Part shown: positions 1 to 64,000 of the stretch, piece by piece | How positions within the stretch are numbered: position 1 is the stretch's first letter | Layout: every line of letters starts with the position of its first letter | From: a virus | Lineage: Duplodnaviria > Caudoviricetes | Length of the DNA: 64,000 bases | IMG/VR virus record: IMGVR_UViG_3300043821_000026 | Location: 64,001 to 128,000 of that record | Strand: one strand, 5' to 3' | Notes under the pieces: generated by a model | What the model was told of the DNA's origin: nothing | Databases searched by the model: none | The model's input: the letters and a program-made list of their open reading frames with translations, nothing else | Program-made: the position numbers and the translations under genes

Positions 1-1
1 A

Positions 2-2752
2 TTAAATATTATACAAGAAGATAAGGACTTATTAAAAGCTATTATTCAAAATATTAATATAGATATTACAGACATTGGTACTAAATCAGAATATATAGAA
101 AGTACATCATGGAGTAATACAGCAGGGTTATTAGATAAAACAAAACCTCCATTAACATTTATAACTTCATATAATAAAAATCAAACAGATATTATTAAAT
201 TAAATAATTTTAATTTTAATAACATTTCATCAATAGAAACATCAACGTTAAAAATACATGGAATAAATTATTCAGAACATAATATTAGTTTATATTTAAA
301 AACAAATCTTAATAATGAATATGAATTATTAACAACTGAAATTGAAAACGGTATTTTTAATTATGAATATAATTTATTAAATCTATTATCAGAAAAAGAA
401 ATAAATAATAATTTAGAAATTTCTCTATATTTTGACAATATTGATGTTGATACTAAATTAGAAATTTTAGATATATATATAGATACAGATTATCAGAAAA
501 ATATATTATCTTTACCTGTTATTACTAATAATGTTTATAATAAAGTAAATTATGATAATTATTATTTATTAACATCTAATAATGTATGGGGACTATTAGA
601 TAATGTACCAAAACAAATAGATGGGTATAATATTAATAATAGAATATTGGGTGTTATCGATTTTAATAAATTAGATTATAATGAATATATAAAATTATAT
701 AATATTAGTTTAGTTATTAAATATATCGATAAAAAAGGAACTTTTGTTACTAAATATATTGAGAATCAAGATAATGATAGTACCAAAATACAAGTACAAG
801 GTAATATTATTAATAATAATGGTGAATATTTCGGAAATTTAACTCAAGACTATCAAATGATTACTAATGATGAATCTATTAATGAAGATGTTAATGGTGA
901 ATATTTAAACTATATAGAGTTACATAAAGGATTATATCAATCATTTATTCCATCATATAATGAAATAAATAGTATTGAAATTAATACATTAGGTAGAATC
1001 GGATATCCAGATGATAAAATTAAGATATCAATATATAGTGATAACAACAATAAACCTGATAAAATTTTAACTTCAACTTATATTGATGGTTGGGGTAGTC
1101 AATCAAATTGCTTAATAAGATATGATTTATTAGCAACAGAATTAGATATTGATAAACAATATTGGATTGCTCTCGAATTAGATAATTACGATAAATATAA
1201 TTACTATACTTTAAAATTTAATAAAAATAAAATAGGAAGTTTATTAGAAAGTAATGATGGAACTTCATATAAAAATATTAGTAATATATCATTAAGTTTT
1301 AATTTATATCAACCTATATATAGATATTCATTTAATAACTTACCTACTACAGTAGATGGTGATTATAGTTTTAGAATTAAAAATACCATATTCAGACACA
1401 ATATAAATGATAATATATATTTATCTAATATTAAAGCATTATTAGGAAAGGATTATACAAAAGATTATCAAACATCAGTAACTCTTCAACCTCAATATGA
1501 GGCTAGAGCAGGTACTCATTTTGTTTTATCTGCTAATGTGATAAATAATGATAATACAGGATATGTAGAGTTCTTTGTAAAAGATATTAGTATTGGTAAA
1601 GTTAGATATGACCCAGAAGAAAATGCATATGTATGTATTTGTCCAACCAATTCAAGTGAATTAGGATTAAAAATTAGTTCTACATATGATTATGAAGTAA
1701 AAGCAGTATTTATTCCAGATAATGAAACTCCATATAAGAGTTCAAGCGCTACGTCAGTTTTAAAAATTATTCCATTTGAAAAACCAAAAATAACAACATT
1801 ATTTAATGATAACGTTCTTTATAATGATGATTTAAATATTAGAGTTTTATTAGAAAATTTAAATGGAGATAGCGTTAGCGATGGACAGGTTAATATTAAA
1901 ATTTTAGATACCTATGATAAATACAATACCAAATATCAAATAAATGAAAATATTATAGTTAAAAATGGTGTTGCAGAATTAACCGTAAATACTAAAAATA
2001 TAGATTTAGTTCCATATAATAGTATTACTAATCAAAATAATAACAGATATAAATTAATAACATATTATAAACCAAATGAATATAGTATATATTCTGAATC
2101 AGATGTTCAATCTCAATATATTAATATTAAACAACGAGAAACTGAATTATCTACAAATGCTGATAGTAGTTTTGTAGGATATAGTGGACAGCATTTAACA
2201 ATTACTTTAAGTGAAAAAGATACTCATAAAAAAATAACAGGTCAAGTTATCAGTATTAACTATCATGAAGAAGGTAATACTGCAATGAATTATGATATGC
2301 TTATTAAAGATGGGTCTTCATCCACTCTTACAAACTTAACTAAAGATATCGATAATCAATTAAATGGTTTATATGTAATCAGTTTATCACTCGCTCCTAA
2401 AAATTGGATTTTTACAATTGAATATCCGGGAAATGAATATTATACTGGCTCAAAATTAATAGTTCCAATTAATGTAAGTAAAATATTAGCTCAAATTAAT
2501 AGAGAAGAAAATTCAATGAAAATTGAACTTACAACATTAGTTAGTGATAAAAGTTTATTAAAAAATCAAACAGTTATTATGTATGAAGTAGATAATGATT
2601 ATGTGGTGGCATCAATACCTACAACTTTATATGGTAGTATTGGTATTGCTGATTTTAGTGCTTATAAATTAGATGGTAATACTCATGTAAAATATAAGTT
2701 AGCAGATGATAGTATCTTCTATACTGAAAATGAATTAGATGGATATAGGTGA
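2..2752 (+). CDS. Large virion tail/adhesin-like protein, 5'-truncated by window edge; Ig-like (Big) repeats in C-terminal half
   Basis: The frame of ORF 647..2752 is open back to base 2. Asn/Thr/Tyr-rich beta-strand composition with methanogen adhesin-like Ig motifs (e.g. 'V..G.V.I', 'IEYPGNEYYTGS'); sits upstream of tail genes. Confidence 0.6.
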   Translation, partial: LNIIQEDKDLLKAIIQNINIDITDIGTKSEYIESTSWSNTAGLLDKTKPPLTFITSYNKNQTDIIKLNNFNFNNISSIETSTLKIHGINYSEHNISLYLKTNLNNEYELLTTEIENGIFNYEYNLLNLLSEKEINNNLEISLYFDNIDVDTKLEILDIYIDTDYQKNILSLPVITNNVYNKVNYDNYYLLTSNNVWGLLDNVPKQIDGYNINNRILGVIDFNKLDYNEYIKLYNISLVIKYIDKKGTFVTKYIENQDNDSTKIQVQGNIINNNGEYFGNLTQDYQMITNDESINEDVNGEYLNYIELHKGLYQSFIPSYNEINSIEINTLGRIGYPDDKIKISIYSDNNNKPDKILTSTYIDGWGSQSNCLIRYDLLATELDIDKQYWIALELDNYDKYNYYTLKFNKNKIGSLLESNDGTSYKNISNISLSFNLYQPIYRYSFNNLPTTVDGDYSFRIKNTIFRHNINDNIYLSNIKALLGKDYTKDYQTSVTLQPQYEARAGTHFVLSANVINNDNTGYVEFFVKDISIGKVRYDPEENAYVCICPTNSSELGLKISSTYDYEVKAVFIPDNETPYKSSSATSVLKIIPFEKPKITTLFNDNVLYNDDLNIRVLLENLNGDSVSDGQVNIKILDTYDKYNTKYQINENIIVKNGVAELTVNTKNIDLVPYNSITNQNNNRYKLITYYKPNEYSIYSESDVQSQYINIKQRETELSTNADSSFVGYSGQHLTITLSEKDTHKKITGQVISINYHEEGNTAMNYDMLIKDGSSSTLTNLTKDIDNQLNGLYVISLSLAPKNWIFTIEYPGNEYYTGSKLIVPINVSKILAQINREENSMKIELTTLVSDKSLLKNQTVIMYEVDNDYVVASIPTTLYGSIGIADFSAYKLDGNTHVKYKLADDSIFYTENELDGYR

Positions 2753-2756
2753 GTAA

Positions 2757-2909
2757 ATGAGTGATTTTGATTTAGGTAAAATAAAAATAACAGAAATAAT
2801 GAAAATTAAAAATAATGATACTGATGAAATTTTCTATTTAACTCAAATAAATGATGAATGGAAAAGCATAACAGAAAATGAATATAAAAAACTAATAGAG
2901 GTTGAATAA
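2757..2909 (+). CDS. Small hypothetical protein (50 aa, MSDFDLGK...), not in ORF track
   Basis: GGTGAG RBS, ATG at 2757; stop overlaps next ATG (TAATG). Confidence 0.6.
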   Translation: MSDFDLGKIKITEIMKIKNNDTDEIFYLTQINDEWKSITENEYKKLIEVE

Positions 2910-3313
2910 TGGTAAGTACATATATAACAGATACAGGTAAAACAGATATGCTTAAAATGGCATTTGGAGATGGTAGTACCACAACTCGTTTTGGATACTT
3001 AGCTTTAGGCGGAAGTGATAGCAATGGAGTAAGTAATCAAAGTGCAAAAAGTTTTGCAGAGTTAAGTGGTGATGGATATGAGAGAGTGGCATTAAGTACA
3101 GATACATCTGTTACCAAAGGAATTAAATTAACAGCCACCTTTAACGAAAGCAATTATGCTCCAGTCAATGGTGGTACTATAAAAGAAATTGCAATAATAA
3201 ATAATAAAGATAAGTCTAGTAATGATGTTATTTTTGGTATAGCAGAAGTACCTGAAATTATTAAAAAAGATAATATATCTATATCATATGATATTCTTAT
3301 AGAAATAGAATAG
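2909..3313 (+). CDS. Tail fibre/baseplate-associated structural protein
   Basis: 'ITDTGK...YLALG...IKEIAI...I.K' pattern typical of phage tail-fibre N-terminal/baseplate proteins; position in structural module. Confidence 0.55.
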   Translation: MVSTYITDTGKTDMLKMAFGDGSTTTRFGYLALGGSDSNGVSNQSAKSFAELSGDGYERVALSTDTSVTKGIKLTATFNESNYAPVNGGTIKEIAIINNKDKSSNDVIFGIAEVPEIIKKDNISISYDILIEIE

Positions 3314-3321
3314 GTGAGAAT

Positions 3322-6300
3322 ATGACTGGATATTATCAAAAAATTGATAATGACCTAAAACCGGGACATATCGCAAGGTCTGGAGATATTAACTTAATTC
3401 AGTCCTCAATAAATAACGCTATAAGTGATTTAGCTGTAGATATAGAAGGTCCAGCTGTCATTATCGGTGGAGATGAAAATTCTTTTAAACTAACACCATC
3501 TCCAGAAAAATATGACCAATTAAATACAACAACAGATGAAAATAATCAATGGATTTCATTTCATGAAAAATACCTAAGACAAAAAATAAGAATAGAAAAA
3601 AGTGAAATAAATTCTATCACAGTATCTGTGCAAAATAATTCAACATATCCTATTACAATTGTAGGTGAAATAAGAGATTGTGAAACATATAATTTACTAT
3701 CTGAAAAAAATACAAAATTAACACCAAAAACTAGTAAAGAAGTTACCTTTAATTTTGACTTACAACATATTAAAATAGGTGATTATTATTTTATTATCCG
3801 ACCTATTAGTTTATCTAGTATCGATGTAGCTTTAAATGGAGATGAAACTGCTATTATTGGTACTGAAGAAATTAGTGATGATAGTTTTCAAATTAAATTT
3901 GATTGTAATGGAACATATACCACATCACAAAAATGGACAGAATCTGGGTTAAAATATAGTTATAATGGAAATGAATATAACTCTTTATATGATACAGAAA
4001 TATCTGATATTATTTATGCTGACCTTTGGTTTAAGGAAAAATTTGCATCAACAGATAATACATATAGTATAGAACCCGGAACTGCTTTAATTTCAGGTCA
4101 AAAAGTTTATCTATTAGACACTCACGTTAATATAGATGGACCAAGTCAAAAAGGAGATAGGGCTGATTTAGTAGCATTAATGTCTAATGGACATGTTGAG
4201 GTAATTAAGGGTCACGCATCAAAGGGTATATTAGAAGTTCCAGTTTTAAATAATGCTTTGCAGTTAGCGTATATTATCACATACGAAGATAGTGTTGATT
4301 GGAAATGTTCAAATTGTGGAAATATTAATGCATTTACATCAGAAACTTGTCAAAAATGTGGTAAAGGAAAAAATAAAAAATTACCAGCAATAATACAAGA
4401 TGATACAAATGGTCTTACGCGTAAAAGAGATTTGCGAGAAGAGGTAAGACGTTTAAAAAAATATACTGAATATAATGAAGACAGAAATGCACCATCTAGG
4501 ATACATTATAATTGTGTATTAGACGCTATACCTGAAGCAAATCCTGATGAATTAAAAAATATGGTATTAGGTATTAATGATAGTGGAGATATTTCATATA
4601 TAGCTAATGACAGTACTGTCGAAGAATTTTATTGGACTATAAAAGATTTTAAAAATAATATAACTGATGACTTAGTTATTGGTAATTTTAGTGTAAAATA
4701 TTCTAAAGGAAATACTGTTGACGGATATATTGCAGGTGTTAATAGTTATCATAGATGTTGGACAAATAAATGTCCTAATTGTGGTACAAAAGGTTCATTA
4801 AATATTCAAACATTGGGTAGTGATGATAATCAAATTGTTTGTGATAAATCTTTAGGTGGTTGTGGAAATACATTTTGTGGTTTTTCAGGATATCAAATAT
4901 TACCTTCTGAAGATACTACTAAAAAATTAACAGCTGATAAAGAACCTGATAATCCAAACGCTTCTTTAGTAAACTTTAATGAACATAGTATAGGTGAAGC
5001 TAAGAGCTTATCAGGTGTAGCTGGAGCTATGGCACTTGTTCATACTGATGGTACATTAGTTAGTGATGATGATTTAGCAAAAGGTAAGAAGGCAATGGAA
5101 GAGCCACCAGAAGACGCTAAAAGTACATCTAAGAAAAAACCTAAAACATTTAGTAAAGAGGATAATGTATTTCATGGATTATTACAAATAGATAGTAATT
5201 CAACTGATGGTATTGATATTGATACTACAAGAGGAACAGTATCTTTAAAACTAAATAAATATGATGATGAAATTGTTAAAAATGAACCATTAAGTAATAG
5301 TTTAAAAATAAGTGGAGAATCTAATAAAGTTGCATATACTATTAATAACAATCCAGAAACATATGGGCAACAATTAAGTGAATATCCTGCTTTGAATTTT
5401 GCATTAGATAAACCAATGTATGTTAAAACATTAACTCCGTATATTACTGAATTCCAAAATATGAAAAATTTTTCTGTATTATTATTTAAAGATGATGCGG
5501 TATTTAATCCCCCAACAGATAAATTTGTATGTTATACAAAAAAATTCAAAGACGATAGTACATTCCCAAATGTGTTTGAAGGAGAGTTAATTGATATTCC
5601 TAGTAATTCAACACGTAGTGGCGAATCACAAGTTTTAAATAGTGAACATAGCTTTGAAATTAATCAAGAACTACCAGCAGGTAAATATACTTTATTAGTA
5701 TATGGAACACCTATGGATAATGCAACATCAGGTACTATATATGTTAATTGTTATAGTACTACAAGTAGTTTAAAATTTGGTAATGCTATGACATGTAGAG
5801 GACCTTCTCATCCTGATGTTTTATATATAGAACCAACTAATGTAAAAGATTATACTTGGGATTTAGTATTAGAACATAAAGGTGCAAAATATGCCGAAAC
5901 TGGTACATTATACTCACAATCTATTCCAACACAGCTTCCAATAAAAGCTGTTTCAAAATCTATTAATTATGATGCTGGTAGTGGATGTAGCGTAGATATA
6001 TATGTTTCCAATAATGGTGGAAGAACTTATACGCAAATTGAAAACGAACCAATTAAATTTAATGGTACTGGAAAACTATTTAAATGGAAAATTGTATTAA
6101 AAGGTACTGGTGAAACTACACCTGTCGTTAAATATTCTGATGATAAAGGTTTCGGTTTATTATTCAATGTTGGAGAAGCTGTTAGTGATGTTCAATCAAC
6201 AGATTACAAACGAAGAATAGAAACTAGAATAATAGATGCTGGATGGATTAATGCAAATTTATTAGGAGATTCGTATACTTATAAAAACTTTAGTGAATGG

Positions 6301-8289
6301 GAATTTGTTCGTGTATGGGCAGAAGAAAATGATGGAAATTTAGATATTGATATTTTTGTATCATATAGCGAAACACCATTAATTCCAATTACAGCTAAAC
6401 CTAGTACAACTTGGGATAAAGTATTTTATTCAACAGTATTTGCTGATTTAAAATTAAGTGATTTCTCAACTAATTCTGTAGATTATTCAGTTAATAATGA
6501 AGAAGTAGAATTTGACGAGCATAATTATCGTATGGCTTTAGATACAGACGTAAATTACAATGAAGCACAAGGTGTTGTTATATCATATGGTATAGATGGT
6601 ATGGGAGATATTAATTCTCATAAAACAGAAGATGAACGAAATATTGATGGCGTATTTACATATTCCGAATCACCAAAAGTTGATGATAATAATAACACAA
6701 TAAGTACATTAAATAGATATGAAATAGCAACATTTAATCCAACATCTGGTTCTATATTATCTACAATTATATCAGGCGATTTTAGTCCTAAATATTCAAA
6801 ATCTAGTACTTTATCAGGATATACCGATGGGATTAAAACATATAGTAAATCTTGGTTAAATTATTGTCCTCATTGTGGAAAATCTAATACTTTAGTTACC
6901 GAAGATGATAGCGACGGAACTAATCATATAAAATGTACCAATACTGCTTGTAATTATTCATATTGTGGTTTTTCAGGATACGCTTATGCTCCTACTGAAA
7001 CAACTGAAATACAGTTAATACCAAAAAACAGATATGCAACATATTATAACTCTAGTTATAGTGAATACAATCCTAGTACTATTATTATTGGTAAAGCCTT
7101 CCCATCAGGTATAGATATGACAAATTATAATAAATTAGTTTTAGATATCGTACCTCATTTAGAAACAACAGAAACTGATACTGCAAAAAGAACTAAAATA
7201 CCTAGTGGTGTCTTAGAAGTAGTAGTATCTTTAAATGTTAATGGTTCTATTGAAGATGAAAAATATGTCGAAGAGGTAGATGAAAATAATAACCCAACTG
7301 GTGTTGTTAAATTAGTTAAAACTTCAAATGTTACTTATGGAAAAGCTTATACTATTAACCAAGAACTTTTAACTGATGTTCACAATGAAGTTGTTATATC
7401 TAGTATAAGAGATGATGTTTATGCTTATGGTAATGTAAAAAGTATAGGTATTAGAGTTAAAGATGTTGATTCTGATAATACTTTAAGATGTATTGCAAAT
7501 GGAGATAATAATTATTGTGATTCTATTGGAGTTGCAAATATTAGATTAGAATCAGATAATATTTATAGTCTTATTCCTTCATTAAATAAAGAAAGACGTA
7601 AATGGGTTATTAATAAAGATTTCGATACTACTCAAGTGTCTTATCAACTTGCAGATAATACTGCTACTGATGAAGATTATTGGGGACTTATGGACTTTAA
7701 TATTATGGGAAATAACATTATAGGTGATATTGCAACATATACTAGAGATATTGATGTTAGTACAACTAATTGGTATTATATTAGTTTCTTCTGTAATAAA
7801 ACTTTTAATAAAGGTGAATTTATAATTAATCTTTATGGTGATACTGATGGTAATGACTTAATAGAAAGTTTTTATCTTCCTGCATGGGATTATACAACAT
7901 TATCCGACAATGCTTGGAAAATGTTGTGGGATATTGACAGAAGAGAACGTTTACCTACAGATAAAGATGTTGTAGACCCAACAAAAGAATCTACTACAGG
8001 AACTCCGGGTCATTCATTCTTTATGGGTGCATGGTTTAAACGTAGAAATTACGATAACTACAACATTAAAATGATAAAACTTATCAGACAAGATGTGGAT
8101 GATGATAAAAACACAAAAGAAGATGGTTTTGTAGGAAAAGAATTAATGATACAAACCATAAGAGGTTATAGAAGTAAAACTATCCCATCTTTTGGACCTA
8201 AATTAAAATTAAGAATGTATCCAAAAAGTATTGAAAATCTTAAAGCACCAACAATACGTAAGTTTGGTGTTGTATATACATTATCATAG
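3322..8289 (+). CDS. Large tail/receptor-binding protein (1655 aa) with three inserted Cys4+ zinc-ribbon modules
   Basis: Beta-rich structural composition; 'VSNNGG.TY' Asp-box-like motif; RanBP-like 'WKCSNCG...CQKCG' and two 'W.N.CP.CG...C...C...YCGFSGY' modules; GGTGAG RBS. Confidence 0.65.
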   Translation: MTGYYQKIDNDLKPGHIARSGDINLIQSSINNAISDLAVDIEGPAVIIGGDENSFKLTPSPEKYDQLNTTTDENNQWISFHEKYLRQKIRIEKSEINSITVSVQNNSTYPITIVGEIRDCETYNLLSEKNTKLTPKTSKEVTFNFDLQHIKIGDYYFIIRPISLSSIDVALNGDETAIIGTEEISDDSFQIKFDCNGTYTTSQKWTESGLKYSYNGNEYNSLYDTEISDIIYADLWFKEKFASTDNTYSIEPGTALISGQKVYLLDTHVNIDGPSQKGDRADLVALMSNGHVEVIKGHASKGILEVPVLNNALQLAYIITYEDSVDWKCSNCGNINAFTSETCQKCGKGKNKKLPAIIQDDTNGLTRKRDLREEVRRLKKYTEYNEDRNAPSRIHYNCVLDAIPEANPDELKNMVLGINDSGDISYIANDSTVEEFYWTIKDFKNNITDDLVIGNFSVKYSKGNTVDGYIAGVNSYHRCWTNKCPNCGTKGSLNIQTLGSDDNQIVCDKSLGGCGNTFCGFSGYQILPSEDTTKKLTADKEPDNPNASLVNFNEHSIGEAKSLSGVAGAMALVHTDGTLVSDDDLAKGKKAMEEPPEDAKSTSKKKPKTFSKEDNVFHGLLQIDSNSTDGIDIDTTRGTVSLKLNKYDDEIVKNEPLSNSLKISGESNKVAYTINNNPETYGQQLSEYPALNFALDKPMYVKTLTPYITEFQNMKNFSVLLFKDDAVFNPPTDKFVCYTKKFKDDSTFPNVFEGELIDIPSNSTRSGESQVLNSEHSFEINQELPAGKYTLLVYGTPMDNATSGTIYVNCYSTTSSLKFGNAMTCRGPSHPDVLYIEPTNVKDYTWDLVLEHKGAKYAETGTLYSQSIPTQLPIKAVSKSINYDAGSGCSVDIYVSNNGGRTYTQIENEPIKFNGTGKLFKWKIVLKGTGETTPVVKYSDDKGFGLLFNVGEAVSDVQSTDYKRRIETRIIDAGWINANLLGDSYTYKNFSEWEFVRVWAEENDGNLDIDIFVSYSETPLIPITAKPSTTWDKVFYSTVFADLKLSDFSTNSVDYSVNNEEVEFDEHNYRMALDTDVNYNEAQGVVISYGIDGMGDINSHKTEDERNIDGVFTYSESPKVDDNNNTISTLNRYEIATFNPTSGSILSTIISGDFSPKYSKSSTLSGYTDGIKTYSKSWLNYCPHCGKSNTLVTEDDSDGTNHIKCTNTACNYSYCGFSGYAYAPTETTEIQLIPKNRYATYYNSSYSEYNPSTIIIGKAFPSGIDMTNYNKLVLDIVPHLETTETDTAKRTKIPSGVLEVVVSLNVNGSIEDEKYVEEVDENNNPTGVVKLVKTSNVTYGKAYTINQELLTDVHNEVVISSIRDDVYAYGNVKSIGIRVKDVDSDNTLRCIANGDNNYCDSIGVANIRLESDNIYSLIPSLNKERRKWVINKDFDTTQVSYQLADNTATDEDYWGLMDFNIMGNNIIGDIATYTRDIDVSTTNWYYISFFCNKTFNKGEFIINLYGDTDGNDLIESFYLPAWDYTTLSDNAWKMLWDIDRRERLPTDKDVVDPTKESTTGTPGHSFFMGAWFKRRNYDNYNIKMIKLIRQDVDDDKNTKEDGFVGKELMIQTIRGYRSKTIPSFGPKLKLRMYPKSIENLKAPTIRKFGVVYTLS

Positions 8290-8297
8290 GTGATAAA

Positions 8298-8651
8298 ATG
8301 AGTAACGAATTTACTATTCAAAGTGAAGCTCAAGTAACAAATATAAAGAATAGACAAGCTACCAAAGACATCGTTACGGATATTGTTAGTAATATACAAA
8401 ATGATTTAGTAAACACAGATGAAATAAATAATAAATTAGATACAATTATTAATGCAACAGCACAAGTTGGTGCTGTTGCTACAGATTTATCTAATACCCA
8501 ATCTGTAACAAATCAAACAAATATTAGTAATCCGCAAATTGATACCTTAGGTGAGCAAAATAAAGATATTTTAATAAAATTAGCAAATCAAAATACAAGA
8601 ATAAATGAATTAGAAAATAAATTAGATTTAATATTAGAAAAATTATCATAG
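8298..8651 (+). CDS. Coiled-coil hypothetical structural protein
   Basis: GGTGA RBS; heptad-like C-terminus. Confidence 0.5.
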   Translation: MSNEFTIQSEAQVTNIKNRQATKDIVTDIVSNIQNDLVNTDEINNKLDTIINATAQVGAVATDLSNTQSVTNQTNISNPQIDTLGEQNKDILIKLANQNTRINELENKLDLILEKLS

Positions 8652-8658
8652 TGATTAG

Positions 8659-9375
8659 ATGGGGGATTTAGAGCAAGAAATAAAATTAATACATAATGAT
8701 ATTAAATCACTTAAAGATGAAACCAATAAGGGGCTAACAAACGGTGATAGGTATCAAATGATAAAATTAATTGAATCAGAAATTAATCCATTAGACGAAA
8801 AGATTCAATTATTAGAAACAGAAATTGTACGCCAAGAAGGAGTTGATAATAAGATTTATGAAAATTATCAATCAATGTTAAAAGCAATGACTGAATTACG
8901 TAATTTTAAAAGTGAATTACGAGAAAAAATAGATACTGAAAATGACCATAGTAGGCAATATACTAATGAACAATTAAAATCATTTATTAGTGAAACTTTT
9001 GAACCATTTAAAGGAGATGTTTCAAGTTTGGAAAGTAAAGTTGATGAATTATATAACGAAATAGCAAAAAATCATGATGAAATTGAAAAATTAGATAAAA
9101 AAATTGATAGACATGAAGCTCAACGCCAAATTGATGAAACGAATCGTACTAAAGTAATGGAACAAAACGAAGCTCGTAGGCAGATTTGTGAAAGTCAAAT
9201 CATGCAGAAAATTGATGAAAATGAGAATAATAGAAAAGTGGCAGAAGCAGAAAGGTTTAATAAAACTTGGAAAATTTTAATCGCTATATCTGGATTAATA
9301 TTAACACTTATTACATTAAACACTTATCTTGACCCACCAATTCATCATCTATTCCATATATTATTTGGAATTTAG
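8659..9375 (+). CDS. Coiled-coil protein with C-terminal transmembrane helix (possible lysis accessory)
   Basis: Long charged coiled coil followed by hydrophobic 'ILIAISGLILTLITL'; last gene of the + strand module. Confidence 0.5.
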   Translation: MGDLEQEIKLIHNDIKSLKDETNKGLTNGDRYQMIKLIESEINPLDEKIQLLETEIVRQEGVDNKIYENYQSMLKAMTELRNFKSELREKIDTENDHSRQYTNEQLKSFISETFEPFKGDVSSLESKVDELYNEIAKNHDEIEKLDKKIDRHEAQRQIDETNRTKVMEQNEARRQICESQIMQKIDENENNRKVAEAERFNKTWKILIAISGLILTLITLNTYLDPPIHHLFHILFGI

Positions 9376-9746
9376 ATGATATAAAATTTATTTTTTTTAC
9401 ATTGACTTATAAAGAATTTATATTCATCATAAGTCCAATTATATTTAATTAAAAAAGATGGTAATGTTTTCCAAATTGGTTCTAACATATTAGGTAAATC
9501 ATACATTTGAATCCTAGTATTAATAACCTTATTTTTGTCTAAACCATCAATTGGAATATTTTTCTTTTTTAATAATTCAATAATAAGTTCGTCATTATTT
9601 TTATATTGTTTATTAATAGCTGACAGATATTGTTGTTTTTTTGTACAATCTTTACAATAATAACTATACCCATCTTTATTGTTTTTATTTTTAGTAAAAT
9701 TTGATATATCTTTTACTTGATTACATCTATTACATTGTTTTTGCAT
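9372..9746 (-). CDS. Zn-finger protein (CxxC...F.K.K...DG....CKxC, as at the N-terminus of phage endonuclease VII/HNH proteins)
   Basis: CNRC...YCKDC motif; no nuclease core visible. Confidence 0.5.
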   Translation of the reverse strand: MQKQCNRCNQVKDISNFTKNKNNKDGYSYYCKDCTKKQQYLSAINKQYKNNDELIIELLKKKNIPIDGLDKNKVINTRIQMYDLPNMLEPIWKTLPSFLIKYNWTYDEYKFFISQCKKNKFYII

Positions 9747-10414
9747 TTAATCATTTTTATCAGCTATCTTACGATATGTCATACTACCAATTACACTATA
9801 TGATAATAAAGTTATTACAATACTTGATAGCCAAAAATTAAATCCTGATAGGTTTAATAATATTGCTATTTGAGCAACAAATAACCAAATTCCATACAAT
9901 GTAATAAAAGATATTATGATAAATATAAGATATATTGCTGTTATCGTTGGGGCATTCATTTTATCTTTCAACCTTAAAACCTTTGTTTTTCATTATTTTT
10001 ATTGAGTTTTCTAAATTATCTTTAGATGAATATATTGTTAGTTTATCACCATTTTCTAATATAACGACAAAACTTTCTTCTTGGCTTTTTAAGCTATCTT
10101 TTATATCGTTACATATTCTTTCAATTTTATCAATTTGTTCAATTTCGTAATCGAATCGTCCTTGTTTTAATTCCATTTTATACACCTTGTTTTAATTGTT
10201 CTTCATTTTTTCTAAACCATTTTTTTGCAAATCTCATATATGCACGAAATTCCTCATCAGACGTATCTTCATCATCTAAAAACTCATATAATAAAGATAA
10301 AACTGTAGCCGACGCAAATCTTTGTACTTGTGCCATGTCACGATACATATTATTACTTTTAAGTAAATTATAGGTATTCCATAATTTACTATCAAAATCA
10401 TCTCCTTTAATCAT
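9747..10414 (-). CDS. Three small hypothetical proteins (9747-9971 two-TM membrane protein; 9961-10185; 10178-10414)
   Basis: Tightly packed co-oriented ORFs; TATA-like element just upstream of 10414. Confidence 0.55.
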
Positions 10415-10453
10415 ATTATATATTTAATAAGTATTACCTTTATAAACTTTTCG

Positions 10454-11170
10454 CTATAACTTTGTATATTTTGTATTATTTTTTCTTAAAAAATGGTATA
10501 TAGATGATTTTGGTAAATTAAAATCTTTTTCTATACCAGATATAAAGTATCCATTATTCTTTAAATCAATCAATTTATTTATTCCACCAATATTTTCGAT
10601 ATATTCATTTGTAAATGTTATTTTTGGATGTTGATAGTAATTTGAGTAAAAAATAAAAGCTTCTTCTTCTGTGTCAAATCCTTTTACTATATCCATTTTT
10701 TTATATTGCTCTATTCTTACTTCATATTTACAATCTTCATTTAATATAATAGAGTCTTTAACATTATTAAATGTGTGTTTTTTTATATATATATTATCTG
10801 ATAAATAAACATTTTTTAATCTAAAATCTTTATAGTTATTATTTAAATAATGAACATATTTATCAGAACCATTTTTATATAATAAAGATAAATATGTTGG
10901 TTTACAATTAATATTAGTTATTAATCTTTTTCTATAAATATTCCATAAATTATTTTCAACAATATCTTTGACACCATTGCAATATTTGAATACAACATGA
11001 GCTTTATCTCGTGGTTTTGGTTTATCATAAGTATAAAACTTACATACATCACAATGTTTACATTCATTAAATTTATTAATATAATTATTATATTCCTTTA
11101 TAATATCTTTTGCATCTTTTCCATGATTAAATGTAACAAAATCTACAAAAGGTATCTTTGCATCTTCCAT
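10454..11170 (-). CDS. Hypothetical DNA-binding protein, possibly a degenerate HNH-AP2-type homing endonuclease
   Basis: AP2-like 'YEVRI......KGFDTEEEA' motif and C-terminal HTH-like segment; GAGGTG RBS. Confidence 0.35.
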   Translation of the reverse strand: MEDAKIPFVDFVTFNHGKDAKDIIKEYNNYINKFNECKHCDVCKFYTYDKPKPRDKAHVVFKYCNGVKDIVENNLWNIYRKRLITNINCKPTYLSLLYKNGSDKYVHYLNNNYKDFRLKNVYLSDNIYIKKHTFNNVKDSIILNEDCKYEVRIEQYKKMDIVKGFDTEEEAFIFYSNYYQHPKITFTNEYIENIGGINKLIDLKNNGYFISGIEKDFNLPKSSIYHFLRKNNTKYTKL

Positions 11171-11183
11171 TATAACACCTCTT

Positions 11184-11443
11184 AAAAAAAATAATCTAAG
11201 AGGTCGTTCCTCTTAGATTTAATTCAAATATGAACAATTGTCTAATCTATTTTGGATGAACACTATTTGAATTTAACAAGCAAGTATTAGGTTAATAACT
11301 CCTAATAATATATTCTAGAAATATATATACTTACAGGGAGCCTTTCGCTATCGATTTACATTGACTAGAAGACGATATTTAAACCTTTGTCTACACGGTA
11401 CTGACTCAATAGATTTTTATAGTGAAATCTGTCACTCGTCAAT
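11184..11443 (-). ncRNA. Candidate ~255-nt structured non-coding RNA or long leader, with its own promoter and terminator
   Basis: TATA box at 11461-11470; ATTGAC/GTCAAT closing stem (11360-11443); 10-bp stem 11221-11273; 11-bp terminal hairpin 11193-11219 followed by U8. Confidence 0.55.
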
Positions 11444-11479
11444 ATAATATTATACAACATAGTATATAAAATTTTCCAT

Positions 11480-11520
11480 AAAAAAAGACCCCAACTTGAA
11501 TACATGAAGAAGTTGGGGTA
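11480..11520 (-). terminator. Hairpin plus U-tract terminator of the tRNA operon
   Basis: ACCCCAACTT...AAGTTGGGGT stem followed by TTTTTTT on the - strand. Confidence 0.7.
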
Positions 11521-11548
11521 ATCGCACACAAATTTAAATCAATGAAAA

Positions 11549-11622
11549 TCCCCCCTGCCGGACTCGAACCAGCAACATTTCGGTCTACAGCCGAATGCTC
11601 TACCAAATTGAGCTAAGAAGGG
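11549..11622 (-). tRNA. trnY: tRNA-Tyr(GTA), archaeal type (C1-G72, short variable loop, CCA not encoded)
   Basis: Cloverleaf CCCTTCT-TA-GCTC...GAGC-A-TTCGG-CTGTAGA-CCGAA...GCTGG-TTCGAGT-CCGGC-AGGGGGG-A. Confidence 0.95.
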
Positions 11623-11625
11623 TTA

Positions 11626-11713
11626 CGCCAGTAACAGGATTTGAACCTGCGATATCGCAATGGATAACAAGATTTCAAGTCTTGCGTCTTTGGCCGAACT
11701 AGACTATACTGGC
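11626..11713 (-). tRNA. trnS: tRNA-Ser(TGA), long variable arm
   Basis: GCCAGTA/TACTGGC acceptor, G73, anticodon arm CAAGA-CTTGAAA-TCTTG, T loop TTCAAAT. Confidence 0.93.
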
Positions 11714-11740
11714 CTATATTTGTCAGTCTATAAATGACAA

Positions 11741-11824
11741 CGCTGATAGCAGGATTCGAACCTGCGAGGTTCTATTGAACCATCAGGGTAGCAACCTGAC
11801 GCCTTACCGCTAGACTATACCAGC
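11741..11824 (-). tRNA. trnS: tRNA-Ser(GCT), long variable arm
   Basis: GCTGGTA/TATCAGC acceptor, G73, anticodon arm TCAGG-TTGCTAC-CCTGA, T loop TTCGAAT. Confidence 0.93.
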
Positions 11825-11827
11825 AAA

Positions 11828-11899
11828 TAGCTCCATCAGGAGTCGAACCTGAATCTACAGGGCCAAAGCCTATAATGATTGCCATTACACCATAGAGCT
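11828..11899 (-). tRNA. trnQ: tRNA-Gln(TTG), archaeal type (A1-U72)
   Basis: AGCTCTA/TGGAGCT acceptor, anticodon arm ATAGG-CTTTGGC-CCTGT, T loop TTCGACT. Confidence 0.93.
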
Positions 11900-11918
11900 A
11901 TAATTAAGGGTTTTTAAT

Positions 11919-12091
11919 AGGTGGACCCTCATAACCACCTTCTCTTTTAGGTGTGAATTTTTACGAACACCATCAAGATTTTACTCTTGAAATATGCAGA
12001 TTTATCATTGACCACTAGTAAGTCTAAAATCTGTGGGGTATTCTCACCAGCTTAAACTATCTTTCAATTGGATTTGAACCAATATCTCCCC
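11919..12091 (-). ncRNA. Structured RNA inside the tRNA operon: circularly permuted tRNA-like elbow (12035-12091) followed by four hairpins
   Basis: GGGG-AGAT-[ATTGG TTCAAAT CCAAT]-TGAAAGA-TA-[GTTT AAGCTGGTGA GAAT]-A-CCCC; hairpins at 11997-12033, 11973-11990, 11950-11971 and 11919-11940. Confidence 0.6.
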
Positions 12092-12094
12092 TAA

Positions 12095-12168
12095 AGGCAT
12101 TAGAGGGAATTGAACCCCCAACCTTAGCTTTACAGGAGCCACGCTCTGCCTAGTTGAGCTATAATGCC
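12095..12168 (-). tRNA. trnT: tRNA-Thr(TGT), atypical (C33, G2-C71)
   Basis: GGCATTA/TAATGCC acceptor, U73, anticodon arm TGGCT-CCTGTAA-AGCTA, T arm GGGGG-TTCAATT-CCCTC. Confidence 0.8.
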
Positions 12169-12254
12169 ATCAGGATATATTAAATATCCTGACTCATATT
12201 AAAATTGTAGTCACCCCTATCATGAGGAGGTGTATATTTTATTATAATTTATGT

Positions 12255-12272
12255 AGTATATAAACTTTTCGG
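12255..12272 (-). promoter_or_regulatory. Archaeal BRE-TATA promoter of the tRNA operon (CCGAAAAGTTTATATACT)
   Basis: The same TTTATATACT core recurs at 11461, 15309, 26551 and 38384 (- strand) and 26584 (+ strand), always in intergenic gaps upstream of genes. Confidence 0.75.
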
Positions 12273-12273
12273 T

Positions 12274-15213
12274 TTAATCATTATGATTGACTCTATCTTT
12301 AAGCTCTTGTTTTTTACCTGCATTCCATTTTTGTGTTACAGTAAAATATCCTGTAATTCTACTCATACTATAAACATTTTCAGAGCCACAATAAATACAA
12401 GAGTCATTATCACCATTTGCTTGTTTACCACATTCTTTGCATACTGTGAAAGCAGAAGTATATGCCCAAAATTGTATATTTTGTTTTTTAATTTTCTTAG
12501 TTAAACTCATAAGAGATTGTGGGTCCATATAAGCCTCACCTAAGAAACAATTAAGGATACAACCTGCTGGTTCATATTTATGATAAGTATTAGCGTTTTT
12601 AATATGTTCAATAATACTTCCTTGAGAATCTACAGGTAAGTGATTACTATTTGTATAATAATATCCACCTTCAACTCCTTTACATAATATATCAGGATAT
12701 ATTTTTTTATCAATTTCTGCAAAACGATGAGAACATGATTCAGCAGGAGAACCTAAACAAGCAAATCTTAATCCATATTTAGCTTTTTGTTTTTTAGAAT
12801 ATTCATTCATAAATTCTAAAATTTCTTCTCCATATTTATTACCTTCAGGAGTATCTAAATCATATCCTGTAAGCATTTTAACAGCTTCATATAATCCACA
12901 AGTACCAAATGTAAATGAAAAGTTACTAATATCATATAATGGTTTACCAGTATATTTATCTTCTTGTAATAAAAACCCTAAATATCCTTCTGTATTAGCT
13001 CTATCTTCAAAGTTTTGTTTTCTATCCAACATAGACATTGTCCCAATATTCATAAAATGTTCAAGATATTGTTTAAATTCATCCATATTATTACTGATAT
13101 AAGCCATTCTTGGAAGATTAAAAGTTATGTAAGCAAAGTTTCCTACATTAAGAGTATCTATTTCCCAATTACCAGTCCAATTAGTTCCGTTAGCAGTTCT
13201 ACAATTTTCACTATGTATACCACCTAATCCACAAACATAATTATGATTATTTTCTATTGTTAAATCATATACATTATCATCATTATTTACAACTTCAATA
13301 TCTTTAATAATAGTATTATTTTTTGGAGAATAATTAATACCGAATGTAACTCTATAATTTGGTTTCCAATTATTTGTTTTACCTTTTCTATTATCAATAT
13401 AAAGAGTGTTTTGTCTTCCTATATATGATAAAGCATATAATACATCGGTTACTAAATTTTTATCAGAACAAGACCAAACATAGTTATTAGATTGTTTATG
13501 AGCATCTAACATTAAACCTTTAATAATATTAGCTATTTTATTTTTATCAGACCAACATTGAGGAAATGTTTTCTCCCCGTTTTTAGTATATAGTTGTACT
13601 AATTTATCTCTTATATTTAATTCTCTAATATTAATAGAGTAAGTACCATTATTTTGTTTAGTAATATCATATTTATAACCTAATTTATCGCATAAATTAG
13701 TAATATATTCTTTTTTCCAATTTAATTTTATATGAAATTCTATAGCATTACTATTTCGCAAAGCTCGTTCATTACTTCGTATATAACCATCAGCTAAAAA
13801 AGCACCTATAAATTCATATTCTAAATCATCAACTGGGATAAATGGTTCGTCAATATAGTTATATAATTCCATACCTACTTTTAAATTTTCAGATTTAATA
13901 ATACCATCTTTAGTTGGTAATTTATGATTATCGGTTACTTTAAAAATATATCCATTATTACAAGTAATCTTAAATACCTTTTCAGAAACTGGTTTTTTAA
14001 TAATATTAATAACTTTATTCCATTCCTTTGTACCATCTTTATTATATGTCATTACATTATCATTTAATTGTAACTCTTGAGGATATTTAAAACCTTTATC
14101 TGTCATAACAGGGGTATCAGAAGTTAATGCCCCCATTACAGTTGTTGCTGTACCGTTTTGAGGAAGGTCTTGATTTATAAAATATGGAGTAGGGAATTTA
14201 GCTATTAATTCATGAATATTTAATAATAATTCATCATATTCTTCACCCATAAATTCATCACGAAGATTAAATAAAGTATTTGGGAAAATATGACATTTAC
14301 CCTTAGCGTCACCTTCATATAAGACTTCTATAAAAGCGTCTATAATCATACGAGCTTCTTTTTTATAGTCATTATATACACCAACTTCACGACCACCGGG
14401 ACCATATGCTGTTAAATCTCGCATAAATGGTGGAACATCTAATTCTAACCCAACAGATGAAAATACTACTTGACCTTTTGATATTAAAGACATATTACAA
14501 TTAAAAATAAAATTTTGAATACATTGTTTTACTTCTTCATATGTTAATCCTTCTGCAAATGGCGCTAAGAATATATTAAAGTATGGATACCCTTGACCTC
14601 CACTAAGAACCGTAGAGCCAGCCATAAAAGCTTGTAAGAGATGATTGAGAAGTACATTTAAGCTTTTAGCTGGTGAAGCACAAGAACAGTTTATACCTTG
14701 ACCATCAATTTTTAAACCATTTTTAATGAAAAATCTGATATCATAGCTAATACAGTTTGCAGGACGAATATTATATGCTTCCATATCATGTATATGAATA
14801 TATCCATCTGTATATGCTTTGCTACATTCTTCGGGCATAGTTAATAGTGCATATTCTTTTAATACAGCATCTGATGCGTATTTAACCACTTGTTCAGGAC
14901 CAAAATTAATATTAGCATTATCTTTATTACCACTATCGATTAAATTTTCTAAAGCAGATACGGATAATCCCAATTTTCTACTTTGTTTTTCTGTATCAAA
15001 TAACCCATCTTTAGTTAAATGATAATTAATCATATCTCTTATTTGTGCTGTGGAGATTTGATTAATTCCATCAATATTATTAACTTTTCTAGCTATTCTA
15101 TTCTTAATATTTTCTGCTTTTTCTTCATCTAAATCAGTTTCATATAATATATGTTCTTTTATTATTTTTGGTTGAAATTTAGATATATCACCTGTACTAT
15201 TTACGACATCCAT
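12274..15213 (-). CDS. nrdD: Anaerobic (class III) ribonucleoside-triphosphate reductase with N-terminal ATP cone and an intein
   Basis: 'GYIHIHD', 'SGGQG', 'MG|CRT' thiyl-radical site, 'PAES', 'YYTNS', C-terminal CxxC...CxxC and glycyl-radical 'SRITGY'. Likely start is MDVVNS at 15213. Confidence 0.95.
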   Translation of the reverse strand: MDVVNSTGDISKFQPKIIKEHILYETDLDEEKAENIKNRIARKVNNIDGINQISTAQIRDMINYHLTKDGLFDTEKQSRKLGLSVSALENLIDSGNKDNANINFGPEQVVKYASDAVLKEYALLTMPEECSKAYTDGYIHIHDMEAYNIRPANCISYDIRFFIKNGLKIDGQGINCSCASPAKSLNVLLNHLLQAFMAGSTVLSGGQGYPYFNIFLAPFAEGLTYEEVKQCIQNFIFNCNMSLISKGQVVFSSVGLELDVPPFMRDLTAYGPGGREVGVYNDYKKEARMIIDAFIEVLYEGDAKGKCHIFPNTLFNLRDEFMGEEYDELLLNIHELIAKFPTPYFINQDLPQNGTATTVMGALTSDTPVMTDKGFKYPQELQLNDNVMTYNKDGTKEWNKVINIIKKPVSEKVFKITCNNGYIFKVTDNHKLPTKDGIIKSENLKVGMELYNYIDEPFIPVDDLEYEFIGAFLADGYIRSNERALRNSNAIEFHIKLNWKKEYITNLCDKLGYKYDITKQNNGTYSINIRELNIRDKLVQLYTKNGEKTFPQCWSDKNKIANIIKGLMLDAHKQSNNYVWSCSDKNLVTDVLYALSYIGRQNTLYIDNRKGKTNNWKPNYRVTFGINYSPKNNTIIKDIEVVNNDDNVYDLTIENNHNYVCGLGGIHSENCRTANGTNWTGNWEIDTLNVGNFAYITFNLPRMAYISNNMDEFKQYLEHFMNIGTMSMLDRKQNFEDRANTEGYLGFLLQEDKYTGKPLYDISNFSFTFGTCGLYEAVKMLTGYDLDTPEGNKYGEEILEFMNEYSKKQKAKYGLRFACLGSPAESCSHRFAEIDKKIYPDILCKGVEGGYYYTNSNHLPVDSQGSIIEHIKNANTYHKYEPAGCILNCFLGEAYMDPQSLMSLTKKIKKQNIQFWAYTSAFTVCKECGKQANGDNDSCIYCGSENVYSMSRITGYFTVTQKWNAGKKQELKDRVNHND
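13204..14130 (-). mobile_element. Intein (309 aa) in NrdD with LAGLIDADG-like endonuclease; Ala1 start, Glu-Asn end, Cys+1
   Basis: Block A 'ALTSDTPV', block B 'VTDNHKL', 'FIGAFLADG', block F 'VYDLTIENNHNY', end 'HSEN|C'; removal restores MGCRT. Confidence 0.9.
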
Positions 15214-15590
15214 ATAATCATCTCTTAATTTGTTTAATTTTAAAAAAAATTTTAATAAAATAAGTTTAATTTTATATTTTATTTTCAATTATAATGTATA
15301 TTTTTTAAAGTATATAAAGATTTTTATTTTTTTCTTTGTTTTTGCAAATCTTTATCAACTTGACTTGCAGTTCTCTTTCTGCAACTATCAAAGTATCTAC
15401 AATCCCAGTCACACTTCATTAATGAAATATCTTTATCTCTTTTTTTACAATAACATTTATTCTTTATTAGCTTCTTGATTGTTGTCTTTTTCATCTTGCT
15501 CTTTCTCCAATTCACAATCTTCCATATTAATAATTTTTCTTAATTTATTACAGTAAACTTTTCCTTGTTTCGCTAACTCTATTAAATCCA

Positions 15591-16217
15591 TTATATAGCC
15601 TCATTTAATCTTATTTTTATAAGATAATTATTAATATCTTCATAATAATTATCAGATATATTGTTAACTTTATCATTTGATAATTGAAATTTTATATCAA
15701 GCAACTTTTTATTTAAAGCAAAATATTCATCTATCGAATTTACACTTTTTGGTTTAAATTCTTTATCATATAAAAAACAATAATCTTCCATTATTTTATT
15801 ATATTCATCTATATCGTAATTTTTAGAATCAATGATAGAATCAATTCTATTAATTAATTCATCATTAAAATAAAACATTGGTACTGTATCATTTAAAATA
15901 GAAAGAATATCTAATCGTTTTTGATTATATTTTGTTTTAACATCTGTATCATGTGATAGTAGTTTGTAAAATGATATATCTCCTTTATTATATATATTTC
16001 TTAATACAATGCCTATTTCAAAAAAATTAAATATAACATTACTATTTATTTGACTATTTAAAGTAGGTGATGGTTCATGTGTAACATCTAAAAAATTTTT
16101 TGTATTATCTATATATACACCAGTAATATAATCATCAATCTGATAAATATTAAAAAAATAACGTTTCTGTTCAGAAAAATGATTAACAATAGAATCTAAA
16201 ATAGCAGGAGAAATCAT
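15591..16217 (-). CDS. Hypothetical protein, possibly a degenerate nucleotidyltransferase-fold protein
   Basis: Weak resemblance ('GVYI', 'FFEIG..L....KGD'); no intact GS/DxD motif. Confidence 0.25.
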   Translation of the reverse strand: MISPAILDSIVNHFSEQKRYFFNIYQIDDYITGVYIDNTKNFLDVTHEPSPTLNSQINSNVIFNFFEIGIVLRNIYNKGDISFYKLLSHDTDVKTKYNQKRLDILSILNDTVPMFYFNDELINRIDSIIDSKNYDIDEYNKIMEDYCFLYDKEFKPKSVNSIDEYFALNKKLLDIKFQLSNDKVNNISDNYYEDINNYLIKIRLNEAI

Positions 16218-16711
16218 TAAATCTCTCCTTTATGTTTATCATCTTGATAATCACCATCATATTTTATATCACAATTATTTAAATCAAAGCTCATCATTTG
16301 AGCAAATCTTTCATTCATTTCGATACAAAAATTATTTTGACTATGATTTATCATCATAAAAGTTAATGTACCATTGTATCCAGCATCACCAACGCAAGTA
16401 CGAACATCTACCCCACATCTTAATAATGTACTACGAGGGAAATATAATTGTACTTGGTCTTTTGGAATATTCATTGGTTCTGATACTTCTGCAATATATA
16501 CTATGTCAGGATATAAAGTATATATTCCATTTTTAGTATTAACGGGTTTATATATTGGTAAGTTTTTATGTCCATTATAAATACCTGTAGGACATCCATC
16601 ATTATCTTCAATAATATATAATTGTCCTAATCTTAAATCTACACCATTTGGTTGTAAAGTTTCACTATCTGTTTCGTAATTATCTTTTAAATATAAATTT
16701 CCATTAATCAT
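16217..16711 (-). CDS. Trimeric dUTPase / dCTP deaminase family protein (archaeal type)
   Basis: 'QPNGVDLRL', 'PRSTLLR.G', 'DAGY.G', 'ERFAQM', 'Y.G.YQ' motifs. Confidence 0.88.
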   Translation of the reverse strand: MINGNLYLKDNYETDSETLQPNGVDLRLGQLYIIEDNDGCPTGIYNGHKNLPIYKPVNTKNGIYTLYPDIVYIAEVSEPMNIPKDQVQLYFPRSTLLRCGVDVRTCVGDAGYNGTLTFMMINHSQNNFCIEMNERFAQMMSFDLNNCDIKYDGDYQDDKHKGEI

Positions 16712-17378
16712 ATTGTTCACCATTTTCTATTTTATAAAATTCTGTATATAAAAATCTTGCAAATTTAACTGCTATCTTTCTTTGTGTCATATATTTAATA
16801 TGTTTCATTGTATAATTCGAATGTTTAAATAAATATTTATCAAAATATTCGTTATACATTTGTTTATATTCAGGGTTGTATTTAATTAACTTTTTAACAA
16901 CTTTTAATATAACTTTATTTAATCTATCATTATATTGAATTTTTGAAGTATCCTGTTTAGGATTACCAATTATTTCACCATATTGTTTATTTTTTTTAGT
17001 AATTTTTTGATATGAATTTCCCATTTTATTGACTGGAGATAATCCACAATAATATATGAATGAATTTTTATTCTTAAATCTATTAATATCTTTAATTAAA
17101 ACAATTAACTCACCTGCATCATAAATAGATATTCCGTCTATATGTTCTAAGCAATCATAGTATTCTGGAATAAATGATATTGTTTGTTTAATTTTTTTAT
17201 ATAATAAATCTAATGGAGCGTCTAACGAATTAATACTAATATTAATTAAAGAATTTCTTGCATCATTTGTTAAACCTATAAAATTATTAATTCTAGATTT
17301 ATTTGATTTTTTAGCTTCAAATAATGTTTTATTAGTATTGATTAAGATATTTAATACTTGTAATTGTGCATCATCCAT
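16704..17378 (-). CDS. IS110-transposase C-terminal/Nop-like RNA-binding protein lacking the RuvC domain (TasA-like)
   Basis: Coiled coil, then 'IDGIS...AGELI..I.DINRF......YCGLSP', 'YN..L' and 'RKIAV...'; no DEDD domain; 'MG' where IS110 has the catalytic 'SG'. Confidence 0.7.
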   Translation of the reverse strand: MDDAQLQVLNILINTNKTLFEAKKSNKSRINNFIGLTNDARNSLINISINSLDAPLDLLYKKIKQTISFIPEYYDCLEHIDGISIYDAGELIVLIKDINRFKNKNSFIYYCGLSPVNKMGNSYQKITKKNKQYGEIIGNPKQDTSKIQYNDRLNKVILKVVKKLIKYNPEYKQMYNEYFDKYLFKHSNYTMKHIKYMTQRKIAVKFARFLYTEFYKIENGEQYD

Positions 17379-18019
17379 TATCTCACCTTATTAATTCCAT
17401 TAACAGTTTTTTGTCCTATACCTTTTATATTAAGTAGTTCTTCATCTGTTGCTTGTAATACACCTAATGGTGTTTTAAATTCTTTTAGTAATAATTTAGC
17501 TGTTTTTTTACCAACATAATCAATACCTAAAAGAACTTGAATTTTCGAACTAGCGTCTTTCTTTTGAACAATAGGAGGTTCAATTGGTTCAGTATTTTTA
17601 TTAACAGTATTAATTATACTTTCAATTAACAATGGCATTGATTTTTTTGTTTCACATTGTAATACTGGAACTTTATATCTAACAGATAAAGAAGCTATAT
17701 TACTATAGTATTGTTTTCTAGTAAAATTTTGATATTTATAATTAATATCGTCTAATTTGCCATAAATAATAATATAACAAAAATCATATTTTTCTTTCAT
17801 CCTTAATGCTTGGTCTTGAATGTGTCTACTATTAAAGCTAGACACGAAATCACTTACACTTTTAAGTTCAATCATAATATTAGATAAATCTTGTCTTTTA
17901 ATTAAAACATCACCATCTTCATTATGAGATACGGAGCAAATGCCTGAAAAGTATTCATCAATTATTTTTATTGTACTTGAATCTTCTCTATCATCTATTA
18001 AAATTTTTAAATCATTCAT
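17378..18019 (-). CDS. XPF/Mus81/Hef-family (ERCC4 + HhH2) structure-specific nuclease
   Basis: 'IDDRE', 'GD', 'IELKS..DF..S', 'QA.RM' and two C-terminal 'I.GIG.KT' HhH motifs. Confidence 0.88.
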   Translation of the reverse strand: MNDLKILIDDREDSSTIKIIDEYFSGICSVSHNEDGDVLIKRQDLSNIMIELKSVSDFVSSFNSRHIQDQALRMKEKYDFCYIIIYGKLDDINYKYQNFTRKQYYSNIASLSVRYKVPVLQCETKKSMPLLIESIINTVNKNTEPIEPPIVQKKDASSKIQVLLGIDYVGKKTAKLLLKEFKTPLGVLQATDEELLNIKGIGQKTVNGINKVR

Positions 18020-18618
18020 TTATAATCATCTTCCGTTATACGATACCAATCATACTTATCATTAACGTATAAGGAATGATAAGCTGTGGCTTCTATAGCT
18101 TTTTTTATTCTATTACTTGGTTTATTTCTTTTAGTAGAATATAATGAACCAAGAGCTAATTCTTTACCGACTCCTATAGCTACATAATCTCCATCAGGTT
18201 CAAATAAACCAAGATTATCTTCAATCTCAAATATATCACCATTATATACTATTAAAAAATTACTATTAGTTTTAATTTGAGTACCATTCATATCTACTAG
18301 TCCTGATAGTTCTAATTCAGTTTTTAAACAATATAGGAAAGAATTAATTAAATATGTTCTAAAATCTGTTCCTTGTATATAATCAGGAGCTTTATAAGAA
18401 TATCTAATAAAATTGAAAATTGAAAATATACCTGAAAAACCGATAATTAAATGTCTTGTATCAATCTTATTTCCATTTTCATCTACCATATTAAATGGTT
18501 TAGAACAAATTTTAGGATTTTTTGATATTTCTATATTATTTCCTGAACTGATTGCACTATCACTACCAATATATACATCACCTGTTTTTTTATATTTAAT
18601 TGCTACAATTACTGTCAT
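18016..18618 (-). CDS. HslV/proteasome-beta-like Ntn peptidase
   Basis: N-terminal nucleophile Thr (M-T-V-I-V), 'GSDS', 'PKI', 'GFSG', 'AIGVG..LALG'. Confidence 0.75.
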   Translation of the reverse strand: MTVIVAIKYKKTGDVYIGSDSAISSGNNIEISKNPKICSKPFNMVDENGNKIDTRHLIIGFSGIFSIFNFIRYSYKAPDYIQGTDFRTYLINSFLYCLKTELELSGLVDMNGTQIKTNSNFLIVYNGDIFEIEDNLGLFEPDGDYVAIGVGKELALGSLYSTKRNKPSNRIKKAIEATAYHSLYVNDKYDWYRITEDDYK

Positions 18619-18626
18619 ATTTTACC

Positions 18627-19568
18627 TCATATATATAAATAATTTCCATTACAACTTTCATCACATAATCCTTCTAATTTTAATCTTGCACAACTTGGGA
18701 ATAAAACATCAGTTCTATCATATAAATATTCTATTTGATGTTCTGAATTAACACAATGATTAAATTTATTTTCACTAAGAAATCCTTTCATGATATTATG
18801 AATATCTTCTATTGAGTATCCCATATCCCTCAAGTATGTTATTATATAACCTCTTTCTTGATAGCCAAGATTAGGTTCTAACATCATTTTTGATACACAA
18901 GGTATATAAGCATTACTAAATATGATTTTATTATTTTTATTGATAGGTTGATGTATATTATCAGCTTCAGTATCATATTTTTGTAAATCAAGTTTGTTTA
19001 AATATAATGTAGGGTGAATATTTCGAGGACTTGTTGCTAAACTTTTAATTTCCTGCAAGGTAAGTTTGATTATTTCATCACTAAATAATGGTATACAATA
19101 CCTTCCTGTTTTTAAATTAATTGTATTAGGACAACGACGCACTCTCATTAAGTCACCAATTACAGAATTATCACTTAAAGTATTTGTTTTATGATGAAGT
19201 TCTGTTACGAAGTTTTTAATAGCTTTTTTAGGATTTTTCAATGAAACAGATGTATCAACATCTATTAATATATGAAATCCTCTACCTGAATATAATACAT
19301 TATGTGCTATATTATTATCTCTTAAATATTTAACAACAATTTGGCAATTATTATATGCCACTATATCATCATTATTTATTGGGTCAAAATCTAAAAATAC
19401 ATATTTTACAATTGCATTATACGCTTTTGGGTCTTCGTTAAAATTATAAACTGAAATATATAAATCTTTCCAACCATTATTGTTGTTAATTATAGTATCC
19501 CATTTTGTGTCATCAATTGGTAATGTAATTCTAACGTTTGGTTTTAGAAATATCTGACCAACTATCAC
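18627..19568 (-). CDS. priS: Archaeo-eukaryotic primase: PriS catalytic domain fused to a PriL-like Fe-S C-terminal domain
   Basis: 'FLDFD', 'SGRGFH', 'D..RV.R.PNT.N'; C-terminal 'PC', 'PSC..L...GLC...C'. Confidence 0.85.
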   Translation of the reverse strand: MIVGQIFLKPNVRITLPIDDTKWDTIINNNNGWKDLYISVYNFNEDPKAYNAIVKYVFLDFDPINNDDIVAYNNCQIVVKYLRDNNIAHNVLYSGRGFHILIDVDTSVSLKNPKKAIKNFVTELHHKTNTLSDNSVIGDLMRVRRCPNTINLKTGRYCIPLFSDEIIKLTLQEIKSLATSPRNIHPTLYLNKLDLQKYDTEADNIHQPINKNNKIIFSNAYIPCVSKMMLEPNLGYQERGYIITYLRDMGYSIEDIHNIMKGFLSENKFNHCVNSEHQIEYLYDRTDVLFPSCARLKLEGLCDESCNGNYLYI

Positions 19569-19986
19569 TTACATCACCGACATATAGTTCTAATCTTCTA
19601 TCTAAAACTTCATATATTAATCGTCTAATATAATCACATTCTGGTGATAGATATATTCCTCTACCATTCATAATATCAATATATGGCCAATCACGACATT
19701 CTCGCCATCTATCTTTCCATATATCACATACATATAATTTATAATTATCTTCATCATGTTGTAAATGTTCACATTCCATACTTGAACAGCAATTACCACA
19801 TCTAATACAGTAATCTTTTGATTGTATATAATCATAGGTAAATTCAATCGGTGTAGTAACTATAGCTTCTTCAATTATATCTGCTAAAATATCAGTATCT
19901 AAATCTGGAAATTTATTATGATAATAGTCTAATAATTCTTTTAATAATTTAAGATAGTTAGCAAATTTAGAAATTTTTTCTTCCAT
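19531..19986 (-). CDS. YkgJ-like Cys-cluster (Zn/Fe-S) protein
   Basis: 'CIRCGNCC...C..L......C.I...R...CR.WP'. Confidence 0.7.
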   Translation of the reverse strand: MEEKISKFANYLKLLKELLDYYHNKFPDLDTDILADIIEEAIVTTPIEFTYDYIQSKDYCIRCGNCCSSMECEHLQHDEDNYKLYVCDIWKDRWRECRDWPYIDIMNGRGIYLSPECDYIRRLIYEVLDRRLELYVGDVSDSWSDISKTKR

Positions 19987-20717
19987 TAGAAACCACCTTC
20001 AATACTACATCTAGGTTTATATGGACAATATTTACATAAAAATTGTCTATTGGGTTGAAAATTATTTTCTTTAATTTTATTATTAATAAAATCTAATAAT
20101 TTTAAACTTGCATTTATATCCTCTTGAGTTAATAAAGTACCTTTGTTAATTTCCCCTCTAACTTTTGCAAACCTAAAATTATTATCTCTTGTAAAAAATA
20201 TACCAACATATGAAACTGGTAACTCAAATTCGTCTTCTAATAAAACAACATAATATGAAAGTTCTAATAAATATTTTTTAACTCCACCTGTTTTACCAGT
20301 TTTATAATCTACTACCACTAGCTCCCCATCTTTAATTAATACTAAATCTGCTAAACCTGATAGGTTATATTTTAAATTATGAATATAATATTCTGCTGTA
20401 TATATTCTAAAACCTTCAGCAAAACAATCATATATAAAATCTGCAAAATGTGAAAGATGATTTTTAAATTCACTTGCTCTATCATATTGCATTAAAGCAT
20501 TATTTATATCATCGATTGACATATTTTCTATCTCTTTATTAGAATATTGTTTAACAAATAATTCAAATATTTTATGTATAGCAAGTCCTATATCTAATGC
20601 AGAGCCTTTTTCAGGACTTGGTTGTGGTAAGTTATCTATATTTTCATATTTAAATCGTCTAGGACATTGTAAATATGTATTAACCTTACTTTTTGATAAT
20701 TTCATGTATATCACCAT
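19986..20717 (-). CDS. PD-(D/E)XK exonuclease, RecB/Cas4-like with Fe-S cysteines
   Basis: 'S.S....Y..CP', 'G..IH', 'G.AD', 'VDYKTG', C-terminal 'C.YCPY...C'. Confidence 0.85.
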   Translation of the reverse strand: MVIYMKLSKSKVNTYLQCPRRFKYENIDNLPQPSPEKGSALDIGLAIHKIFELFVKQYSNKEIENMSIDDINNALMQYDRASEFKNHLSHFADFIYDCFAEGFRIYTAEYYIHNLKYNLSGLADLVLIKDGELVVVDYKTGKTGGVKKYLLELSYYVVLLEDEFELPVSYVGIFFTRDNNFRFAKVRGEINKGTLLTQEDINASLKLLDFINNKIKENNFQPNRQFLCKYCPYKPRCSIEGGF

Positions 20718-23148
20718 TTAATTTATCATTCTTCTTAACATTGGCGAACGGTTTTTTTGAGAACTTAAATTCAATATAATCAGACGCTACAATATCTTTT
20801 TCTATGTTATTATAAGCATTTGAACAACTCATAATAACAATATTTTTACCATCGTACCCATCAATTCTTAAACAGTCGTTTCCTTTTTTACTTTTAAAGT
20901 ATGTAATTTTTTTTACAACTGCATATTTTGCTTGATGTTCGTTTAAGCTTTTAATTATTGTTATATATGAATTACTAATATATTGGTACTCATTTATAAA
21001 CATTTCTTTATCCATTTCTAAATTAATAAAAAAATGTGCATAAAATTTACCCTTCCATGTATGGCATTTAACAATATATGGGTCACCAACTTTAAGGTTA
21101 TCAATATATCGATTTAATACATTTTGATTTACACTAATAGATATATTATTACCTTTATCTTGAATATGGATAATACTGTATCCTTTTTTGTTATCTATAT
21201 CTATACATATTCCTTTAATATATACTTCATCAACATCAATGTTGGGATTGATATCATCAGTATTTGTTATATATCTATCATATTCGGTTTCATATTTATT
21301 AATCAACTCTTCATGAGGGCTAAATTTTAATACTGCATATTCATATTTTAGCCTATCTTTATCAGACCAATCTTCATCAACTTTATCTTGATTAAATGTG
21401 TTATATATTTCATTTCTGTTCCCAAATCTATCAAATGCACCTGCATATATTAGATTATTAACTACAGATTTATTAACTTTTCTTGGTCGTCTTTTTTGTA
21501 AAAATAAATCAAATGAAAAATAAGGCTGATGTAGTAAAATTTCTTCAATAGCTTTATCTCCAACTTTATCAATAGTTGATAGTCCCATATAAATATTTTT
21601 TCCCATAAATATAGTATCTCTTTGAGATATATTAATATCAGGATTATGTAAAACTAAATCCATATTTTTTATTTCAGATAATATTTTATTCTTTTTTTCA
21701 TCATCTTTTGTATGATTTAAACAAGCTACAGAAAATTCTGCTGGATAATATGTTTTTAAATACCCTGTATAATAACTTATTACTGCATAATTTTTAGCAT
21801 GAGCTTTATTAAAACTATATGAACTAGATTTTTCAATCTTATCCCATATTAATTCTGCTGTTTCTTTAGATACGTTATTATTAAGACAACCATCAATAAA
21901 CTTTGGTTTATATTCAGTAAAAATATAATCTAATTTCTTACCAATACCTTTTCTTATATTATCTGCATCAACATCAGTTAATCCTGCTAATACCATACAT
22001 ATTTTCATTGCTTGTTCTTGATAAACAATTGCACCTTTTGTTTCTTTTAATATAGGCTCTAATCTTGGGTCATCATATTCAATTTCCTCTTCACCAAATT
22101 TTCGTGCAATATATCTATCTGCATCACCAGAATCCTGTGAACCGGGTCTTACTAAAGCTAAAGCCGCAATTAAATCATTAAAGCAATCTGGTTTCATCTT
22201 TTTAATATATGATGATGCTGATGGAGTTTCTAATTGAAATATATTTAATGGATTTTTTAGTATTGTATTATAAACTTTTTTATCTTCATATTCTGTTGGT
22301 AATTTAAAGGTATCATTATTAATTAATTTAATTGTATCTTCAATAATAGATAATGTATTTAATCCTAATGTATCATTTTTTAAAAATTTTAAACTATCAC
22401 ATCTATGACCATCATAGGATACACAATCTACACCATTAACTCTTACTGTTGATGAATAATTCTCTATTGAATCAGGGAATAATAATGTCCCACCTGCGTG
22501 AATACCATATGCCTTTATTAATCCATTAATTTTTTTAAAATTTTGTTCAACTTTTGGATATTTATTAAAGAAATCCTGTACTTTTTTGATTTCGTATATA
22601 TCATCAACAGTCATATCATCAGTTATTAGAGATGTTATTTGATTTACTTCTTTAAATGGTACATTAAATACTCGTGATACATCTTTAATACTAGTTTTAA
22701 TTGTGAATCTTATTAAATTTGGAATACTAAATGCACAATCTCTACCAAATTTATCTTTAATTAAATCTAATGCTTCTTGTCTTCTTGTTTTAGGAATATC
22801 TGTATCTATATCAGGCATTGAGTTTTTAATTCTAGTTTTATTTATAAAACGAGAAAACATTAATCCTTCTTTTAATGGGTCAGTAGAAACTATATTAAGA
22901 CAATAACATAATAAACTACCACCTGCTGAACCTCTACCGGGACCTAAAAACATTCCTTCAGATTTTAAAAGATTGCATATATAAGAAGTGTTTAAAAAAA
23001 AGTCAGATAGATTTGCATCAGTAATAATATCAAGTTCCATTCTTAATCTATCTTCGTATTCTTTACCTGATAAATGTCTTTTCTTAAAGCCTTTTAAAGC
23101 CATTTTTCTTAAATAATCATCATTGTTTATATTAAATGTTTGTTGCAT
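20686..23148 (-). CDS. dnaE: Family C DNA polymerase (DnaE/Pol III alpha) catalytic core plus OB fold
   Basis: 'GPGRGSAGGSL', 'PDIDTD', 'HAGG', 'K.D.LGL', 'IFQLE', 'RPG', 'YQEQ', 'YSFNKAHA'. Likely start MQQTF overlaps the PHP gene stop (TAATG). Confidence 0.93.
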   Translation of the reverse strand: MQQTFNINNDDYLRKMALKGFKKRHLSGKEYEDRLRMELDIITDANLSDFFLNTSYICNLLKSEGMFLGPGRGSAGGSLLCYCLNIVSTDPLKEGLMFSRFINKTRIKNSMPDIDTDIPKTRRQEALDLIKDKFGRDCAFSIPNLIRFTIKTSIKDVSRVFNVPFKEVNQITSLITDDMTVDDIYEIKKVQDFFNKYPKVEQNFKKINGLIKAYGIHAGGTLLFPDSIENYSSTVRVNGVDCVSYDGHRCDSLKFLKNDTLGLNTLSIIEDTIKLINNDTFKLPTEYEDKKVYNTILKNPLNIFQLETPSASSYIKKMKPDCFNDLIAALALVRPGSQDSGDADRYIARKFGEEEIEYDDPRLEPILKETKGAIVYQEQAMKICMVLAGLTDVDADNIRKGIGKKLDYIFTEYKPKFIDGCLNNNVSKETAELIWDKIEKSSSYSFNKAHAKNYAVISYYTGYLKTYYPAEFSVACLNHTKDDEKKNKILSEIKNMDLVLHNPDINISQRDTIFMGKNIYMGLSTIDKVGDKAIEEILLHQPYFSFDLFLQKRRPRKVNKSVVNNLIYAGAFDRFGNRNEIYNTFNQDKVDEDWSDKDRLKYEYAVLKFSPHEELINKYETEYDRYITNTDDINPNIDVDEVYIKGICIDIDNKKGYSIIHIQDKGNNISISVNQNVLNRYIDNLKVGDPYIVKCHTWKGKFYAHFFINLEMDKEMFINEYQYISNSYITIIKSLNEHQAKYAVVKKITYFKSKKGNDCLRIDGYDGKNIVIMSCSNAYNNIEKDIVASDYIEFKFSKKPFANVKKNDKLNGDIHEIIKK

Positions 23149-24053
23149 TAGCACCACCAATCCTCATCAAATAAAGCATCTAATTCTTCGTATCGATTAA
23201 ATTCAGGTATACGAACTTGAGGTTCTTCTAATTGAGCATTACATTTATTTGTAATATCAATTGTATTTTTAAATGATTTCTTTAATATATCCTCATGTTC
23301 AAAGCCACTTTGTTCTGCCCATAATTTTATCCTATCAGGACTTCCTAAAGAATTAGATTCCATTGATTGATAAACATCTTCGATATTTTTATGATATCCA
23401 ATTGCTTCTATAATATTTCTAACATTAGCGTCTTCAGGATTTAAAAAATGTGAATCAGATGTTACTATTGTTGGAATACCTAATTCATCATTTAAAGTTA
23501 CAATACCTTCATTAATTTTTGCTTGAGCTTCAAATTTAGGGTGCATTTGTAATTCAAGATAATAATCTTCACCAAATTTTTCATAAAAATTTTCTGCAAT
23601 TTTATATGCTTTTTGATAATCATCTTTCATTAATGCTTCTCCTATATCACCTAATGCACAAGCAGAAGTGATAACTAATCCATCAGGATTTTTCCATAAT
23701 TCTTCATATGATAATATTGGTTTGTAATAAAAATTATCGTTAGCTATTTTATTTAATTTTCGAATATTATATAATCCTTGTTGATTTTTTGCTAATACTA
23801 TTAAATGTCTTCTATCTTTTGTCTTCTCTCCAGTATATGTAGTTCTACAATAAAATTCACAACCAAATATAGGTTTTATATTTTTTTCTTTAAAAGCATC
23901 ATTAATATCATACCATGCACCAATAGACGCATGGTCTGTTATAGCACAAGCTTGTTGATTAAAATCACTTAATAATGAAGCTAAGTCATTTGGTTTAATT
24001 ATTGCGTCTAATATACTCCATGTTGAATGTAAATGTAAGTTTGTAAAATTCAT
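23148..24053 (-). CDS. Stand-alone PHP domain of DnaE (N-terminal part of a split polymerase)
   Basis: 'LHLHS.WS.LD', 'AITDH', 'G.E.Y', 'HL..LAKN', 'SAC..G', 'TSDSH'. Confidence 0.9.
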   Translation of the reverse strand: MNFTNLHLHSTWSILDAIIKPNDLASLLSDFNQQACAITDHASIGAWYDINDAFKEKNIKPIFGCEFYCRTTYTGEKTKDRRHLIVLAKNQQGLYNIRKLNKIANDNFYYKPILSYEELWKNPDGLVITSACALGDIGEALMKDDYQKAYKIAENFYEKFGEDYYLELQMHPKFEAQAKINEGIVTLNDELGIPTIVTSDSHFLNPEDANVRNIIEAIGYHKNIEDVYQSMESNSLGSPDRIKLWAEQSGFEHEDILKKSFKNTIDITNKCNAQLEEPQVRIPEFNRYEELDALFDEDWWC

Positions 24054-24251
24054 TTATATACCTTTTAATTGTTTAACTGTAACACCAAATAGTACTGTCG
24101 GTTCAGGTATAATTATACTTATTATATTTTCGTATATATCTAAGCCAACTTCTATACCATAAGAATACCGACGCTCAACTATTGTAGTGTCTACGTTTTT
24201 TATAAATCTTAATTCATCAAATTCTTCATTATATTCGATGTTCCAATTCAT
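24054..24251 (-). CDS. DUF2283-like small protein
   Basis: 'Y..E.D.L.F...GI...D....II.I.I' pattern; paralog at 28359-28667. Confidence 0.45.
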   Translation of the reverse strand: MNWNIEYNEEFDELRFIKNVDTTIVERRYSYGIEVGLDIYENIISIIIPEPTVLFGVTVKQLKGI

Positions 24252-25147
24252 TCATCATCATTCTCACCATCATCTTCGTTGGGGATATTTGAAAAAAGTG
24301 AATTAATTTTACCAGCGTCCCAAACATATTTATTAAGTTTGTTATTAACTGTAGCGAAAACCACTTTCTTTTTTATATTTAAAATATTTGAACGGTCTTT
24401 ATCCATCATTGCAATAAAGTTAATAACATGAGGATTTTTTTCATCTTGTTCTTTGGAATATATTAATCTATGAGAACAGGAACTATGTAGTCTTTGTTTA
24501 ACAGATGCAAATTTTTCATCATCAGGTTGTCTAATGAAATCATCATGTCCAATAAAGAAACAATCAATTGGTAATTGTAAAAATACTTCAGTACATTCAC
24601 GGAAATTTTTAGCTCTAATTTTCCAGAATTGAGTATTTGCACCTGAATCAGGAGCTATATTTTTTTCTTCTCTCATTAAATTTTCACATGATTCAAGTAA
24701 AAAACTAATTCCATCAATGATAATAGCTCTAATTTTCATTCCTTCATCTGATAGTTCAGATATAGCTTGTGCGGCAGACCTAAGATTATCTACAAGACCT
24801 TGATGGTCAATAACTGATACACCTTTTGCATTAACCATTGTTGCATATGGGTTGTAATGTTTTATCATATCTTTTTGATATGAATCAAAATTAAATTCTT
24901 TAATAATTTCTAATGCACTATTATCAATATCAATAACAATGATTTTTTCATCTTCGCTCATATCTTGTAATAACATTGATATAACACTACCAGTTTTGCC
25001 TGTAGAATCTGCTCCTAAACATAATACATTTTTAGGAGTTTTAGGATTCATTACTACATTACTTTGTTCAAATATTTCTTTAATTTCATCTTTCAATGTT
25101 TTTCTTGGTTTTCTTGTTGCTTCTGCTTTCTCTTTAAACATTATCAT
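24248..25147 (-). CDS. P-loop ATPase (AAA_24/Sak4/RecA-like recombination protein)
   Basis: Walker A 'GADSTGKT', 'IDID', Walker B 'IIIDG', 'FIGH'. Confidence 0.7.
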   Translation of the reverse strand: MIMFKEKAEATRKPRKTLKDEIKEIFEQSNVVMNPKTPKNVLCLGADSTGKTGSVISMLLQDMSEDEKIIVIDIDNSALEIIKEFNFDSYQKDMIKHYNPYATMVNAKGVSVIDHQGLVDNLRSAAQAISELSDEGMKIRAIIIDGISFLLESCENLMREEKNIAPDSGANTQFWKIRAKNFRECTEVFLQLPIDCFFIGHDDFIRQPDDEKFASVKQRLHSSCSHRLIYSKEQDEKNPHVINFIAMMDKDRSNILNIKKKVVFATVNNKLNKYVWDAGKINSLFSNIPNEDDGENDDE

Positions 25148-25483
25148 TCACCTCATTACGAACTTTTTGTAATCGTTCGTATATAAAACCTCTTAATTGT
25201 GGAGTTTGTATATATTTTAAATCATCTTCAAGCATTTCTATTTCTTTTAAATTATTATTCTTGTTGCTCATTATTTTCACCTTCTTTTTTAGGTGGGTTT
25301 AAAAACATTAATCGTTCAAACATATCATTTTGATACTTCCACAATAAATTTTCTGCATATGCATATACCATAGGATGTTTGATATTTTGCATATCAATTC
25401 TTAAAATTTGTATTTTAGAGCGAAGACTTCTTGTCATATTACTCATTATGACAAGAGGGTCTTCAAATTCGCTATCTCCCATT

Positions 25484-26485
25484 CTAACCAACTGGATTAA
25501 CAAATGGTAATATACCTAATAAATTACAGCCAACTTCTCCATCGGATTTAACATAAACTGATAAAATAGCAATTACATCAGCTTCTTCTGAAAATATTGG
25601 TAATGTTTTACGAACTTCAGGACTAATCCAACAGTTAAAATCACTCATATCATTATCTGCTAATCTAATAAATGTTGATTTATTTGGGTCATTACTATTA
25701 CCTTTTTCTAATACAGAGCCTTGCATAATAACACAATTATTTCTTGGTAAATCTCTTTGCTCTGCAAATTCAATTAATTCATCATAATTTTCAACAAACC
25801 ATTCTTTAGGTAATACACTAGATAATTCATCATATACTTCATTCATAGCAGTAAAAGTTAATGGCATTTCGTTATTATCTAATACTGTATAATTATTTAA
25901 TAAAAACATATTGGATTTAAACATCTTATCTTCGTTACCATCTTTTTTACATAACTCAATAGGTTGGAATAATGGAACATTAGTATCTACATTAAAAGGA
26001 GCTAAAAATATACTATGAGGTTCTAATTCATCATTTTTATTCATGAATACACCATAATATTTACCTTTAGCAGTTTCTTCAGGTATAATACCATCATTAA
26101 ATGGGTCGCTTTCATCATAAAGATAATTACCTTCAGAATCTACATAACCTACATTTTGAGCTTCTTCTGTAGTATGGTTTTTAAGATATTCTGTAATTTC
26201 TTGTCTACGTCTAGCAGAAAAATCTTTATTTCTTTCACGTGCAAAAAGATATCCCTTAATACTGTCGCAATCTGATGTTTTTCTTTTTCTTAAAGAACCT
26301 ATAAATCTACGATATACTCTTCTTTCTTTTTCACTATCATCAATATTATCGTCTTTAATATCACTAAAAAGTGCTTGACATCTATTAACAAAGTCGTCTT
26401 CATTTATATTATTATCTTCAGCAACTTTCATTGCTTGTGCTTTTAATTCATCGTTGCTAATAATTTTTATTGGCATATATTTCAC
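25484..26485 (-). CDS. Putative ssDNA-binding (OB-fold) protein
   Basis: Acidic protein, first gene of the replication operon, with an OB-like C-terminus; positional inference. Confidence 0.35.
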   Translation of the reverse strand: MKYMPIKIISNDELKAQAMKVAEDNNINEDDFVNRCQALFSDIKDDNIDDSEKERRVYRRFIGSLRKRKTSDCDSIKGYLFARERNKDFSARRRQEITEYLKNHTTEEAQNVGYVDSEGNYLYDESDPFNDGIIPEETAKGKYYGVFMNKNDELEPHSIFLAPFNVDTNVPLFQPIELCKKDGNEDKMFKSNMFLLNNYTVLDNNEMPLTFTAMNEVYDELSSVLPKEWFVENYDELIEFAEQRDLPRNNCVIMQGSVLEKGNSNDPNKSTFIRLADNDMSDFNCWISPEVRKTLPIFSEEADVIAILSVYVKSDGEVGCNLLGILPFVNPVG

Positions 26486-26626
26486 CTCGATTTTTATACA
26501 TGAAAAAATTTATATTAGAAATTTCTTCACATAATTAATATCTATCTGTTAGTATATAAAGGTATCGATTAAAATATTTTTTCTTTATATACTACATAAA
26601 ATAACTATAGTTAATGGGGTGTTAAT

Positions 26627-27160
26627 ATAAAAAAAAGAGAATTAACTGAAGATGAAATTAACTTCATAAAAAGTAATTATTCATTTTATGGTAAAAACAT
26701 CGCATCTAAAATAAAAAACTATAGTTTTAAGGATATTGAGAATGTGAAAAAGGAAATGAATGAAGAAGAAGAATATTTACTACCTAAAACAACATTTAAT
26801 TCTGACTTAACAAATCCAAAACATGGTAGACAACGATTATTAGAAATATCTTTACAAGCATTAACTGAAGATGATAGACAACAAATATATCAAATTGCAA
26901 AAAATGTTCCAGAACCTAAAGATTTAATTGATAATGTTATCACTATACAACATTATAGATTAAATAAGGGATTAGAAAGAGAAGAGGAACTAGGAACATT
27001 AACTGAAGAAACAGAAACTGCTATTCAAAATTTAGTTACAATGATAACTGCAAAAAAACAAATAGAAGATGGTTCTGATATTAATCTTAATGTACAAAAT
27101 ACCTTTGATAATTTAATAGAAAAGGCTAAAAAAGAAGAGAATGAAATAAAATATGAATGA
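26627..27160 (+). CDS. Terminase small subunit-like protein, probable ATA start
   Basis: Frame is open 39 codons upstream of the GTG at 26744, to an ATA 5 nt after GGGGTG; 'KHG' motif, helical body, 'INLNV' tail; divergent TATA at 26584. Confidence 0.45.
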   Translation: MKKRELTEDEINFIKSNYSFYGKNIASKIKNYSFKDIENVKKEMNEEEEYLLPKTTFNSDLTNPKHGRQRLLEISLQALTEDDRQQIYQIAKNVPEPKDLIDNVITIQHYRLNKGLEREEELGTLTEETETAIQNLVTMITAKKQIEDGSDINLNVQNTFDNLIEKAKKEENEIKYE

Positions 27161-27169
27161 GGTAATAAA

Positions 27170-27427
27170 ATGGAAAAACAGAATTTTACAGAAAAAGAGA
27201 TTGAAGAAATGAAAGATGAATTTGATAAATCTTTAAAAGAATTTCATGATAAAGCAGTTCCTGATATTATTAAAACATTAGGAACTTACCCACCAATTGT
27301 TGCATTATTTGGTATTGGCTCTATAGCTAATGCAATTATTAAACAACAATTTGAAAACGATGAAGACTTAAGAGAACAATTTATGATGTATATGTCTTCA
27401 ACAAATATTGATGAAGTTAATCAGTAA
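27170..27427 (+). CDS. Hypothetical protein
   Basis: GAGGT RBS; co-oriented with the upstream gene. Confidence 0.55.
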   Translation: MEKQNFTEKEIEEMKDEFDKSLKEFHDKAVPDIIKTLGTYPPIVALFGIGSIANAIIKQQFENDEDLREQFMMYMSSTNIDEVNQ

Positions 27428-27739
27428 TCTTTAATACTTGATTAACTGTCTTAATTTTTTTTACCCAAAATTGAAAATCAGTATATATTTTTTTTCTTTT
27501 AACAATAAAATGAGTATCCATATCTGTTATTAAATAACAAATATAGTCATCGTAAAAATAGATAATTTCTTTACTTTTTTTTAAATCAGATTCATTAATT
27601 TTTCTATTATAAATAATCATAACAACACCTTTTTTATATATGTAATTTACCTCGACTTTCCCCAATTATAATGAAGCCACGAGCTTTCTTTTATATTGCA
27701 AATACAATAGCGAGGTGTATTATCGTGGTTTCAATTGAA

Positions 27740-28060
27740 TTACATTGAATTTATTTGTTCTGCTTTTTCTAATAATATTTTATTTAATGTTGTCTGAAAA
27801 TTATAATAATCAGATACAATTTTACTATCAAAATTTAAGAAAAATTGATTATCTGATATTTTTATTAAAATATCAAAATCTGTTAAAATTTCAGGCATAA
27901 CAGTATAAAAATCTAAATCATTTTTATATAAATCTGAAATTTCTTTTCGAGATAATACATCATAACGATTATGATATTCACTATCAAGAAGAGTTAAAAT
28001 ATCCTCTGGGTAGAGGGTATTTTTTTCTCTTGATTTTTTTAAAAAGGAAAATATAAAAAT
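27740..28060 (-). CDS. Hypothetical protein (~106 aa) with non-canonical ATT/ATA start, not in ORF track
   Basis: Stop-free frame fills the gap downstream of an AAGGAG RBS. Confidence 0.5.
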   Translation of the reverse strand: MFIFSFLKKSREKNTLYPEDILTLLDSEYHNRYDVLSRKEISDLYKNDLDFYTVMPEILTDFDILIKISDNQFFLNFDSKIVSDYYNFQTTLNKILLEKAEQINSM

Positions 28061-28068
28061 ACTCTCCT

Positions 28069-28308
28069 TTAAACCCCAATTTGGGTAGTTAATTCTTCAG
28101 TCTTTAATTGTTCAGCAACATCAATTCTTTTTTCTTCACTCAATTGTGTAGCAATATATCCAATAATTGCAACAATAGTTGGAGCAAAAACCTTTAATTC
28201 AGTAGGTAATAATGGTAATAGTTGGTCTACTGTCACATAGCTTAAAATAGTTGCTATGAAAGAAATGATATTGATTGTTCGACTTTTCCATTTATATGTT
28301 TCTGTCAT
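28069..28308 (-). CDS. Holin-like two-TM membrane protein
   Basis: 'WKSRT' N-terminus, two hydrophobic helices, charged tail. Confidence 0.6.
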   Translation of the reverse strand: MTETYKWKSRTINIISFIATILSYVTVDQLLPLLPTELKVFAPTIVAIIGYIATQLSEEKRIDVAEQLKTEELTTQIGV

Positions 28309-28639
28309 GATTAATTACCTCTAAATTAAAACTATTTTTTTTGTAGTATATAACTATATTAAATTTTTATTATTATCGGAAATGGTTGTATATTTCCTAC
28401 TTGTACATAAAATATTACTTTATTACCATTATCTGTACAATCATATTGCGTATTAATAACACTAATATTACCTTGTACAGGAAAATTAAGTTGTTTTTGA
28501 ATATGTGGACAAACTATTCTAATAATATTACCATCAGTTGTATATTCAATATTAGCACCATTACACATTTTAGCACATACTATATCGTCATCATTATGTT
28601 CTAAATTAATATGTAATTCATCTAAATAATCAACATATT

Positions 28640-29221
28640 CTACTTCTTTGATTGACAACTTTGACAACCTCTTTGTTTAATCTTTGTTTCTATATTATAT
28701 TTATACTCTATATCTTCATTAAAACTACTTGCCTCTTCATACATAAGATTTAATACTCGATTTTTATCTTCATCACTAACTGATGGGTCAAATCCAATAA
28801 TATAAGTTATTTCATATGGTTCTTGATGGAAATATTTATGGGAAAATTCAGTTACAATATCACTATTAATAACCTGCACATTAAAAATTGCACTTGTAAT
28901 TTCACTATATTTTGTAGCTAAATTAGCATAAAATTCAGTAGCTTCCTGTAAAGTACTAACTATAGATTCTATACTATTAACAACTGATTTATCATACCCA
29001 TCATAAAGATAATATTTAAATTTACCGTCCATTAAGTACATACATACAGATTGTACCCCTTGAGTAAATTCTATATCTTCAGGTTTTTTATTTCCGTCAA
29101 GCATCATAAGTCTTACGCGAAAATTATTTTCATTTAATTCTTCAACTAATCTTTGAGTATATTGATAACATTTTTCACAACCAAATTTATGTAAAATATA
29201 TAATCTTATACTTCTATACAT
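28640..29221 (-). CDS. Thioredoxin/glutaredoxin-like CxxC protein
   Basis: N-terminal 'LYILHKFGCEKC' strand-CxxC-helix pattern. Confidence 0.35.
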   Translation of the reverse strand: MYRSIRLYILHKFGCEKCYQYTQRLVEELNENNFRVRLMMLDGNKKPEDIEFTQGVQSVCMYLMDGKFKYYLYDGYDKSVVNSIESIVSTLQEATEFYANLATKYSEITSAIFNVQVINSDIVTEFSHKYFHQEPYEITYIIGFDPSVSDEDKNRVLNLMYEEASSFNEDIEYKYNIETKIKQRGCQSCQSKK

Positions 29222-29484
29222 TCTTTAACCTCAAATTTATTAATAAAGTTTTTAGTACCTACAGTTTTGGGTAAGCATGATGAAAATCTATCTAATACGT
29301 ATTTATTTACATATACAGTACCCGGATTGATTAACCATATATATTCTTGATAAAAATCATTACAAAATTCATCAGTAATATTTGTAATATTAGTAAAATC
29401 AAAAGCTACAACAGAAACTTTATTAATACTATCAAAAATTTTACTAACATCTTTATTAATATATTTATCCATTATTAAAAGCAT
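29206..29484 (-). CDS. STAS-like (DUF4325-type) protein
   Basis: 'V.FDF.NI..I...F..DF' motif; paralogous domain at the N-terminus of 46483-46977. Confidence 0.45.
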   Translation of the reverse strand: MLLIMDKYINKDVSKIFDSINKVSVVAFDFTNITNITDEFCNDFYQEYIWLINPGTVYVNKYVLDRFSSCLPKTVGTKNFINKFEVKECIEV

Positions 29485-30161
29485 TATATCAGCTCTCTAC
29501 CTATATGATATCCGATAATTGGAGGTATTGAATCTGCTATTTGCTGATAACTATCTTCAGTTAATTTATAACTAGCAGGAAATCCTTGTAATATACCTGC
29601 CTCTCGTGGTGTAAGTATTCTATCTTCAGTTGGGTGTATGATAATATCTTTTTTTGCGTTACTCATAATTGGAGCAAAGCTATAAGGTTTTAATCTACGA
29701 TAAGCATTAAAGGTTTTATTTTGTAGATTATAATCAGGTATATCAATCCAACAACCACCAGCAGGAACTCTTTTTATTCTTTCGGATACTGATTTAGGCA
29801 TATCTATAATAATATGACCTTGTTTTGTAGCAGTAAATTGTTGATAAAAAGTTAATGGTTCATGATTAATAGCATCTAGACTATCTTTCACAATTGGAGA
29901 TGGATATGAAAAATGATATAGGTCTACTATATTTGATTCCCATGCTAATACTCTATTTTGAGGTATTCCAAAATTTCTAATATTAAAAATTTTATCTCCT
30001 TTAGCATCATGTTTTATATATAAATAAGAATTTTCTGGAAAACCATTAGGTGGCACTTCGTGAAAAATCGACAAGTCTTCGTTTTTATCAACAATTTTAT
30101 GTCCTGCTATTTCAAATCCTATTGATAATTGAGGTGTTAAACAATATTCTTTAATTTTCAT
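29484..30161 (-). CDS. Degenerate DNA (cytosine-5)-methyltransferase homolog, predicted catalytically inactive
   Basis: Motifs VIII-X intact ('FGIPQNR', 'HPTEDR.LTPRE...LQGFP', 'YQQIADSIPP'); FxGxG, the catalytic PC and ENV are missing. Confidence 0.7.
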   Translation of the reverse strand: MKIKEYCLTPQLSIGFEIAGHKIVDKNEDLSIFHEVPPNGFPENSYLYIKHDAKGDKIFNIRNFGIPQNRVLAWESNIVDLYHFSYPSPIVKDSLDAINHEPLTFYQQFTATKQGHIIIDMPKSVSERIKRVPAGGCWIDIPDYNLQNKTFNAYRRLKPYSFAPIMSNAKKDIIIHPTEDRILTPREAGILQGFPASYKLTEDSYQQIADSIPPIIGYHIGRELI

Positions 30162-30555
30162 ATTGAACACCTTCATGAACTTGTAATGAATAAAAATAAA
30201 ATAATCTAAACCATTCATCCTCATAATCTAATCGAAAAAGTGATGGATAAGTCATCATTAAATATCCATAACCCCATTGATTATTAATTTCTGTATAATC
30301 TTTTGTCATAATTAATGGGTATGTGTGACGCTTATTACCATATTCAGAATCAATTACCCTAGTATCCAAAATTCTCATCTATTTCACCATATAAATTATC
30401 AATATCACTATAATTAATAGTAATATCATCAATATCTACTTTAGTATCATGAAAATTGAAATGTGTTCTATCAATATCTTCAATAATCATATCATTAATA
30501 TATATAATATCATAATTATTCATTAAGTCTTTAATTTGTAATTCTCTTTCACATA

Positions 30556-31272
30556 TCATATTTTTACCTCATTCTTAATATATTTACGTGCTTCAGGAAT
30601 ATCATTTTCATATATATGAATACTAGCACTAAGTGTTGTTATACTTCCAAAATCAATTAATTCGTTATATGATTTATCTTTGTTATAATTTCTCATAATA
30701 GATTGAACCATATATTGGACTGCAAAAAGATTACTATAATATCCTAAAAACCCATCATGAGAACGCCATATACCTGTAGTATATAATTTATTATCTCTAA
30801 TTTTACAATCAAGCATCATAAAGCATGGAATTTCGTCGCATTGAGTATCAATAAAAGGGTCATATGTGATAGCAACAGCTCTATTAGTATTACTATTTTT
30901 ATTTAATCTTTTTACAATTTCTTCAATTTGGTCTACTGCAAAATGACTTCTTAATCTATTACCATAAGTATATGTAAATCCATTATTCATTGGATTCATA
31001 AATTCCGTAATATATTCTGCAACTAATGTTGGTTTAAATGGATAATCGTCATTATCATAAATATGAGATTGTAGGCCATTAAAAATTGCATGTGGTAATA
31101 ATCGTTTATAAGACTCGCTTCTATCTAAATTTAATGGATTTGTTAGTCTTGTAACTACATCTAAGCACTCAAGCCATTTACCTCCACGCTCATTATCATG
31201 CATAACGCCATTATCCAATATATACTTAACCAATGTTTTATGAACGTTTTGTATAGTATCTCCTTCAATCAT
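30556..31272 (-). CDS. thyA: Thymidylate synthase, archaeal type
   Basis: 'YTYGNRL', 'DQI', 'RA', catalytic 'PC', 'RSHD', 'N', 'HIY'. Confidence 0.9.
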   Translation of the reverse strand: MIEGDTIQNVHKTLVKYILDNGVMHDNERGGKWLECLDVVTRLTNPLNLDRSESYKRLLPHAIFNGLQSHIYDNDDYPFKPTLVAEYITEFMNPMNNGFTYTYGNRLRSHFAVDQIEEIVKRLNKNSNTNRAVAITYDPFIDTQCDEIPCFMMLDCKIRDNKLYTTGIWRSHDGFLGYYSNLFAVQYMVQSIMRNYNKDKSYNELIDFGSITTLSASIHIYENDIPEARKYIKNEVKI

Positions 31273-31667
31273 TATTCATCTCCCTGTTTTATATAAATAT
31301 CAATACTATCAATATCGTTATATAAAACTTCCATATACATATTATTTAAATTTTTTGTTAAAATTTTAATTTTTAAATATTCATTACCTAATATACATTT
31401 TACTATATCCCCTTTATTTATATAATAAAAAATATTGTTAATAGTGATATATTGAACATCTAAAAATGTATAACTATAATCCAACATCTTTGGTGATAAT
31501 TCACCACTTTTTTGCATTATACTTATATTATCAAGAAATTCAAATTTTTTAATAAAATTACTTTTTTCCATATTATCACATACATAGTTATCTCAACTAC
31601 AATATATAAATGTTACTATTTTTTATTACCGAAAACTTTATAAGTATTATCACTTGTATACTGTATT

Positions 31668-32159
31668 ATGAATGGAATCTATGCTTGGAAAAATATACAA
31701 AACGGTAAAATGTATATTGGACAAACTAAGTATATTGTAGATAGACCTTATGACCATTTTAAATGTTCTACAAGTCATGGTCAAAAATTTGAGAACGCAA
31801 TAAAAAAATATGGAAAAAAAAGTTTTAAATTAATAATTTTAGATAAAAATGTATCAAATTTAAACATTATGGAAAAGCATTATATAAGAGTATATAGCTC
31901 TTATATTAATGGATATAATTCAACATTAGGAGGAAATGGTATATATCCTGATATTATTGAGTGTCCTCATAATATATTATGGAATTGTCGTTATACCCAT
32001 ATAGTTAATAATACAAATTATAATAGAAAAAAAATGTTTAGATTATATTATGGTAATTATTATGTACCTATTGGATATTTTATAGACCCAATAACCACAG
32101 ATATTATTGGAAAACTTATATCCAATTTTTGTGATTCCGATACCAATCAATATACTTGA
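31668..32159 (+). CDS. GIY-YIG endonuclease (putative free-standing homing endonuclease); stop codon supplied by the inserted element
   Basis: 'GIYAW.N..NGK.YIGQT', 'E..YI..Y.S...GYN.T.GG'; own TATA ~25 nt upstream (leaderless); opposite strand to its neighbours. Confidence 0.85.
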   Translation: MNGIYAWKNIQNGKMYIGQTKYIVDRPYDHFKCSTSHGQKFENAIKKYGKKSFKLIILDKNVSNLNIMEKHYIRVYSSYINGYNSTLGGNGIYPDIIECPHNILWNCRYTHIVNNTNYNRKKMFRLYYGNYYVPIGYFIDPITTDIIGKLISNFCDSDTNQYT

Positions 32160-32257
32160 ACTACCACCACTTATAGAAGTGGTGGATTCCTAACTTCGAG
32201 CTGAAAGGCAATCCCCGTCGTCCCAACGGTTCAGAATGTTTATTGCTGCATAAAACT
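32156..32257 (-). mobile_element. IS200/IS605 right-end / TnpB omegaRNA-scaffold mini-element, copy 1
   Basis: Encodes a TnpB-like C-terminus AAINILNRWDDGDCLSARS*, then GAAT-CCACCACTT-CTAT-AAGTGGTGG-TAG-TTCAA; 103/104 identical to 38748-38851. Confidence 0.85.
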
Positions 32258-33029
32258 GAAAATAAAATTATCAAAAAAAGTTCTATATTCATGTTAATAC
32301 CATATCATTATCCTTAAACAATTCTAAAATATACATATCATTGTACTCAAATACTCTAGAAGAGATGGATGAATTATATAACATATATTGTTTATATTTA
32401 TCTCGATTAATATATACCCAATATACTTTATTATCTTCTAAAATATAATAATCTTTATCTTCTATCATTCCTTTTTTATTTAAGAATAATATAATACTAT
32501 CTCTACGCATTTTCTGATAACCTCAAACAGTCATTTTTATATTCACTAATATAAAATACTTTTTCTACTTTATTATCGTTATATAAAATAAAAGAATCTA
32601 TATCGTATTCATCATAAATTCCATATACTACACCATTTTTATATAACACAAATGACCCACCATCTAAATCTAAATCATCAAATTCCATATCCTTTACTCG
32701 ATTAGTAATTACATCATTAGTATCAGGATAATATGTTCCAACTTTAAAATAATCAAAAGGTGTTTCATAAATATCTTTAAATAAATCCTTTAAACTCATA
32801 TCTTAAACCTCATAAATTAATCCTACTTTTTGAAGTATTAGATGTATATGAATTATAATCTTTAGACTTAAATTCTTTCAATCTTGCATCTAATAATTCG
32901 ATTAATGTTTGAATTTTTGTATCAACTCTTCCTTTTTCTATATATTGTTCTAATGCTTGATTATATATATCTATACGAAATTTTTTAACTTCACTTTCTG
33001 TCATTGTATCTATAATATCCGACATCATA

Positions 33030-33431
33030 TTATTCACCTTTAAAAGTTCCATGTTCTTTTTCGTGACAATCCCGACATAAAACAGTAACATTATTTATAT
33101 TATATTTTTCTTCAGGATAAATTTTTTTACTTTTTAAATGATGTATACTTAAATCATCTGTAGCACCACATTTTTGACAATGACATTTACCATTAACGTT
33201 ATATTTTGCATAAACACTACTATTAAAACTTTTTGTAACAATTGTTCCAGTTGTACCTATATCCTGTTCAGAACAATATTTAAAAACATCACTCATTTTT
33301 GATATTCGTACACCATATTTCTGTGATAAAATTTTAACTAACTCATGATAAAGATAATTATATCCTGTATCAGGATTATCTGAATTAACAACATTCCATA
33401 ATTTTTCCTTATTCATTATATAATACTCCAT
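33030..33431 (-). CDS. HNH endonuclease
   Basis: 'CQKCG....L.IHHL......P.......N...LCRDCH...H'. Confidence 0.85.
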   Translation of the reverse strand: MEYYIMNKEKLWNVVNSDNPDTGYNYLYHELVKILSQKYGVRISKMSDVFKYCSEQDIGTTGTIVTKSFNSSVYAKYNVNGKCHCQKCGATDDLSIHHLKSKKIYPEEKYNINNVTVLCRDCHEKEHGTFKGE

Positions 33432-35516
33432 TATATCACTTATCTAAAATAATCATTTAAAATTTTTACAAATTCTTCTTCTGTATATAATTGTCCTTTA
33501 CTAGTTAATAATTGTATTTTATCATATATTTCTTCATAAGTAGCATTTTTTAATCCTGACATTTTGTTTAAATCTTTTAATAATTTTTGTCTATATTCAT
33601 TATTAGGTATTTTAAATAATAATTTTCTATTATCATCTGTTAAAAATACTCCAGCTGATGTTTTTATACTTCCAAATCTCATTTTTTCTAACCTCTATCG
33701 TTTAATATATCTTTTACACTTCTACAAAATATTTTTGCAGTAGTTTTTTCTTTATACTTTCCATTAGGAAACATTAATACTCGATAAACCTTAAGAGCTA
33801 AATCTTCAAGCTCTTGTTTATTTTTTGTCTTATATACTGTCCCATTTCTCCAATAATATCTATTCATTCCTCTAAAATAAAATGGATGTGGGATAAATAT
33901 TTTATCATTCATCGCTTAACACCTCATAAATCTTATCTTTAATTCTTTCTGCTTGTTTTCTGTTGCACAAGAATTTAACGCCATCAGATTCGCCAATTTT
34001 AAAATAACATTGAAAATTATCGTTTGATTTATAATCTTTTGTTGGATTTAAATTTGTATTTAAATATCTACCCATTTTTATCCTCTTCTGAATAATATTC
34101 ACAATCTGTACATTTAGTTTTTTCTATAGAGCCATATATTTGACAATATATAGAATACATACCTTCATCACAACTTTTATCACAACTCATACAATCACCT
34201 TTTATATATGTATATATTTAAATATATAAGTATTTATATATAAGTATTTTTTAAAATATATAAGGACATTTATCATAAGTGTATGGAAATGGTTTTTTGT
34301 TATCAACATAAGGATGAGAGCAATATCCTGTATCTCCTGATTTATTAATATGGAGATATGGACAACTCCAACAATAATTCATCCATTGACGGTCTTTTAA
34401 TTTATGTTTACTTATATATTTCTTACCCACTTAATCATCTTCTATAAAATAATTACAACTTAATTCTCTACCTCTTATATAATCATCAAATTTATCACAA
34501 CGCATCATTTTAATTCCTGCAACACTATAAAATTTATCATTTTTTTTATAATAAATTACCTGTGAATATTTACAATTCATACAAACATTATTAGGAAGTA
34601 TTTGTCTACTACTAAACACTACTCCTTCTCCACAATAGTATATACAATCATTACAATTATCGCTTCCAACTTCATAATTACATTCATTTAATTCATCAGC
34701 TAATTCTAAAATACATTTTGTCATAATATCACTAGAATAAATATCTATCTTCTATTTGATTATTTTTTATAAAAAAAATACGAAATTTCGGAAGTGTTAC
34801 TTTATTATTTAAAGCATAAAATTTTAAACAATTATGTATTCTATCAACAATAACTTTATTACAATCCCAAGTATCTGCTAAAATAGATAATTCAATATCT
34901 GCCCCATCAGATACAAATTGTGCGTCAATAAATCTATTTTGTATATAAGGGTGTTCTATTAAAAATTTCTTTAATTCATTAATAATTTCTGTATATTTTT
35001 TTTCCATAAAATACCTCCTATAGGTATATGTAATATTACATATACCCAATAAATGAAACAATTAATCCAATAACAATAAAGACTGGCATTAAGACCATTG
35101 TCATCTCTGTTATAGATTTAATTTGCTTATCTTGTGCAAGAATATTAGCAATATATAAAATTCCTCCAACTATAAATAACATAAAACAAAGCTCATACAT
35201 CTATTTCACCTCCTCTAAATATGGACAATCTATATTATGTAAGTCTGCATCACGAATAATACTAAAAGCATTAGCATTAAAGATAGAATTTTCATAAACA
35301 CATTGTTCTTCGTGAATCATTTTATTATTGATATTAAAAGTAACTAATCTAAAATTTTTACATTGTTCACAATAATTCCAACGCATTTAATCACCTAATA
35401 TATCATCATTACATAGCCACCACTTATAAGATGGTTTATGTTCAACTTTACTACAATATTCACATCCATCAGGATATTCGCTACATTTAATACAATAATC
35501 ATTTTTTTCCATATTA

Positions 35517-36053
35517 TCACAACACTTTTTTTATAATATCTTGATTATTAATAATTTCATTTACTCTAGAAACTGCATCATTAATATTTCCATTATTTTT
35601 AACAACATAATCACAAGTTATATGTTTATATTCATCATAATCATCTCGATTAGCTCTATCTTCATCAATATCGATTAAGTTTCTTTGTATCTCTATACAA
35701 AGTAAATTTAAATAATATTTTTTACTATATTCTCTTAAATCATATATTCCTTTTTTATCAACAACATATAAGTTACACTTAGTATTATCAGGAAGGAATG
35801 AATTGATTGTTGTACAATATCTATAATCACCATATTGTGTTTTTGCTACAACATTATCTCCATCATATATAATATCCATCTTTTTTTTTGTTAAAAATAA
35901 GTGTCCCACTTCTGTGTCATATCTTTTTGGTCTATCAGTATAACTATTAACTAAATGATATACTTCAGGATTTTGACTTACTAATATTTTTGCGATAGTA
36001 GTTTTACCTACACCTGATTTTCCTTGAATTGCAACAATATTCAGTTTATTCAC
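35517..36053 (-). CDS. Guanylate-kinase-like nucleoside monophosphate kinase
   Basis: 'GKSGVGKTT', 'SYT.RP.R..E...H.F', 'Y..Y.Y', 'VVD..G', 'D....N'. Confidence 0.8.
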   Translation of the reverse strand: MNKLNIVAIQGKSGVGKTTIAKILVSQNPEVYHLVNSYTDRPKRYDTEVGHLFLTKKKMDIIYDGDNVVAKTQYGDYRYCTTINSFLPDNTKCNLYVVDKKGIYDLREYSKKYYLNLLCIEIQRNLIDIDEDRANRDDYDEYKHITCDYVVKNNGNINDAVSRVNEIINNQDIIKKVL

Positions 36054-37722
36054 CTCTTAAATAATCTTTTATAGATATATCCATACCTATACCATCAATT
36101 CTTTCATATATTTCATCAATTTTTTGATTTAAATCTTTTATTTGTTTTATTAAAGATATATTATATGACTTTAAGATACAATATTCATTTAATAATGATT
36201 TAAATATTTTATTTCGTTTATCAGAATCTTCAGCATAATCAGTAAAAAATTCTATTTTATCAGAATGAATTTTAACATCAGATTCTATAAATCCATTATT
36301 AGCTCTTTTTACATATTCTTCTGCCTCTTTTTGTGCCAATTGTCTTGTAAAATAATAGCCTTCAGAATAATCAAAAGTTATAACATTGATATCTCTTTCA
36401 CCATTATAATCTTCACGAAATACAGTCCATTCGTGAAAATCTTTATTCTCTTCTGTATAAAAAGCTCCCATTATACCATCTCCTTTAAATACTCTTCAGC
36501 ATTTTCTTTAGTATTATAAGTACTAATTAAATAATAAACATCTTCATTACTTAAATTTTGTTGCAATATTTTACATAAATTTAAATCAGAATCGCTATTT
36601 AATAGTTCGTATTCAGACAAATCATATTGAAATATTACTAAACTATTTTTACACAAATCTCCTTCAACTACACATATAATAGAGTTCTGCTCTAGTATTA
36701 CCTTTATTCCTACAAATATATTATAAATATTCCATATATCTTTTCGTAAATTATAATTATCTAAAATACATAAATACTTAATAAAGAATTTATTATCAAC
36801 ATTGTAAAATAGTAATTTTCTATCAGGTTGTCTTTCAAAACAACAACTATTTGTGTATTTTCTTTCATTAAATTTACTACACCAATAAGCATTTGTAGGT
36901 TGTTTATTACTACTAATAAGCTCCTCAAAATAATTACAACCAATACATGAGCGCACTTTTCCTCCATTTAGATAATATAATATATCATCCAATAACAAAG
37001 AAATTTCTTTTTGGGTTAATAATGCTTTTGTATCTATATCAGATAATAATACTGTTTTATTTACAAAATCTATTTTACATTTTATCCTATCAGATATTTT
37101 AAAATTCATTTTCTACCTCTTTCAAATAATGCACACCATATTCTTGTTGTAATAGGAAAAATATCTTTATGGTCGTCGCAATATATATATTCCTTATTAT
37201 AATAATGTGAATGTTTACAATCTTCACAGGTATCTGTGTCTTTCATTTCTTCTTTTGGTGTTTTAAATCCTATCATATTAAATACCATTGATAAATAGCT
37301 ATCATACCACAAATAAAAATAAATGCAATAATAATATAAAAGATTAAAATCATTATATAGAAAAACATATCACTCATTTACATAACCTATTTTCTTTTCG
37401 AATTTTGTATTTAACCTATCACATTCTTGTTTGATGATACTAAAAGCATCTAATTCGGAATAACAAGATTCAATATCATAATAAATAAGTATTGACTCTG
37501 TATTATTATATAGTTCGTCACATAATGAAAATACACAATCTTTTCTATCATTTCGTATTTTAAAACGAGGCCATGTAGTAATTTGACCTATTTCACTTTC
37601 ATTTTCCTTTTCTAATTCTTTTTTCTTTTTATACTCTTCATCTTGTTTTTTCATAAAATCTTCTACATCAAAATCATGGTCTATTTCATCATAAGGATAG
37701 GGGAAGTTAATTTCATCCTGCC

Positions 37723-38199
37723 CTATTGCTCTGTTGCTTTTATCTCGTAATTCCATTCAAAATCCTCCATATTCATTTCTTTTAATATATCATCAATAAT
37801 ACTCATTAATTGAGATTTATTTTCTGCTTCAATATCTAATACAGTAGATAATCGTACTGAATATTTACGTGTAGGTATTGGTGTATTGATAAAATCCCAT
37901 AAAGTATCTGGATTAACGTTATTATTAATATCATATTTTTGATGATATTCTGTATGACATTTATGACATAATGTAATACCACTATCAATATTTAATCTAT
38001 ACTCTTCAAAGTTTTCATATGGAAACATATGATGAGCTTCAGGCCTAGAAGTGGACCCACATTTTTGACAAGTGTGATTATCTCGTGCTATAACTGATTG
38101 TCTAAAAAAGGTCATATAATCACTATTTCTTAAAGTTCTTTTGTTATTTTTACATAACTGATTAAATTTTTTTACTTTTTTTGGAACAGCAGGGGACAT
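37723..38199 (-). CDS. HNH endonuclease
   Basis: 'RD..TCQKCG.....EAHH...........GITLC..CH..YH'. Confidence 0.88.
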   Translation of the reverse strand: MSPAVPKKVKKFNQLCKNNKRTLRNSDYMTFFRQSVIARDNHTCQKCGSTSRPEAHHMFPYENFEEYRLNIDSGITLCHKCHTEYHQKYDINNNVNPDTLWDFINTPIPTRKYSVRLSTVLDIEAENKSQLMSIIDDILKEMNMEDFEWNYEIKATEQ

Positions 38200-38423
38200 T
38201 TAGTCATCCCCTGTTTCCTTATCTATTGTTTTGTTAAATTGTCTAACGGTATAAACAGAATATACTAATAATATCCATGTAATTATAGACAAAATAAATG
38301 TTCCAATTACTGCAACATCTGTTGCAAAATGTCCAATCATATTAATCACTCCTTTAATCTGTAATTAATTATTTGAAAAAAGTAGTATATAAAGGTTGTT
38401 ATTACTATTAATAAAAAAAGTAT

Positions 38424-38455
38424 GAAAAAAAAGCCGTACCTATCGGCACGACTTA
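38424..38455 (-). terminator. GU-rich hairpin plus U8 terminator
   Basis: AAGTCGTGCC-GATA-GGTACGGCTT-TTTTTT on the - strand; pairs fully only as the - strand RNA. Confidence 0.7.
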
Positions 38456-38543
38456 AAGGTAGCGATTGAATGGTTAATGAGGTATAACCCTCTAATAACC
38501 TCATGTTTTCATATATATTTTGAAGTATAAAAGAATGTATTTT

Positions 38544-38945
38544 TTAATATGTTTTAATTTTATGCAAAGTAGAGTTAATTAAATCAATGCTATCTTTTAC
38601 ATCTTCATTTATATGAAAGCTATCATCGATTATATGAATAGTAAAATAGTCTTCAAAATTCCCATCAACATAGGAATTTTTTTCCCAAATGTTTCTGCAC
38701 CTATCATTGATTTTTTGTTTTAATTTTGAAGTTGGTTTTACATTTGTTTGAACTACCACCACTTATAGAAGTGGTGGATTCCTAACTTCGAGCTGAAAGG
38801 CAATCCCCGTCGTCCCAACGGTTCAGAATGTTTATTGCTGCGTAAAACTGATAATTTCATCACTTGTTAAAATACCCCACATTGTAAAATGGTTTTTTTT
38901 AATTGTTTGAATTATCAATCTATTTAAACTATCATTACTAATCAT
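38544..38945 (-). pseudogene. Hypothetical gene interrupted by mini-element copy 2
   Basis: GGAGTG RBS and MISNDSL...SDEII upstream, TNVKPTS... downstream; removing 102 bp restores one continuous frame. Confidence 0.7.
38748..38849 (-). mobile_element. IS200/IS605 right-end / TnpB omegaRNA-scaffold mini-element, copy 2
   Basis: Near-identical to copy 1, with unrelated flanks. Confidence 0.85.
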
Positions 38946-39069
38946 TCAATCACTCCTTATTTGTACTGAAAATTTGAAACAGTACTTATTTAAAGAGATA
39001 TATACACAAAACCGACAAGTGTAAAGAAATGAAACACCTGCCTAAATAATTGTATACATATCAATCTAT

Positions 39070-41073
39070 TTAAATGTTTTGGTTTTTATCAATATCTTGT
39101 AAATCAGTTTTACCACAATAGATGCAAGGTTTACCTTTAATAGTTAATTCATCACAATTAGGGCAATATGCAAGATATTCTTCTTTAATGCTTTCATTAG
39201 GAAGAATGGATTTCCATATAGCTCTTTGTTTACCGTTAATATTTCTACGCATTCTATCAAAGTTTCGTTTATCACCAGTTAAGTCGAAAATAGAATCACG
39301 CCATACTTTAGAGCGTTCACCTTTTACGTCTAATCCATCTTTAATAGATAATATATCAGTCAGTTCTCTAAATAAGTCTTTAGTTAGATAACTATCATTA
39401 TCATCTGTATTAATGAAATAATTGAAAACAATTTCATTTTCAGAATAAGCATGTTTTTTAAGTTTATCTAAAAGTTTTTTATCTGATAATTTTAACATTG
39501 GTATTGTACAGTTATCTATCATTCTTCTATATGCTTGAATTGATTGATAAATTAACCATTCCATATATTCAGTATTTTCTAAAATTCTATTTTCAAAATT
39601 TACATCTTCAAGCATTTCTTGAGTTGGTTTTTTTAAAAATTCTAATAATAATACTCTTCTTAAAAAAGATTTATCCATTGATTCAGGAGCTATTGGTTTA
39701 TTTCCAACTGCTATTAATTTCGCAACATCAGAACTTGGTATAGTAACTTGTGGTTTATTTTTTTCTTCAACAGAAAGTGGTGAACCACTTGTATGTTCTT
39801 TAAAAAATGCAAAATTATCTACTTTATTACCATCAACCTCTTCTATTCTTGCAAGTGTTTTATTAATAATACTTGAATATTCGAATCTATTATTATTAAG
39901 TATTTTTGGTAAAGATATAGTACAACAATTATGTTCACCTAATGCTTTAGATATAAAACGAAGCAACATACTTTTTCCTGCTCCACCAATACCAAATATA
40001 AATAACATCCATTGATGTTTAGTGTGTCCCGGCTCTACAATTACATATCCAATGTATTCTAATAGTCCATTCATACCCTCTTCGCCTAGTTCATATTCTA
40101 ACCAACTTTTTAACTCCCCACCTTCAGCATTTGGATTATACTTATAAGGAATAGTTAGTTTAGTATATATTGGATTTGTTCCAGTTGAAGTAGTTTCATA
40201 TGTAGTTGTATCTAATACCTGATTTTTAAAACCAACTTTACTATACAATGGAGTTTTTATTTCAGTTACGTAATTAGATAATGAATTTTCTAATGTTTTT
40301 CTTGTAGTTGTACATGGTAATTGAAGAACCTTATCATACATTTGCCCATCATCATCTTTAACTTTGATGATTTTTTCAGTATACATTCTTTTATTTAAAA
40401 AATCAAGCCAATTAGTTTTAGCATTGATTATAAATTCTCCATATCCACCCATATAATTATTGATAAATAATCTATTTTTATTTGGGTCATAAAACATACC
40501 AAATAAATCCATAAAATAATCTGCTATCTCTTTTGTCAATTGATTAACATTATTAATTTTAATAGTATTTTTAACTGACTCTCTTTCTAATTTTTTTTGC
40601 AAAGCTCTTTTTTGACTTTCATATAATCTTATTAAAATAACTTGGTCTTTATAGGTAAAGTTTTTATTATTAAAATTATCTTTATTTAAAATATCATCAT
40701 TAGGATAGTATTGATAATACTTATCTCTTGTAGAATATATCTCTTCAGGAGTTATATCTAAATCTTCAGGAAGTTCAATCTCATTTTCCTTATCTAACTC
40801 ACTATTAATCATATTATCATAATACTGTCCCCATTCATCTTGAATTTCAACAGAATTAATAATATCTGATAACTTATTTCTATACATTTCAACTGCTATT
40901 TCATGGTCTATTGGGTCTATATTACTCCAATATTCTGACCAAAATTCTTCTTCATCTAATTCTTGCCCAAATTGTTCGAATACATCTTTATTAAATAAAT
41001 TTGATATACTATTATTTTTATAATTTTTAATAGAATATTCAGATGGTTCAGGCATAAAATTTATTATAGCCAT
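39070..41073 (-). CDS. D5/P4-like SF3 replicative helicase
   Basis: D5_N-like 'F.N..LD', Walker A 'GIGGAGKS', Walker B 'IEE', 'GN', 'RR'; C-terminal Zn ribbon. Confidence 0.85.
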   Translation of the reverse strand: MAIINFMPEPSEYSIKNYKNNSISNLFNKDVFEQFGQELDEEEFWSEYWSNIDPIDHEIAVEMYRNKLSDIINSVEIQDEWGQYYDNMINSELDKENEIELPEDLDITPEEIYSTRDKYYQYYPNDDILNKDNFNNKNFTYKDQVILIRLYESQKRALQKKLERESVKNTIKINNVNQLTKEIADYFMDLFGMFYDPNKNRLFINNYMGGYGEFIINAKTNWLDFLNKRMYTEKIIKVKDDDGQMYDKVLQLPCTTTRKTLENSLSNYVTEIKTPLYSKVGFKNQVLDTTTYETTSTGTNPIYTKLTIPYKYNPNAEGGELKSWLEYELGEEGMNGLLEYIGYVIVEPGHTKHQWMLFIFGIGGAGKSMLLRFISKALGEHNCCTISLPKILNNNRFEYSSIINKTLARIEEVDGNKVDNFAFFKEHTSGSPLSVEEKNKPQVTIPSSDVAKLIAVGNKPIAPESMDKSFLRRVLLLEFLKKPTQEMLEDVNFENRILENTEYMEWLIYQSIQAYRRMIDNCTIPMLKLSDKKLLDKLKKHAYSENEIVFNYFINTDDNDSYLTKDLFRELTDILSIKDGLDVKGERSKVWRDSIFDLTGDKRNFDRMRRNINGKQRAIWKSILPNESIKEEYLAYCPNCDELTIKGKPCIYCGKTDLQDIDKNQNI

Positions 41074-42632
41074 ATTTTTTTACCTCCAGTTAATATTATG
41101 TCTTCCATTATATAAATAGTTTCATTTTTTTTAATCATCTTTAGATAAAATTATATCAATAAGATTACTTTTATCTTTAAATGCTTCAATAAAATGTATA
41201 AATTCTTCCCCATCTTCTGGTGCTAACTTAAATAATTCTAAATTATTATTATTTTCTAAAGCTATAGCTATACTCTCTAAAGCATTACAAATTTGTATTT
41301 GCATTTTTGTATTCGCATTAATTTGTTGAGCAATCATAACTAAATCTTCATGATATTTATCTGTATACTCACTAAAAATTTTAAATTCATCTGAATACAT
41401 TATATTCCTCCGTTTCAATTTTTTGTAAATTTTCTGTTAATTTTAATTTAACTGGTAAATGATTTTCTTTTATAATATTTCTTGCTTGTTTAATTAAATA
41501 TATAATCTTATCCTTATTTTCTTTAATATTTTTTCGACCATTAAATATATTTAACGCCTCTGTTATTTTATATAATTCTAACAAAGGGTCTACATTTTTT
41601 GCATAATAAATACATTGAGAGAAATAAGGACAATCAATATTATCTTTTGAATTATTAATATCATCTAAAATCAAATGATATATTTCGTCCTCTTCAAATT
41701 TACAAACAAGTATAGGTTCATGATATTCCATTTTACAACCAAGATTATTACATTCAAAACAATCTAAAAACTTCATTTTTTTCATTAATCCACCTCATAA
41801 TAATCGGGACATTCTTCTCCTCTTAAATCATGACACATACATTTAGGACAATGTTCATCATCATACTTATCATTGTACCCATAATATTTTTCTTCTATAT
41901 CACACATAAAAACAACAACTTCTGTATCAAATAACATTTTACGTTGAGTATAATAGTGTACACAATTTACGCAATACATTTTAATCACTTGTAGAATGTT
42001 CAATAAATGTTTTTAATGGACAGATATCAATAATATCTACATTTCCATTTTCATTAATATCTGAATCATTAAAAACTGTTTCTGTTTTTGTACAAAAGAA
42101 AAAAGTTTGTGGATATTCTACTCTATGACAATATGGACATTCGTCACAATATCTAACTACTTGATATATTATTCTATTCATAATCACACCATAATGGTTT
42201 ACCATTTTTTAATTCTGTATTAAAATTAATACCTTTATTTTTTTTATTACATTTTTGTACGAATTGATATTTTCTAGAATTTATTTTAACCACACCATTT
42301 TCAAAATATGGACATTTTGAACAACCATGAAACTTTATTGTTATAATTGTTCCACAAACACCCATACCTGAAGATGTAAAGTCTTGAGGTCTTTCCATTT
42401 AATCATCTTCGTTAATTGATTTTTTATACTCTTCCATTGTTATAAATTCATCCATCTTTAATTGTCCTTTATCATCAAAACAAGATTCTACTCTTGCTTT
42501 AGGACACCATTCAGGACAATCAGATTCTTTTAATTCAAATATCTCATCAAATAAAAGACAAAAATCTCTAACAGTACCTGATGCTAATACTAACTGGTCA
42601 TAATCTTCACAATTTACACATTTTCTAGTCAT

Positions 42633-43016
42633 TTAATCACCTTTATCATAATTTTGTTTTCTGTATAAGTCTGAAAAAGAGGGTAAGTTTGTTTTTAATA
42701 TAGGATATCCTAATTTTGATATAAGTTCGTCAAGCTCGATTAATACATTAAAATCTGTTAGTATTTTATATTCATCAAAATTTTTTATTGGTAGATTAAA
42801 TTTGACTTCTACTAAAATATCCCAATCTAATCTAAACGGTGCTTCCGTAGATTTAACAGTATATGTAACATATATATTAAATCTTGTATCTGAAATTTTT
42901 TTACTCTTTATTTTAATATTAGTAGTAACATTAATTGTATTGTTATCTTTCATTAAGTATGAAAATTGTATAAAATTTATTCTTTCTGTTAATATTTCAA
43001 AATCCATTATCTCCAC
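42633..43016 (-). CDS. SecB-like fold protein (tentative)
   Basis: Four alternating beta strands ('PF.L......F'), a helix, then 'LP' tail. Confidence 0.35.
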   Translation of the reverse strand: MEIMDFEILTERINFIQFSYLMKDNNTINVTTNIKIKSKKISDTRFNIYVTYTVKSTEAPFRLDWDILVEVKFNLPIKNFDEYKILTDFNVLIELDELISKLGYPILKTNLPSFSDLYRKQNYDKGD

Positions 43017-43044
43017 AATCCATTATTACTTTTTTTATTAAATT

Positions 43045-43425
43045 TTATATATTATTTATTAAAATTCTTAATTGTTCTAATATTTGTTGTAATGAATTAT
43101 TAATATTTATTAATTGTTGATTATCTCCTGTTGGTATAATATTAATATTATTAGTTGTTATATTGGGACTGGTTGGAGCTGATGCAAATTGTCCAGCAGA
43201 TAAACCCATAATAGCAAGACATATAATTCCTAAAATACATATTATTACTAATATTGCAACTAAATATTTACCAACATTTGATTGCTTTTCATACTTATAT
43301 ATATTATTTTGTGGATAACCTCTAAGTACTCCTCCACAATTTTTACATACATATCTTCTACCAATAAGTTCATTTATTTCATTAATACACCCACAATAAG
43401 GACACACTATATGTCTTTCTTCCAT
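43045..43425 (-). CDS. Zn-ribbon plus single-TM membrane protein
   Basis: CPYCG...CKNCG followed by a long hydrophobic helix. Confidence 0.6.
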   Translation of the reverse strand: MEERHIVCPYCGCINEINELIGRRYVCKNCGGVLRGYPQNNIYKYEKQSNVGKYLVAILVIICILGIICLAIMGLSAGQFASAPTSPNITTNNINIIPTGDNQQLININNSLQQILEQLRILINNI

Positions 43426-44317
43426 TATTCCACCTCATCAAATACTACATCTATAATTTTCTCAACACTATATATAATCTCTAAAGCATTATTATATATA
43501 AATTCTTGGTCATAAGTTAATTTCTTTTTAGAAAGTATATTAATCTTATCTTCTAATGTGAAACCCATATTAATCGCCTCTTAGTGAACACCATTTTGGT
43601 TTTGGAGCTTTTTTTAAATCAAAATTAATTTTTCTATCTATTTTACAAATCTCTTTATCTGATTTACAACAAAAAGCATATATATCCCCGTCTATCAAAC
43701 CAATTGATAAATACTCACAATCATCACAAGCTTCGTAATCTATATCTAAGGGACATTGTGATGGAGGGCATAATTTATTACATAATTCACAATAACCCTC
43801 TGTATTATCTATTTCGATTAATGAGTCGCAACCAAAACATTTTTCACCAACACAGTCCTTATATGTATGTTTAACAATTTGTATTTCATCAAAATCGGAT
43901 AAATCGATTGCATCTTGACCCCATCTATTCATTATCCAATCAAGAATATCATACATATTTTTCCCATTCATTTGTCGATATGCTCCAATATCTTCACCTC
44001 TTTTAGAAACTGAAACTCCATAGGAATATTGTTTAATTTCTTTTATATAATCTTTACATTCAGATATTGATACATTATCATGTTCCTTTTGGCAACATAA
44101 TTTTGGGTCATGAATATCGGAACTGTCCCATTTTGCGTATTTACATGAATAGCATTTTATATAAAACTTCATATAATACTTCCAAAATACTCATTTAACA
44201 CTTAAATAATAGTATTACTATTATCATATTTAAATATTTTTATAATTTAAATCATATACTAAAAATATTTATTATTACATTACACTAAAATAATTGTGTG
44301 ATGTATTCTGTTTGTTA

Positions 44318-45472
44318 TTATTTTAGAATTTGTTGATTGTATTCTTTTTTTGAGTTAGTAGTTATATTGTTTTCTTCATCATTATCTAAAAATGTATATT
44401 TGGCTATTATTTCATTATTATTTTTATTTATTTCTGTTATTAATGATAATGTTAGTTCTTGTTCTTGTTTGGTTATTATAGGGAAATTATATTTATTTGA
44501 TTGGTGTTTGAATGTTTTTTCTTTTTGTCTTTCCTTTACAAAGTTTATATGTTTTTTTAGTCTGTTTTTTGTATATTCATTTGAATCATTTTTTGTTTTT
44601 AAAATATCTTCTATAATAAATTCTTTAAAATTTTCATCAATTTCATAACCTATGGAGTTTCTTTGACTTGCAATTGCAGCAATTGTTGTTGTTCCTGTTC
44701 CTAAGAATGGGTCTAATACGGTGTCTCCTTTAACGGAGTACATGTTGATTAATCGGTATGCTAATTCGAAAGGATATGCACCGTTTCTATCTCTTAATTT
44801 GTCATTTTTTAATTTTTGGGAGGTTCCTTTAACATCTTCCCAAATATCTGAGAACCATTTGTTTCTTTCTTCCCAGAAAAAAGCACTTTCATGGCGATTA
44901 TTTTTTTCTTCTTCGTTTTTAAATAGTCGGTTTCCTGTTTTTCTGAATATTAATATGTATTCATGTTCAAGGGTTACATATGCATTTGGAGGTAACATTC
45001 CTGAACCCATGAATTTGTTGGGTTTGTTGCTTTGTTTTCTCCATAGAATGCAGGGTAAAACTTGGTAATTCATTTTTTCAAAGTAATTTAAAATTTTTGA
45101 ATGGTTTGAGTATAGTTGAAAAATTTTTCCTATTTTTCGTGTTGCATCGCCTATGTTAATACAGACTATTCCGTTAGGTTTTAATACTCTATCTATTTCA
45201 TCCCATACTTTATTTAATTCTTTGTGCATTAAATTATATGCTTTTATTCTATCTTCATTTTTAAGAGCTTTACCTATTTCATTATTTAATTGGGTGAATG
45301 TTTCATCCCACATTTCAATCATGGGGTATGGGGGAGAAGTAACTATTAAATTCACGGATTCATTAGTTACATCAATCATATTCTGAGAGTTTCCTATATT
45401 AATTAAGTGTTTAGTGTTCATGATATTTTTTTCCTTATAATACATTTGTTTTACTTTTTCTTCGGTATTCAT
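44318..45472 (-). CDS. Beta-class amino DNA methyltransferase (likely N4-cytosine), orphan
   Basis: 'VTSPPY' precedes 'VLDPFLGTGTT' and 'GYEID'; no cognate restriction enzyme adjacent. Confidence 0.9.
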   Translation of the reverse strand: MNTEEKVKQMYYKEKNIMNTKHLINIGNSQNMIDVTNESVNLIVTSPPYPMIEMWDETFTQLNNEIGKALKNEDRIKAYNLMHKELNKVWDEIDRVLKPNGIVCINIGDATRKIGKIFQLYSNHSKILNYFEKMNYQVLPCILWRKQSNKPNKFMGSGMLPPNAYVTLEHEYILIFRKTGNRLFKNEEEKNNRHESAFFWEERNKWFSDIWEDVKGTSQKLKNDKLRDRNGAYPFELAYRLINMYSVKGDTVLDPFLGTGTTTIAAIASQRNSIGYEIDENFKEFIIEDILKTKNDSNEYTKNRLKKHINFVKERQKEKTFKHQSNKYNFPIITKQEQELTLSLITEINKNNNEIIAKYTFLDNDEENNITTNSKKEYNQQILK

Positions 45473-48400
45473 AATATCATCTCTCTTGTGTAATTTTTAA
45501 TAATATATCCATATATGCTACTGCTTTTGTTTGTTCTCTAACATCTTTTTCATTTTTCAATTCAGTTATTTTATCTTCATAATATCGCTTTAATGATTGT
45601 AAACTAATATGGTTCATCCAACACATATAACAATTGTTATCGCTATCTAAACTATCTTCCAATGGACACCATAATGGAAATCCTGATACATAATCTTGTG
45701 TAGCAACTGAAACTCCTTTACTATCTAAATCTGCATTTACAGGAATGTGCATTGTTAAAGCACATCTTATAGGATTAGCAGATTCTTTATATAATCTATG
45801 GTATGGACAACCCTTACAACTATCAAATTCTATATCTATTTTCTTATACATTTTTTCACTCTATCTTAAAGTTTTATAATCACAATGTGCTTTAAATGGT
45901 GGTAGTTCATCATTTTGAATACCTATAGCTTTACATTTTTGATTATATCTTAATCCAACTACATCAATTGTTTCTTTAAAATATTTACAATTTTCACATA
46001 ATAATAATGGTATTTCTAATATAGCTTTTAAAATTTCTTCTATCTGATTAACTCTTTCTAATTCAAGATATTTTTGCATTTTAAATGATGCTAATAAAAT
46101 CTTACCATCACGATTTGTTGATAATTTATTAATCTTTTTTTCTGTATTATTAAGTGTATTGATGGTATAGTTTTTGCACTCAATACTACTTATTAACATT
46201 TTAAAGACCTCATTTTCATCTATCATTATAGCACCTTATCTAAATATTCCATAACTTCCTTATCATTCACTAATGTGCAGGTAAATGGTATACCATCACT
46301 TACTCCAGTTTGTAAAAAATTATCATAAAAATCTTCAAGCTTATCTTTATCGTCTTTACATCTTCTTATATCATAATAATAACTTCCCTCTTTACAGAAA
46401 AATAATATAGGTGTATTACCATCATTATAACATCTATAATATGGACATTCCATGCAGGAATTAATTACAATTTTTTTATATATCATTCACATTTCTCCTT
46501 TATTTTCTTATATAAGTCCTCTCTATAGTCACAATCAATTCTATCTTTATTAATAATTCTATTTATATTAGTACCAACACTACAATATAGATTATTATTT
46601 GGCACTATTCTATGTATATATGCAAAACGATTATAAGTACCCATGCTACAATATAGATTATTATTATCATAGAAATAAGTAGAATAAGGACATTTTTTAC
46701 AATTTGGGAATTTGTGATAAAAATAATCTCCCCAAACAATAAACAACATCATGCTTATATCTGTAGATTTACGAATTTCTATAATTCTTTTCTTAGAATG
46801 ACATTTTTGGGCAATATATTCTTGAGTAAAAGCTCTTCCCATAAAATCAATATTTTTAAAATCTAAGACAACTTCATCATCTTCTGCTGAATTTATTTTA
46901 TCTCTAAATAAATTTTTAGCAGATGAATTCATTCCTAAATTAGAACTAATTTCATTAACTAATGATATGTATAACATTATAACCTCCCTACTGGTTTATG
47001 TAGATGAATATTTAAGTATATATATGGATATTTGATATAATTATCTGAAAAAAATTGAATTTTATTCCATAATTCATTAAATTCTAAATCAGTTTCAAGT
47101 CCTCTATATTGATAATTATGTAAAGTGATTGTTAAAGTAGGATAATATCCTTTTTTACATTCACTATCAATAAACCAATCATTATACTCGAAAGCTAAAT
47201 TATCCATTAATGTATAAGCCATATTCATATAGACATCTACATAACTCATAGTATCATAATAGTTTTTTTAATAATTGAGTATTTTGCTCCATAATAACTG
47301 TATTTTGTTGCATAAGAATATCATTTCGCTTTTTCTCTTGCATTAAATCTTCTCGCATAGCATTATATGATTCTTTCATTTCATTATGTTTACGAGCTAC
47401 ATTATCTGCATCTGTCGCAAAACTATCTGCTAACTTTTCCCATTCTTTTTCCCAATATTTAGCGTGTTTTAATTGGTCTTCAATTGAAGAATGAGTAGTT
47501 ATTTGTATATTTTCAGGTGGTATATTGCATTCTTTATCAATACAATCACAAGTTTGTTCATCCCTTATATTTCGTAACTGTACGAACATTTCATCAAGTT
47601 TATCTTGAGGTATTTCTTCCATAAAAATTTTATTTGTATCATTAACATTAATCATATTATTAGTTCTTTCGTTAAGGTTAATCATATGTGCAGGTTCGCC
47701 ATCATAACAATTACATTGCTTTTTATTATTTAATATATCGTTAATAAACTTACTTGCAGGACTTTCTTTCATAAATTGTGGATATTTTTCTTCTTTCATT
47801 TTTTCACCATCATAATATTTACATTCATCAACTGTTCCACATAGGAAACTATCTATTTCATCGGTTACATCTCCATAGCCAACATAATCAGGATAACTAC
47901 ATATTTCATTCCTTTCCTGTTTCTTGATATTTGCAACCATTACAGTTATTATTACATTCAAAATCTTGTAGTGGACATGAATTAATATATTTATTTGTTA
48001 AATAAGGAATTTTTTCATCTGTTATGCTACAGACACCCTCACCACCGATTACACTATCTCCCTTCATCGTAGTAATAATCACATTCACTACAGTAATGTA
48101 TAATTTTACATTCTTTTTTTACCATTTTAACCCCATAATACACAGCTAATATAATCTTTTTTACCCTTACTAGTACATTTTAATATCTTTTCTTGTGCCA
48201 TATCTTCACACCATTCTAAATATTCATCTAAATCTGCACCTGAACCTCGAAATGCGTCAATATCTAAATGAATTAATTCATCAAATGTATAAAATAATAT
48301 GTGTTTTTCTATAAAGTCTTCCAAATCATTAGAACTATTTTCATATTCACCAAATACTTCTAAAATTTTTTTTGCATCTCTTTCATTTACATCTAATTTA

Positions 48401-49513
48401 TTCATGGTGTACTCAACACCATTCATTGTTCCTACTTTTAAATTCACCATATTTTCACCTCATATTGTATATAAAAATATCATTATATTTATAACTAATG
48501 ATATAAATAATGCAGATACTAAGTAAGTATAAACTTTATCATATTTTTTAAATGGACAATTTTCATTTAATGAATGATAATCATATAATACTGCTTCTAG
48601 TTCAGTACATATAAAAGTTCTCTCATTATGGTTCTTTGATTTACAATTTGGACATTCATCACATTTATATATATTAACTTTAACCATCATTTTCCCCCAA
48701 CTTATTACCAACTAAACCTAACTCTTTTCTAACACACATTTTAACAAATTCTGTTTGATTGACATTATCTTTTTTAATTCTTTCTTTAAGTTTTTGATAT
48801 TCTTCATCATTAACAAAACAGGTTAATGGATTTGTTGGTCTATGTTTTGAGCAATACATTGATAAACCATTTCCTTTATAAATTTTACAACCACATACTA
48901 TACATTCATTTATCATTTCATCACCTTCATTAATATTATCTAAAGGACAGAAATTTGGAAAACTATTTCTATCCTTAATCTTTTTTTGATTTAAATCACA
49001 TACATATTGATTTCCATCATATAAAACCTCATACATACAGTCAATACAACCATGTTCTATTATTTCAGTCATTATCTTCATCTATTACACTCTCCAAAGG
49101 GCATGAGTCAGGAAAATCTTTATTATTATATGCTATTTCTTCATAAACAAATTTTCCCGTTTTCATACACTCTCCACAATTTCCATCATACCAAAGACAA
49201 TAGAAACATTTTTCAATCAATTCATCAACAAAAAATCGTCGCATTTATATACTACCTCTTTTGCCTAATCTTTATACATTACTGAAAAATATAAAATATT
49301 ATCTATGGGAATAATATATTTCTTTTGATATTTAATATCGGAATATTCGTTCGGCTTCTTTGAAATCATTATATTATCTACATCAAAAAGACCAACATCA
49401 TCTTCAAGTTCAATTTTAATTGCTCTATTATCAATGCAGAAAATAGTGATACTATCTGCAACTTCAGTTTTTCTAAAATATTGAATATCTTTTAAATTAA
49501 TCATTTAATCACC

Positions 49514-50005
49514 TCATATTGCTATTGGATAAATTGGTAAAGGACACCATTCAGGTACTTCATTATATGGATTTTCAATATGAGAAGTTTCCTTTGTTGC
49601 TATACAATCCATATAATTAGAATGTTCGTTTAAAAAACAACATTGACTACAATGAGATACTGGCATCATTCTTTTTGGTTTATCAAAATCTACTCCTTCT
49701 TTTTTTAATGCTTCAATTAATACATATCGTACTAATTCTGTTTTTTTTAATTTTACCCCATTATATTTTTGAATATTATCTAAAATAATCCATCTATAAT
49801 ATGGGACTCTAAGTGTATATTGGGTTCGACCTCTTAAATACTGCATTTTAGGAGTATCTGTGATATAGTTTTCTTTAATATAATTAAAGATTATTTTATT
49901 AAGATAACTATGTTTTGTCATTCCTTCTTCTTCTGCCTTCTTTTCAATAACTTTCATCTCTTGATTAGAAAGCATTACACCGATAGTTATATATCTTCTT
50001 TGCAT
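49514..50005 (-). CDS. Tandem ribbon-helix-helix-like regulator fused to a Cys module
   Basis: Two 'strand-helix-..S/T.L.R' units followed by CSQC...C...WCPL; similar RHH pattern in 60058-60357 and at the end of 48680-49081. Confidence 0.5.
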   Translation of the reverse strand: MQRRYITIGVMLSNQEMKVIEKKAEEEGMTKHSYLNKIIFNYIKENYITDTPKMQYLRGRTQYTLRVPYYRWIILDNIQKYNGVKLKKTELVRYVLIEALKKEGVDFDKPKRMMPVSHCSQCCFLNEHSNYMDCIATKETSHIENPYNEVPEWCPLPIYPIAI

Positions 50006-50299
50006 AAAATCACCTCTATATATACTATTCTTTTAATACTATATAAATGTATTGATTATTCTTTTATCCATATTTCGTCTTGCAACATTAAAATAAAACC
50101 ATTCATAACATGAAATTCTTTATAGCTGTATCCATGTTCCTCCATATAATTTAATGCTAATTTTCCTTCTTTAAAGAATGGATATAATCTATCACTTTCA
50201 CCAATCTCTAACCCATCGAAAATTTTTTTTCGCACTCTCTAATATTTTACTAAATACTTCAGGATTTTGAAGTTTATCTTCACTAATCATTTCATCACC

Positions 50300-51150
50300 T
50301 CGTCATAATTTATCATGATTAATCATGATAGTAGGCATACACAGTCCTTATACCCTACCCACCCCCTCTACTTTATTTTATATTTTATATTCTACCATAA
50401 TGTTATATTAACTATGTCTTTTTTTATATAAAATAATTGAATATATAGTATATAGAGTATTATATAATCTTTATTTAGATAGAAAAACAACTAAATTATA
50501 AAGATTGATATATTACTATTATAGAATATATTTTTTTGTTTTTTAAGGAAGCTCATAGGTTTTCGTTTTGTGCCTTTCGAGTTTTTTTTGGACTTTTTAT
50601 GCCTGTTACTGCCTTTTTTGGGGCTTTTTTGTGTCTTCCATTTTTTCACTTTGTGTCTATTTTTTCGATATTTTTGTGGGACACTCAATTTTTTTGTGAA
50701 ATTTCTTAAAATTTTTTTTCAAGGCACACTTTTTTTTTAGATTTTGTGACTTTTTGTGCCTTTCTTATGTCTTTTAATTCTCCTGTCCTTAATATCCAAA
50801 ATATTTTCCTTATTTTCCCCTTTAGTATATTACTGTATTGATTATTTAAAAGAAAGAAGCAAAGAAAAAGAAGTCTTGTTGGATAATGAAGTCAAGGTTT
50901 TTCCTCTTATTTTAGGTAAGCCTAAAAATTTTTTTTGATATTATTTTTATAGTACTTTTTTTAGGTGTTCATGTGGTGTGCATGAAGTTGGTCACCCTAT
51001 AATTCTTAAAGGTAGGTACGATAATTTTAATACTTTATGGCAGAAGTGGTCATTTAATCGTACCTCCCTATAAGCATATTATGGTGTTCATTTCTTATCT
51101 TTTTTATGAACACCTTGCTCTATATGAAAATGGGACAATGTCCCATTTCG
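50300..51150. other. Long non-coding region: candidate replication origin or genome terminus
   Basis: AT-rich block, T-skewed degenerate TTTTGTG(C/T)C repeats and several inverted repeats; overlapping ORFs are low-complexity. Confidence 0.45.
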
Positions 51151-51491
51151 CTTATTCCTTTAAGTCTTCATTTATTTTTAAAAGCATATCTTTTCTTTTT
51201 TGTAGAAGATTTATTGCACCATTGATATAGATATTATATGCTTTCTTATCTTCATCATTAGCATAAAAATCATATAATTGACATAAGCTTTCTTTTCTGT
51301 ATAATTCTGATAATGTTTTGTTAAGCTCTTTTATTTCTTTATCAATATATGGAGTCCAACCCTCCATATCACCATCCATAAAACTTAATCTATCTCTTCC
51401 CTCATATGGGTCATATGCAGGAGTATTAAATTCATAACTATTAACTACCATTTGATTTAATTCTTTAAAATTCATATTTTCACCTCTATAT

Positions 51492-54400
51492 TTAATAACT
51501 TGCATAAATGATATAAATCTTATCATATAATATATTTTCTGTCTGCCAACCAATGCAGATATAAAGATATTTCCAAAGCTCTAAAAGGTCGTCAGGATTT
51601 GACATATCTTTAAGATAATTTTGTTCCTGTGCCACTTTTTCGTATTTCTTCATGAGCTTTTCCATATCTTCAACTGAATATATCTTTACATATTTATCAA
51701 AGAACTCATTAATATCATCTGTGTAGGAGCTATAGTTCAATCCATATAGGATTTTCGCCATATCCTTATCTTCGAGCATATATTTATTTTGTAATTTATT
51801 TATTTCTCTAAGTGTTTCTTTTTGGACATTGTCGGACAGGACACAGTTTGGGTGGATTTGCCACTTATCAATCATATCTTCAATCTCATTGATATTTCTA
51901 TCAACTAATTTATTTTTTAGTCCAAATACTCTTTTTTTACATTCTATAAAATCACCAAACATAGCATTATCATATTCTTGATTAAAATATGGACAATCAC
52001 GACAACTATGTACTGTGATAATCTTCTCTACTTTCATTATCTTTCACCTCTTTTTGGACACCATTTTTGCTCTCGGTATACATTTTCTATTTCTTTATCA
52101 TTTTCTGCACAAATACATTCAAATGGTAAGTATTTAGGTACATCAATATTTGCTTCATCATCATTCAAACTGGGACAGTCGATACATTTCATTATCTTCA
52201 CCTACATTAATTTTTGTTGTTCATTTAAGTACTCAGATATACTATCTTTTACTTCTATTTGGCAAAATTTTGCTTGTACATTTGGTAATCGGCTTTCTGT
52301 GATATTATCTGCAATTTCTTCACATACTTCAATTGCTTTCTTACCACTCTTTTCTTTAATATTAAGCTTAATGATAGCTTCATATTCTCCCATATTATCA
52401 CTTCTTTATTTTGTTGTAAAACTTTTCGATATCTTCTAATGCACATAAGTATCCGAATGCTCTATCGTATTCATCAACTTCTCTATCTCCGTATAAGGGC
52501 GCTAACTTCTCTACCTTTTTATTAAATTCCTTTTGCTTATCTTTAAGATAATCTATTAGTTCTTTATCACTATCTACCATGTTATCACCTAAAAAGTGGG
52601 ACACTTTTTTGCCGTTATTAATACATTGGATTATCAATATCCCATTCTAAATCTTCATCTTCTGTTTCTTTTTCTATTTTCTGATATTTATCAGAGCTTA
52701 ATACCTTTTGGAGGAATGCAATGATTTCGATATCTTCAAAGTTATTAATTTCGCAACTTTGATACATATAACTATGACAGGTTCTGATTTTTTGTCCTTC
52801 AGATACTGTCATCGGAGTATAACAATTGTTATATCCTGCATTTATCCAATCATATCCTATATCGCCATATCGTGCAATTAAACTTGCAAGATTGATAGCT
52901 AATAATTCTGCAAACATTTCATTATCGGATATTTTATTATCCTTATAATGATTTTCTCTTAATACATCTACTACTATACTAATTCCTTTATTTCCTGTTA
53001 ACCAAGCACTCATATTATTCATCTCCTATTTCTGCATTAATTTTAGATACATCTTATCTTTCACTTTATGAAAGGCTTCTTTATTATTATTTGCTTCATT
53101 TTTGTTATTAATTTTACTATATATTTAGTTATCTTAATCATCCTTTAAAAATATATCATTTGAGTTCTCAAAAAATATTATAACCGTTTCACACTTAACC
53201 ATTGTAACATCTACGAAATAATCGATATTATCACCTATTTGTTCACACATTAATTCTAAGATTAATTCTTGACTAAGACCAATATCGATATGTTCTATAT
53301 CAATCGCTTCATGCACATCTCTTTCAAAATTTTTTTCAATTTCCTGCATTTTTGGTAATAATTCATCCATAGTCATTATTTTAACATTATTTTTTTCCCA
53401 ATCTGAAAACTTTTTAAATCCCTCTCTATTATGCTTAAAAGCATCACTTAATATTGCAATTGCTTCATCACTTAATAAATAATGTGCTTGTAATTCATTT
53501 AAGGATGATTCATTTATATCTGCATATAATAAATCACACATTAAATGTGTTTCGTGTGACCGAAGCATTTCCTTAATTTCTTTATATTTATCAATATCAT
53601 CTATTTTGGATGCTAAAAAGCAATTTCTTTCGCATTTAAGAATTGTATTATATTCCTCATCTATTTTCTTAAAATAAGGACATTCCATACAACTATGGAT
53701 ATATATATGATTTAACTCCATTTTATCACCTAATTTCTATATGTTCTAAGATGTTGTATTACATTCATCTTAATTTGCTTTTTATATGATATTAATTCTT
53801 TATCGATAAAATAATCAATTATATCTTCCTCTCTTTTATATAAAGCTCTATCAATTTCATCTTCAGTTAATTTTCCAACTATTACATCTGTATCAATATT
53901 ATATCCTACAATCATATAATCACCTTTATTCTGTGATACAATTTAAACAATGATTAAAATTTCCTTCATCTTGATAGAAAATAAATATGGGTTCATATTT
54001 TGTATTTTCTGTTACTAAATATATGTAATTAGTCCCTAAATCATCTACTATTGATTGTAAAACTATTTGTAAATCAGATGGTTCATCTTTACTAAGGTTT
54101 ATAGATAAATTTTCTGCAATATTATCAAATTTATGATAAAATTCTTTAATATCTAATATCATTAATTTATTATCTACCCATTCATTAAATGTTTGATATT
54201 CGGTATTATTTCTATACGCACAACTTATTACCTTTCTATCAAATTCGTTTATATTATTATCGTTCATAAATTCCATCATATCGTATTCATCTACACCTGA
54301 ATATTCTAATAAACACTTATCATATATTTCATAATTATATACAATATTTTCTATTTTTTCAATTTCACTATTACTTGTTACACCCTCTTGAATATTAAAT

Positions 54401-57400
54401 GAACCTTTTTGACATTGGATAAAACTATTACCATCAATAGCACCCATTTTTAAATAAGGACATTCTAGACAACTTTTTATATATATTTCATTTTGTATCA
54501 ATTAATCATCTCCTATATAGTATATTGACTCAATACTATTATATTTAACCTTTAATTCAACATCATCAGTTGTAATAATGAAATAATGATGTTTAAAAAC
54601 AATTCCGAAATCTTTTCTATCTGCTTCAAAAAAACCATCATAAAAGTTTATTTGAATATTGCAGTCTTCATGTGCATTTTCGCACAAATTCATTAATCTA
54701 TCTTTGTTTGTTTCAAATACTTTTTCGTTATCTTCAATTTTCATTTTTATCATCTCTTTCTTTAAAATATGGACACTTTGGATAAAATGTTGTTTCCATA
54801 TTCTCATAATAATCTACTGCTTCATTAATCACTTGAGATTGATGTTTTATCAAGTGAGCTTTAGCCCCTTGTTTGTATTCTTTCTTTGTGTTCGCAATTA
54901 GGAATGAGATAAATTTGTCATTATCTGAAGGATTTTCCTTTTCATTTAATTGCTTTTGCAATCGATTTAATTTATACATAACATACCAAGTACCAAAATT
55001 ATCGAAGCTTCCTTTCACATAATTAATCGGTGCATTGAAAAATGTTTTTATCTGTTGTTTCATATACATTCACCACTCATAATATATTCTTGAGGAACAA
55101 TTTTTAAAGTTTGTTTATTTATGACTATAATATCTTCACAATCTAAGTTCTTTTTTAATTGCTTTAAGAAAGTTAAAGATAGTATAACTTCTGTATGATA
55201 TAAGTCTACTATAATTTCATCATTTCCATTTACATAGCAATTAAAGTCTACCAATGTAAGGTTTTCATCTGAATAGATACTTGTATATGTTTCATATACA
55301 GTACTATTTATAAAACCTGTAAGACTTTCTATACTTTGTAGCATTTTCTTTTTTTGTATCTGCATATTATGATATTCTAAATTGGTTAGATTATTAGTCA
55401 TTTTTATCACCTATTAAGTTATTTAAATCTTTTAGTTTATTTGAAACTCCCTCTAATTCTTCAAGTATATCTGATTTAGTTGTTGGAATGATAAATCCAG
55501 TTATCATTATCCAACTAAATATATACACACCATCTTCAGTCTTAACTTAGGATAATAAAAGGCTTATTTTTATCCATCATTTCAAATGTTTCTTTTAAAT
55601 CTTCATAAAACTCACTATTAGCTAACATTTATTCCACCTCTATTTCATAAATACTTATAATTTCATCAATCATACATTCTGCAATAAATTCAATATCATT
55701 ATTTATAGATGTTTCATCGTATAAATCTTTACTATCAAAGAATAATGATAATTCATTTTGGCATAACAAAGCATTTTGTGATATTAATGCTTTATTCATA
55801 GCTATATCATTATATTCATCACTATTAGCTATATTATTAATTCTATCACTTATTACTTTTAAGAGATAACAATTTTCCCATGTACCACCATATCCTACAT
55901 TTAATGCAGTATTTTTATTATCAATACTAAAATCCATTCCATTTTTATATTCTATTATTGTAATCATTTTATTCACCATCTATGAATATTCTAATTTCTT
56001 TTAAATTTATTAAACTAATTTCTGCAACAACATCATTTTGGTCTCTAAAAACAACATAATTTTCTGAGAAGTGTTTTCTTCTTAAGTAGATATTGTCGCA
56101 ATTTAATTCAACACCATTTGCAACAATAAGAGTATTATGAGGAAATACAAGATAGTATTCCTCATCAATAAAGAAATGATTAACTGTTGGGCAGTTTAAT
56201 ATAATTCTTTCATTTAATTCTTTTATGTTTTTAATTTTATTTGTAGTAAGTAATATACTCATTGTTTCACATCCCTATCTATATATTTTAATGCAAACTT
56301 ACTAGCTTCTTCTTGGTCTTTAAAACCTGATATATTAAAGGAATATGATTTAAATATCATTTGTACGACTCCTTTTCGTTTTGAATTTACACTAATAGGA
56401 ATATCCTTATAACTTGGATTATATTGTTCTGATAATTTACCATCCTCATTTTCATTTATTTGTCTTCCAATGGAATAATTATATACTAAACCATGTAATA
56501 GCTTATGTTCTTCCATTTGAATAAAGTTCTGAGTCACTTCGCCCTCAATAAATAATGGAATGCTTGGGTCATTATTGTTTTTATAATATAAAGTTAATTT
56601 AGTCATATTATTCCTCCTGCATTCGTATTTTCATTTGTTTAGTATTAAAAATATCATCTGTATCTTCATCTGCAAAACTACAGTTTAATGTTTTGCCAAT
56701 TTCATCATTATTTAATTCAAATGCCATTATAATACCTCCAATAATTCATTTTCTAAATCTTCTAAATAACTTTTTAACACAATATATTCATCAGGATATA
56801 ACTTAACTGCTTCATTTTGTGCATTAAGGAATGGAAATATATTATATTCTTTTTTAATGGTATCAAAAAACTTTACGATATCTGAGATATCATATAAGTC
56901 AGGATTGATTTCATCATAAATTTTAATTTTATAATTAAAATCATGTACTTTTATAAAAACTTCTTTTACATTACTTCTGTTTATGTTACTATCTTCAATT
57001 ATCATTTAATTCAACTCCATTATATTATTTCAAATGTTATTTCTTGTTCTTTGTTTAATAAATCTTTAATATCATTTAACTGTGTTATTTCCTTTTCTGT
57101 AAAAAATTGTGTTGGTTTTGCATCTTTAATCCAATCATTTTCAATAAATATTTCTCCTCCTGTATAATCTTCATTTGTATTATCGCATCCATTTTGTGCT
57201 AATAAATCAATTACATTAAGTCCTACAATTCCATATTCTTTAATCATATCTTTATCTTTAATTACTAAATGTTCCATAAAATCACCTTTTAATATATATT
57301 AAGTCATGATTAGATATTAATTATCCAATCATGATGTATATTTTAACACCTTTGCTATTTTTAGTTATAATAAAATCTATTCCCTCATCATTTAAGAAAG

Positions 57401-57755
57401 GCTTCAAGTTATCTGCTTGAAGCTTTCCCATGCACCATTCATGCATTTCACAATGTTTAATAATTGTATCCATTTTATCTTCAGTTTTAATGTTAACTGT
57501 TTGATTAAACCATTCTTTAAAATTAAGATATCTTCTGTAAGAATTTCTGTAATAAGTGGATAAGGTTATAGTATCCTTATCACTTAGTAAATATTGTTTT
57601 TGAACATCTTTTAATGTATTATACTTTTCATATACATGAAAAGTACCCAATAAGCATTCAGTATAACTTTTTGCTTTAGAATTAAATCCTTGTTTAAGAT
57701 AAGGACAATCTCCACAACAATGTACTATAATATTAACAGTTTCTATTAATAACAC
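51492..57755 (-). CDS. Region containing four paralogs (51492-52037, 53134-53721, 53926-54501, 57321-57755) among other small ORFs
   Basis: Shared 'I.(H)SC..CPY(F/L)...C....F' N-terminus and 'LQ..YLL...D...L...Y......F..W' domain. Confidence 0.7.
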
Positions 57756-59276
57756 CTACTCCAATCTTTTAATATATCCTTTAATTTCACTTTCATCTAA
57801 TCCACGATTAAAAACAAAAGGTCTAATTTCATTTTTTTTCATTTCGAATGTAAATTCAATAATATTTATTTGTGTAAAAATTTCATCAATATTATGAAAT
57901 TTATCATAATATTGTAATATATTGATTAATAACCCATCATGGAATAGATAGAAATTAATATCACCATTATATTCAACGGCTTTAAATACAATATCTTGTT
58001 CATTTTTATTATCATAATGAATACCATATGTTTGTATTTCATAATTAAGCCAATAATCTTCAACATCTAAGAGTTTGGCAATATCTAATAGTGTATCGTA
58101 GTTATTTAATAGAATATTATCAATATTAAAGTATTTTTTTACATCTTTTTTAATTTGTTTTAAATCATTATCTTCTTCTCCTAATCTTAATATTTCTATT
58201 TTATATTGAGATGGTGGAAGCATTACATATTCAGGTAATCTTTCACCACTTATATCTCCAGTACATACGTTTAATTCGCATATACCGTTATTAAAGTCAT
58301 TTTTCATAGAAAAAGCAATATCACAAACTTTATCTAAGTTTTTTGATAGTTCTGCTAATGTATTATATAATCCTATGTATCCAAACATATTTTATCACCT
58401 AATATATTCTTTTAATATTTACTACATCATATACAGTTGGGTTAAAAGACTCAAATAAAGACATATAAGCAAATAAGCTTAAAAAATCTGTATAAGTACC
58501 TACAAAATCAGTAAACCATTTTGGTAATATATCTGAATGTAAATTGTATTCCTGCAATTGGTTAGTGCTATCGTAGAAACTTAATGTTTCTGTTTCCCAA
58601 TCTATATTAATAACTATTGTTTCTAATGTATTTCTATTTATTATTTCAAATTCTTCTATTGGTTCTTTATCTATTGTTTTAGTTTTCATTTTATCACCTA
58701 TTCTAATTCGTGTTCTACATAGGATACAATATCTGTACCTAATTCTGACATAACGGCGTACCATTCAGGAGTATTTAACAATCGTTCTAATTTTGTATGT
58801 TCAAAGTGATGAATAAAATATTCTGAAACTTCTATTGGGTCATCTAACCAATCATTAGAGAAGTAATATTCATAATTACCATTTCCATCTCCGTTAAATT
58901 CCCAATCAAGTATTTTTAAACATAATTCATAAATGAAACAATAATCTTTTGTTAATCCTTTTTCTAATATTTTGGATATTAATATTGGATTACTATATAT
59001 TTTCATAAAACTATCTTCAATTTCAGAGTTAATATTTTTAATATCAACATCATTGAGGGTTGCATAATAAACTCCCATTACTCCTTGTATTTCATCTTTA
59101 GGTTCATGTAAGGTTATTATATCGTTTTTAACACTTAATAATTCATCAACTAAATCTTTTCTGAAATTATTTCTCCAATTAAACATAATTGAATTTAAAT
59201 GTGTACTGTTGATAATGATTTCATCATTAATTACATCATTTATTTCAAATTCTTCAAATATCATAATATCACTCCT

Positions 59277-59759
59277 TTAATAAAATAATTCAAGGTTGTG
59301 CATAATTCCATCGAAAATTATATCATTAGCATTTTGCATTTTACTAATTTCCATATTATATATTTCTATATATTTATTACCATCTATTTTAAATACGTAG
59401 AAAGTCATATTTTTTTCATTAATGATATATAACCATTCAATATCACAATGTACGGAATTATCAATACCATATCCTAAAAAGTCATTTAATTCTTTAATAT
59501 CTTTCCTATTGGTATCCATAATGTAACTTAAAAACCATGCACTTAAATATCTAACACTAAAAATTCTATTTTTTGCTCCTTCGGTTTCAAAAAACTCTTT
59601 AATAAGTTTTCCAACTACTGTTGGGTATCCATCACTATGTTTATAAATGTTACAATATGTTTGTTTGCATAATGTTTTTACATTTAATCCAATTCTTTTA
59701 TTTCTTACTCCTTGTTCGTTAATATCTCTTGTCCATAATATTTGACTTCTAGTACTCAT
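59277..59759 (-). CDS. Conserved phage hypothetical protein (MSTRS...Y.H.DGYP...EW.Y family)
   Basis: Characteristic motif string; GAGGTG RBS before MSTRS. Confidence 0.6.
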   Translation of the reverse strand: MSTRSQILWTRDINEQGVRNKRIGLNVKTLCKQTYCNIYKHSDGYPTVVGKLIKEFFETEGAKNRIFSVRYLSAWFLSYIMDTNRKDIKELNDFLGYGIDNSVHCDIEWLYIINEKNMTFYVFKIDGNKYIEIYNMEISKMQNANDIIFDGIMHNLELFY

Positions 59760-61030
59760 ATTTACACCTCTATTTTTAATATACAATATCCATTCCAACT
59801 TTCATTAATTAAGAAAGAAATTACTTCAGTATCTTCTACACTCCATTCATTATTTGATATATCCAATAAACTATCATGACTTATAAAGATATTACCCCCA
59901 CCATCAGAGTCTATTTGAGGACTGCCATATTTAAATAGTTGTATTCCTAATTTTTCAGATGTAATAATATCTTCATGTCTAATATAGATTGTTAGTTTTG
60001 TATAGTCATCAAATACTTCATTGTTATGTATGGTTACTAGTTTAAAATTCATTTTATTTACTCCAATATTTTATTTACTTCAGATAATAAGGCTTGGGTT
60101 ATTATATATTTTTTAGGTATCTTAGTTTCTGAAGCTATTTTATTTAATTTTGTTTTAGTTTCTGCACTTAAATAAAATCCTATTCGATTTATTCCAACAT
60201 TTCTAGTATTATAAATACTTAATTTGTTATTAAAAACATCTTCAAGACCTTTAGTTAATATTTGACTTTGATTTAAGTTTGTTACTTCAATTGCTCTTAT
60301 TAGTTTATACATTTGTTCTGTACTTAATTCTGTATCTACTATCATTTTATCCTCCATTTAATTAAACAATATAATTCCGAATACAATATATATTAATACT
60401 ATAGTTCCTACTTCAAATAACATTTTCCCACCTCCTCCGTTTCTGTATAAATAAATTTATCATTTTTTAAATATAATAAATATTTATAATTTTGTTTTTG
60501 TAATTTTTTTTTAATTAATTTTTTATCACCTTCATTAATAATAATGTTATTATATACTTCTATTGACTTAATAATGTTATTGGAATTAATAATACGGCTT
60601 CGTAACTCCACCACGACTATATATTTCAATACCGATACCTGCATATCCACAGATATTACAACATATATCTCTTATATCTCCGTTATCTTCTCTAACTACT
60701 CTTATATTACTCATTCCACAATTAGGACAATATCCATCTTCTTCTTCAAATCTAACCATTTAAATCACCTAAATTTCGAAAATAACAAATTCATCTTCAT
60801 TATCAGGATAAAGACTTGCTTTATTTTCTTCTTTTTTTATTTTATTAATATCATTAAATCCTTCTGCTACAATATTAAAAATATAGCTAATTAAATCTTC
60901 TATTATCATATTTCACCTATAAAATCATATTCCTAAATAATCTATTTTATATATTTTAGGAATATTATATTTTTTATTAATTTTTTCATTTTTTTCTATT
61001 TCATCTAAACATAAAAAAATATCTTCATTA

Positions 61031-61468
61031 TTATATTTGAGTTGTTTTAATACCTTTTGTTTGTTCTTCATAATTAAATTCTCCATATTTAATATATTTA
61101 TTATAATATTTGCCTAAGCTTTCTGCATTAACCCATTCAACTGCTTGTTTTACGTTAATAGAATATATATAAAAGTCATTCTTATGGTTTTGGAATGATA
61201 TTTTAATTCCAGTTGTGCCATCTTTATATACTAATTGCATACTATGTATCGCAGAGCTTCTGTATTTAGGAAATTTTATACCTTTAATAAGTAACTTAAC
61301 ATCAATACGGAATAGTTGCTTTTTTTTAAGATTGTTTTGTGTATTAATTCTTTTTTTTCTTTCTATAAGTTCTTTTTGTTGATAGGAAGCTATTGAAATA
61401 GCTCCCTTATTTATATTTTTATCTATACTGTTTTGTTCTAATTTTTCATATATACTCATTTTAATCAC
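61031..61468 (-). CDS. KTSC-domain protein
   Basis: 'SSAI......I.F.....Y.Y.........A.SLGKYYN..IK'. Confidence 0.75.
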   Translation of the reverse strand: MIKMSIYEKLEQNSIDKNINKGAISIASYQQKELIERKKRINTQNNLKKKQLFRIDVKLLIKGIKFPKYRSSAIHSMQLVYKDGTTGIKISFQNHKNDFYIYSINVKQAVEWVNAESLGKYYNKYIKYGEFNYEEQTKGIKTTQI

Positions 61469-62063
61469 CTATAAATCGTTAAAAACTACGTAGTCATTAC
61501 CATCATTAATTGTACGGTCTATAGCTTTATTTAAATTATCAATAATTTCTTTTGATAATATTTCTTCTTCTTCTACGATAAATTCTAATAAGTCATCAAT
61601 TTCTATTTCAAAAAATCCTACACCATCAGAATTTGTAAAGTCATTTGCATAATCTAATAATGCAGAAAATACTTCAAAATCACTCCATGTATTAAATACA
61701 CAAAAATTTAAATCAGTATCATAAATTATATGTCCATCAGAATACTGTACTGATGTATAATATGCTCTTACACTCATAAACTCACTCCAACCAAAAATAA
61801 ATATCTTTATCTGTAATAGATGGGAAGATAATACATATAAATCTATCTTGCCATTTTTCTATACTTTCTTCAATAGACTCACAATCAAATCTTTGAAGGT
61901 CATTTTTTGTATAAACACTTATGCAGTTTTCTAGGAAGTAAATTAAACTACAATTATACTCTAATTCGAAATATGTATCTACTAATTCTTTAAAATCTAA
62001 TTCAGATACAATATCCTGTATTTCTTTTATCTTTGACATAATATCTCCTTTTTTTTAATTAAT

Positions 62064-62130
62064 GAAGCTAATAGCTTCTTAAACTCCTATCGCAATAGAA
62101 GTTTAAGAAGAGATTATAAATACTCTTCTT
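62064..62130 (-). repeat. Triple-hairpin intergenic element, divergent copy C
   Basis: GAAGCT/AGCTTC, CTTAAACT/AGTTTAAG and AAGAAGAG/CTCTTCTT overlapping inverted repeats. Confidence 0.6.
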
Positions 62131-62967
62131 CGTTATTTAAATAACTTAATTCCTCTTCTAACCAAATAATATCCTCTTCGCATAATATTTCTTCTTCTAA
62201 CCATTCCATATAAATTACTCCTCTTTTTGATTATCTAAATATTCTTTTTCTTCTTTATCATAAAGGAATGTTAAAAACTCCTTATATGATTGATTATTAT
62301 ATAATTTTTCAAACTCTTTTTTAGTTATTAAATAAATACCATCATTATGAATATTATTTAAATAAATTTTTTGTAAATAATCTTTTGATGGTGTTATTGG
62401 ATTATTGCATGGCTCTAATATTATCATTTTAGGTATAGGTTCATCTACATTTGTTTTAAACGTATAATCATTACCGTTTATTTCAAACCCATCTTTATTT
62501 AGAAATATAACTGAATATTTATCATTATTTTTATCTCTATTTATTATCACTCCACATATTTTAGATTTATCAATATATTTGATTTTTTGTGTAATTTCTT
62601 CAGTCCATATATAATCATAGCATAAACTAACTTCTATTTCATGCTCAAACATAAAAATAGAAGCAAATTCATCTTTATTTACTCTTGTAGAATGGACAGA
62701 GAACTCAAAATCATATATATCTTCTTCTAACTCTCTTAATAAATTTTCTTCGAAATTATTGTAATTATAAAAAGTCATTTTTAATCCTCAATTATATAAT
62801 CTTCTAAAAAAGATTTTAAATCATTAACAGAAACATCACAGATGTTTATATTATCTTCAATGTACATAGATTGGAATATAAGATTAATAAGCTTTTCATA
62901 TTCTTCACAATCAATTAAATCTATCATATACTGATAATGATTTCTTAAAAATACCTCATTACCATAT

Positions 62968-63306
62968 TCATTGCCCATATTTAAAATTAATTTCACCACT
63001 ATCTATTAGTTCTCTAATTGTTGTTTTAGGGAAAAATCTATCTCTTTCAATTCCTAAACCAAGTGCATTAGTCATATTTTCTAATTCAGAAAGCATAACT
63101 GTACCAGTTTCCCATACAAGGATATAAGCATATCCGAATAACATATAATCATTGCCAACTTTTTCTGCTCCAATAATATACCATGTACCTGCTCCACATG
63201 GGTCAAAATATTTAACAATTACTTCAGAGTCATCTATAGTGTCTTTATTGCCGTATAAATTTGTATTATCGAATTTCTTTTGAATTTCTTTTGTTAAAAG
63301 TTTCAT
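62968..63306 (-). CDS. DUF2958-family protein
   Basis: 'KYFDP.G.GTWY......FG......E.G...SEL.....GL.IERD'. Confidence 0.75.
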   Translation of the reverse strand: MKLLTKEIQKKFDNTNLYGNKDTIDDSEVIVKYFDPCGAGTWYIIGAEKVGNDYMLFGYAYILVWETGTVMLSELENMTNALGLGIERDRFFPKTTIRELIDSGEINFKYGQ

Positions 63307-63325
63307 TGTATAATCTCCTTATTTT

Positions 63326-63380
63326 CAAGCTTAAGAGCTTGTACAACTCCGAAGAGTTGTACAAGACCATAAGGTCTTGT
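63326..63380 (-). repeat. Triple-hairpin intergenic element, copy A
   Basis: CAAGCT/AGCTTG, GTACAACTC/GAGTTGTAC (cUUCGg loop on - strand), ACAAGACC/GGTCTTGT. Confidence 0.75.
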
Positions 63381-63701
63381 TTAAGCTATTTCTATTCTAT
63401 CAATTATTTCTAATGGATAAACTCCTTTAGTTTCATAGAAATTTGGATAACCAATGTCAATATCTTCTCTAAGGTCGGAAATAGTGATAATTCCATCATT
63501 ATCAATACTGATATTAGATGTTAATCCAAGCATAGCCACTTTATCTGTATTTTTAAAAAATACGTTACAATCTTCACTATGAGAATAAACTAAAGTATGT
63601 TCATTCTCAATAGTAAGTTTTACTTCTTCTCTACTTTCAGGTATACAAATTAAACCGATTGTATTAATTAAATTTTCACTTGTGTACATATTTAATCTCC
63701 T

Positions 63702-63760
63702 TAAGCTCATAATGAGCTTATACAACTCCTAAGAGTTGTATAAGACCATTTGGTCTTATA
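63702..63760 (-). repeat. Triple-hairpin intergenic element, copy B
   Basis: TAAGCTCA/TGAGCTTA, ATACAACTC/GAGTTGTAT, ATAAGACC/GGTCTTAT. Confidence 0.75.
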
Positions 63761-64000
63761 AATTAGTAATTCCTAATTCATCTGCCTCATTTAATAAATA
63801 TGAGTCAGTAATTACTTCAAATAAATAATCATTTATTCTGTTTCTAGCTTCTTTAATACTCATTTCGCCAAATAAATTGACTTCAAAGGTATATAAACCA
63901 TTACTTTTACCTAAACAACAAACATCACTCATTGCACCATCTACATAATGGTCAGAGAGTTTACCATCAAGTTTAGTAACCATATCTTCACCACCTAAAA

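Follow-up and report, generated by a model that had tools for sequence, protein, structure and literature searches.

Why would a virus keep a guide-binding protein when it carries no recognisable array of guides? The question is raised by a minus-strand gene in a 64-kb window of viral DNA, which comprises bases 64001-128000 of one 138,502-bp viral contig (G000) with 27% G+C. The gene encodes a protein related to the Tas proteins of TIGR-Tas systems, which were described in 2025 (PMC12045711). Arrays have been detected for only about one in three known tas loci, and the role of the arrayless Tas branches has been stated as an open question (bioRxiv 10.64898/2026.09.09.750476). Nuclease-less Tas proteins of the TasA type are RNA-guided repressors or DNA binders, as shown for MbTasA and BlTasA. 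The Tas-like protein described here is either a guide-binding protein that has been reused for replication or one that receives its guide from elsewhere.

An intact gene between XPF and dCTP deaminase

The initial annotation of this DNA had described a 224-aa reading frame translationally coupled to an XPF gene upstream and a dUTPase gene downstream. The frame is present as described (Table 1), with gene overlaps on both sides: the start of tas and the stop of XPF share base 17378 in a one-base ATGA overlap, and the 3′ end of tas runs 20 nt into the start of the downstream gene. Pairwise dN/dS of tas is 0.09-0.2, similar to that of the neighbouring polymerase-module and core genes. These values, together with the presence of homologues, rule out a chance reading frame. 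Mosaicism is strong among near-identical strains, with a dS of 0.89 for tas against 0.13 for XPF and a tRNA block that is 99.8% identical.

The product of the upstream gene matches Pfam ERCC4 (2.7e-13) and HHH_2 (5.4e-9) and the NCBIfam Hef nuclease model (7.4e-24). Its residues D9, R11, E12, G36, D37, E51, K53 and D57 are invariant among seven orthologues, and the Arg of 'ERK' in the GDxnERKx3D motif is replaced by L, V or T in all seven. The wider minus-strand block also encodes a split DnaE, a Cas4-like PD-(D/E)XK nuclease, an AEP primase, an HslV-like protein and an anaerobic ribonucleotide reductase.

Table 1. Features of the tas locus, in window coordinates.
Feature	Position	Strand	Evidence
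tas-like gene, 224 aa (nuclease-less Tas-family, TasA-like)	16704..17378	-	ORF, Pfam, NF052498, fold, dN/dS
Coiled-coil hairpin of the Tas-like protein, aa 3-67 (antiparallel helices 3-32 and 38-67)	17178..17372	-	AF2 secondary structure
Nop / Transposase_20 C-terminal domain of the Tas-like protein (helical), aa 71-219	16722..17168	-	Pfam, AF2, alignments
Short XPF/Hef-type nuclease gene (ERCC4 + HhH2), 213 aa, directly upstream of tas	17378..18019	-	Pfam, NCBIfam
dCTP deaminase/dUTPase-like gene, 168 aa	16217..16723	-	Pfam DCD 6.9e-22, dUTPase 3.2e-8
Likely archaeal-type promoter (CGATACCTTTATATA) that opens the minus-strand replication block with tas	26540..26575	-	Consensus reading only

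The protein has the architecture of TasA

In Pfam, residues 75-128 match Transposase_20 (PF02371, E 9.4e-9), and no DEDD/RuvC or other nuclease domain is matched in the 224-aa protein. The top NCBIfam model is NF052498 (TIGR_Tas_endo), with an E-value of 2.6e-13 and 50.5 bits, below its curated cut-off of 100; the match spans residues 61-212 and model positions 58-212 of 215. The IS110 model NF033542 reaches E 5.4e-6 and 25.8 bits, below its cut-off of 140. An exhaustive search of 1.84 billion representatives detected only 42 relatives, mostly of 180-260 aa. NF052498 is matched by all 25 relatives that were aligned (best E 1.4e-51), and a profile of the family alignment matches TaTasR (PDB 9MTY) over the coiled coil and the Nop domain with E 1.1e-38 and 136.6 bits, TasH with E 2e-16 and IS621 with E 2.4e-4.

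The AF2 model (pLDDT 88.8, pTM 0.82) consists of the coiled-coil hairpin and the helical Nop domain, in which an insertion at aa ~117-148 is floppy and of low confidence. Aligned with VIA-align, the model is closest to TasR (9mty; Z 20.2, rmsd 2.5 Å, 194 residues, 20% identity), where it covers TasR residues 108-302, that is, the part after RuvC. TasH follows at Z 16.2-17.7, then IS621 (15.6; 15.5-15.7 with ISCro4), Nop5 (1nt2; 8.3) and Prp31 (~7.4). Foldseek (E 3.9e-6, TMq 0.72) returned the same ranking. Taken together, the sequence and structure rankings therefore identify a Tas-family protein with TasA architecture, in which a coiled-coil hairpin is joined to a Nop domain and no nuclease is present; it can be classed neither with the IS110 enzymes nor with Nop5. 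Pfam and the AF2 model agree with the original reading of a coiled coil and a Transposase_20/Nop-like region only, without DEDD, and the likeness to nuclease-less TasA that was noted at that stage is borne out by both rankings.

Within the Nop domain, the conserved motifs are DI.RF, Y.G, YN, Y..Y and H......RK...KF. The parts that vary most between strains are the coiled-coil tip and second helix (aa ~34-83), with a block at aa 34-46 in alignments, and a strain contig from sequencing run X6 diverges beyond 85% identity across 17129-17266.

These comparisons also address the origin of the gene. A recently truncated, decaying IS110-family transposase would account for the Pfam Transposase_20 match and for the label 'transposase' that a 69%-identical relative carries at NCBI, but we find this origin hardly credible. 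A DEDD domain occurs in no relative of any length (42 of 42 are without RuvC), and dN/dS lies at 0.09-0.2; the recent truncation with relaxed dN/dS by which the initial annotation would have been refuted is not seen. In addition, genes overlap tas on both sides with no inverted ends, synteny is fixed in viral contigs (eight counted), and sequence and fold are both nearer to Tas than to IS110. The replacement of the catalytic SG by MG, also proposed at the outset, is consistent with the alignments: NKMGNS follows YYCGLSPV, with no conserved Ser at that place in seven orthologues, and the NKMGNS stretch is deleted in a subfamily of ~190 aa.

A deep clade fixed in a replication module

In a tree of 101 Tas proteins, 23 rows split from 78 array-type Tas rows with an SH-aLRT of 98; the tree is a quick maximum-likelihood one, midpoint-rooted, the careful search being unfinished. 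By this sequence comparison, the Tas-like proteins form a deep, arrayless clade that is distinct from array-type Tas. Gene contexts were readable for relatives with contigs in IMG/VR or GTDB. The nine of the 23 clade rows with such a context form one group on the tree, and all of them lie in a DnaE-primase-XPF-Tas-Dcd-NrdD module carried by viruses of 120-150 kb.

Viral relatives with tas in the matching position include two close ones (86% and 69% identity) and four distant ones (36-44%). Synteny across related viruses, which had been suggested as a check on the first reading, is conserved: the order (Cas4-like)-x-primase-(HslV-like)-XPF-Tas-Dcd-x-NrdD is found in L001, L002, L005, L006, L007 and L008, so that XPF-Tas-Dcd-x-NrdD is kept in six loci down to 36% identity. 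The one-base junction of XPF and tas recurs in five of six related viral loci, again down to 36% identity, and the sixth, L006, has a 2-nt gap. Dcd lies 3′ of tas in all related loci and mostly adjoins it directly; a small membrane ORF intervenes in L007 and three extra ORFs in L008. In L105, a 121-kb viral contig that represents the ~190-aa subfamily, the order is PHP-DnaE-x-XPF-2 small genes-Tas-Dcd-NrdD-NrdG. Based on this order, the link with the replication module is general, and only in the nearer clade does XPF abut tas directly. The Tas-like gene is thus a fixed part of a replication and nucleotide-metabolism module of 120-150-kb tailed viruses. A further relative with 40% identity lies on a 146.8-kb contig from deer caecum that was binned as a Clostridia MAG, its flanking genes falling outside the comparison.

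The host of these viruses is probably a methanogenic archaeon. This assignment is suggested by DnaE, whose best GenBank phage match is Methanobacterium virus PhiF1 (E 4e-119, 89% coverage), with bacterial phages well behind, and by repeated CGATACCTTTATATA words before gene blocks, which resemble archaeal BRE/TATA promoters. Such BRE/TATA-like words also stand before the homologous gene in L002 and before three tandem cassettes past the window end. The Pacebacteria and Clostridia MAG labels on relatives are most simply taken as binning errors. Several studies of bioreactor sludge and wastewater have yielded metagenomes that contain DNA of the virus. An archaeal host would own box C/D RNPs. A tblastn search of 50,697 GenBank phage records, PhiF1 included, detected no Tas-like protein, and P0029 as the sole query gave 0 matches in IMG/VR.

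No array of the known kinds accompanies the gene

We re-implemented the published TIGRFinder logic, in which a dual-repeat array is a run of box C(3)-N9-box D(2) intervals spaced 4 nt apart, and in which a stem-loop unit is a pair of box C-N9-box D intervals that lie within 15 nt of each other inside a stem of 5 bp or more. As a positive control, array chains of 5-31 units were detected adjoining tas in 46 of 80 canonical Tas viral loci; these arrays are mostly CCA-N9-TG/AG, and a five-unit stem-loop array was also found in L095. Because arrays are detected in the control, a negative outcome is meaningful for known array kinds, while a single or very divergent guide could escape.

The lack of a ~36-nt periodic TIGR array in the 64-kb window, reported in the initial annotation, is confirmed and now extends further: arrays of the known kinds are absent from the whole 138.5-kb genome G000 and from a 139-kb relative, G001 (96% complete by CheckV), for which the scan result was like that of G000. 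Over all 1,024 box pairs, the longest box C-N9-box D chain in G000 has four members and consists of AT-rich words only, and no chain of three or more with a C...G box pair occurs in the whole genome. With the published motifs, one stem-loop unit is found in G000 versus 0-4 in shuffles; with a widened motif set, nine are found versus 0-8. None of eight related loci has an array beside tas, and the intergenic space around tas is almost nil in any relative. A relaxed scan for any symmetric box pair (spacers 8-12, loops 3-25, stems of at least 6 bp) returned 606 matches, which are unclustered, against 470-503 in shuffles (about 485).

We considered whether the protein could nevertheless function under RNA guidance as TasA proteins do, as a repressor or DNA binder, with a guide that sits in one or a few non-array units elsewhere in the virus or is supplied by the host. 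This is a possible reading, which we hold tentatively. Its appeal is that the fold and the Nop motifs are kept, that TasA proteins are RNA-guided repressors whose arrays can be remote or intragenic, and that stem-loop tigRNAs vary widely and may be encoded within genes or at a distance from tas (Xu et al. 2026; bioRxiv 10.64898/2026.09.09.750476). It is also possible that box C/D-type small RNAs of an archaeal host would serve as a source of guides. Against this stand the scans, in which dual-spacer units are at chance level in two near-complete genomes, and the position of the gene, which is that of a replication gene and not of an early regulatory or defence gene.

Candidate guide loci in the viral genome

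The guide loci named at the outset found no support on closer inspection. Two of them, examined as 11171-11438 and 11900-12095, show no more stable folding than shuffled sequence (z about -1.2) and lack box C-N9-box D geometry. They sit in the tRNA block, which is 99.8% identical in L001 and is missing at the matching position of L002, a 28.6-kb partial contig in which tas is kept. The third, 38424-38505, consists of two hairpins, the second of which is terminator-like. Rfam returned five tRNAs only at gathering score and no match within 11100-12300 at a relaxed E-value. A C/D snoRNA match (snoR120, 27697-27769) was dismissed as being at chance level, with 22.9 bits versus 55 and an E-value of 0.26, and the gaps 3′ of tas in L007 and L008 were dismissed as RNA loci since they are occupied by a small membrane-protein ORF.

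One element that would speak for a guided TasA is a single CCA-N9-TG-TTAAA-CCA-N9-TA unit, which lies behind a strong promoter just past the window end. However, its second box D is imperfect (TA), and spacer B is sequestered in a hairpin that involves the following promoter. The unit is one of five chance-level half-patterns in the genome, where it has no adjacent two-strand paired target, and we rejected it as a guide.

Two structured elements are described here in their own right. One is a structured, non-coding block of 768 nt just past the window end that contains six copies of the CTCTTAAAG repeat; taken as a TIGR array, this repeat block was rejected, as it is absent from G001 and its repeat and spacer sizes misfit TIGR units. 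At ~27636-27740 of the window (minus strand), a pseudoknot-type RNA leader stands upstream of a small gene; it is conserved in five of these viruses, with covariation in all three stems, and the small protein of the leader gene had 0 matches in IMG/VR. The best match of the relaxed scan, at 27682-27723, is an arm set of this conserved leader with a layout unlike that of a tigRNA, and was set aside.

Among the sequencing runs that hold DNA of the virus, none is on record as RNA. Two metagenome runs labelled 'RNA-Seq' contain short identical contigs, one of them in tas (16933-17107); both were flagged as probably DNA and are not taken as evidence of expression.

Residues for guide handling are partly missing

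The conserved Nop core can be read against experimental work on SpTasH, and we mapped residues through a HMMER alignment to SpTasH, using the mutational data of PMC13421893. In dual-repeat Tas proteins, pre-tigRNA is cut by a dyad in the C-terminal loop, Y289/H296 in SpTasH (PMC13421893). The Tas-like protein ends at about TasH residue 287, and the dyad is therefore absent, along with E292, K293 and R305. The loop between its last two helices has five residues, and this short C-terminal loop resembles that of the stem-loop class of Tas proteins.

In TasH, R278 and R286 hold the guide ends, W203 stacks on the heteroduplex and K211 acts as a DNA wedge (PMC13421893). The aligned residues are Tyr215 for R278, Tyr223 for R286 and Leu158 for W203; K211 aligns to Lys166, a lysine that is not conserved within the clade. 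That several guide-end residues of TasH have no counterpart here is a further point against a working guided TasA. The features common to TasR and TasH are N150 of 'YN', Y171 and the helix H193...R200-K201...K205-F206, with His193 being Arg in three of seven orthologues. This virus retains most of the core Nop motifs found in TasR and TasH, and its Tas-like protein may therefore still bind RNA. From the alignment, we regard RNA binding by the Tas-like protein as plausible but not assured.

Proposed role in viral DNA replication

We propose, with a probability of roughly 55%, that the gene encodes an array-free TasA-like protein that was exapted for replication or recombination of viral DNA, where it would probably work with XPF. 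The coiled coil is expected to form a dimer, as it does in all solved Tas proteins, and nucleic acid would be held on the Nop domains and the coiled coil of this dimer. Lacking its own programmable array of guides, the dimer would have been recruited for replication or recombination of DNA, and it would probably act with XPF on branched or RNA-DNA hybrid intermediates. Any RNA that it binds would be a fixed non-array RNA or one derived from replication. The partnership with XPF is a probable one, conserved gene order being the one observation that points to it, and the proposed function as a whole is likewise read from the neighbouring genes. A complex prediction for a TasA dimer with XPF scored 0.00, but it was run without controls and carries no weight either way.

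It is also conceivable that XPF and the TasA-like dimer together constitute a split RNA-guided nuclease, in which a fixed or host-derived small RNA would position XPF as TasR and TasH do with their RuvC or HNH domains. We consider this arrangement unlikely. Were it true, it would imply a site-specific step in replication or recombination, a third and trans-acting nuclease partner for Tas, and a natural hard-wired guide.

A further proposal places the target in the host: as a decoy, a guide-less protein could soak up host guide RNAs or form mixed dimers with host Nop5 or Tas. A dimerisation coiled coil and an RNA-binding domain without an effector would suit such a role, as would the coiled-coil tip and second helix being the fastest-changing parts among strains and a probable archaeal host, to which the link with PhiF1 points and which would have box C/D RNPs. 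Nevertheless, we judge a decoy to be very unlikely. The similarity to Nop5 is weak (Z 8.3 versus 20.2 for TasR), the fibrillarin-binding N-terminal domain is missing, and a position that stays within the replication genes over the range of 30-100% identity speaks more for a core function. The reading that we prefer remains exaptation for viral DNA replication or recombination.

Importantly, this clade offers a clean case: a TasA-type protein that is intact and under selection is encoded by near-complete viral genomes without recognisable arrays. Its gene is locked into a replication block beside a structure-specific nuclease, and related box C/D machinery is owned by the probable archaeal hosts of these viruses. 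Should the protein turn out to be guide-free, a scaffold for guide RNA has been put to use in DNA metabolism; should its RNA be fixed or host-derived, it would represent a new way of guide supply.

Comparison with known systems

TIGR-Tas systems, TasA repressors and arrayless branches have already been published (PMC12045711; bioRxiv 10.64898/2026.09.09.750476), and the locus is not a new kind of system. An arrayless TasA-like variant that has a coiled coil and lies beside XPF is so far undescribed in the literature. The closest relatives in architecture are the TasA proteins of stem-loop TIGR-Tas (PlTasA, BlTasA, MbTasA), which likewise combine a coiled coil with a Nop domain, are nuclease-less and occur in a viral setting (PMC12045711; bioRxiv 10.64898/2026.09.09.750476). 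The protein shares with them a short C-terminal region without the Y/H guide-processing loop, and NF052498 is its best sequence match. Unlike stem-loop TasA, it has neither a stem-loop nor a dual-repeat array, belongs to a separate deep clade and does not conserve several guide-end contacts, and its gene is fixed in a replication and nucleotide-metabolism block next to XPF instead of beside an array.

TaTasR of dual-repeat TIGR-TasR (9MTY) is the best structural match, over the coiled coil and the whole Nop domain, whereas its N-terminal RuvC (residues 1-~107) and its 36-nt tigRNA array are both absent here. With the arrayless compact viral TasR branch, the source of whose guides was left open, the locus shares a viral setting so gene-dense that an array would not fit (Xu et al. 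2026). That branch is described as having RuvC and no coiled coil, whereas the present protein has a coiled coil and no RuvC.

The IS110 bridge-RNA recombinases (IS621, 8WT6; ISCro4, 9T56) have in common with it a coiled coil and Transposase_20, but the DEDD RuvC, the catalytic Ser and the non-coding end that bears the bridge RNA are lacking here, and the gene is not mobile. Archaeal Nop5, eukaryotic Nop56/58 and Prp31 share the basic Nop fold with a coiled coil (Z 7.4-8.3); compared with Nop5 and Nop56/58, the match is much weaker, there is no fibrillarin-binding N-terminal domain, and there is no sign of dependence on L7Ae or a K-turn. Guide-free or guided, the way in which this protein works bears on how Tas, IS110 and Nop5 are related.

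A covarying RNA leader and other non-coding elements

A conserved RNA leader, with counterparts in related viruses (see table), is located about 1.1 kb before the probable archaeal-type promoter that heads the minus-strand block containing the TasA-like gene tas. Its three stems occur in the interleaved order A5'-B5'-C hairpin-A3'-B3', which implies a pseudoknot or alternative folds. The sequence of stem A differs from virus to virus, yet complementarity of 9-11 bp is kept in all five; covariation is also seen in stems B and C, and the loop word TTTTATGGGGAAAG is conserved. Comparison of the leader with Rfam gave no match. Its stem layout is unsuited to a tigRNA, the guide RNA of TIGR-Tas arrays.

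Features and their positions; genome coordinates refer to the whole contig
Feature	Sequence	Position	Strand	Remarks
RNA leader	window	27636-27740	-	~90 nt; conserved; 5' of small gene (MIIYNRKINESD...)
Leader counterparts	L019; L022; L023; L024	8396-8505; ~6440-6530; 7702-7780; ~1615-1705
Possible non-coding RNA gene	window	11171-11438	-	after tRNA cluster
Anaerobic ribonucleotide reductase	window	12274-15288	-
Promoter cassettes, BRE/TATA-like	genome	128455-128735	-	three in tandem; 455-735 bases past window end
Non-coding block	genome	128806-129573		768 nt; 806-1573 bases past window end
Two-helix membrane protein gene	L007; L008	6720-6925; 6982-7188

A possible non-coding RNA gene follows the tRNA cluster, in which a promoter-like TGTATAAT word leads into about 250 ORF-free nt, followed by a strong terminator hairpin that has a T-run. 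The identical sequence is found in the related locus L001 and is absent from the corresponding position in L002; no match to it was found in Rfam. In the 139-kb relative G001 (L019 ~8690-8860, minus strand), one gene of the tRNA cluster appears to be interrupted within its anticodon region by roughly 100 inserted nt, possibly an intron.

Past the window end, a short hairpin comes after each of the three promoter cassettes. The middle cassette includes one CCA-N9-TG-TTAAA-CCA-N9-TA unit, which occurs at chance frequency and for which the genome contains no paired target. The structured non-coding block (MFE z about -8) contains six plus-strand copies of CTCTTAAAG spaced 26-65 nt apart, with one copy in the rest of the genome; it also includes terminator-like hairpins and about ten words resembling TATAGAGA. 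This block, which is not present in G001, may act as an origin, as a protein-binding array or as a regulatory region.

Variation around tas and its neighbors

Comparison of window positions 11000-19600 with L001 revealed gene-sized mosaicism between the two strains, whose tRNA blocks show 2 differences in ~1,140 bases. For XPF dS is 0.13 and for the dCTP-deaminase-like gene 0.28. In contrast, dS is 0.89 for tas, and protein identity for the 208-aa gene (15591-16217) is only 50%. In a further strain (sequencing run X6), segments are replaced at 15591-15990 and, within tas, at 17129-17266.

In two distant relatives, tas and the dCTP-deaminase-like gene are separated by a small inserted gene whose product is a two-helix membrane protein (GIWFGIVTAT...GLDWWIV). 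Separately, a zinc-ribbon-like Cys-x2-Cys ... Cys-x-Cys insertion is seen in rows P0014, P0017, P0026, P0032 and P0038 of the relatives' alignment A3, where it occupies the position of the floppy insertion of the tas protein; these rows form a sister subgroup within the arrayless clade, the separate Tas-family branch containing tas.

The anaerobic ribonucleotide reductase has 1,004 aa in the window and L001 versus 660-670 aa in L002, L005, L006 and L105, and the additional middle part of the longer form resembles an intein that carries a homing-endonuclease-like insert. None of the seven viral XPF orthologues, among them the one encoded upstream of tas (window 17378-18019, minus strand), keeps Arg in the ERCC4 'ERK' motif, where Leu, Val or Thr stands instead; the ERCC4 acidic residues and Lys are invariant across all seven.

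Follow-up and report, generated by a model that had tools for sequence, protein, structure and literature searches.

Family C DNA polymerases (DnaE) have been described in several arrangements. Cyanobacterial DnaE is split far downstream in the polymerase. It is encoded by two genes (PMC3919608), the products of which (DnaE-n and DnaE-c, split intein) are joined by protein trans-splicing. Bacterial DnaE1 enzymes (T. aquaticus, 2hpi; M. tuberculosis, 5lew) are single polypeptides of the order PHP–palm–fingers–(HhH)2–OB with nine PHP ligands and three catalytic Asp; the PHP domain of the mycobacterial enzyme was reported as the intrinsic proofreader (PMC5636811, PMC11348249). In the E. coli Pol III core (alpha + epsilon), polymerase and proofreader are reported as separate subunits held by tail-to-domain contact (PMC3664792). 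Virus-borne DnaEs (Streptomyces phage Pepperwood, Bacillus phage vB_BpsS-36, Moorella phage MTATph1; phrog_405) often lie beside a Cas4-like nuclease; the named examples infect bacteria, keep the gene fused and use DnaG-type or other primases. PHROGs already lists split phage DnaEs as fragment families (phrog_11165, 12219, 7513 and 13169). DnaE genes were reported in DPANN archaea, with phage-like genes nearby and PolD genes adjacent (Castelle et al. 2021, PMC8204110). In the public record of PhiF1 (Methanobacterium/Methanothermobacter virus, MK994522), adjacent ORF58 and ORF57 are both annotated as 'putative DNA polymerase III DnaE superfamily protein'.

The window, i.e., the whole stretch of 64,000 nucleotides analysed (positions 64,001 to 128,000 of IMGVR_UViG_3300043821_000026), belongs to a tailed virus of ~138 kb (138.5 kb; 27% GC) and contains a DnaE in two genes, which is real but not unprecedented in view of PhiF1. 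The domain order, nine PHP ligands and three catalytic Asp are those of bacterial DnaE1, on two polypeptides instead of one. As in cyanobacteria, DnaE comes from two genes; here, however, these are adjacent, lack intein fragments and are cut at the PHP/palm linker. As in E. coli, polymerase and proofreader would be separate and held by a tail; in E. coli, proofreading falls to a DEDD exonuclease (DnaQ) bound to an inactive PHP, whereas here the PHP itself is detached. From the named phage DnaEs the window differs in gene fusion, primase and probable host. With the DPANN DnaEs it shares a family C enzyme in archaeal-associated DNA; those are fused PHP + core genes on cellular contigs (two Woesearchaeota MAG loci with DnaE, L041 and L078, were recovered) and form their own branch (100 SH-aLRT) outside the window's clade. 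The first-pass annotation had taken family C to be bacterial and archaea to use PolB/PolD; the former is too strict in view of the archaeal virus PhiF1 and the DPANN DnaEs, and the core was matched by 1425 of 50,697 phage records.

The PHP/core split and its conservation

The PHP gene (23148..24053, minus strand) encodes a stand-alone subunit of 301 aa ending in ...ELDALFDEDWWC; the polymerase core gene (20686..23148, minus strand) encodes 820 aa with palm, fingers, (HhH)2, probable OB and C-terminal region, without PHP. ORF reading of the sequence bore out the earlier claim of separate genes coupled by TAATG (23146..23150, minus strand): PHP stop TAA at 23150..23148, core ATG at 23148..23146, overlap 1 nt; junction TGC TAA TGC, with the PHP gene ending in TGC-TAA. 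GGTGGTG (Trp-Trp-Cys codons) just upstream of TAATG is a possible Shine-Dalgarno-like site. NCBIfam PRK06826 was aligned almost continuously: PHP residues 1–292 to profile positions 3–294, core residues 8–594 to 294–901. No intein is present at the junction, as had been stated for split-intein motifs; only ~7 residues on each side fall outside this alignment, and inteins were picked up where present (NrdD of the window, PhiF1 core, 3 of 120 listed core homologues). The two halves span phrog_405 end to end (positions 42–339, PHP; 336–1143, core).

The two-gene DnaE was confirmed as a genuine, conserved split. The same split was found in relatives at 95%, 78%, 43% and 34% identity: the junction is identical in L008 (95%) and L009 (78%), and PHP and core are also separate in L010 (43%) and PhiF1 (34%). 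The junction was spanned with 0 gaps and no indel by contigs from two runs, X6 and X7, the latter of another study, which answers the worry of a sequencing frameshift. PHP and core are adjacent, overlapping or nearly so, in all five examined genomes of the group. Among the 120 best core matches listed (42–95% identity), all lack PF02811, and all but three, which carry an intein, measure 794–820 aa; among the 120 PHP homologues listed, 74 are stand-alone proteins of 275–325 aa. Of 79 genome loci besides L010, 74 keep PHP + core in a single frame and none shows a split at the PHP/palm boundary; three IMG/VR loci, L104, L121 and L123, are split near it. The frame relation at the junction is +2 in the window's group, 0 in L010 (in-frame TAG) and +1 in PhiF1; it differs between lineages, and no common recoding route leads to a fused protein.

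FastTree grouped the window's clade with PhiF1 (97); a free IQ-TREE quick search, with the tree backbone unresolved, placed PhiF1 apart (97 SH-aLRT), and the constrained IQ-TREE tree was 27.2 lnL units better than this free tree (p-AU 0.82). Support for a single origin of the split comes mainly from synteny. The clade was separate from the named phage DnaEs (100 SH-aLRT).

Active sites and predicted PHP–core complex

Pfam matches: PHP, PF02811 (E 2.7e-33); core, PF07733 (4.3e-57), PF17657 (7.6e-44) and PF14579 (3.1e-17); the OB match was weak (5.5e-4, under the Pfam cut-off). The metal-binding His/Asp motifs noted earlier are complete: the nine PHP ligands H7, H9, D16, H41, E66, H83, C132, D200 and H202 correspond to T. 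aquaticus residues (2hpi alignment) and do not vary among the 23 stand-alone PHP proteins aligned. Core D113, D115 and D259, invariant in 14 of 14 sequences, were aligned (2hqa) with E. coli D401, D403 and D555. With nine of nine ligands and three catalytic Asp kept, both halves look active. Since the nine-residue metal site is complete, the PHP is most likely a putative Zn-dependent 3'-5' exonuclease, i.e., proofreader of the polymerase; since E. coli-type PHP domains are inactive, ligand conservation alone is insufficient as proof of such activity. Thus, of the separate proofreading subunit proposed in the first-pass annotation, the separate gene and full metal site stand and the exonuclease role is putative. 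No DnaQ homologue was found with Pfam. The internal beta-binding region of the core is shortened (~17 residues between FDRFG and conserved W594) relative to the QADMF segment of E. coli.

The PHP–core complex was modelled with ipSAE 0.87 (runs 0.88/0.87/0.87; best control 0.00), a pass by a mark that 116 of 157 solved complexes but also 2 of 215 mismatched pairs attained. The runs shared at least 94% of contacts (partner pLDDT at least 91), and the predicted interface comprises 147 confident contacts. Two parts of an enzyme known as a single chain can also score well because the predictor has learned solved DnaE structures; the model therefore shows likeness, not binding. In it, PHP tail residues 278–300 contact core residues 7–63, a patch in which F50, L52 and Y56 are invariant (core alignment); the model thus places the tail on the core itself, where it would not be available to a clamp. 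Conservation of the tail is limited to its amphipathic part; of the 23 PHP proteins aligned, 2 have DEDWWC. A motif search found neither PIP-box nor beta-clamp motif, and neither clamp nor clamp loader was Pfam-detectable in the scanned ORFs; of the clamp or partner docking once suggested for the acidic-aromatic tail, partner docking is kept by the model, on the core, and clamp docking is not supported.

Replication module and host

Thirteen genes (25147 to 15591) are spaced by 8 nt or less or overlap; the co-transcription with primase and XPF claimed earlier is inferred. All genes given below with coordinates are on the minus strand. The primase (18627..19568, 313 aa; phrog_16345 primase, 5.1e-12) had been called an archaeal PriS-PriL fusion, which was not demonstrable; it was reassigned as a Prim-Pol-type AEP with a C-terminal PriL-CTD-like four-Cys domain. 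Residues 221–308 align to S. solfataricus PriL (5of3_B) with C224, C293, C302 and C306 matched; D60 and D62 are invariant, and S94, G97, H99 and D139 at least 90% conserved (30 sequences). By its AF2 model (pLDDT 89.6; Foldseek top matches: Prim-Pols, E 9e-6; PriS, 7e-5) the fold is no worse a match to bacterial and viral Prim-Pols than to archaeal PriS. A PD-(D/E)XK/Cas4-like nuclease (19986..20717; PF12705, 1.7e-26; PF01930, 8.5e-7) adjoins the core, as it does DnaE in PhiF1, Moorella phage MTATph1 and Bacillus phage vB_BpsS-36. Between nuclease and primase lies a Cys-rich protein (19531..19986, 151 aa, CxxCxxCC) with homologues in L009 and L010, no family match (Pfam, PHROGs, NCBIfam) and no homologue in the PhiF1 stretch.

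The XPF neighbour was found just beyond the block 18627..26485 annotated earlier, as a short XPF/Hef-type nuclease (17378..18019; ERCC4, PF02732, 2.7e-13, + HhH2, PF12826, 5.4e-9; NCBIfam Hef nuclease 7.4e-24 and archaeal Xpf 7.8e-13, both under curated cut-offs); next to it is an HslV-like peptidase homologue (18016..18618; phrog_1040, 8.1e-17), the PhiF1 homologue of which is annotated as putative ATP-dependent protease. On the other side are an AAA_24/Sak4-like ATPase (24248..25147; PF13479, 1.7e-6; phrog_124, 1.7e-7; PhiF1 homologue 32% identity) and the first gene of the block (25484..26485, 333 aa; PhiF1 homologue, E 2e-10), which gave no Pfam, PHROGs or NCBIfam match, only a weak OB/SSB lead (Atlas score 0.75) and an unusable AF2 model (pLDDT 47.5). 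The SF3 helicase placed elsewhere is of D5/P4 type (39070..41073, 667 aa; PF19263, 7.5e-11; TIGR01613, 2.6e-23, under cut-off). NrdD, ThyA and dCTP deaminase are nucleotide-supply genes of the virus.

The virus is very probably archaeal, as had been proposed, and its host most likely a pseudomurein-walled methanogen (Methanobacteriales), because the following agree. A pseudomurein-binding repeat protein (PMBR, PF09373, E 4.6e-12) matches only 4 of 50,697 phage records, and each of the four is a virus of Methanobacteriales. The best TerL match is PhiF1 (E 5e-74, 36% identity; next best 9e-12). The thymidylate synthase (30556..31272) is methanogen-type (TIGR03283 thy_syn_methano, E 8.8e-50; 169 bits vs. 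cut-off 174.55) and shares 34% identity with its PhiF1 counterpart, annotated as 'methanogen-type thymidylate synthase'. The tRNA check of the host, suggested earlier, gave an archaeal-type tRNA-Tyr(GTA) (11549..11622; 74 nt, short variable arm; C1:G72 and A73 read from the sequence); bacterial tRNA-Tyr has a long arm and G1:C72. For ten of the 16 genes in the module, PhiF1 has a homologue, and the order is almost unchanged (333-aa gene, AAA_24, PHP, core, PD-(D/E)XK, primase, XPF, HslV-like, NrdD), with the DnaE split at the homologous place; PhiF1 also carries a pseudomurein-binding lysis protein. PhiF1 differs in identity (only 31–39%), junction frame offset, an N-terminal uracil-DNA glycosylase domain on its PHP gene, an intein after GPGRG in its core, and size and composition (74 kb; 45% GC in the fetched stretch). 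No named methanogen genome gave a CRISPR-spacer or provirus match. In the one scan of genome contigs, the closest cellular-record relative lay on a contig binned with Alistipes, which is misbinned judging from its GC of 28.6%.

Proposed mechanism and alternatives

The reading we consider probable is a replication module of a PhiF1-related tailed virus with a Methanobacteriales host, in which the two polypeptides of a family C polymerase reassemble. The virus would replicate with this polymerase of its own as main replicase. PHP and core would be translated from the overlapping genes and associate non-covalently as a predicted heterodimer of usual DnaE architecture; the PHP body would pack on palm and thumb, and its amphipathic tail (residues ~278–300) would clasp the core at its N-terminal helices. 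This subunit would most likely supply the 3'-5' proofreading exonuclease, like the in-chain PHP of Mycobacterium DnaE1. Priming would probably be by the adjacent AEP/PriL-CTD-like primase and unwinding by the distant SF3 helicase; no virus-encoded clamp was detected with Pfam.

An auxiliary pair, engaged in gap filling, recombination-dependent synthesis or repair with the Cas4-like nuclease, Sak4-like ATPase and XPF while host PolD/PolB and PCNA copy the bulk, is rather unlikely. The module is rich in recombination/repair genes, clamp, clamp loader and clamp motif were not found, and the DnaE/Cas4-like pairing recurs in Firmicutes phages; yet the virus also has its own primase, SF3 helicase and nucleotide supply, a set typical of self-replicating large viruses, and no other polymerase family was found in any ORF of at least 60 aa scanned with Pfam. 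PHP domains of other families act alone, and a PHP working by itself as phosphoesterase, pyrophosphatase or end-cleaning nuclease would suit its being encoded apart with all metal ligands kept. One paper reports that the E. coli PHP has pyrophosphatase activity (PMC4822814). Such independence is improbable given the constant PHP/core adjacency, the large predicted interface and the invariant core residues within it.

Synthesis of a fused full-length DnaE by programmed frameshifting or stop-codon read-through is very improbable: the L010 genes share a frame with a single TAG between them and the window's junction is a compact overlap, but the frame relations vary across three lineages, no X XXY YYZ slippery heptamer was visible by eye at TGGTGGTGCTAATG, and each core begins with a start codon of its own, at a homologous position. 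Hardly credible, finally, is a bacterial host with acquired archaeal-looking genes, or a split arising from assembly or sequencing; DnaE is overwhelmingly bacterial or phage-borne and the nearest cellular-record relative is labelled Alistipes, against which stand the GC of that contig, the PMBR, tRNA-Tyr, ThyA and TerL assignments and the PhiF1 synteny, and the split itself is common to independent assemblies and distant relatives.

Separate genes for PHP and polymerase core

The 301-aa ORF at 24053..23148 (-) was identified as a PHP domain (PF02811, E 2.7e-33) with the C-terminal end ...ELDALFDEDWWC-TAA, the last A of the stop being the A of the ATG that starts the 820-aa core ORF (23148..20686, -). 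In the core, the DnaE palm (PF07733, E 4.3e-57, 1-260 of 260 positions) is followed by the fingers (PF17657, 7.6e-44) and (HhH)2 (PF14579, 3.1e-17); after (HhH)2 comes a weak OB-fold match, PF01336 at E 5.5e-4, whose 20.3 bits fall short of the cut-off (27). On the NCBIfam full-length DnaE profile PRK06826, PHP residues 1-292 took positions 3-294 and core residues 8-594 positions 294-901; on the phage DnaE profile phrog_405 the halves took positions 42-339 and 336-1143. The halves abut exactly on these profiles, with nothing missing and no space left for intein fragments; Pfam detected no intein family in PHP or core, and the profile alignment is contiguous over the break. The first-pass annotation had described separate PHP and core genes coupled by TAATG, with no split-intein motifs at the junction, and both statements are confirmed by the ORFs, domain matches and profile alignments.

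A sequencing frameshift, named in that annotation as the other possible source of the split, was ruled out by contigs and relatives. Four public sequencing runs were compared at the junction: contigs of X7 (from another study) and X6 span it without a gap, and X8 and X9 have no contig spanning it. The IMG/VR relatives L008 and L009 (core 95% and 78% identical) carry an identical TGCTAATGCAA junction. In L010, a 43% relative on a MAG contig, a PHP of 304 aa and a core of 807 aa lie in one frame with TAG and six bases between them; in PhiF1 (34%) the PHP and the core are encoded by the overlapping ORF58 and ORF57, respectively, and AGGAGG precedes the likely TTG start. These three differing frame relations argue against a shared recoding that fuses the products. 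The PHP/core split is genuine, not an artefact.

PHP is a separate gene product rather than a domain of the DnaE chain, and likewise in the 120 best core matches listed when 5.8 billion protein clusters were searched (42-95% identity; 120/120 without PHP; 794-820 aa, save 3 lengthened by an intein); among the PHP-protein matches listed, 74/120 are stand-alone proteins of 275-325 aa. At the cellular-genome loci other than L010 (n = 79), PHP and core are in one frame in 74 and split at this boundary in none, the other 5 having no PHP match and 4 of these being cut by contig ends. Three of 80 distant IMG/VR loci (L104, L121 and L123) are split near the PHP/core boundary and PHROGs includes DnaE fragment families; the split is thus rare, not unique to the window's clade.

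Predicted activity, assembly and replication partners

The PHP metal ligands H7, H9, D16, H41, E66, H83, C132, D200 and H202 align with T. aquaticus Pol III alpha residues and are invariant in 23/23 stand-alone PHP proteins, in agreement with the earlier statement that the PHP keeps its metal-binding His/Asp motifs. Core residues D113, D115 and D259 align with the catalytic Asp residues of the E. coli structure 2hqa and are invariant in 14/14 sequences. By these residues PHP and core both look active.

Complex prediction was run on PHP and core residues 1-620 with a separate alignment for each; three runs gave a score of 0.87 and the highest of three controls 0.00; contact agreement was at least 94% and partner pLDDT at least 91 (the score mark is attained by 116/157 solved complexes and 2/215 mismatched pairs). 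Because solved DnaE structures have PHP and core in a single chain, the pass may be memory of those structures; it speaks for likeness rather than binding. In the model, PHP 278-300 contacts core 7-63 through P278-F285, R287, Y288, E290, L291, L294, F295, E297, W299 and W300; three residues of this core patch, F50, L52 and Y56, are invariant. Past the IPxF motif only an amphipathic pattern is conserved in the tail, the DEDWWC end occurring in 2/23 sequences. The modelled contacts and this pattern favour a clasp between the subunits over a clamp-binding peptide, and the PHP tail is best read as such a clasp. The tail had been proposed as a clamp or partner docking motif; partner docking holds, on the core and in the model, whereas clamp docking is not supported, neither PHP nor core matching a simple PIP-box or beta-motif pattern. 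By alignment, the PHP-palm linker would be about 18 residues longer here than in E. coli, and TGGTGGTG, which encodes WWC, may double as the ribosome-binding site of the core gene.

Neither a QL[SD]LF-like beta motif nor a PIP-box was found in PHP or core by regex, which can miss divergent forms; the single internal match, in the AAA_24 ATPase, was treated as chance. DnaN, PCNA, a clamp loader, DnaQ and a second polymerase were not found by Pfam, which may likewise miss divergent forms, in the ORFs of at least 60 aa of the whole record, with the 3778-aa structural ORF excluded and the 2924-aa one partly covered.

The primase (313 aa) was tested for AEP motifs I (DxD), II (sGxGxH) and III (hD) and for the AEP fold. 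Across 30 sequences D60 and D62 never vary, and conservation of S94, G97, H99 and D139 reaches 90% or more; the family comprises 852 clusters at E ≤0.001. The predicted model (pLDDT 89.6) gave 31 PDB matches in Foldseek at E ≤0.001, every one listed to that level being an AEP; the best were the Prim-Pols CAPP, LigD-Pol, Prim-PolC and RepB' (E about 1e-5; top 9e-6), followed by archaeal PriS at 7e-5. Residues 221-308 matched the S. solfataricus PriL C-terminal domain weakly (E 0.0012), with four Cys matched; Pfam PF04104 was below cut-off, and the PriL N-terminal domain is absent from the protein. Of the PriS-PriL fusion described previously, the AEP motifs and fold stand and a PriL-CTD-like four-Cys domain is possible; Prim-Pols match slightly better than PriS and the PriL N-terminal domain is lacking.

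Relatives, phylogeny and host

Ten of the 16 genes of the replication module have homologues in an 18-kb PhiF1 stretch (MK994522) in nearly the same order; those in common are the 333-aa gene, AAA_24 ATPase, ThyA, PHP, core, PD-(D/E)XK nuclease, primase (39% identity in PhiF1), XPF, HslV-like and NrdD genes. PhiF1 (L001 5351-10184) differs in having an N-terminal family-4 uracil-DNA glycosylase domain in its PHP gene and, in its core, an intein placed behind GPGRG; inteins also occur in three metagenomic cores (1226-1229 aa). L010 shares PHP, core, Cys-rich protein, XPF, Tnp_20-like protein, dCTP deaminase and NrdD with the window.

In a FastTree phylogeny (142 rows; 38 loci with two-piece or partial cores left out) the window, its close kin, 11 proteins of ~800 aa, L010 and PhiF1 lie on one side of a branch (97), with viral contigs and Streptomyces phage Pepperwood as neighbours. 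An IQ-TREE quick search (58 rows, LG+C20) kept the ~800-aa clade (100) but put PhiF1 outside it (97), with the backbone unresolved; the tree constrained to PhiF1 plus clade had a log-likelihood 27.2 above that of the free tree (p-AU 0.82), so that their monophyly is the best-scoring topology and was not rejected. The DnaE phylogeny suggested at first pass thus kept the clade in both trees, the placement of PhiF1 differing between them; the window's clade sits within viral rather than cellular DnaEs. When IMG/VR was scanned with the core alignment, only distant relatives came back (28-39% identity); the 42-48% clade is represented here by protein clusters without genomic context.

The host is probably a pseudomurein-walled methanogen, as indicated indirectly by several features independent of one another. 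A 336-aa structural-module protein has a pseudomurein-binding repeat (PMBR, PF09373, 4.6e-12, above cut-off), its N-terminal repeats being similar to those of the PhiF1 endoisopeptidase; it matched only 4/50,697 phage records, all of Methanobacteriales viruses, namely vir080 twice and psiM100 PeiW twice, and PF09373 was found in 0/14 control genomes. No PMBR was found in the L008 and L009 fragments (13% and 20% complete) or the L010 MAG, these records being partial and uninformative. The large terminase has its best match in PhiF1 (36% identity, E 5e-74; next 9e-12), thymidylate synthase matched a methanogen-type model just under cut-off (8.8e-50), and the models nearest to the XPF-like nuclease are archaeal Hef/Xpf. 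The variable arm of the 74-nt tRNA-Tyr is short, and the acceptor end has C1:G72 and A73; archaeal and eukaryal tRNA-Tyr are of the short-arm C1:G72 type, bacterial tRNA-Tyr having a long arm and G1:C72. These features make the archaeal host proposed in the annotation very probable.

A bacterial host might be read from the closest cellular-record relative, L010, whose contig (CAVFGN010000005.1, 71.5 kb) is labelled as an Alistipes finegoldii MAG. The 13.3 kb examined (28.6% GC) carry the split DnaE, XPF, dCTP deaminase and NrdD module of the virus group, and the contig is read as almost certainly viral, misbinned into a Bacteroidota MAG. No methanogen genome was returned by the profile scan of cellular genome contigs for relatives. 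Metagenomes of bioreactor sludge and wastewater from 13 studies contain the virus DNA; RNA runs had small shares only.

Known DnaE genes, significance and the gene block

According to a 2024 survey, archaeal viruses encode family B polymerases (PMC11348598); family C is described elsewhere as essentially bacterial, apart from a handful of phage enzymes (PMC3919608). DnaE genes adjoining PolD genes have been reported from DPANN archaea, namely two Pacearchaeota, with no mention of a fusion (Castelle et al. 2021, PMC8204110). ORF57 and ORF58 are already named DnaE-superfamily proteins in the PhiF1 GenBank record, and the core is matched by 1425 phage records; together with the DPANN genes, these make the two-gene DnaE a kind already known, though uncharacterised. 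No paper on DnaE in an archaeal virus was found by full-text literature search, and a 2023 methanogen-virus compendium may cover the subject.

The point of interest is the conserved two-subunit form and how processivity arises in an archaeal cell. The window locus, PhiF1 and >100 metagenomic relatives indicate a family C enzyme entrenched in methanogen viruses, the proofreading-type domain being a separate gene throughout. The M. tuberculosis replicase proofreads with its PHP domain, and the two-gene form, a natural dissection of PHP from polymerase, could serve the study of PHP proofreading. It is conceivable, if rather doubtful, that a large uncultivated clade of 100-165-kb methanogen viruses adopted the bacterial-type replicase in the form of two obligate subunits, a polymerase core and a PHP proofreader that can detach, and that this enzyme works in archaeal cells with an AEP primase and SF3 helicase and without a beta clamp, being either clamp-independent or using archaeal PCNA in a new way; were this so, the detachable proofreader could allow fidelity tuning by the virus. 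Since PhiF1 and its host Methanothermobacter are cultured, how a bacterial-type polymerase couples with archaeal-type partners (primase, helicase, perhaps PCNA) is directly testable.

A separate observation concerns Woesearchaeota. On a 635-kb MAG contig (26% GC), L078:1792-8247 is one uninterrupted ORF of 2151 aa, consisting of the PolD large subunit, a ~50-residue K/E/N-rich linker and a full PHP+DnaE polymerase; the PolD part is complete (DP2 N-terminal, central and catalytic domains, C-terminal Zn finger). PCNA is on the same contig, and DnaN was not found in this genome. Unless an assembly error lies behind it, such a PolD-DnaE fusion would be remarkable. In another Woesearchaeota MAG (L041), DnaE stands alone as a 1018-aa protein.

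The IMG/VR virus record, whose bases 64001-128000 form the window, is linear, of 138,502 bp and 27% GC, and about 95% complete (CheckV); the dense minus-strand gene block runs from 26485 down to about 15591. Profile searches confirmed the D5/P4-type SF3 helicase, an XPF/Hef-like nuclease, a Cas4-like nuclease and a Sak4-like ATPase, so that the XPF nearby and the SF3 helicase elsewhere are as first described. The 333-aa first gene of the block (5 homologues found) was dismissed as a candidate clamp or SSB, the Atlas OB/SSB lead being weak (0.75) and the AF2 model (pLDDT 47.5) too poor for fold search. Between nuclease and primase lies a 151-aa CxxCxxCC protein (19531-19986, -), kept in L009 and L010, with no family match and no counterpart in the PhiF1 stretch. 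The sole match of a 224-aa protein of the block (16704-17378, -) is a Transposase_20 (IS110-family C-terminal) domain; a PhiF1 gene labelled 'transposase 20 superfamily-like' has the equivalent position, without a direct tblastn match. An intein, weakly matching LAGLIDADG homing endonucleases (E 0.006, below cut-off), interrupts the anaerobic ribonucleotide reductase NrdD (12274-15288, -, 1004 aa); NrdD of PhiF1 is shorter.

Five clustered tRNA genes (Tyr, Ser x2, Gln, Thr; 11549-12168, -) separate the structural module from the replication module, and in the stretch read none of them encodes a 3' CCA. The structural module holds an IS200/IS605 element (TnpA Y1 transposase and 379-aa TnpB) outside the window, at L005:14678-16226, i.e., 48678-50226 of the whole record (G000). 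Giant structural ORFs encode 2628 aa (G000 9137-17023), 3778 aa (G000 27571-38907), 2924 aa (G000 57978-66752) and 1655 aa (window 3322-8289); the proteins beside them have abundant Big_3_5, Big_1, DUF11, Chlam_PMP and beta-helix repeats, reminiscent of adhesin-like proteins.

Follow-up and report, generated by a model that had tools for sequence, protein, structure and literature searches.

Is a 102-nt stretch that holds the guide-RNA end of a TnpB transposon a device of the virus that carries it, or what deletion has left of a transposon? The question is raised by a unit found twice, on the minus strand, in the window analysed here, which spans positions 64001-128000 of an IMG/VR virus record of 138.5 kb; the G+C content of the viral genome is about 25%. 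The two copies (together, the minis) are identical at 101 of 102 positions, the sole mismatch being T versus C at position 8, and the 34-nt core of the right end (RE) occurs exactly twice in the window against zero expected from shuffles. From the letters alone, the initial annotation had described a unit of about 102 bp with 19 tnpB codons, a CCGTTG/CGACGG hairpin and a GAAT-hairpin-TTCAA end, a description that proved accurate for both copies. The parts of the unit are as follows.

32156..32257, minus strand: mini-element copy 1, 102 nt, consisting of 8 nt (AGTTTTAT), the last 19 tnpB codons and a right end finishing TAGTTCAA
38748..38849, minus strand: mini-element copy 2, 102 nt, located 3' of TTATC within a gene
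32214..32228, minus strand: hairpin A (CCGTTG-GGA-CGACGG), which is proposed to form the first stem of the scaffold of the omegaRNA, overlapping TnpB codons N-R-W-D-D-G
32164..32185, minus strand: right-end subterminal hairpin (CCACCACTT-CTAT-AAGTGGTGG), with GAAT on its 5' side and TAGTTCAA on its 3' side
32136..32155, minus strand: flank in guide position of copy 1 (GTATATTGATTGGTATCGGA), assigned by its position relative to the right end
38728..38747, minus strand: flank in guide position of copy 2 (ACAAATGTAAAACCAACTTC)

The unit and its parent in the same virus

Read 5' to 3' on the minus strand, each unit runs from AGTTTTAY through 19 codons (AAINILNRWDDGDCLSARS) and a stop codon to GGAAT, the subterminal hairpin and the terminal TAGTTCAA. 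The AAINILNRWDDGDCLSARS* frame matches the C-terminus of a 379-aa TnpB encoded by the same virus, and the arrangement GGAAT-CCACCACTTCTATAAGTGGTGG-TAGTTCAA confirms an IS608-type right end, for which GR is GAAT and CR is TCAA in IS608 itself (PMC5934647). The GC-rich, stable hairpins of the unit stand in a genome of 25% G+C. tnpA is absent from the unit and from the window, and an LE-type (left-end) subterminal hairpin was found neither in the minis nor in the window nor in the whole 138.5-kb record. These results support a reading of the unit as the omegaRNA/right-end module from the 3' side of an IS200/IS605 (IS608-type) element, devoid of tnpA, tnpB and a left-end hairpin. The absence of all three, as first noted, holds for the window; for the record as a whole it does not extend to tnpA and tnpB, as a third match to the unit (G000 50162-50268, plus strand) forms the 3' end of a tnpA-tnpB unit.

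G000 48678-50260, plus strand: tnpA and tnpB of the virus, 13.7 kb before the start of the window

These partner genes lie in the same genome, 46 and 52 kb from the two minis. The viral TnpA (134 aa) covers the whole Y1_Tnp profile, and the viral TnpB (379 aa; G000 49087-50226) contains HTH_OrfB, OrfB_IS605 and Cas12f1-like TNB domains and aligns over residues 3-366 with ISDra2 TnpB (8h1j/8bf8, E 2e-30), retaining three RuvC motifs (GFDLN, IVIEN and DRDINAAINIL) with an intact D-E-D and a CxxC..CxxC zinc finger. The minis are identical to this in-genome parent over the last 94 nt, from GCAGCAATAAAC to TTCAA. In the parent, too, the left-end hairpin is missing, together with the rest of the first 70-80 nt of the insertion sequence (IS); the parent is 99.7% identical over 1,626 nt to the complete IS of a sibling virus (L083). 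Because tnpA and tnpB reside on the same viral genome, there is no need for the minis to borrow host TnpA and TnpB, as had been proposed. In IS608, integration and left-end cleavage depend on a left hairpin together with the guide GL (PMC5934647); since the viral genome contains no left-end hairpin, all three units would be immobile by the canonical TnpA route. Both minis lie on the sense strand of viral transcription, and the three units, parent included, share the same orientation relative to local transcription.

Relatives of the viral TnpB occur in two Methanobrevibacter MAGs (66-67% identity) and in another viral contig (G001; 83% aa identity), and right-end matches were obtained in 32 of 103 Methanobrevibacter species genomes. 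A host among the Methanobacteriales, guessed at the outset, fits these relatives and the shared right end, and Methanobrevibacter is the probable host of the virus. The right-end hairpin, the terminal TAGTTCAA and a layout of three hairpins over the last 75-105 nt are common to several IS subfamilies. In three host copies with complete left ends, TTATC is followed by TTATGATGCAAAAGAATA and the hairpin CTACCACTTCTCTGAAGTGGTAG, and in two viral contigs (L064 and L083) by ATAAATCGCAAAAGAATA and the hairpin CCTCCACCTCTACAGGTGGAGG; complete relatives thus present TTATC, then GCAAAAGAATA and a hairpin, and are inserted 3' of TTATC without duplication. The flanking of complete left ends by TTATC identifies this pentanucleotide as the target, and it is presumably also the TAM of the IS. 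By our own reading, the left-end AAAAG may follow the CL/GL pairing rule of IS608 extended by one base.

Exact-pattern scans of IMG/VR with the right end, both guide flanks and the mini-specific 5' junction returned no match, nor did a metagenome scan with that junction; a second metagenome scan with the right end as query yielded contigs L064 and L065. The flanks of G001 have no DNA similarity to those of the virus, so that this contig provides no empty site. Matches at the contig ends of G081 and G099 were rejected as minis, being assembly breaks at a multi-copy IS.

Origin of the two copies

Copy 1 can be compared with three sibling contigs (L083, L084 and L085), which were found through a 73-aa gene neighbouring copy 1. 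On the other side of the copy stands a second gene.

31668..32159, plus strand: GIY-YIG homing-endonuclease-like gene, 163 aa (Pfam PF01541, E 2.9e-9), convergent with copy 1

In L083, the interval from the 73-aa gene to the GIY-YIG gene contains a complete IS of 1,695 nt with left-end hairpin, tnpA and tnpB, essentially where copy 1 lies in the virus; this IS begins 3' of TTATC with ATAAATCGCAAAAGAATA, continues with a hairpin (CCTCCACC..GGTGGAGG) and ends in TAGTTCAA. In L084 and L085, the copy-1 site is unoccupied. The initial annotation had suggested looking for a parent IS, other copies and empty sites; the analysis found an in-genome parent, a complete IS in L083 and unoccupied alleles in L084 and L085. 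The left flank of copy 1 is homologous to the siblings through TTTTC and 7 of the next 8 nt (AGTTTTAT versus AATTTTAT in the siblings), after which similarity ends, and the right flank is distinguished from L084 and L085 by a 12-nt deletion and a 4-nt difference. Given this homology to the unoccupied alleles, the first 8 nt of copy 1 are most simply viral flank, and the TTTTC to their left is, judged from the alignment, probably plain flank left by the deletion rather than a TAM. Of the two left flanks put forward as TAM candidates, TTATC at copy 2 is indeed the sequence targeted at complete left ends, whereas TTTTC at copy 1 probably falls away on these grounds. The GIY-YIG gene had been thought to be truncated by copy 1; however, it encodes 163 aa here versus 164 aa in element-free siblings, the differences being confined to the stop codon and the two residues before it, and its TGA is supplied by the complement of the terminal TTCAA of copy 1 together with the following G. 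Without copy 1, this reading frame would extend 12 codons further.

These comparisons, and the further remnants described below, lead us to regard the minis as deletion remnants, lacking the left end, of IS200/IS605 (IS608-type) insertion sequences of Methanobrevibacter and its viruses, with a probability of about 0.9. Copy 1 would have arisen in place, by a deletion that began 45 nt outside the left end and ran through the left end and tnpA to tnpB codon 361, and the purpose-built minimal parasite envisaged earlier gives way to a deletion remnant, given that a sibling carries a complete IS at the copy-1 site. Another reading took AGTTTTAY for the tip of a left end, fused to tnpB through YGCA microhomology; it was rejected because the complete IS (L083, L064) opens with ATAAATCGCA and because the 8 nt can be aligned to the locus-1 flank of L084 and L085. 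On the same evidence, the T/C difference is no longer taken to indicate that the two deletions were independent. Left ends starting GTTTTAYGCA numbered zero in the 103 Methanobrevibacter genomes. An RNA-mediated (retro) origin was rejected as well, as in no copy is TTCAA followed by sequence from a donor flank.

Copy 2 interrupts a gene, and its boundaries can be read from that gene.

38544..38950, minus strand: 99-aa gene split by copy 2, with the N-terminal 32 codons upstream and a conserved 67-aa C-terminal part downstream

When exactly these 102 nt are taken out, ...GAAATTATC abuts ACAAATG..., and an ORF of 99 aa is recovered that starts with ATG and has the junction at codon 32. An uninterrupted 117-aa homologue (P0002) on a metagenome contig is 87% identical in the C-terminal part and has ATTATC at the corresponding place. 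Copy 2 lies directly 3' of TTATC, ends exactly at TTCAA and shows no target duplication; it is a true insertion. The only in-frame starts for the C-terminal part of the split gene are GTG GTG, both supplied by copy 2. As copy 2 carries the same 8 nt that resemble the locus-1 flank, it is probably derived from copy 1, of which it would be a secondary copy. Two routes may be envisaged: gene conversion of a former full-length insertion at locus 2, guided by the 94 nt of right-end homology and an ATTxTC-A microhomology, or a non-canonical TnpA event that would have cut after TTTTC, which resembles TTATC.

The second route borders on the idea that the unit is a miniature that still moves, in which TnpA would cut the 102-nt, LE-less unit after TTTTC and TTCAA and paste it 3' of TTATC. 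The exact placement of copy 2 between TTATC and its TTCAA end without target duplication, the match of its 8 nt to the locus-1 flank beginning right after TTTTC, the intact tnpA of the same genome and the equal orientation of all three units relative to local transcription would all be expected if this were so. However, such a unit has neither a left hairpin nor an AAAAG-type guide, while IS608 requires its left hairpin and guide GL (PMC5934647), and no such hairpin exists in the genome; its exact 5' junction is absent from the IMG/VR and metagenome collection scans; and gene conversion at locus 2 through the ATTxTC-A microhomology explains the same facts. Continued mobility is improbable in our estimation.

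Comparable remnants occur elsewhere in this IS population. They include an RE-anchored, 5'-truncated copy of about 129 nt beside a GIY-YIG gene on metagenome contig L065, an RE-anchored remnant of about 135 nt on L086 with another at the start of that contig (a strain 99.5% identical in the helicase region), and an RE-anchored remnant of about 101 nt in a Methanobrevibacter genome. Among the RE-anchored remnants, four that are independent have their 5' breakpoints clustered from -94 to about -135, in an element of 1.7 kb, and all keep the core. That the breakpoints gather a short way upstream of the predicted scaffold may point to selection for the guide module, in a sample biased by RE-based searches. 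A remnant consisting of the left end only lies between split DnaE genes of a related virus (L064:3369-3560), indicating that decay proceeds from both sides, and host genomes also hold right-end hairpins unaccompanied by hairpins A and B. The different places of the remnants in the 99.5% identical L086 suggest rapid turnover, and the high identity between the minis and their parent may mean that the remnants are young.

Predicted guide RNA and possible roles

Whether such remnants could still act depends on the RNA that they would encode. The 3' ends of 19 related copies were aligned, and covariation was judged against 500 shuffles, none of which reached the observed score. In hairpin A, both partners have changed in three of six pairs, with pairing in 95.5% of cells, and the right-end hairpin (hairpin C) shows compensatory changes in five of nine pairs; hairpin B aligned poorly. 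Overall, 90% of cells are paired, versus 23-48% when the partners are slid. A conserved GGA, in the loop of hairpin A or in the following GGGGAU, can pair with UUC at -5 to -3 in all 19 copies, a pairing with no changes on both sides and hence no informative covariation. This site is the place where the ISDra2 pseudoknot forms. No Rfam family matches the unit, and a covariance model built from the 19 copies recovered only the three copies in the virus and no further diverged ones. Single-sequence minimum-free-energy folds were ambiguous (z -0.9 to -2.4) and were not relied on.

The functional ISDra2 scaffold measures 116 nt and starts a few (about 5) codons after NAA(L/I)NI, the RNA upstream being dispensable (PMC10097598). 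Mapped through the protein alignment, the corresponding scaffold in this virus is predicted to start at hairpin A, 75 nt from the end. By homology, the minis would retain the whole predicted omegaRNA core of about 75 nt within the 94 nt that they have in common with the parent, and could on this account load the viral TnpB in trans. The unit also has the position of an omegaRNA gene, overlapping the tnpB 3' end and the right end as it does at the in-genome tnpB. The shortness of the predicted scaffold (75 nt versus 116 nt in ISDra2) counts against function.

TnpB with right-end RNA cuts the unoccupied site and thereby promotes retention or homing, gene-less IS605 derivatives have been proposed to supply omegaRNA in trans (PMC10055086), and homing between co-infecting phages has been discussed as a concept (PMC13565253). 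Under this model, the viral TnpB would bind read-through RNA of the minis and trim it, and the resulting omegaRNAs would carry the 3' flanks as guides, such that one TnpB would serve three guide genes; the three copies of the guide module in the virus have three different 3' flanks. The complexes would cut DNA in which TTATC is followed by the guide sequence, in the homing and competitor-cutting logic of bacterial TnpB. That the minis make the predicted omegaRNA and load TnpB with it is a tentative proposal, to which we give somewhat less than an even chance; as one package, remnant origin and a trans-acting guide role stand at about even odds.

A natural target was found for neither guide among the sequences retrieved. 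The guide of copy 1 has no TAM-registered match in the unoccupied alleles of L084 and L085, the flank having been changed by a 12-nt indel, which explains why this guide mismatches the unoccupied sibling alleles. For copy 2, L077 and L086 differ from the guide 3' of TTATC at locus 2, and neither guide has close matches above the control level in the 103 Methanobrevibacter genomes. The suggestion that the minis direct the cutting of element-free siblings finds no support in these comparisons, in which the unoccupied sibling alleles retrieved match neither guide next to the TAM. A run of seven T, along with other T-runs, is situated immediately upstream of copy 1; oligo-T terminates archaeal transcription, and these runs could stop read-through into the copy. 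A present-day homing or exclusion benefit to the virus is accordingly graded as unlikely. Still more doubtful is the wider scenario in which the virus retains a single nuclease-competent TnpB, spreads LE-less omegaRNA cassettes by means of TnpA at surrogate TTATC-like sites and so maintains a multi-guide arsenal against co-infecting siblings.

The main rival explanation is that the minis are inert debris, namely recent deletion scars in a virus that sheds DNA quickly, which give rise to no stable TnpB-bound RNA and whose sole effect is the disruption of the 99-aa gene. The failure of either guide to find a target among the sequences searched agrees with this, as do the remodelling of the guide flank of copy 1 after insertion, the decay from both sides seen in the left-end-only remnant of L064, the host right-end hairpins that lack hairpins A and B, and the rapid turnover implied by the different remnants in the near-identical L086. 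Against it stand the breakpoints of the four RE-anchored remnants just upstream of the predicted scaffold (with the search bias already described), the co-orientation of both minis with transcription, and the retention of an intact TnpB partner in the genome. Inertness is a serious contender that we place slightly below even. Reuse of the sequence as a structural or regulatory element, such as a stabiliser of transcript ends, a terminator, a nicking site for TnpA (HUH) that serves replication or recombination, or an internal start for a 67-aa product, would make sense of GC-rich, stable hairpins in a genome of 25% G+C and of the GTG GTG that copy 2 provides as the sole in-frame starts for the conserved C-terminal portion of the interrupted gene. 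However, no T-run follows the hairpins, the sequence is wholly accounted for as an IS end, the positions vary between near-identical strains and the copy number is just two or three, all of which render such reuse very improbable.

Relation to known systems

Whichever of these readings applies, the deletion remnants in this virus bear on the evolution of TnpB systems, and on the way in which a transposon nuclease with a single guide came to work with several guides acting in trans. TnpB is the ancestor of Cas12. Here, one intact TnpB and three guide modules, two of them about 100 nt long, are found in an archaeal virus. If expressed and loaded, the modules would be a natural example, from a virus that infects rumen methanogens, of omegaRNA genes that are fixed in place and act in trans, with a compact scaffold of about 75 nt; if inert, they would provide a clean example of fast IS605 decay in large viral genomes. 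Were the multi-guide arsenal true, it would represent a naturally occurring step between a transposon nuclease with one guide and multi-spacer CRISPR-Cas12.

With transposons of the IS608/ISDra2 type, the unit has in common GAAT on the 5' side of the subterminal hairpin, the TCAA cleavage site and the position of the guide in the 3' flank, and its complete relatives have in common insertion at a fixed pentanucleotide (TTATC) without duplication and the left-end AAAAG; the viral TnpB is homologous to that of ISDra2 over its full length. The minis differ from such transposons in having no tnpA, only 19 tnpB codons and no left end, and differ from ISDra2 in the length of the predicted scaffold (about 75 versus 116 nt) and in their carrier, an archaeal virus. 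In TldR systems, domesticated TnpB relatives with fixed guide RNAs, the guide module is likewise fixed outside a mobile transposon, here in a viral genome; however, the nuclease motifs are kept in this virus, TnpB lies 46-52 kb from the guides and no conserved target gene is evident. The free-standing homing endonucleases of large phages, known from intronless homing and marker exclusion, would share the proposed benefit of cutting insertion-free siblings, and the minis have GIY-YIG and HNH genes as neighbours within a variable region, but the proposed recognition would be RNA-guided here, whereas theirs is by protein.

The closest resemblance is to the PATEs of Geobacillus stearothermophilus (Meers et al. 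2023, PMC10055086), which are also gene-less, keep the right-end/omegaRNA region and have TnpB encoded elsewhere. PATEs, however, keep both left-end and right-end palindromes and can be mobilised by TnpA, whereas the minis possess the right-end palindrome only, and at least one of them stems from a deletion into the flank. The idea of guide-only IS605 derivatives is thus already known, and what this virus contributes is the presence of the partner genes in cis and of siblings in the full, remnant and empty states. The minis are best filed as LE-less deletion derivatives of a virus-borne IS605-family element, PATE-like and guide-only.

Truncated copies of the element in the virus and its relatives

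The IS608-type element occurs in several reduced forms in this virus and in related viruses, and perhaps in Methanobrevibacter genomes:

G000 (whole viral record) 48635-50260 (= L007:1428-3053), outside the window: tnpA-tnpB copy
L064:3369-3560, minus strand: left-end-only remnant
L086:2430-2558 (~130 nt) and L086:1-55: remnants in a strain contig
L037/L038 (G008:C9, G007:C1), L035 and L033: right-end hairpins in Methanobrevibacter genomes

The tnpA-tnpB copy of the virus, flanked on both sides by tail-fibre-like genes, lacks the first 70-80 nt of the element, including the left-end hairpin, and both ORFs are intact despite this loss; it appears to have been stranded or domesticated. The remnant of the related virus in L064 consists of TTATC, the left-end hairpin and the first 14 tnpA codons, and sits between the two genes that make up a split DnaE-like polymerase, which adjoin each other in the window's virus. 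L086 is 99.5% identical to the latter across the helicase region and carries two remnants, one preceding the helicase operon and one where the contig begins, both of which are absent from the corresponding places in the window's virus. At 30 nt upstream of copy 2, L086 departs into unmatched sequence starting TTATCAGATATTCC.

The Methanobrevibacter hairpins end in TAGTTCAA and are preceded by unrelated AT-rich sequence, with TTATC lying ~55 nt upstream of the hairpin in L038; they may represent an even smaller class of remnants or mini-elements.

Unoccupied sibling alleles at the copy 1 site

L084:440-460 and L085:530-550: unoccupied alleles, compared with L083:987-993 (complete element)

Both alleles read GCTTAT|ATTG, lacking the C of the TTATC found 5' of the element in L083. 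The guide-position flank of L083 matches L084 at 20/20 positions, but L084 lacks the TAM. The missing C could reflect a TAM-escape allele, or merely an indel.

Gene context of copies 1 and 2, and a tRNA gene cluster

Window 33030-33431, minus strand: HNH-type endonuclease-like ORF downstream of copy 1
Window 37723-38199, minus strand: HNH-type endonuclease-like ORF near copy 2
Window 38748-38762, minus strand: GTG GTG, inside the right-end hairpin
Window 11549-12168, minus strand: five clustered tRNA genes, scoring above the Rfam gathering threshold

A GIY-YIG gene adjoins copy 1, and another lies beside the truncated element of metagenome contig L065; the same variable regions hold both element remnants and homing-endonuclease genes. 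In the gene split by copy 2, the insertion left no ATG for the conserved 67-aa C-terminal part, whose sole in-frame starts are the two GTG codons.
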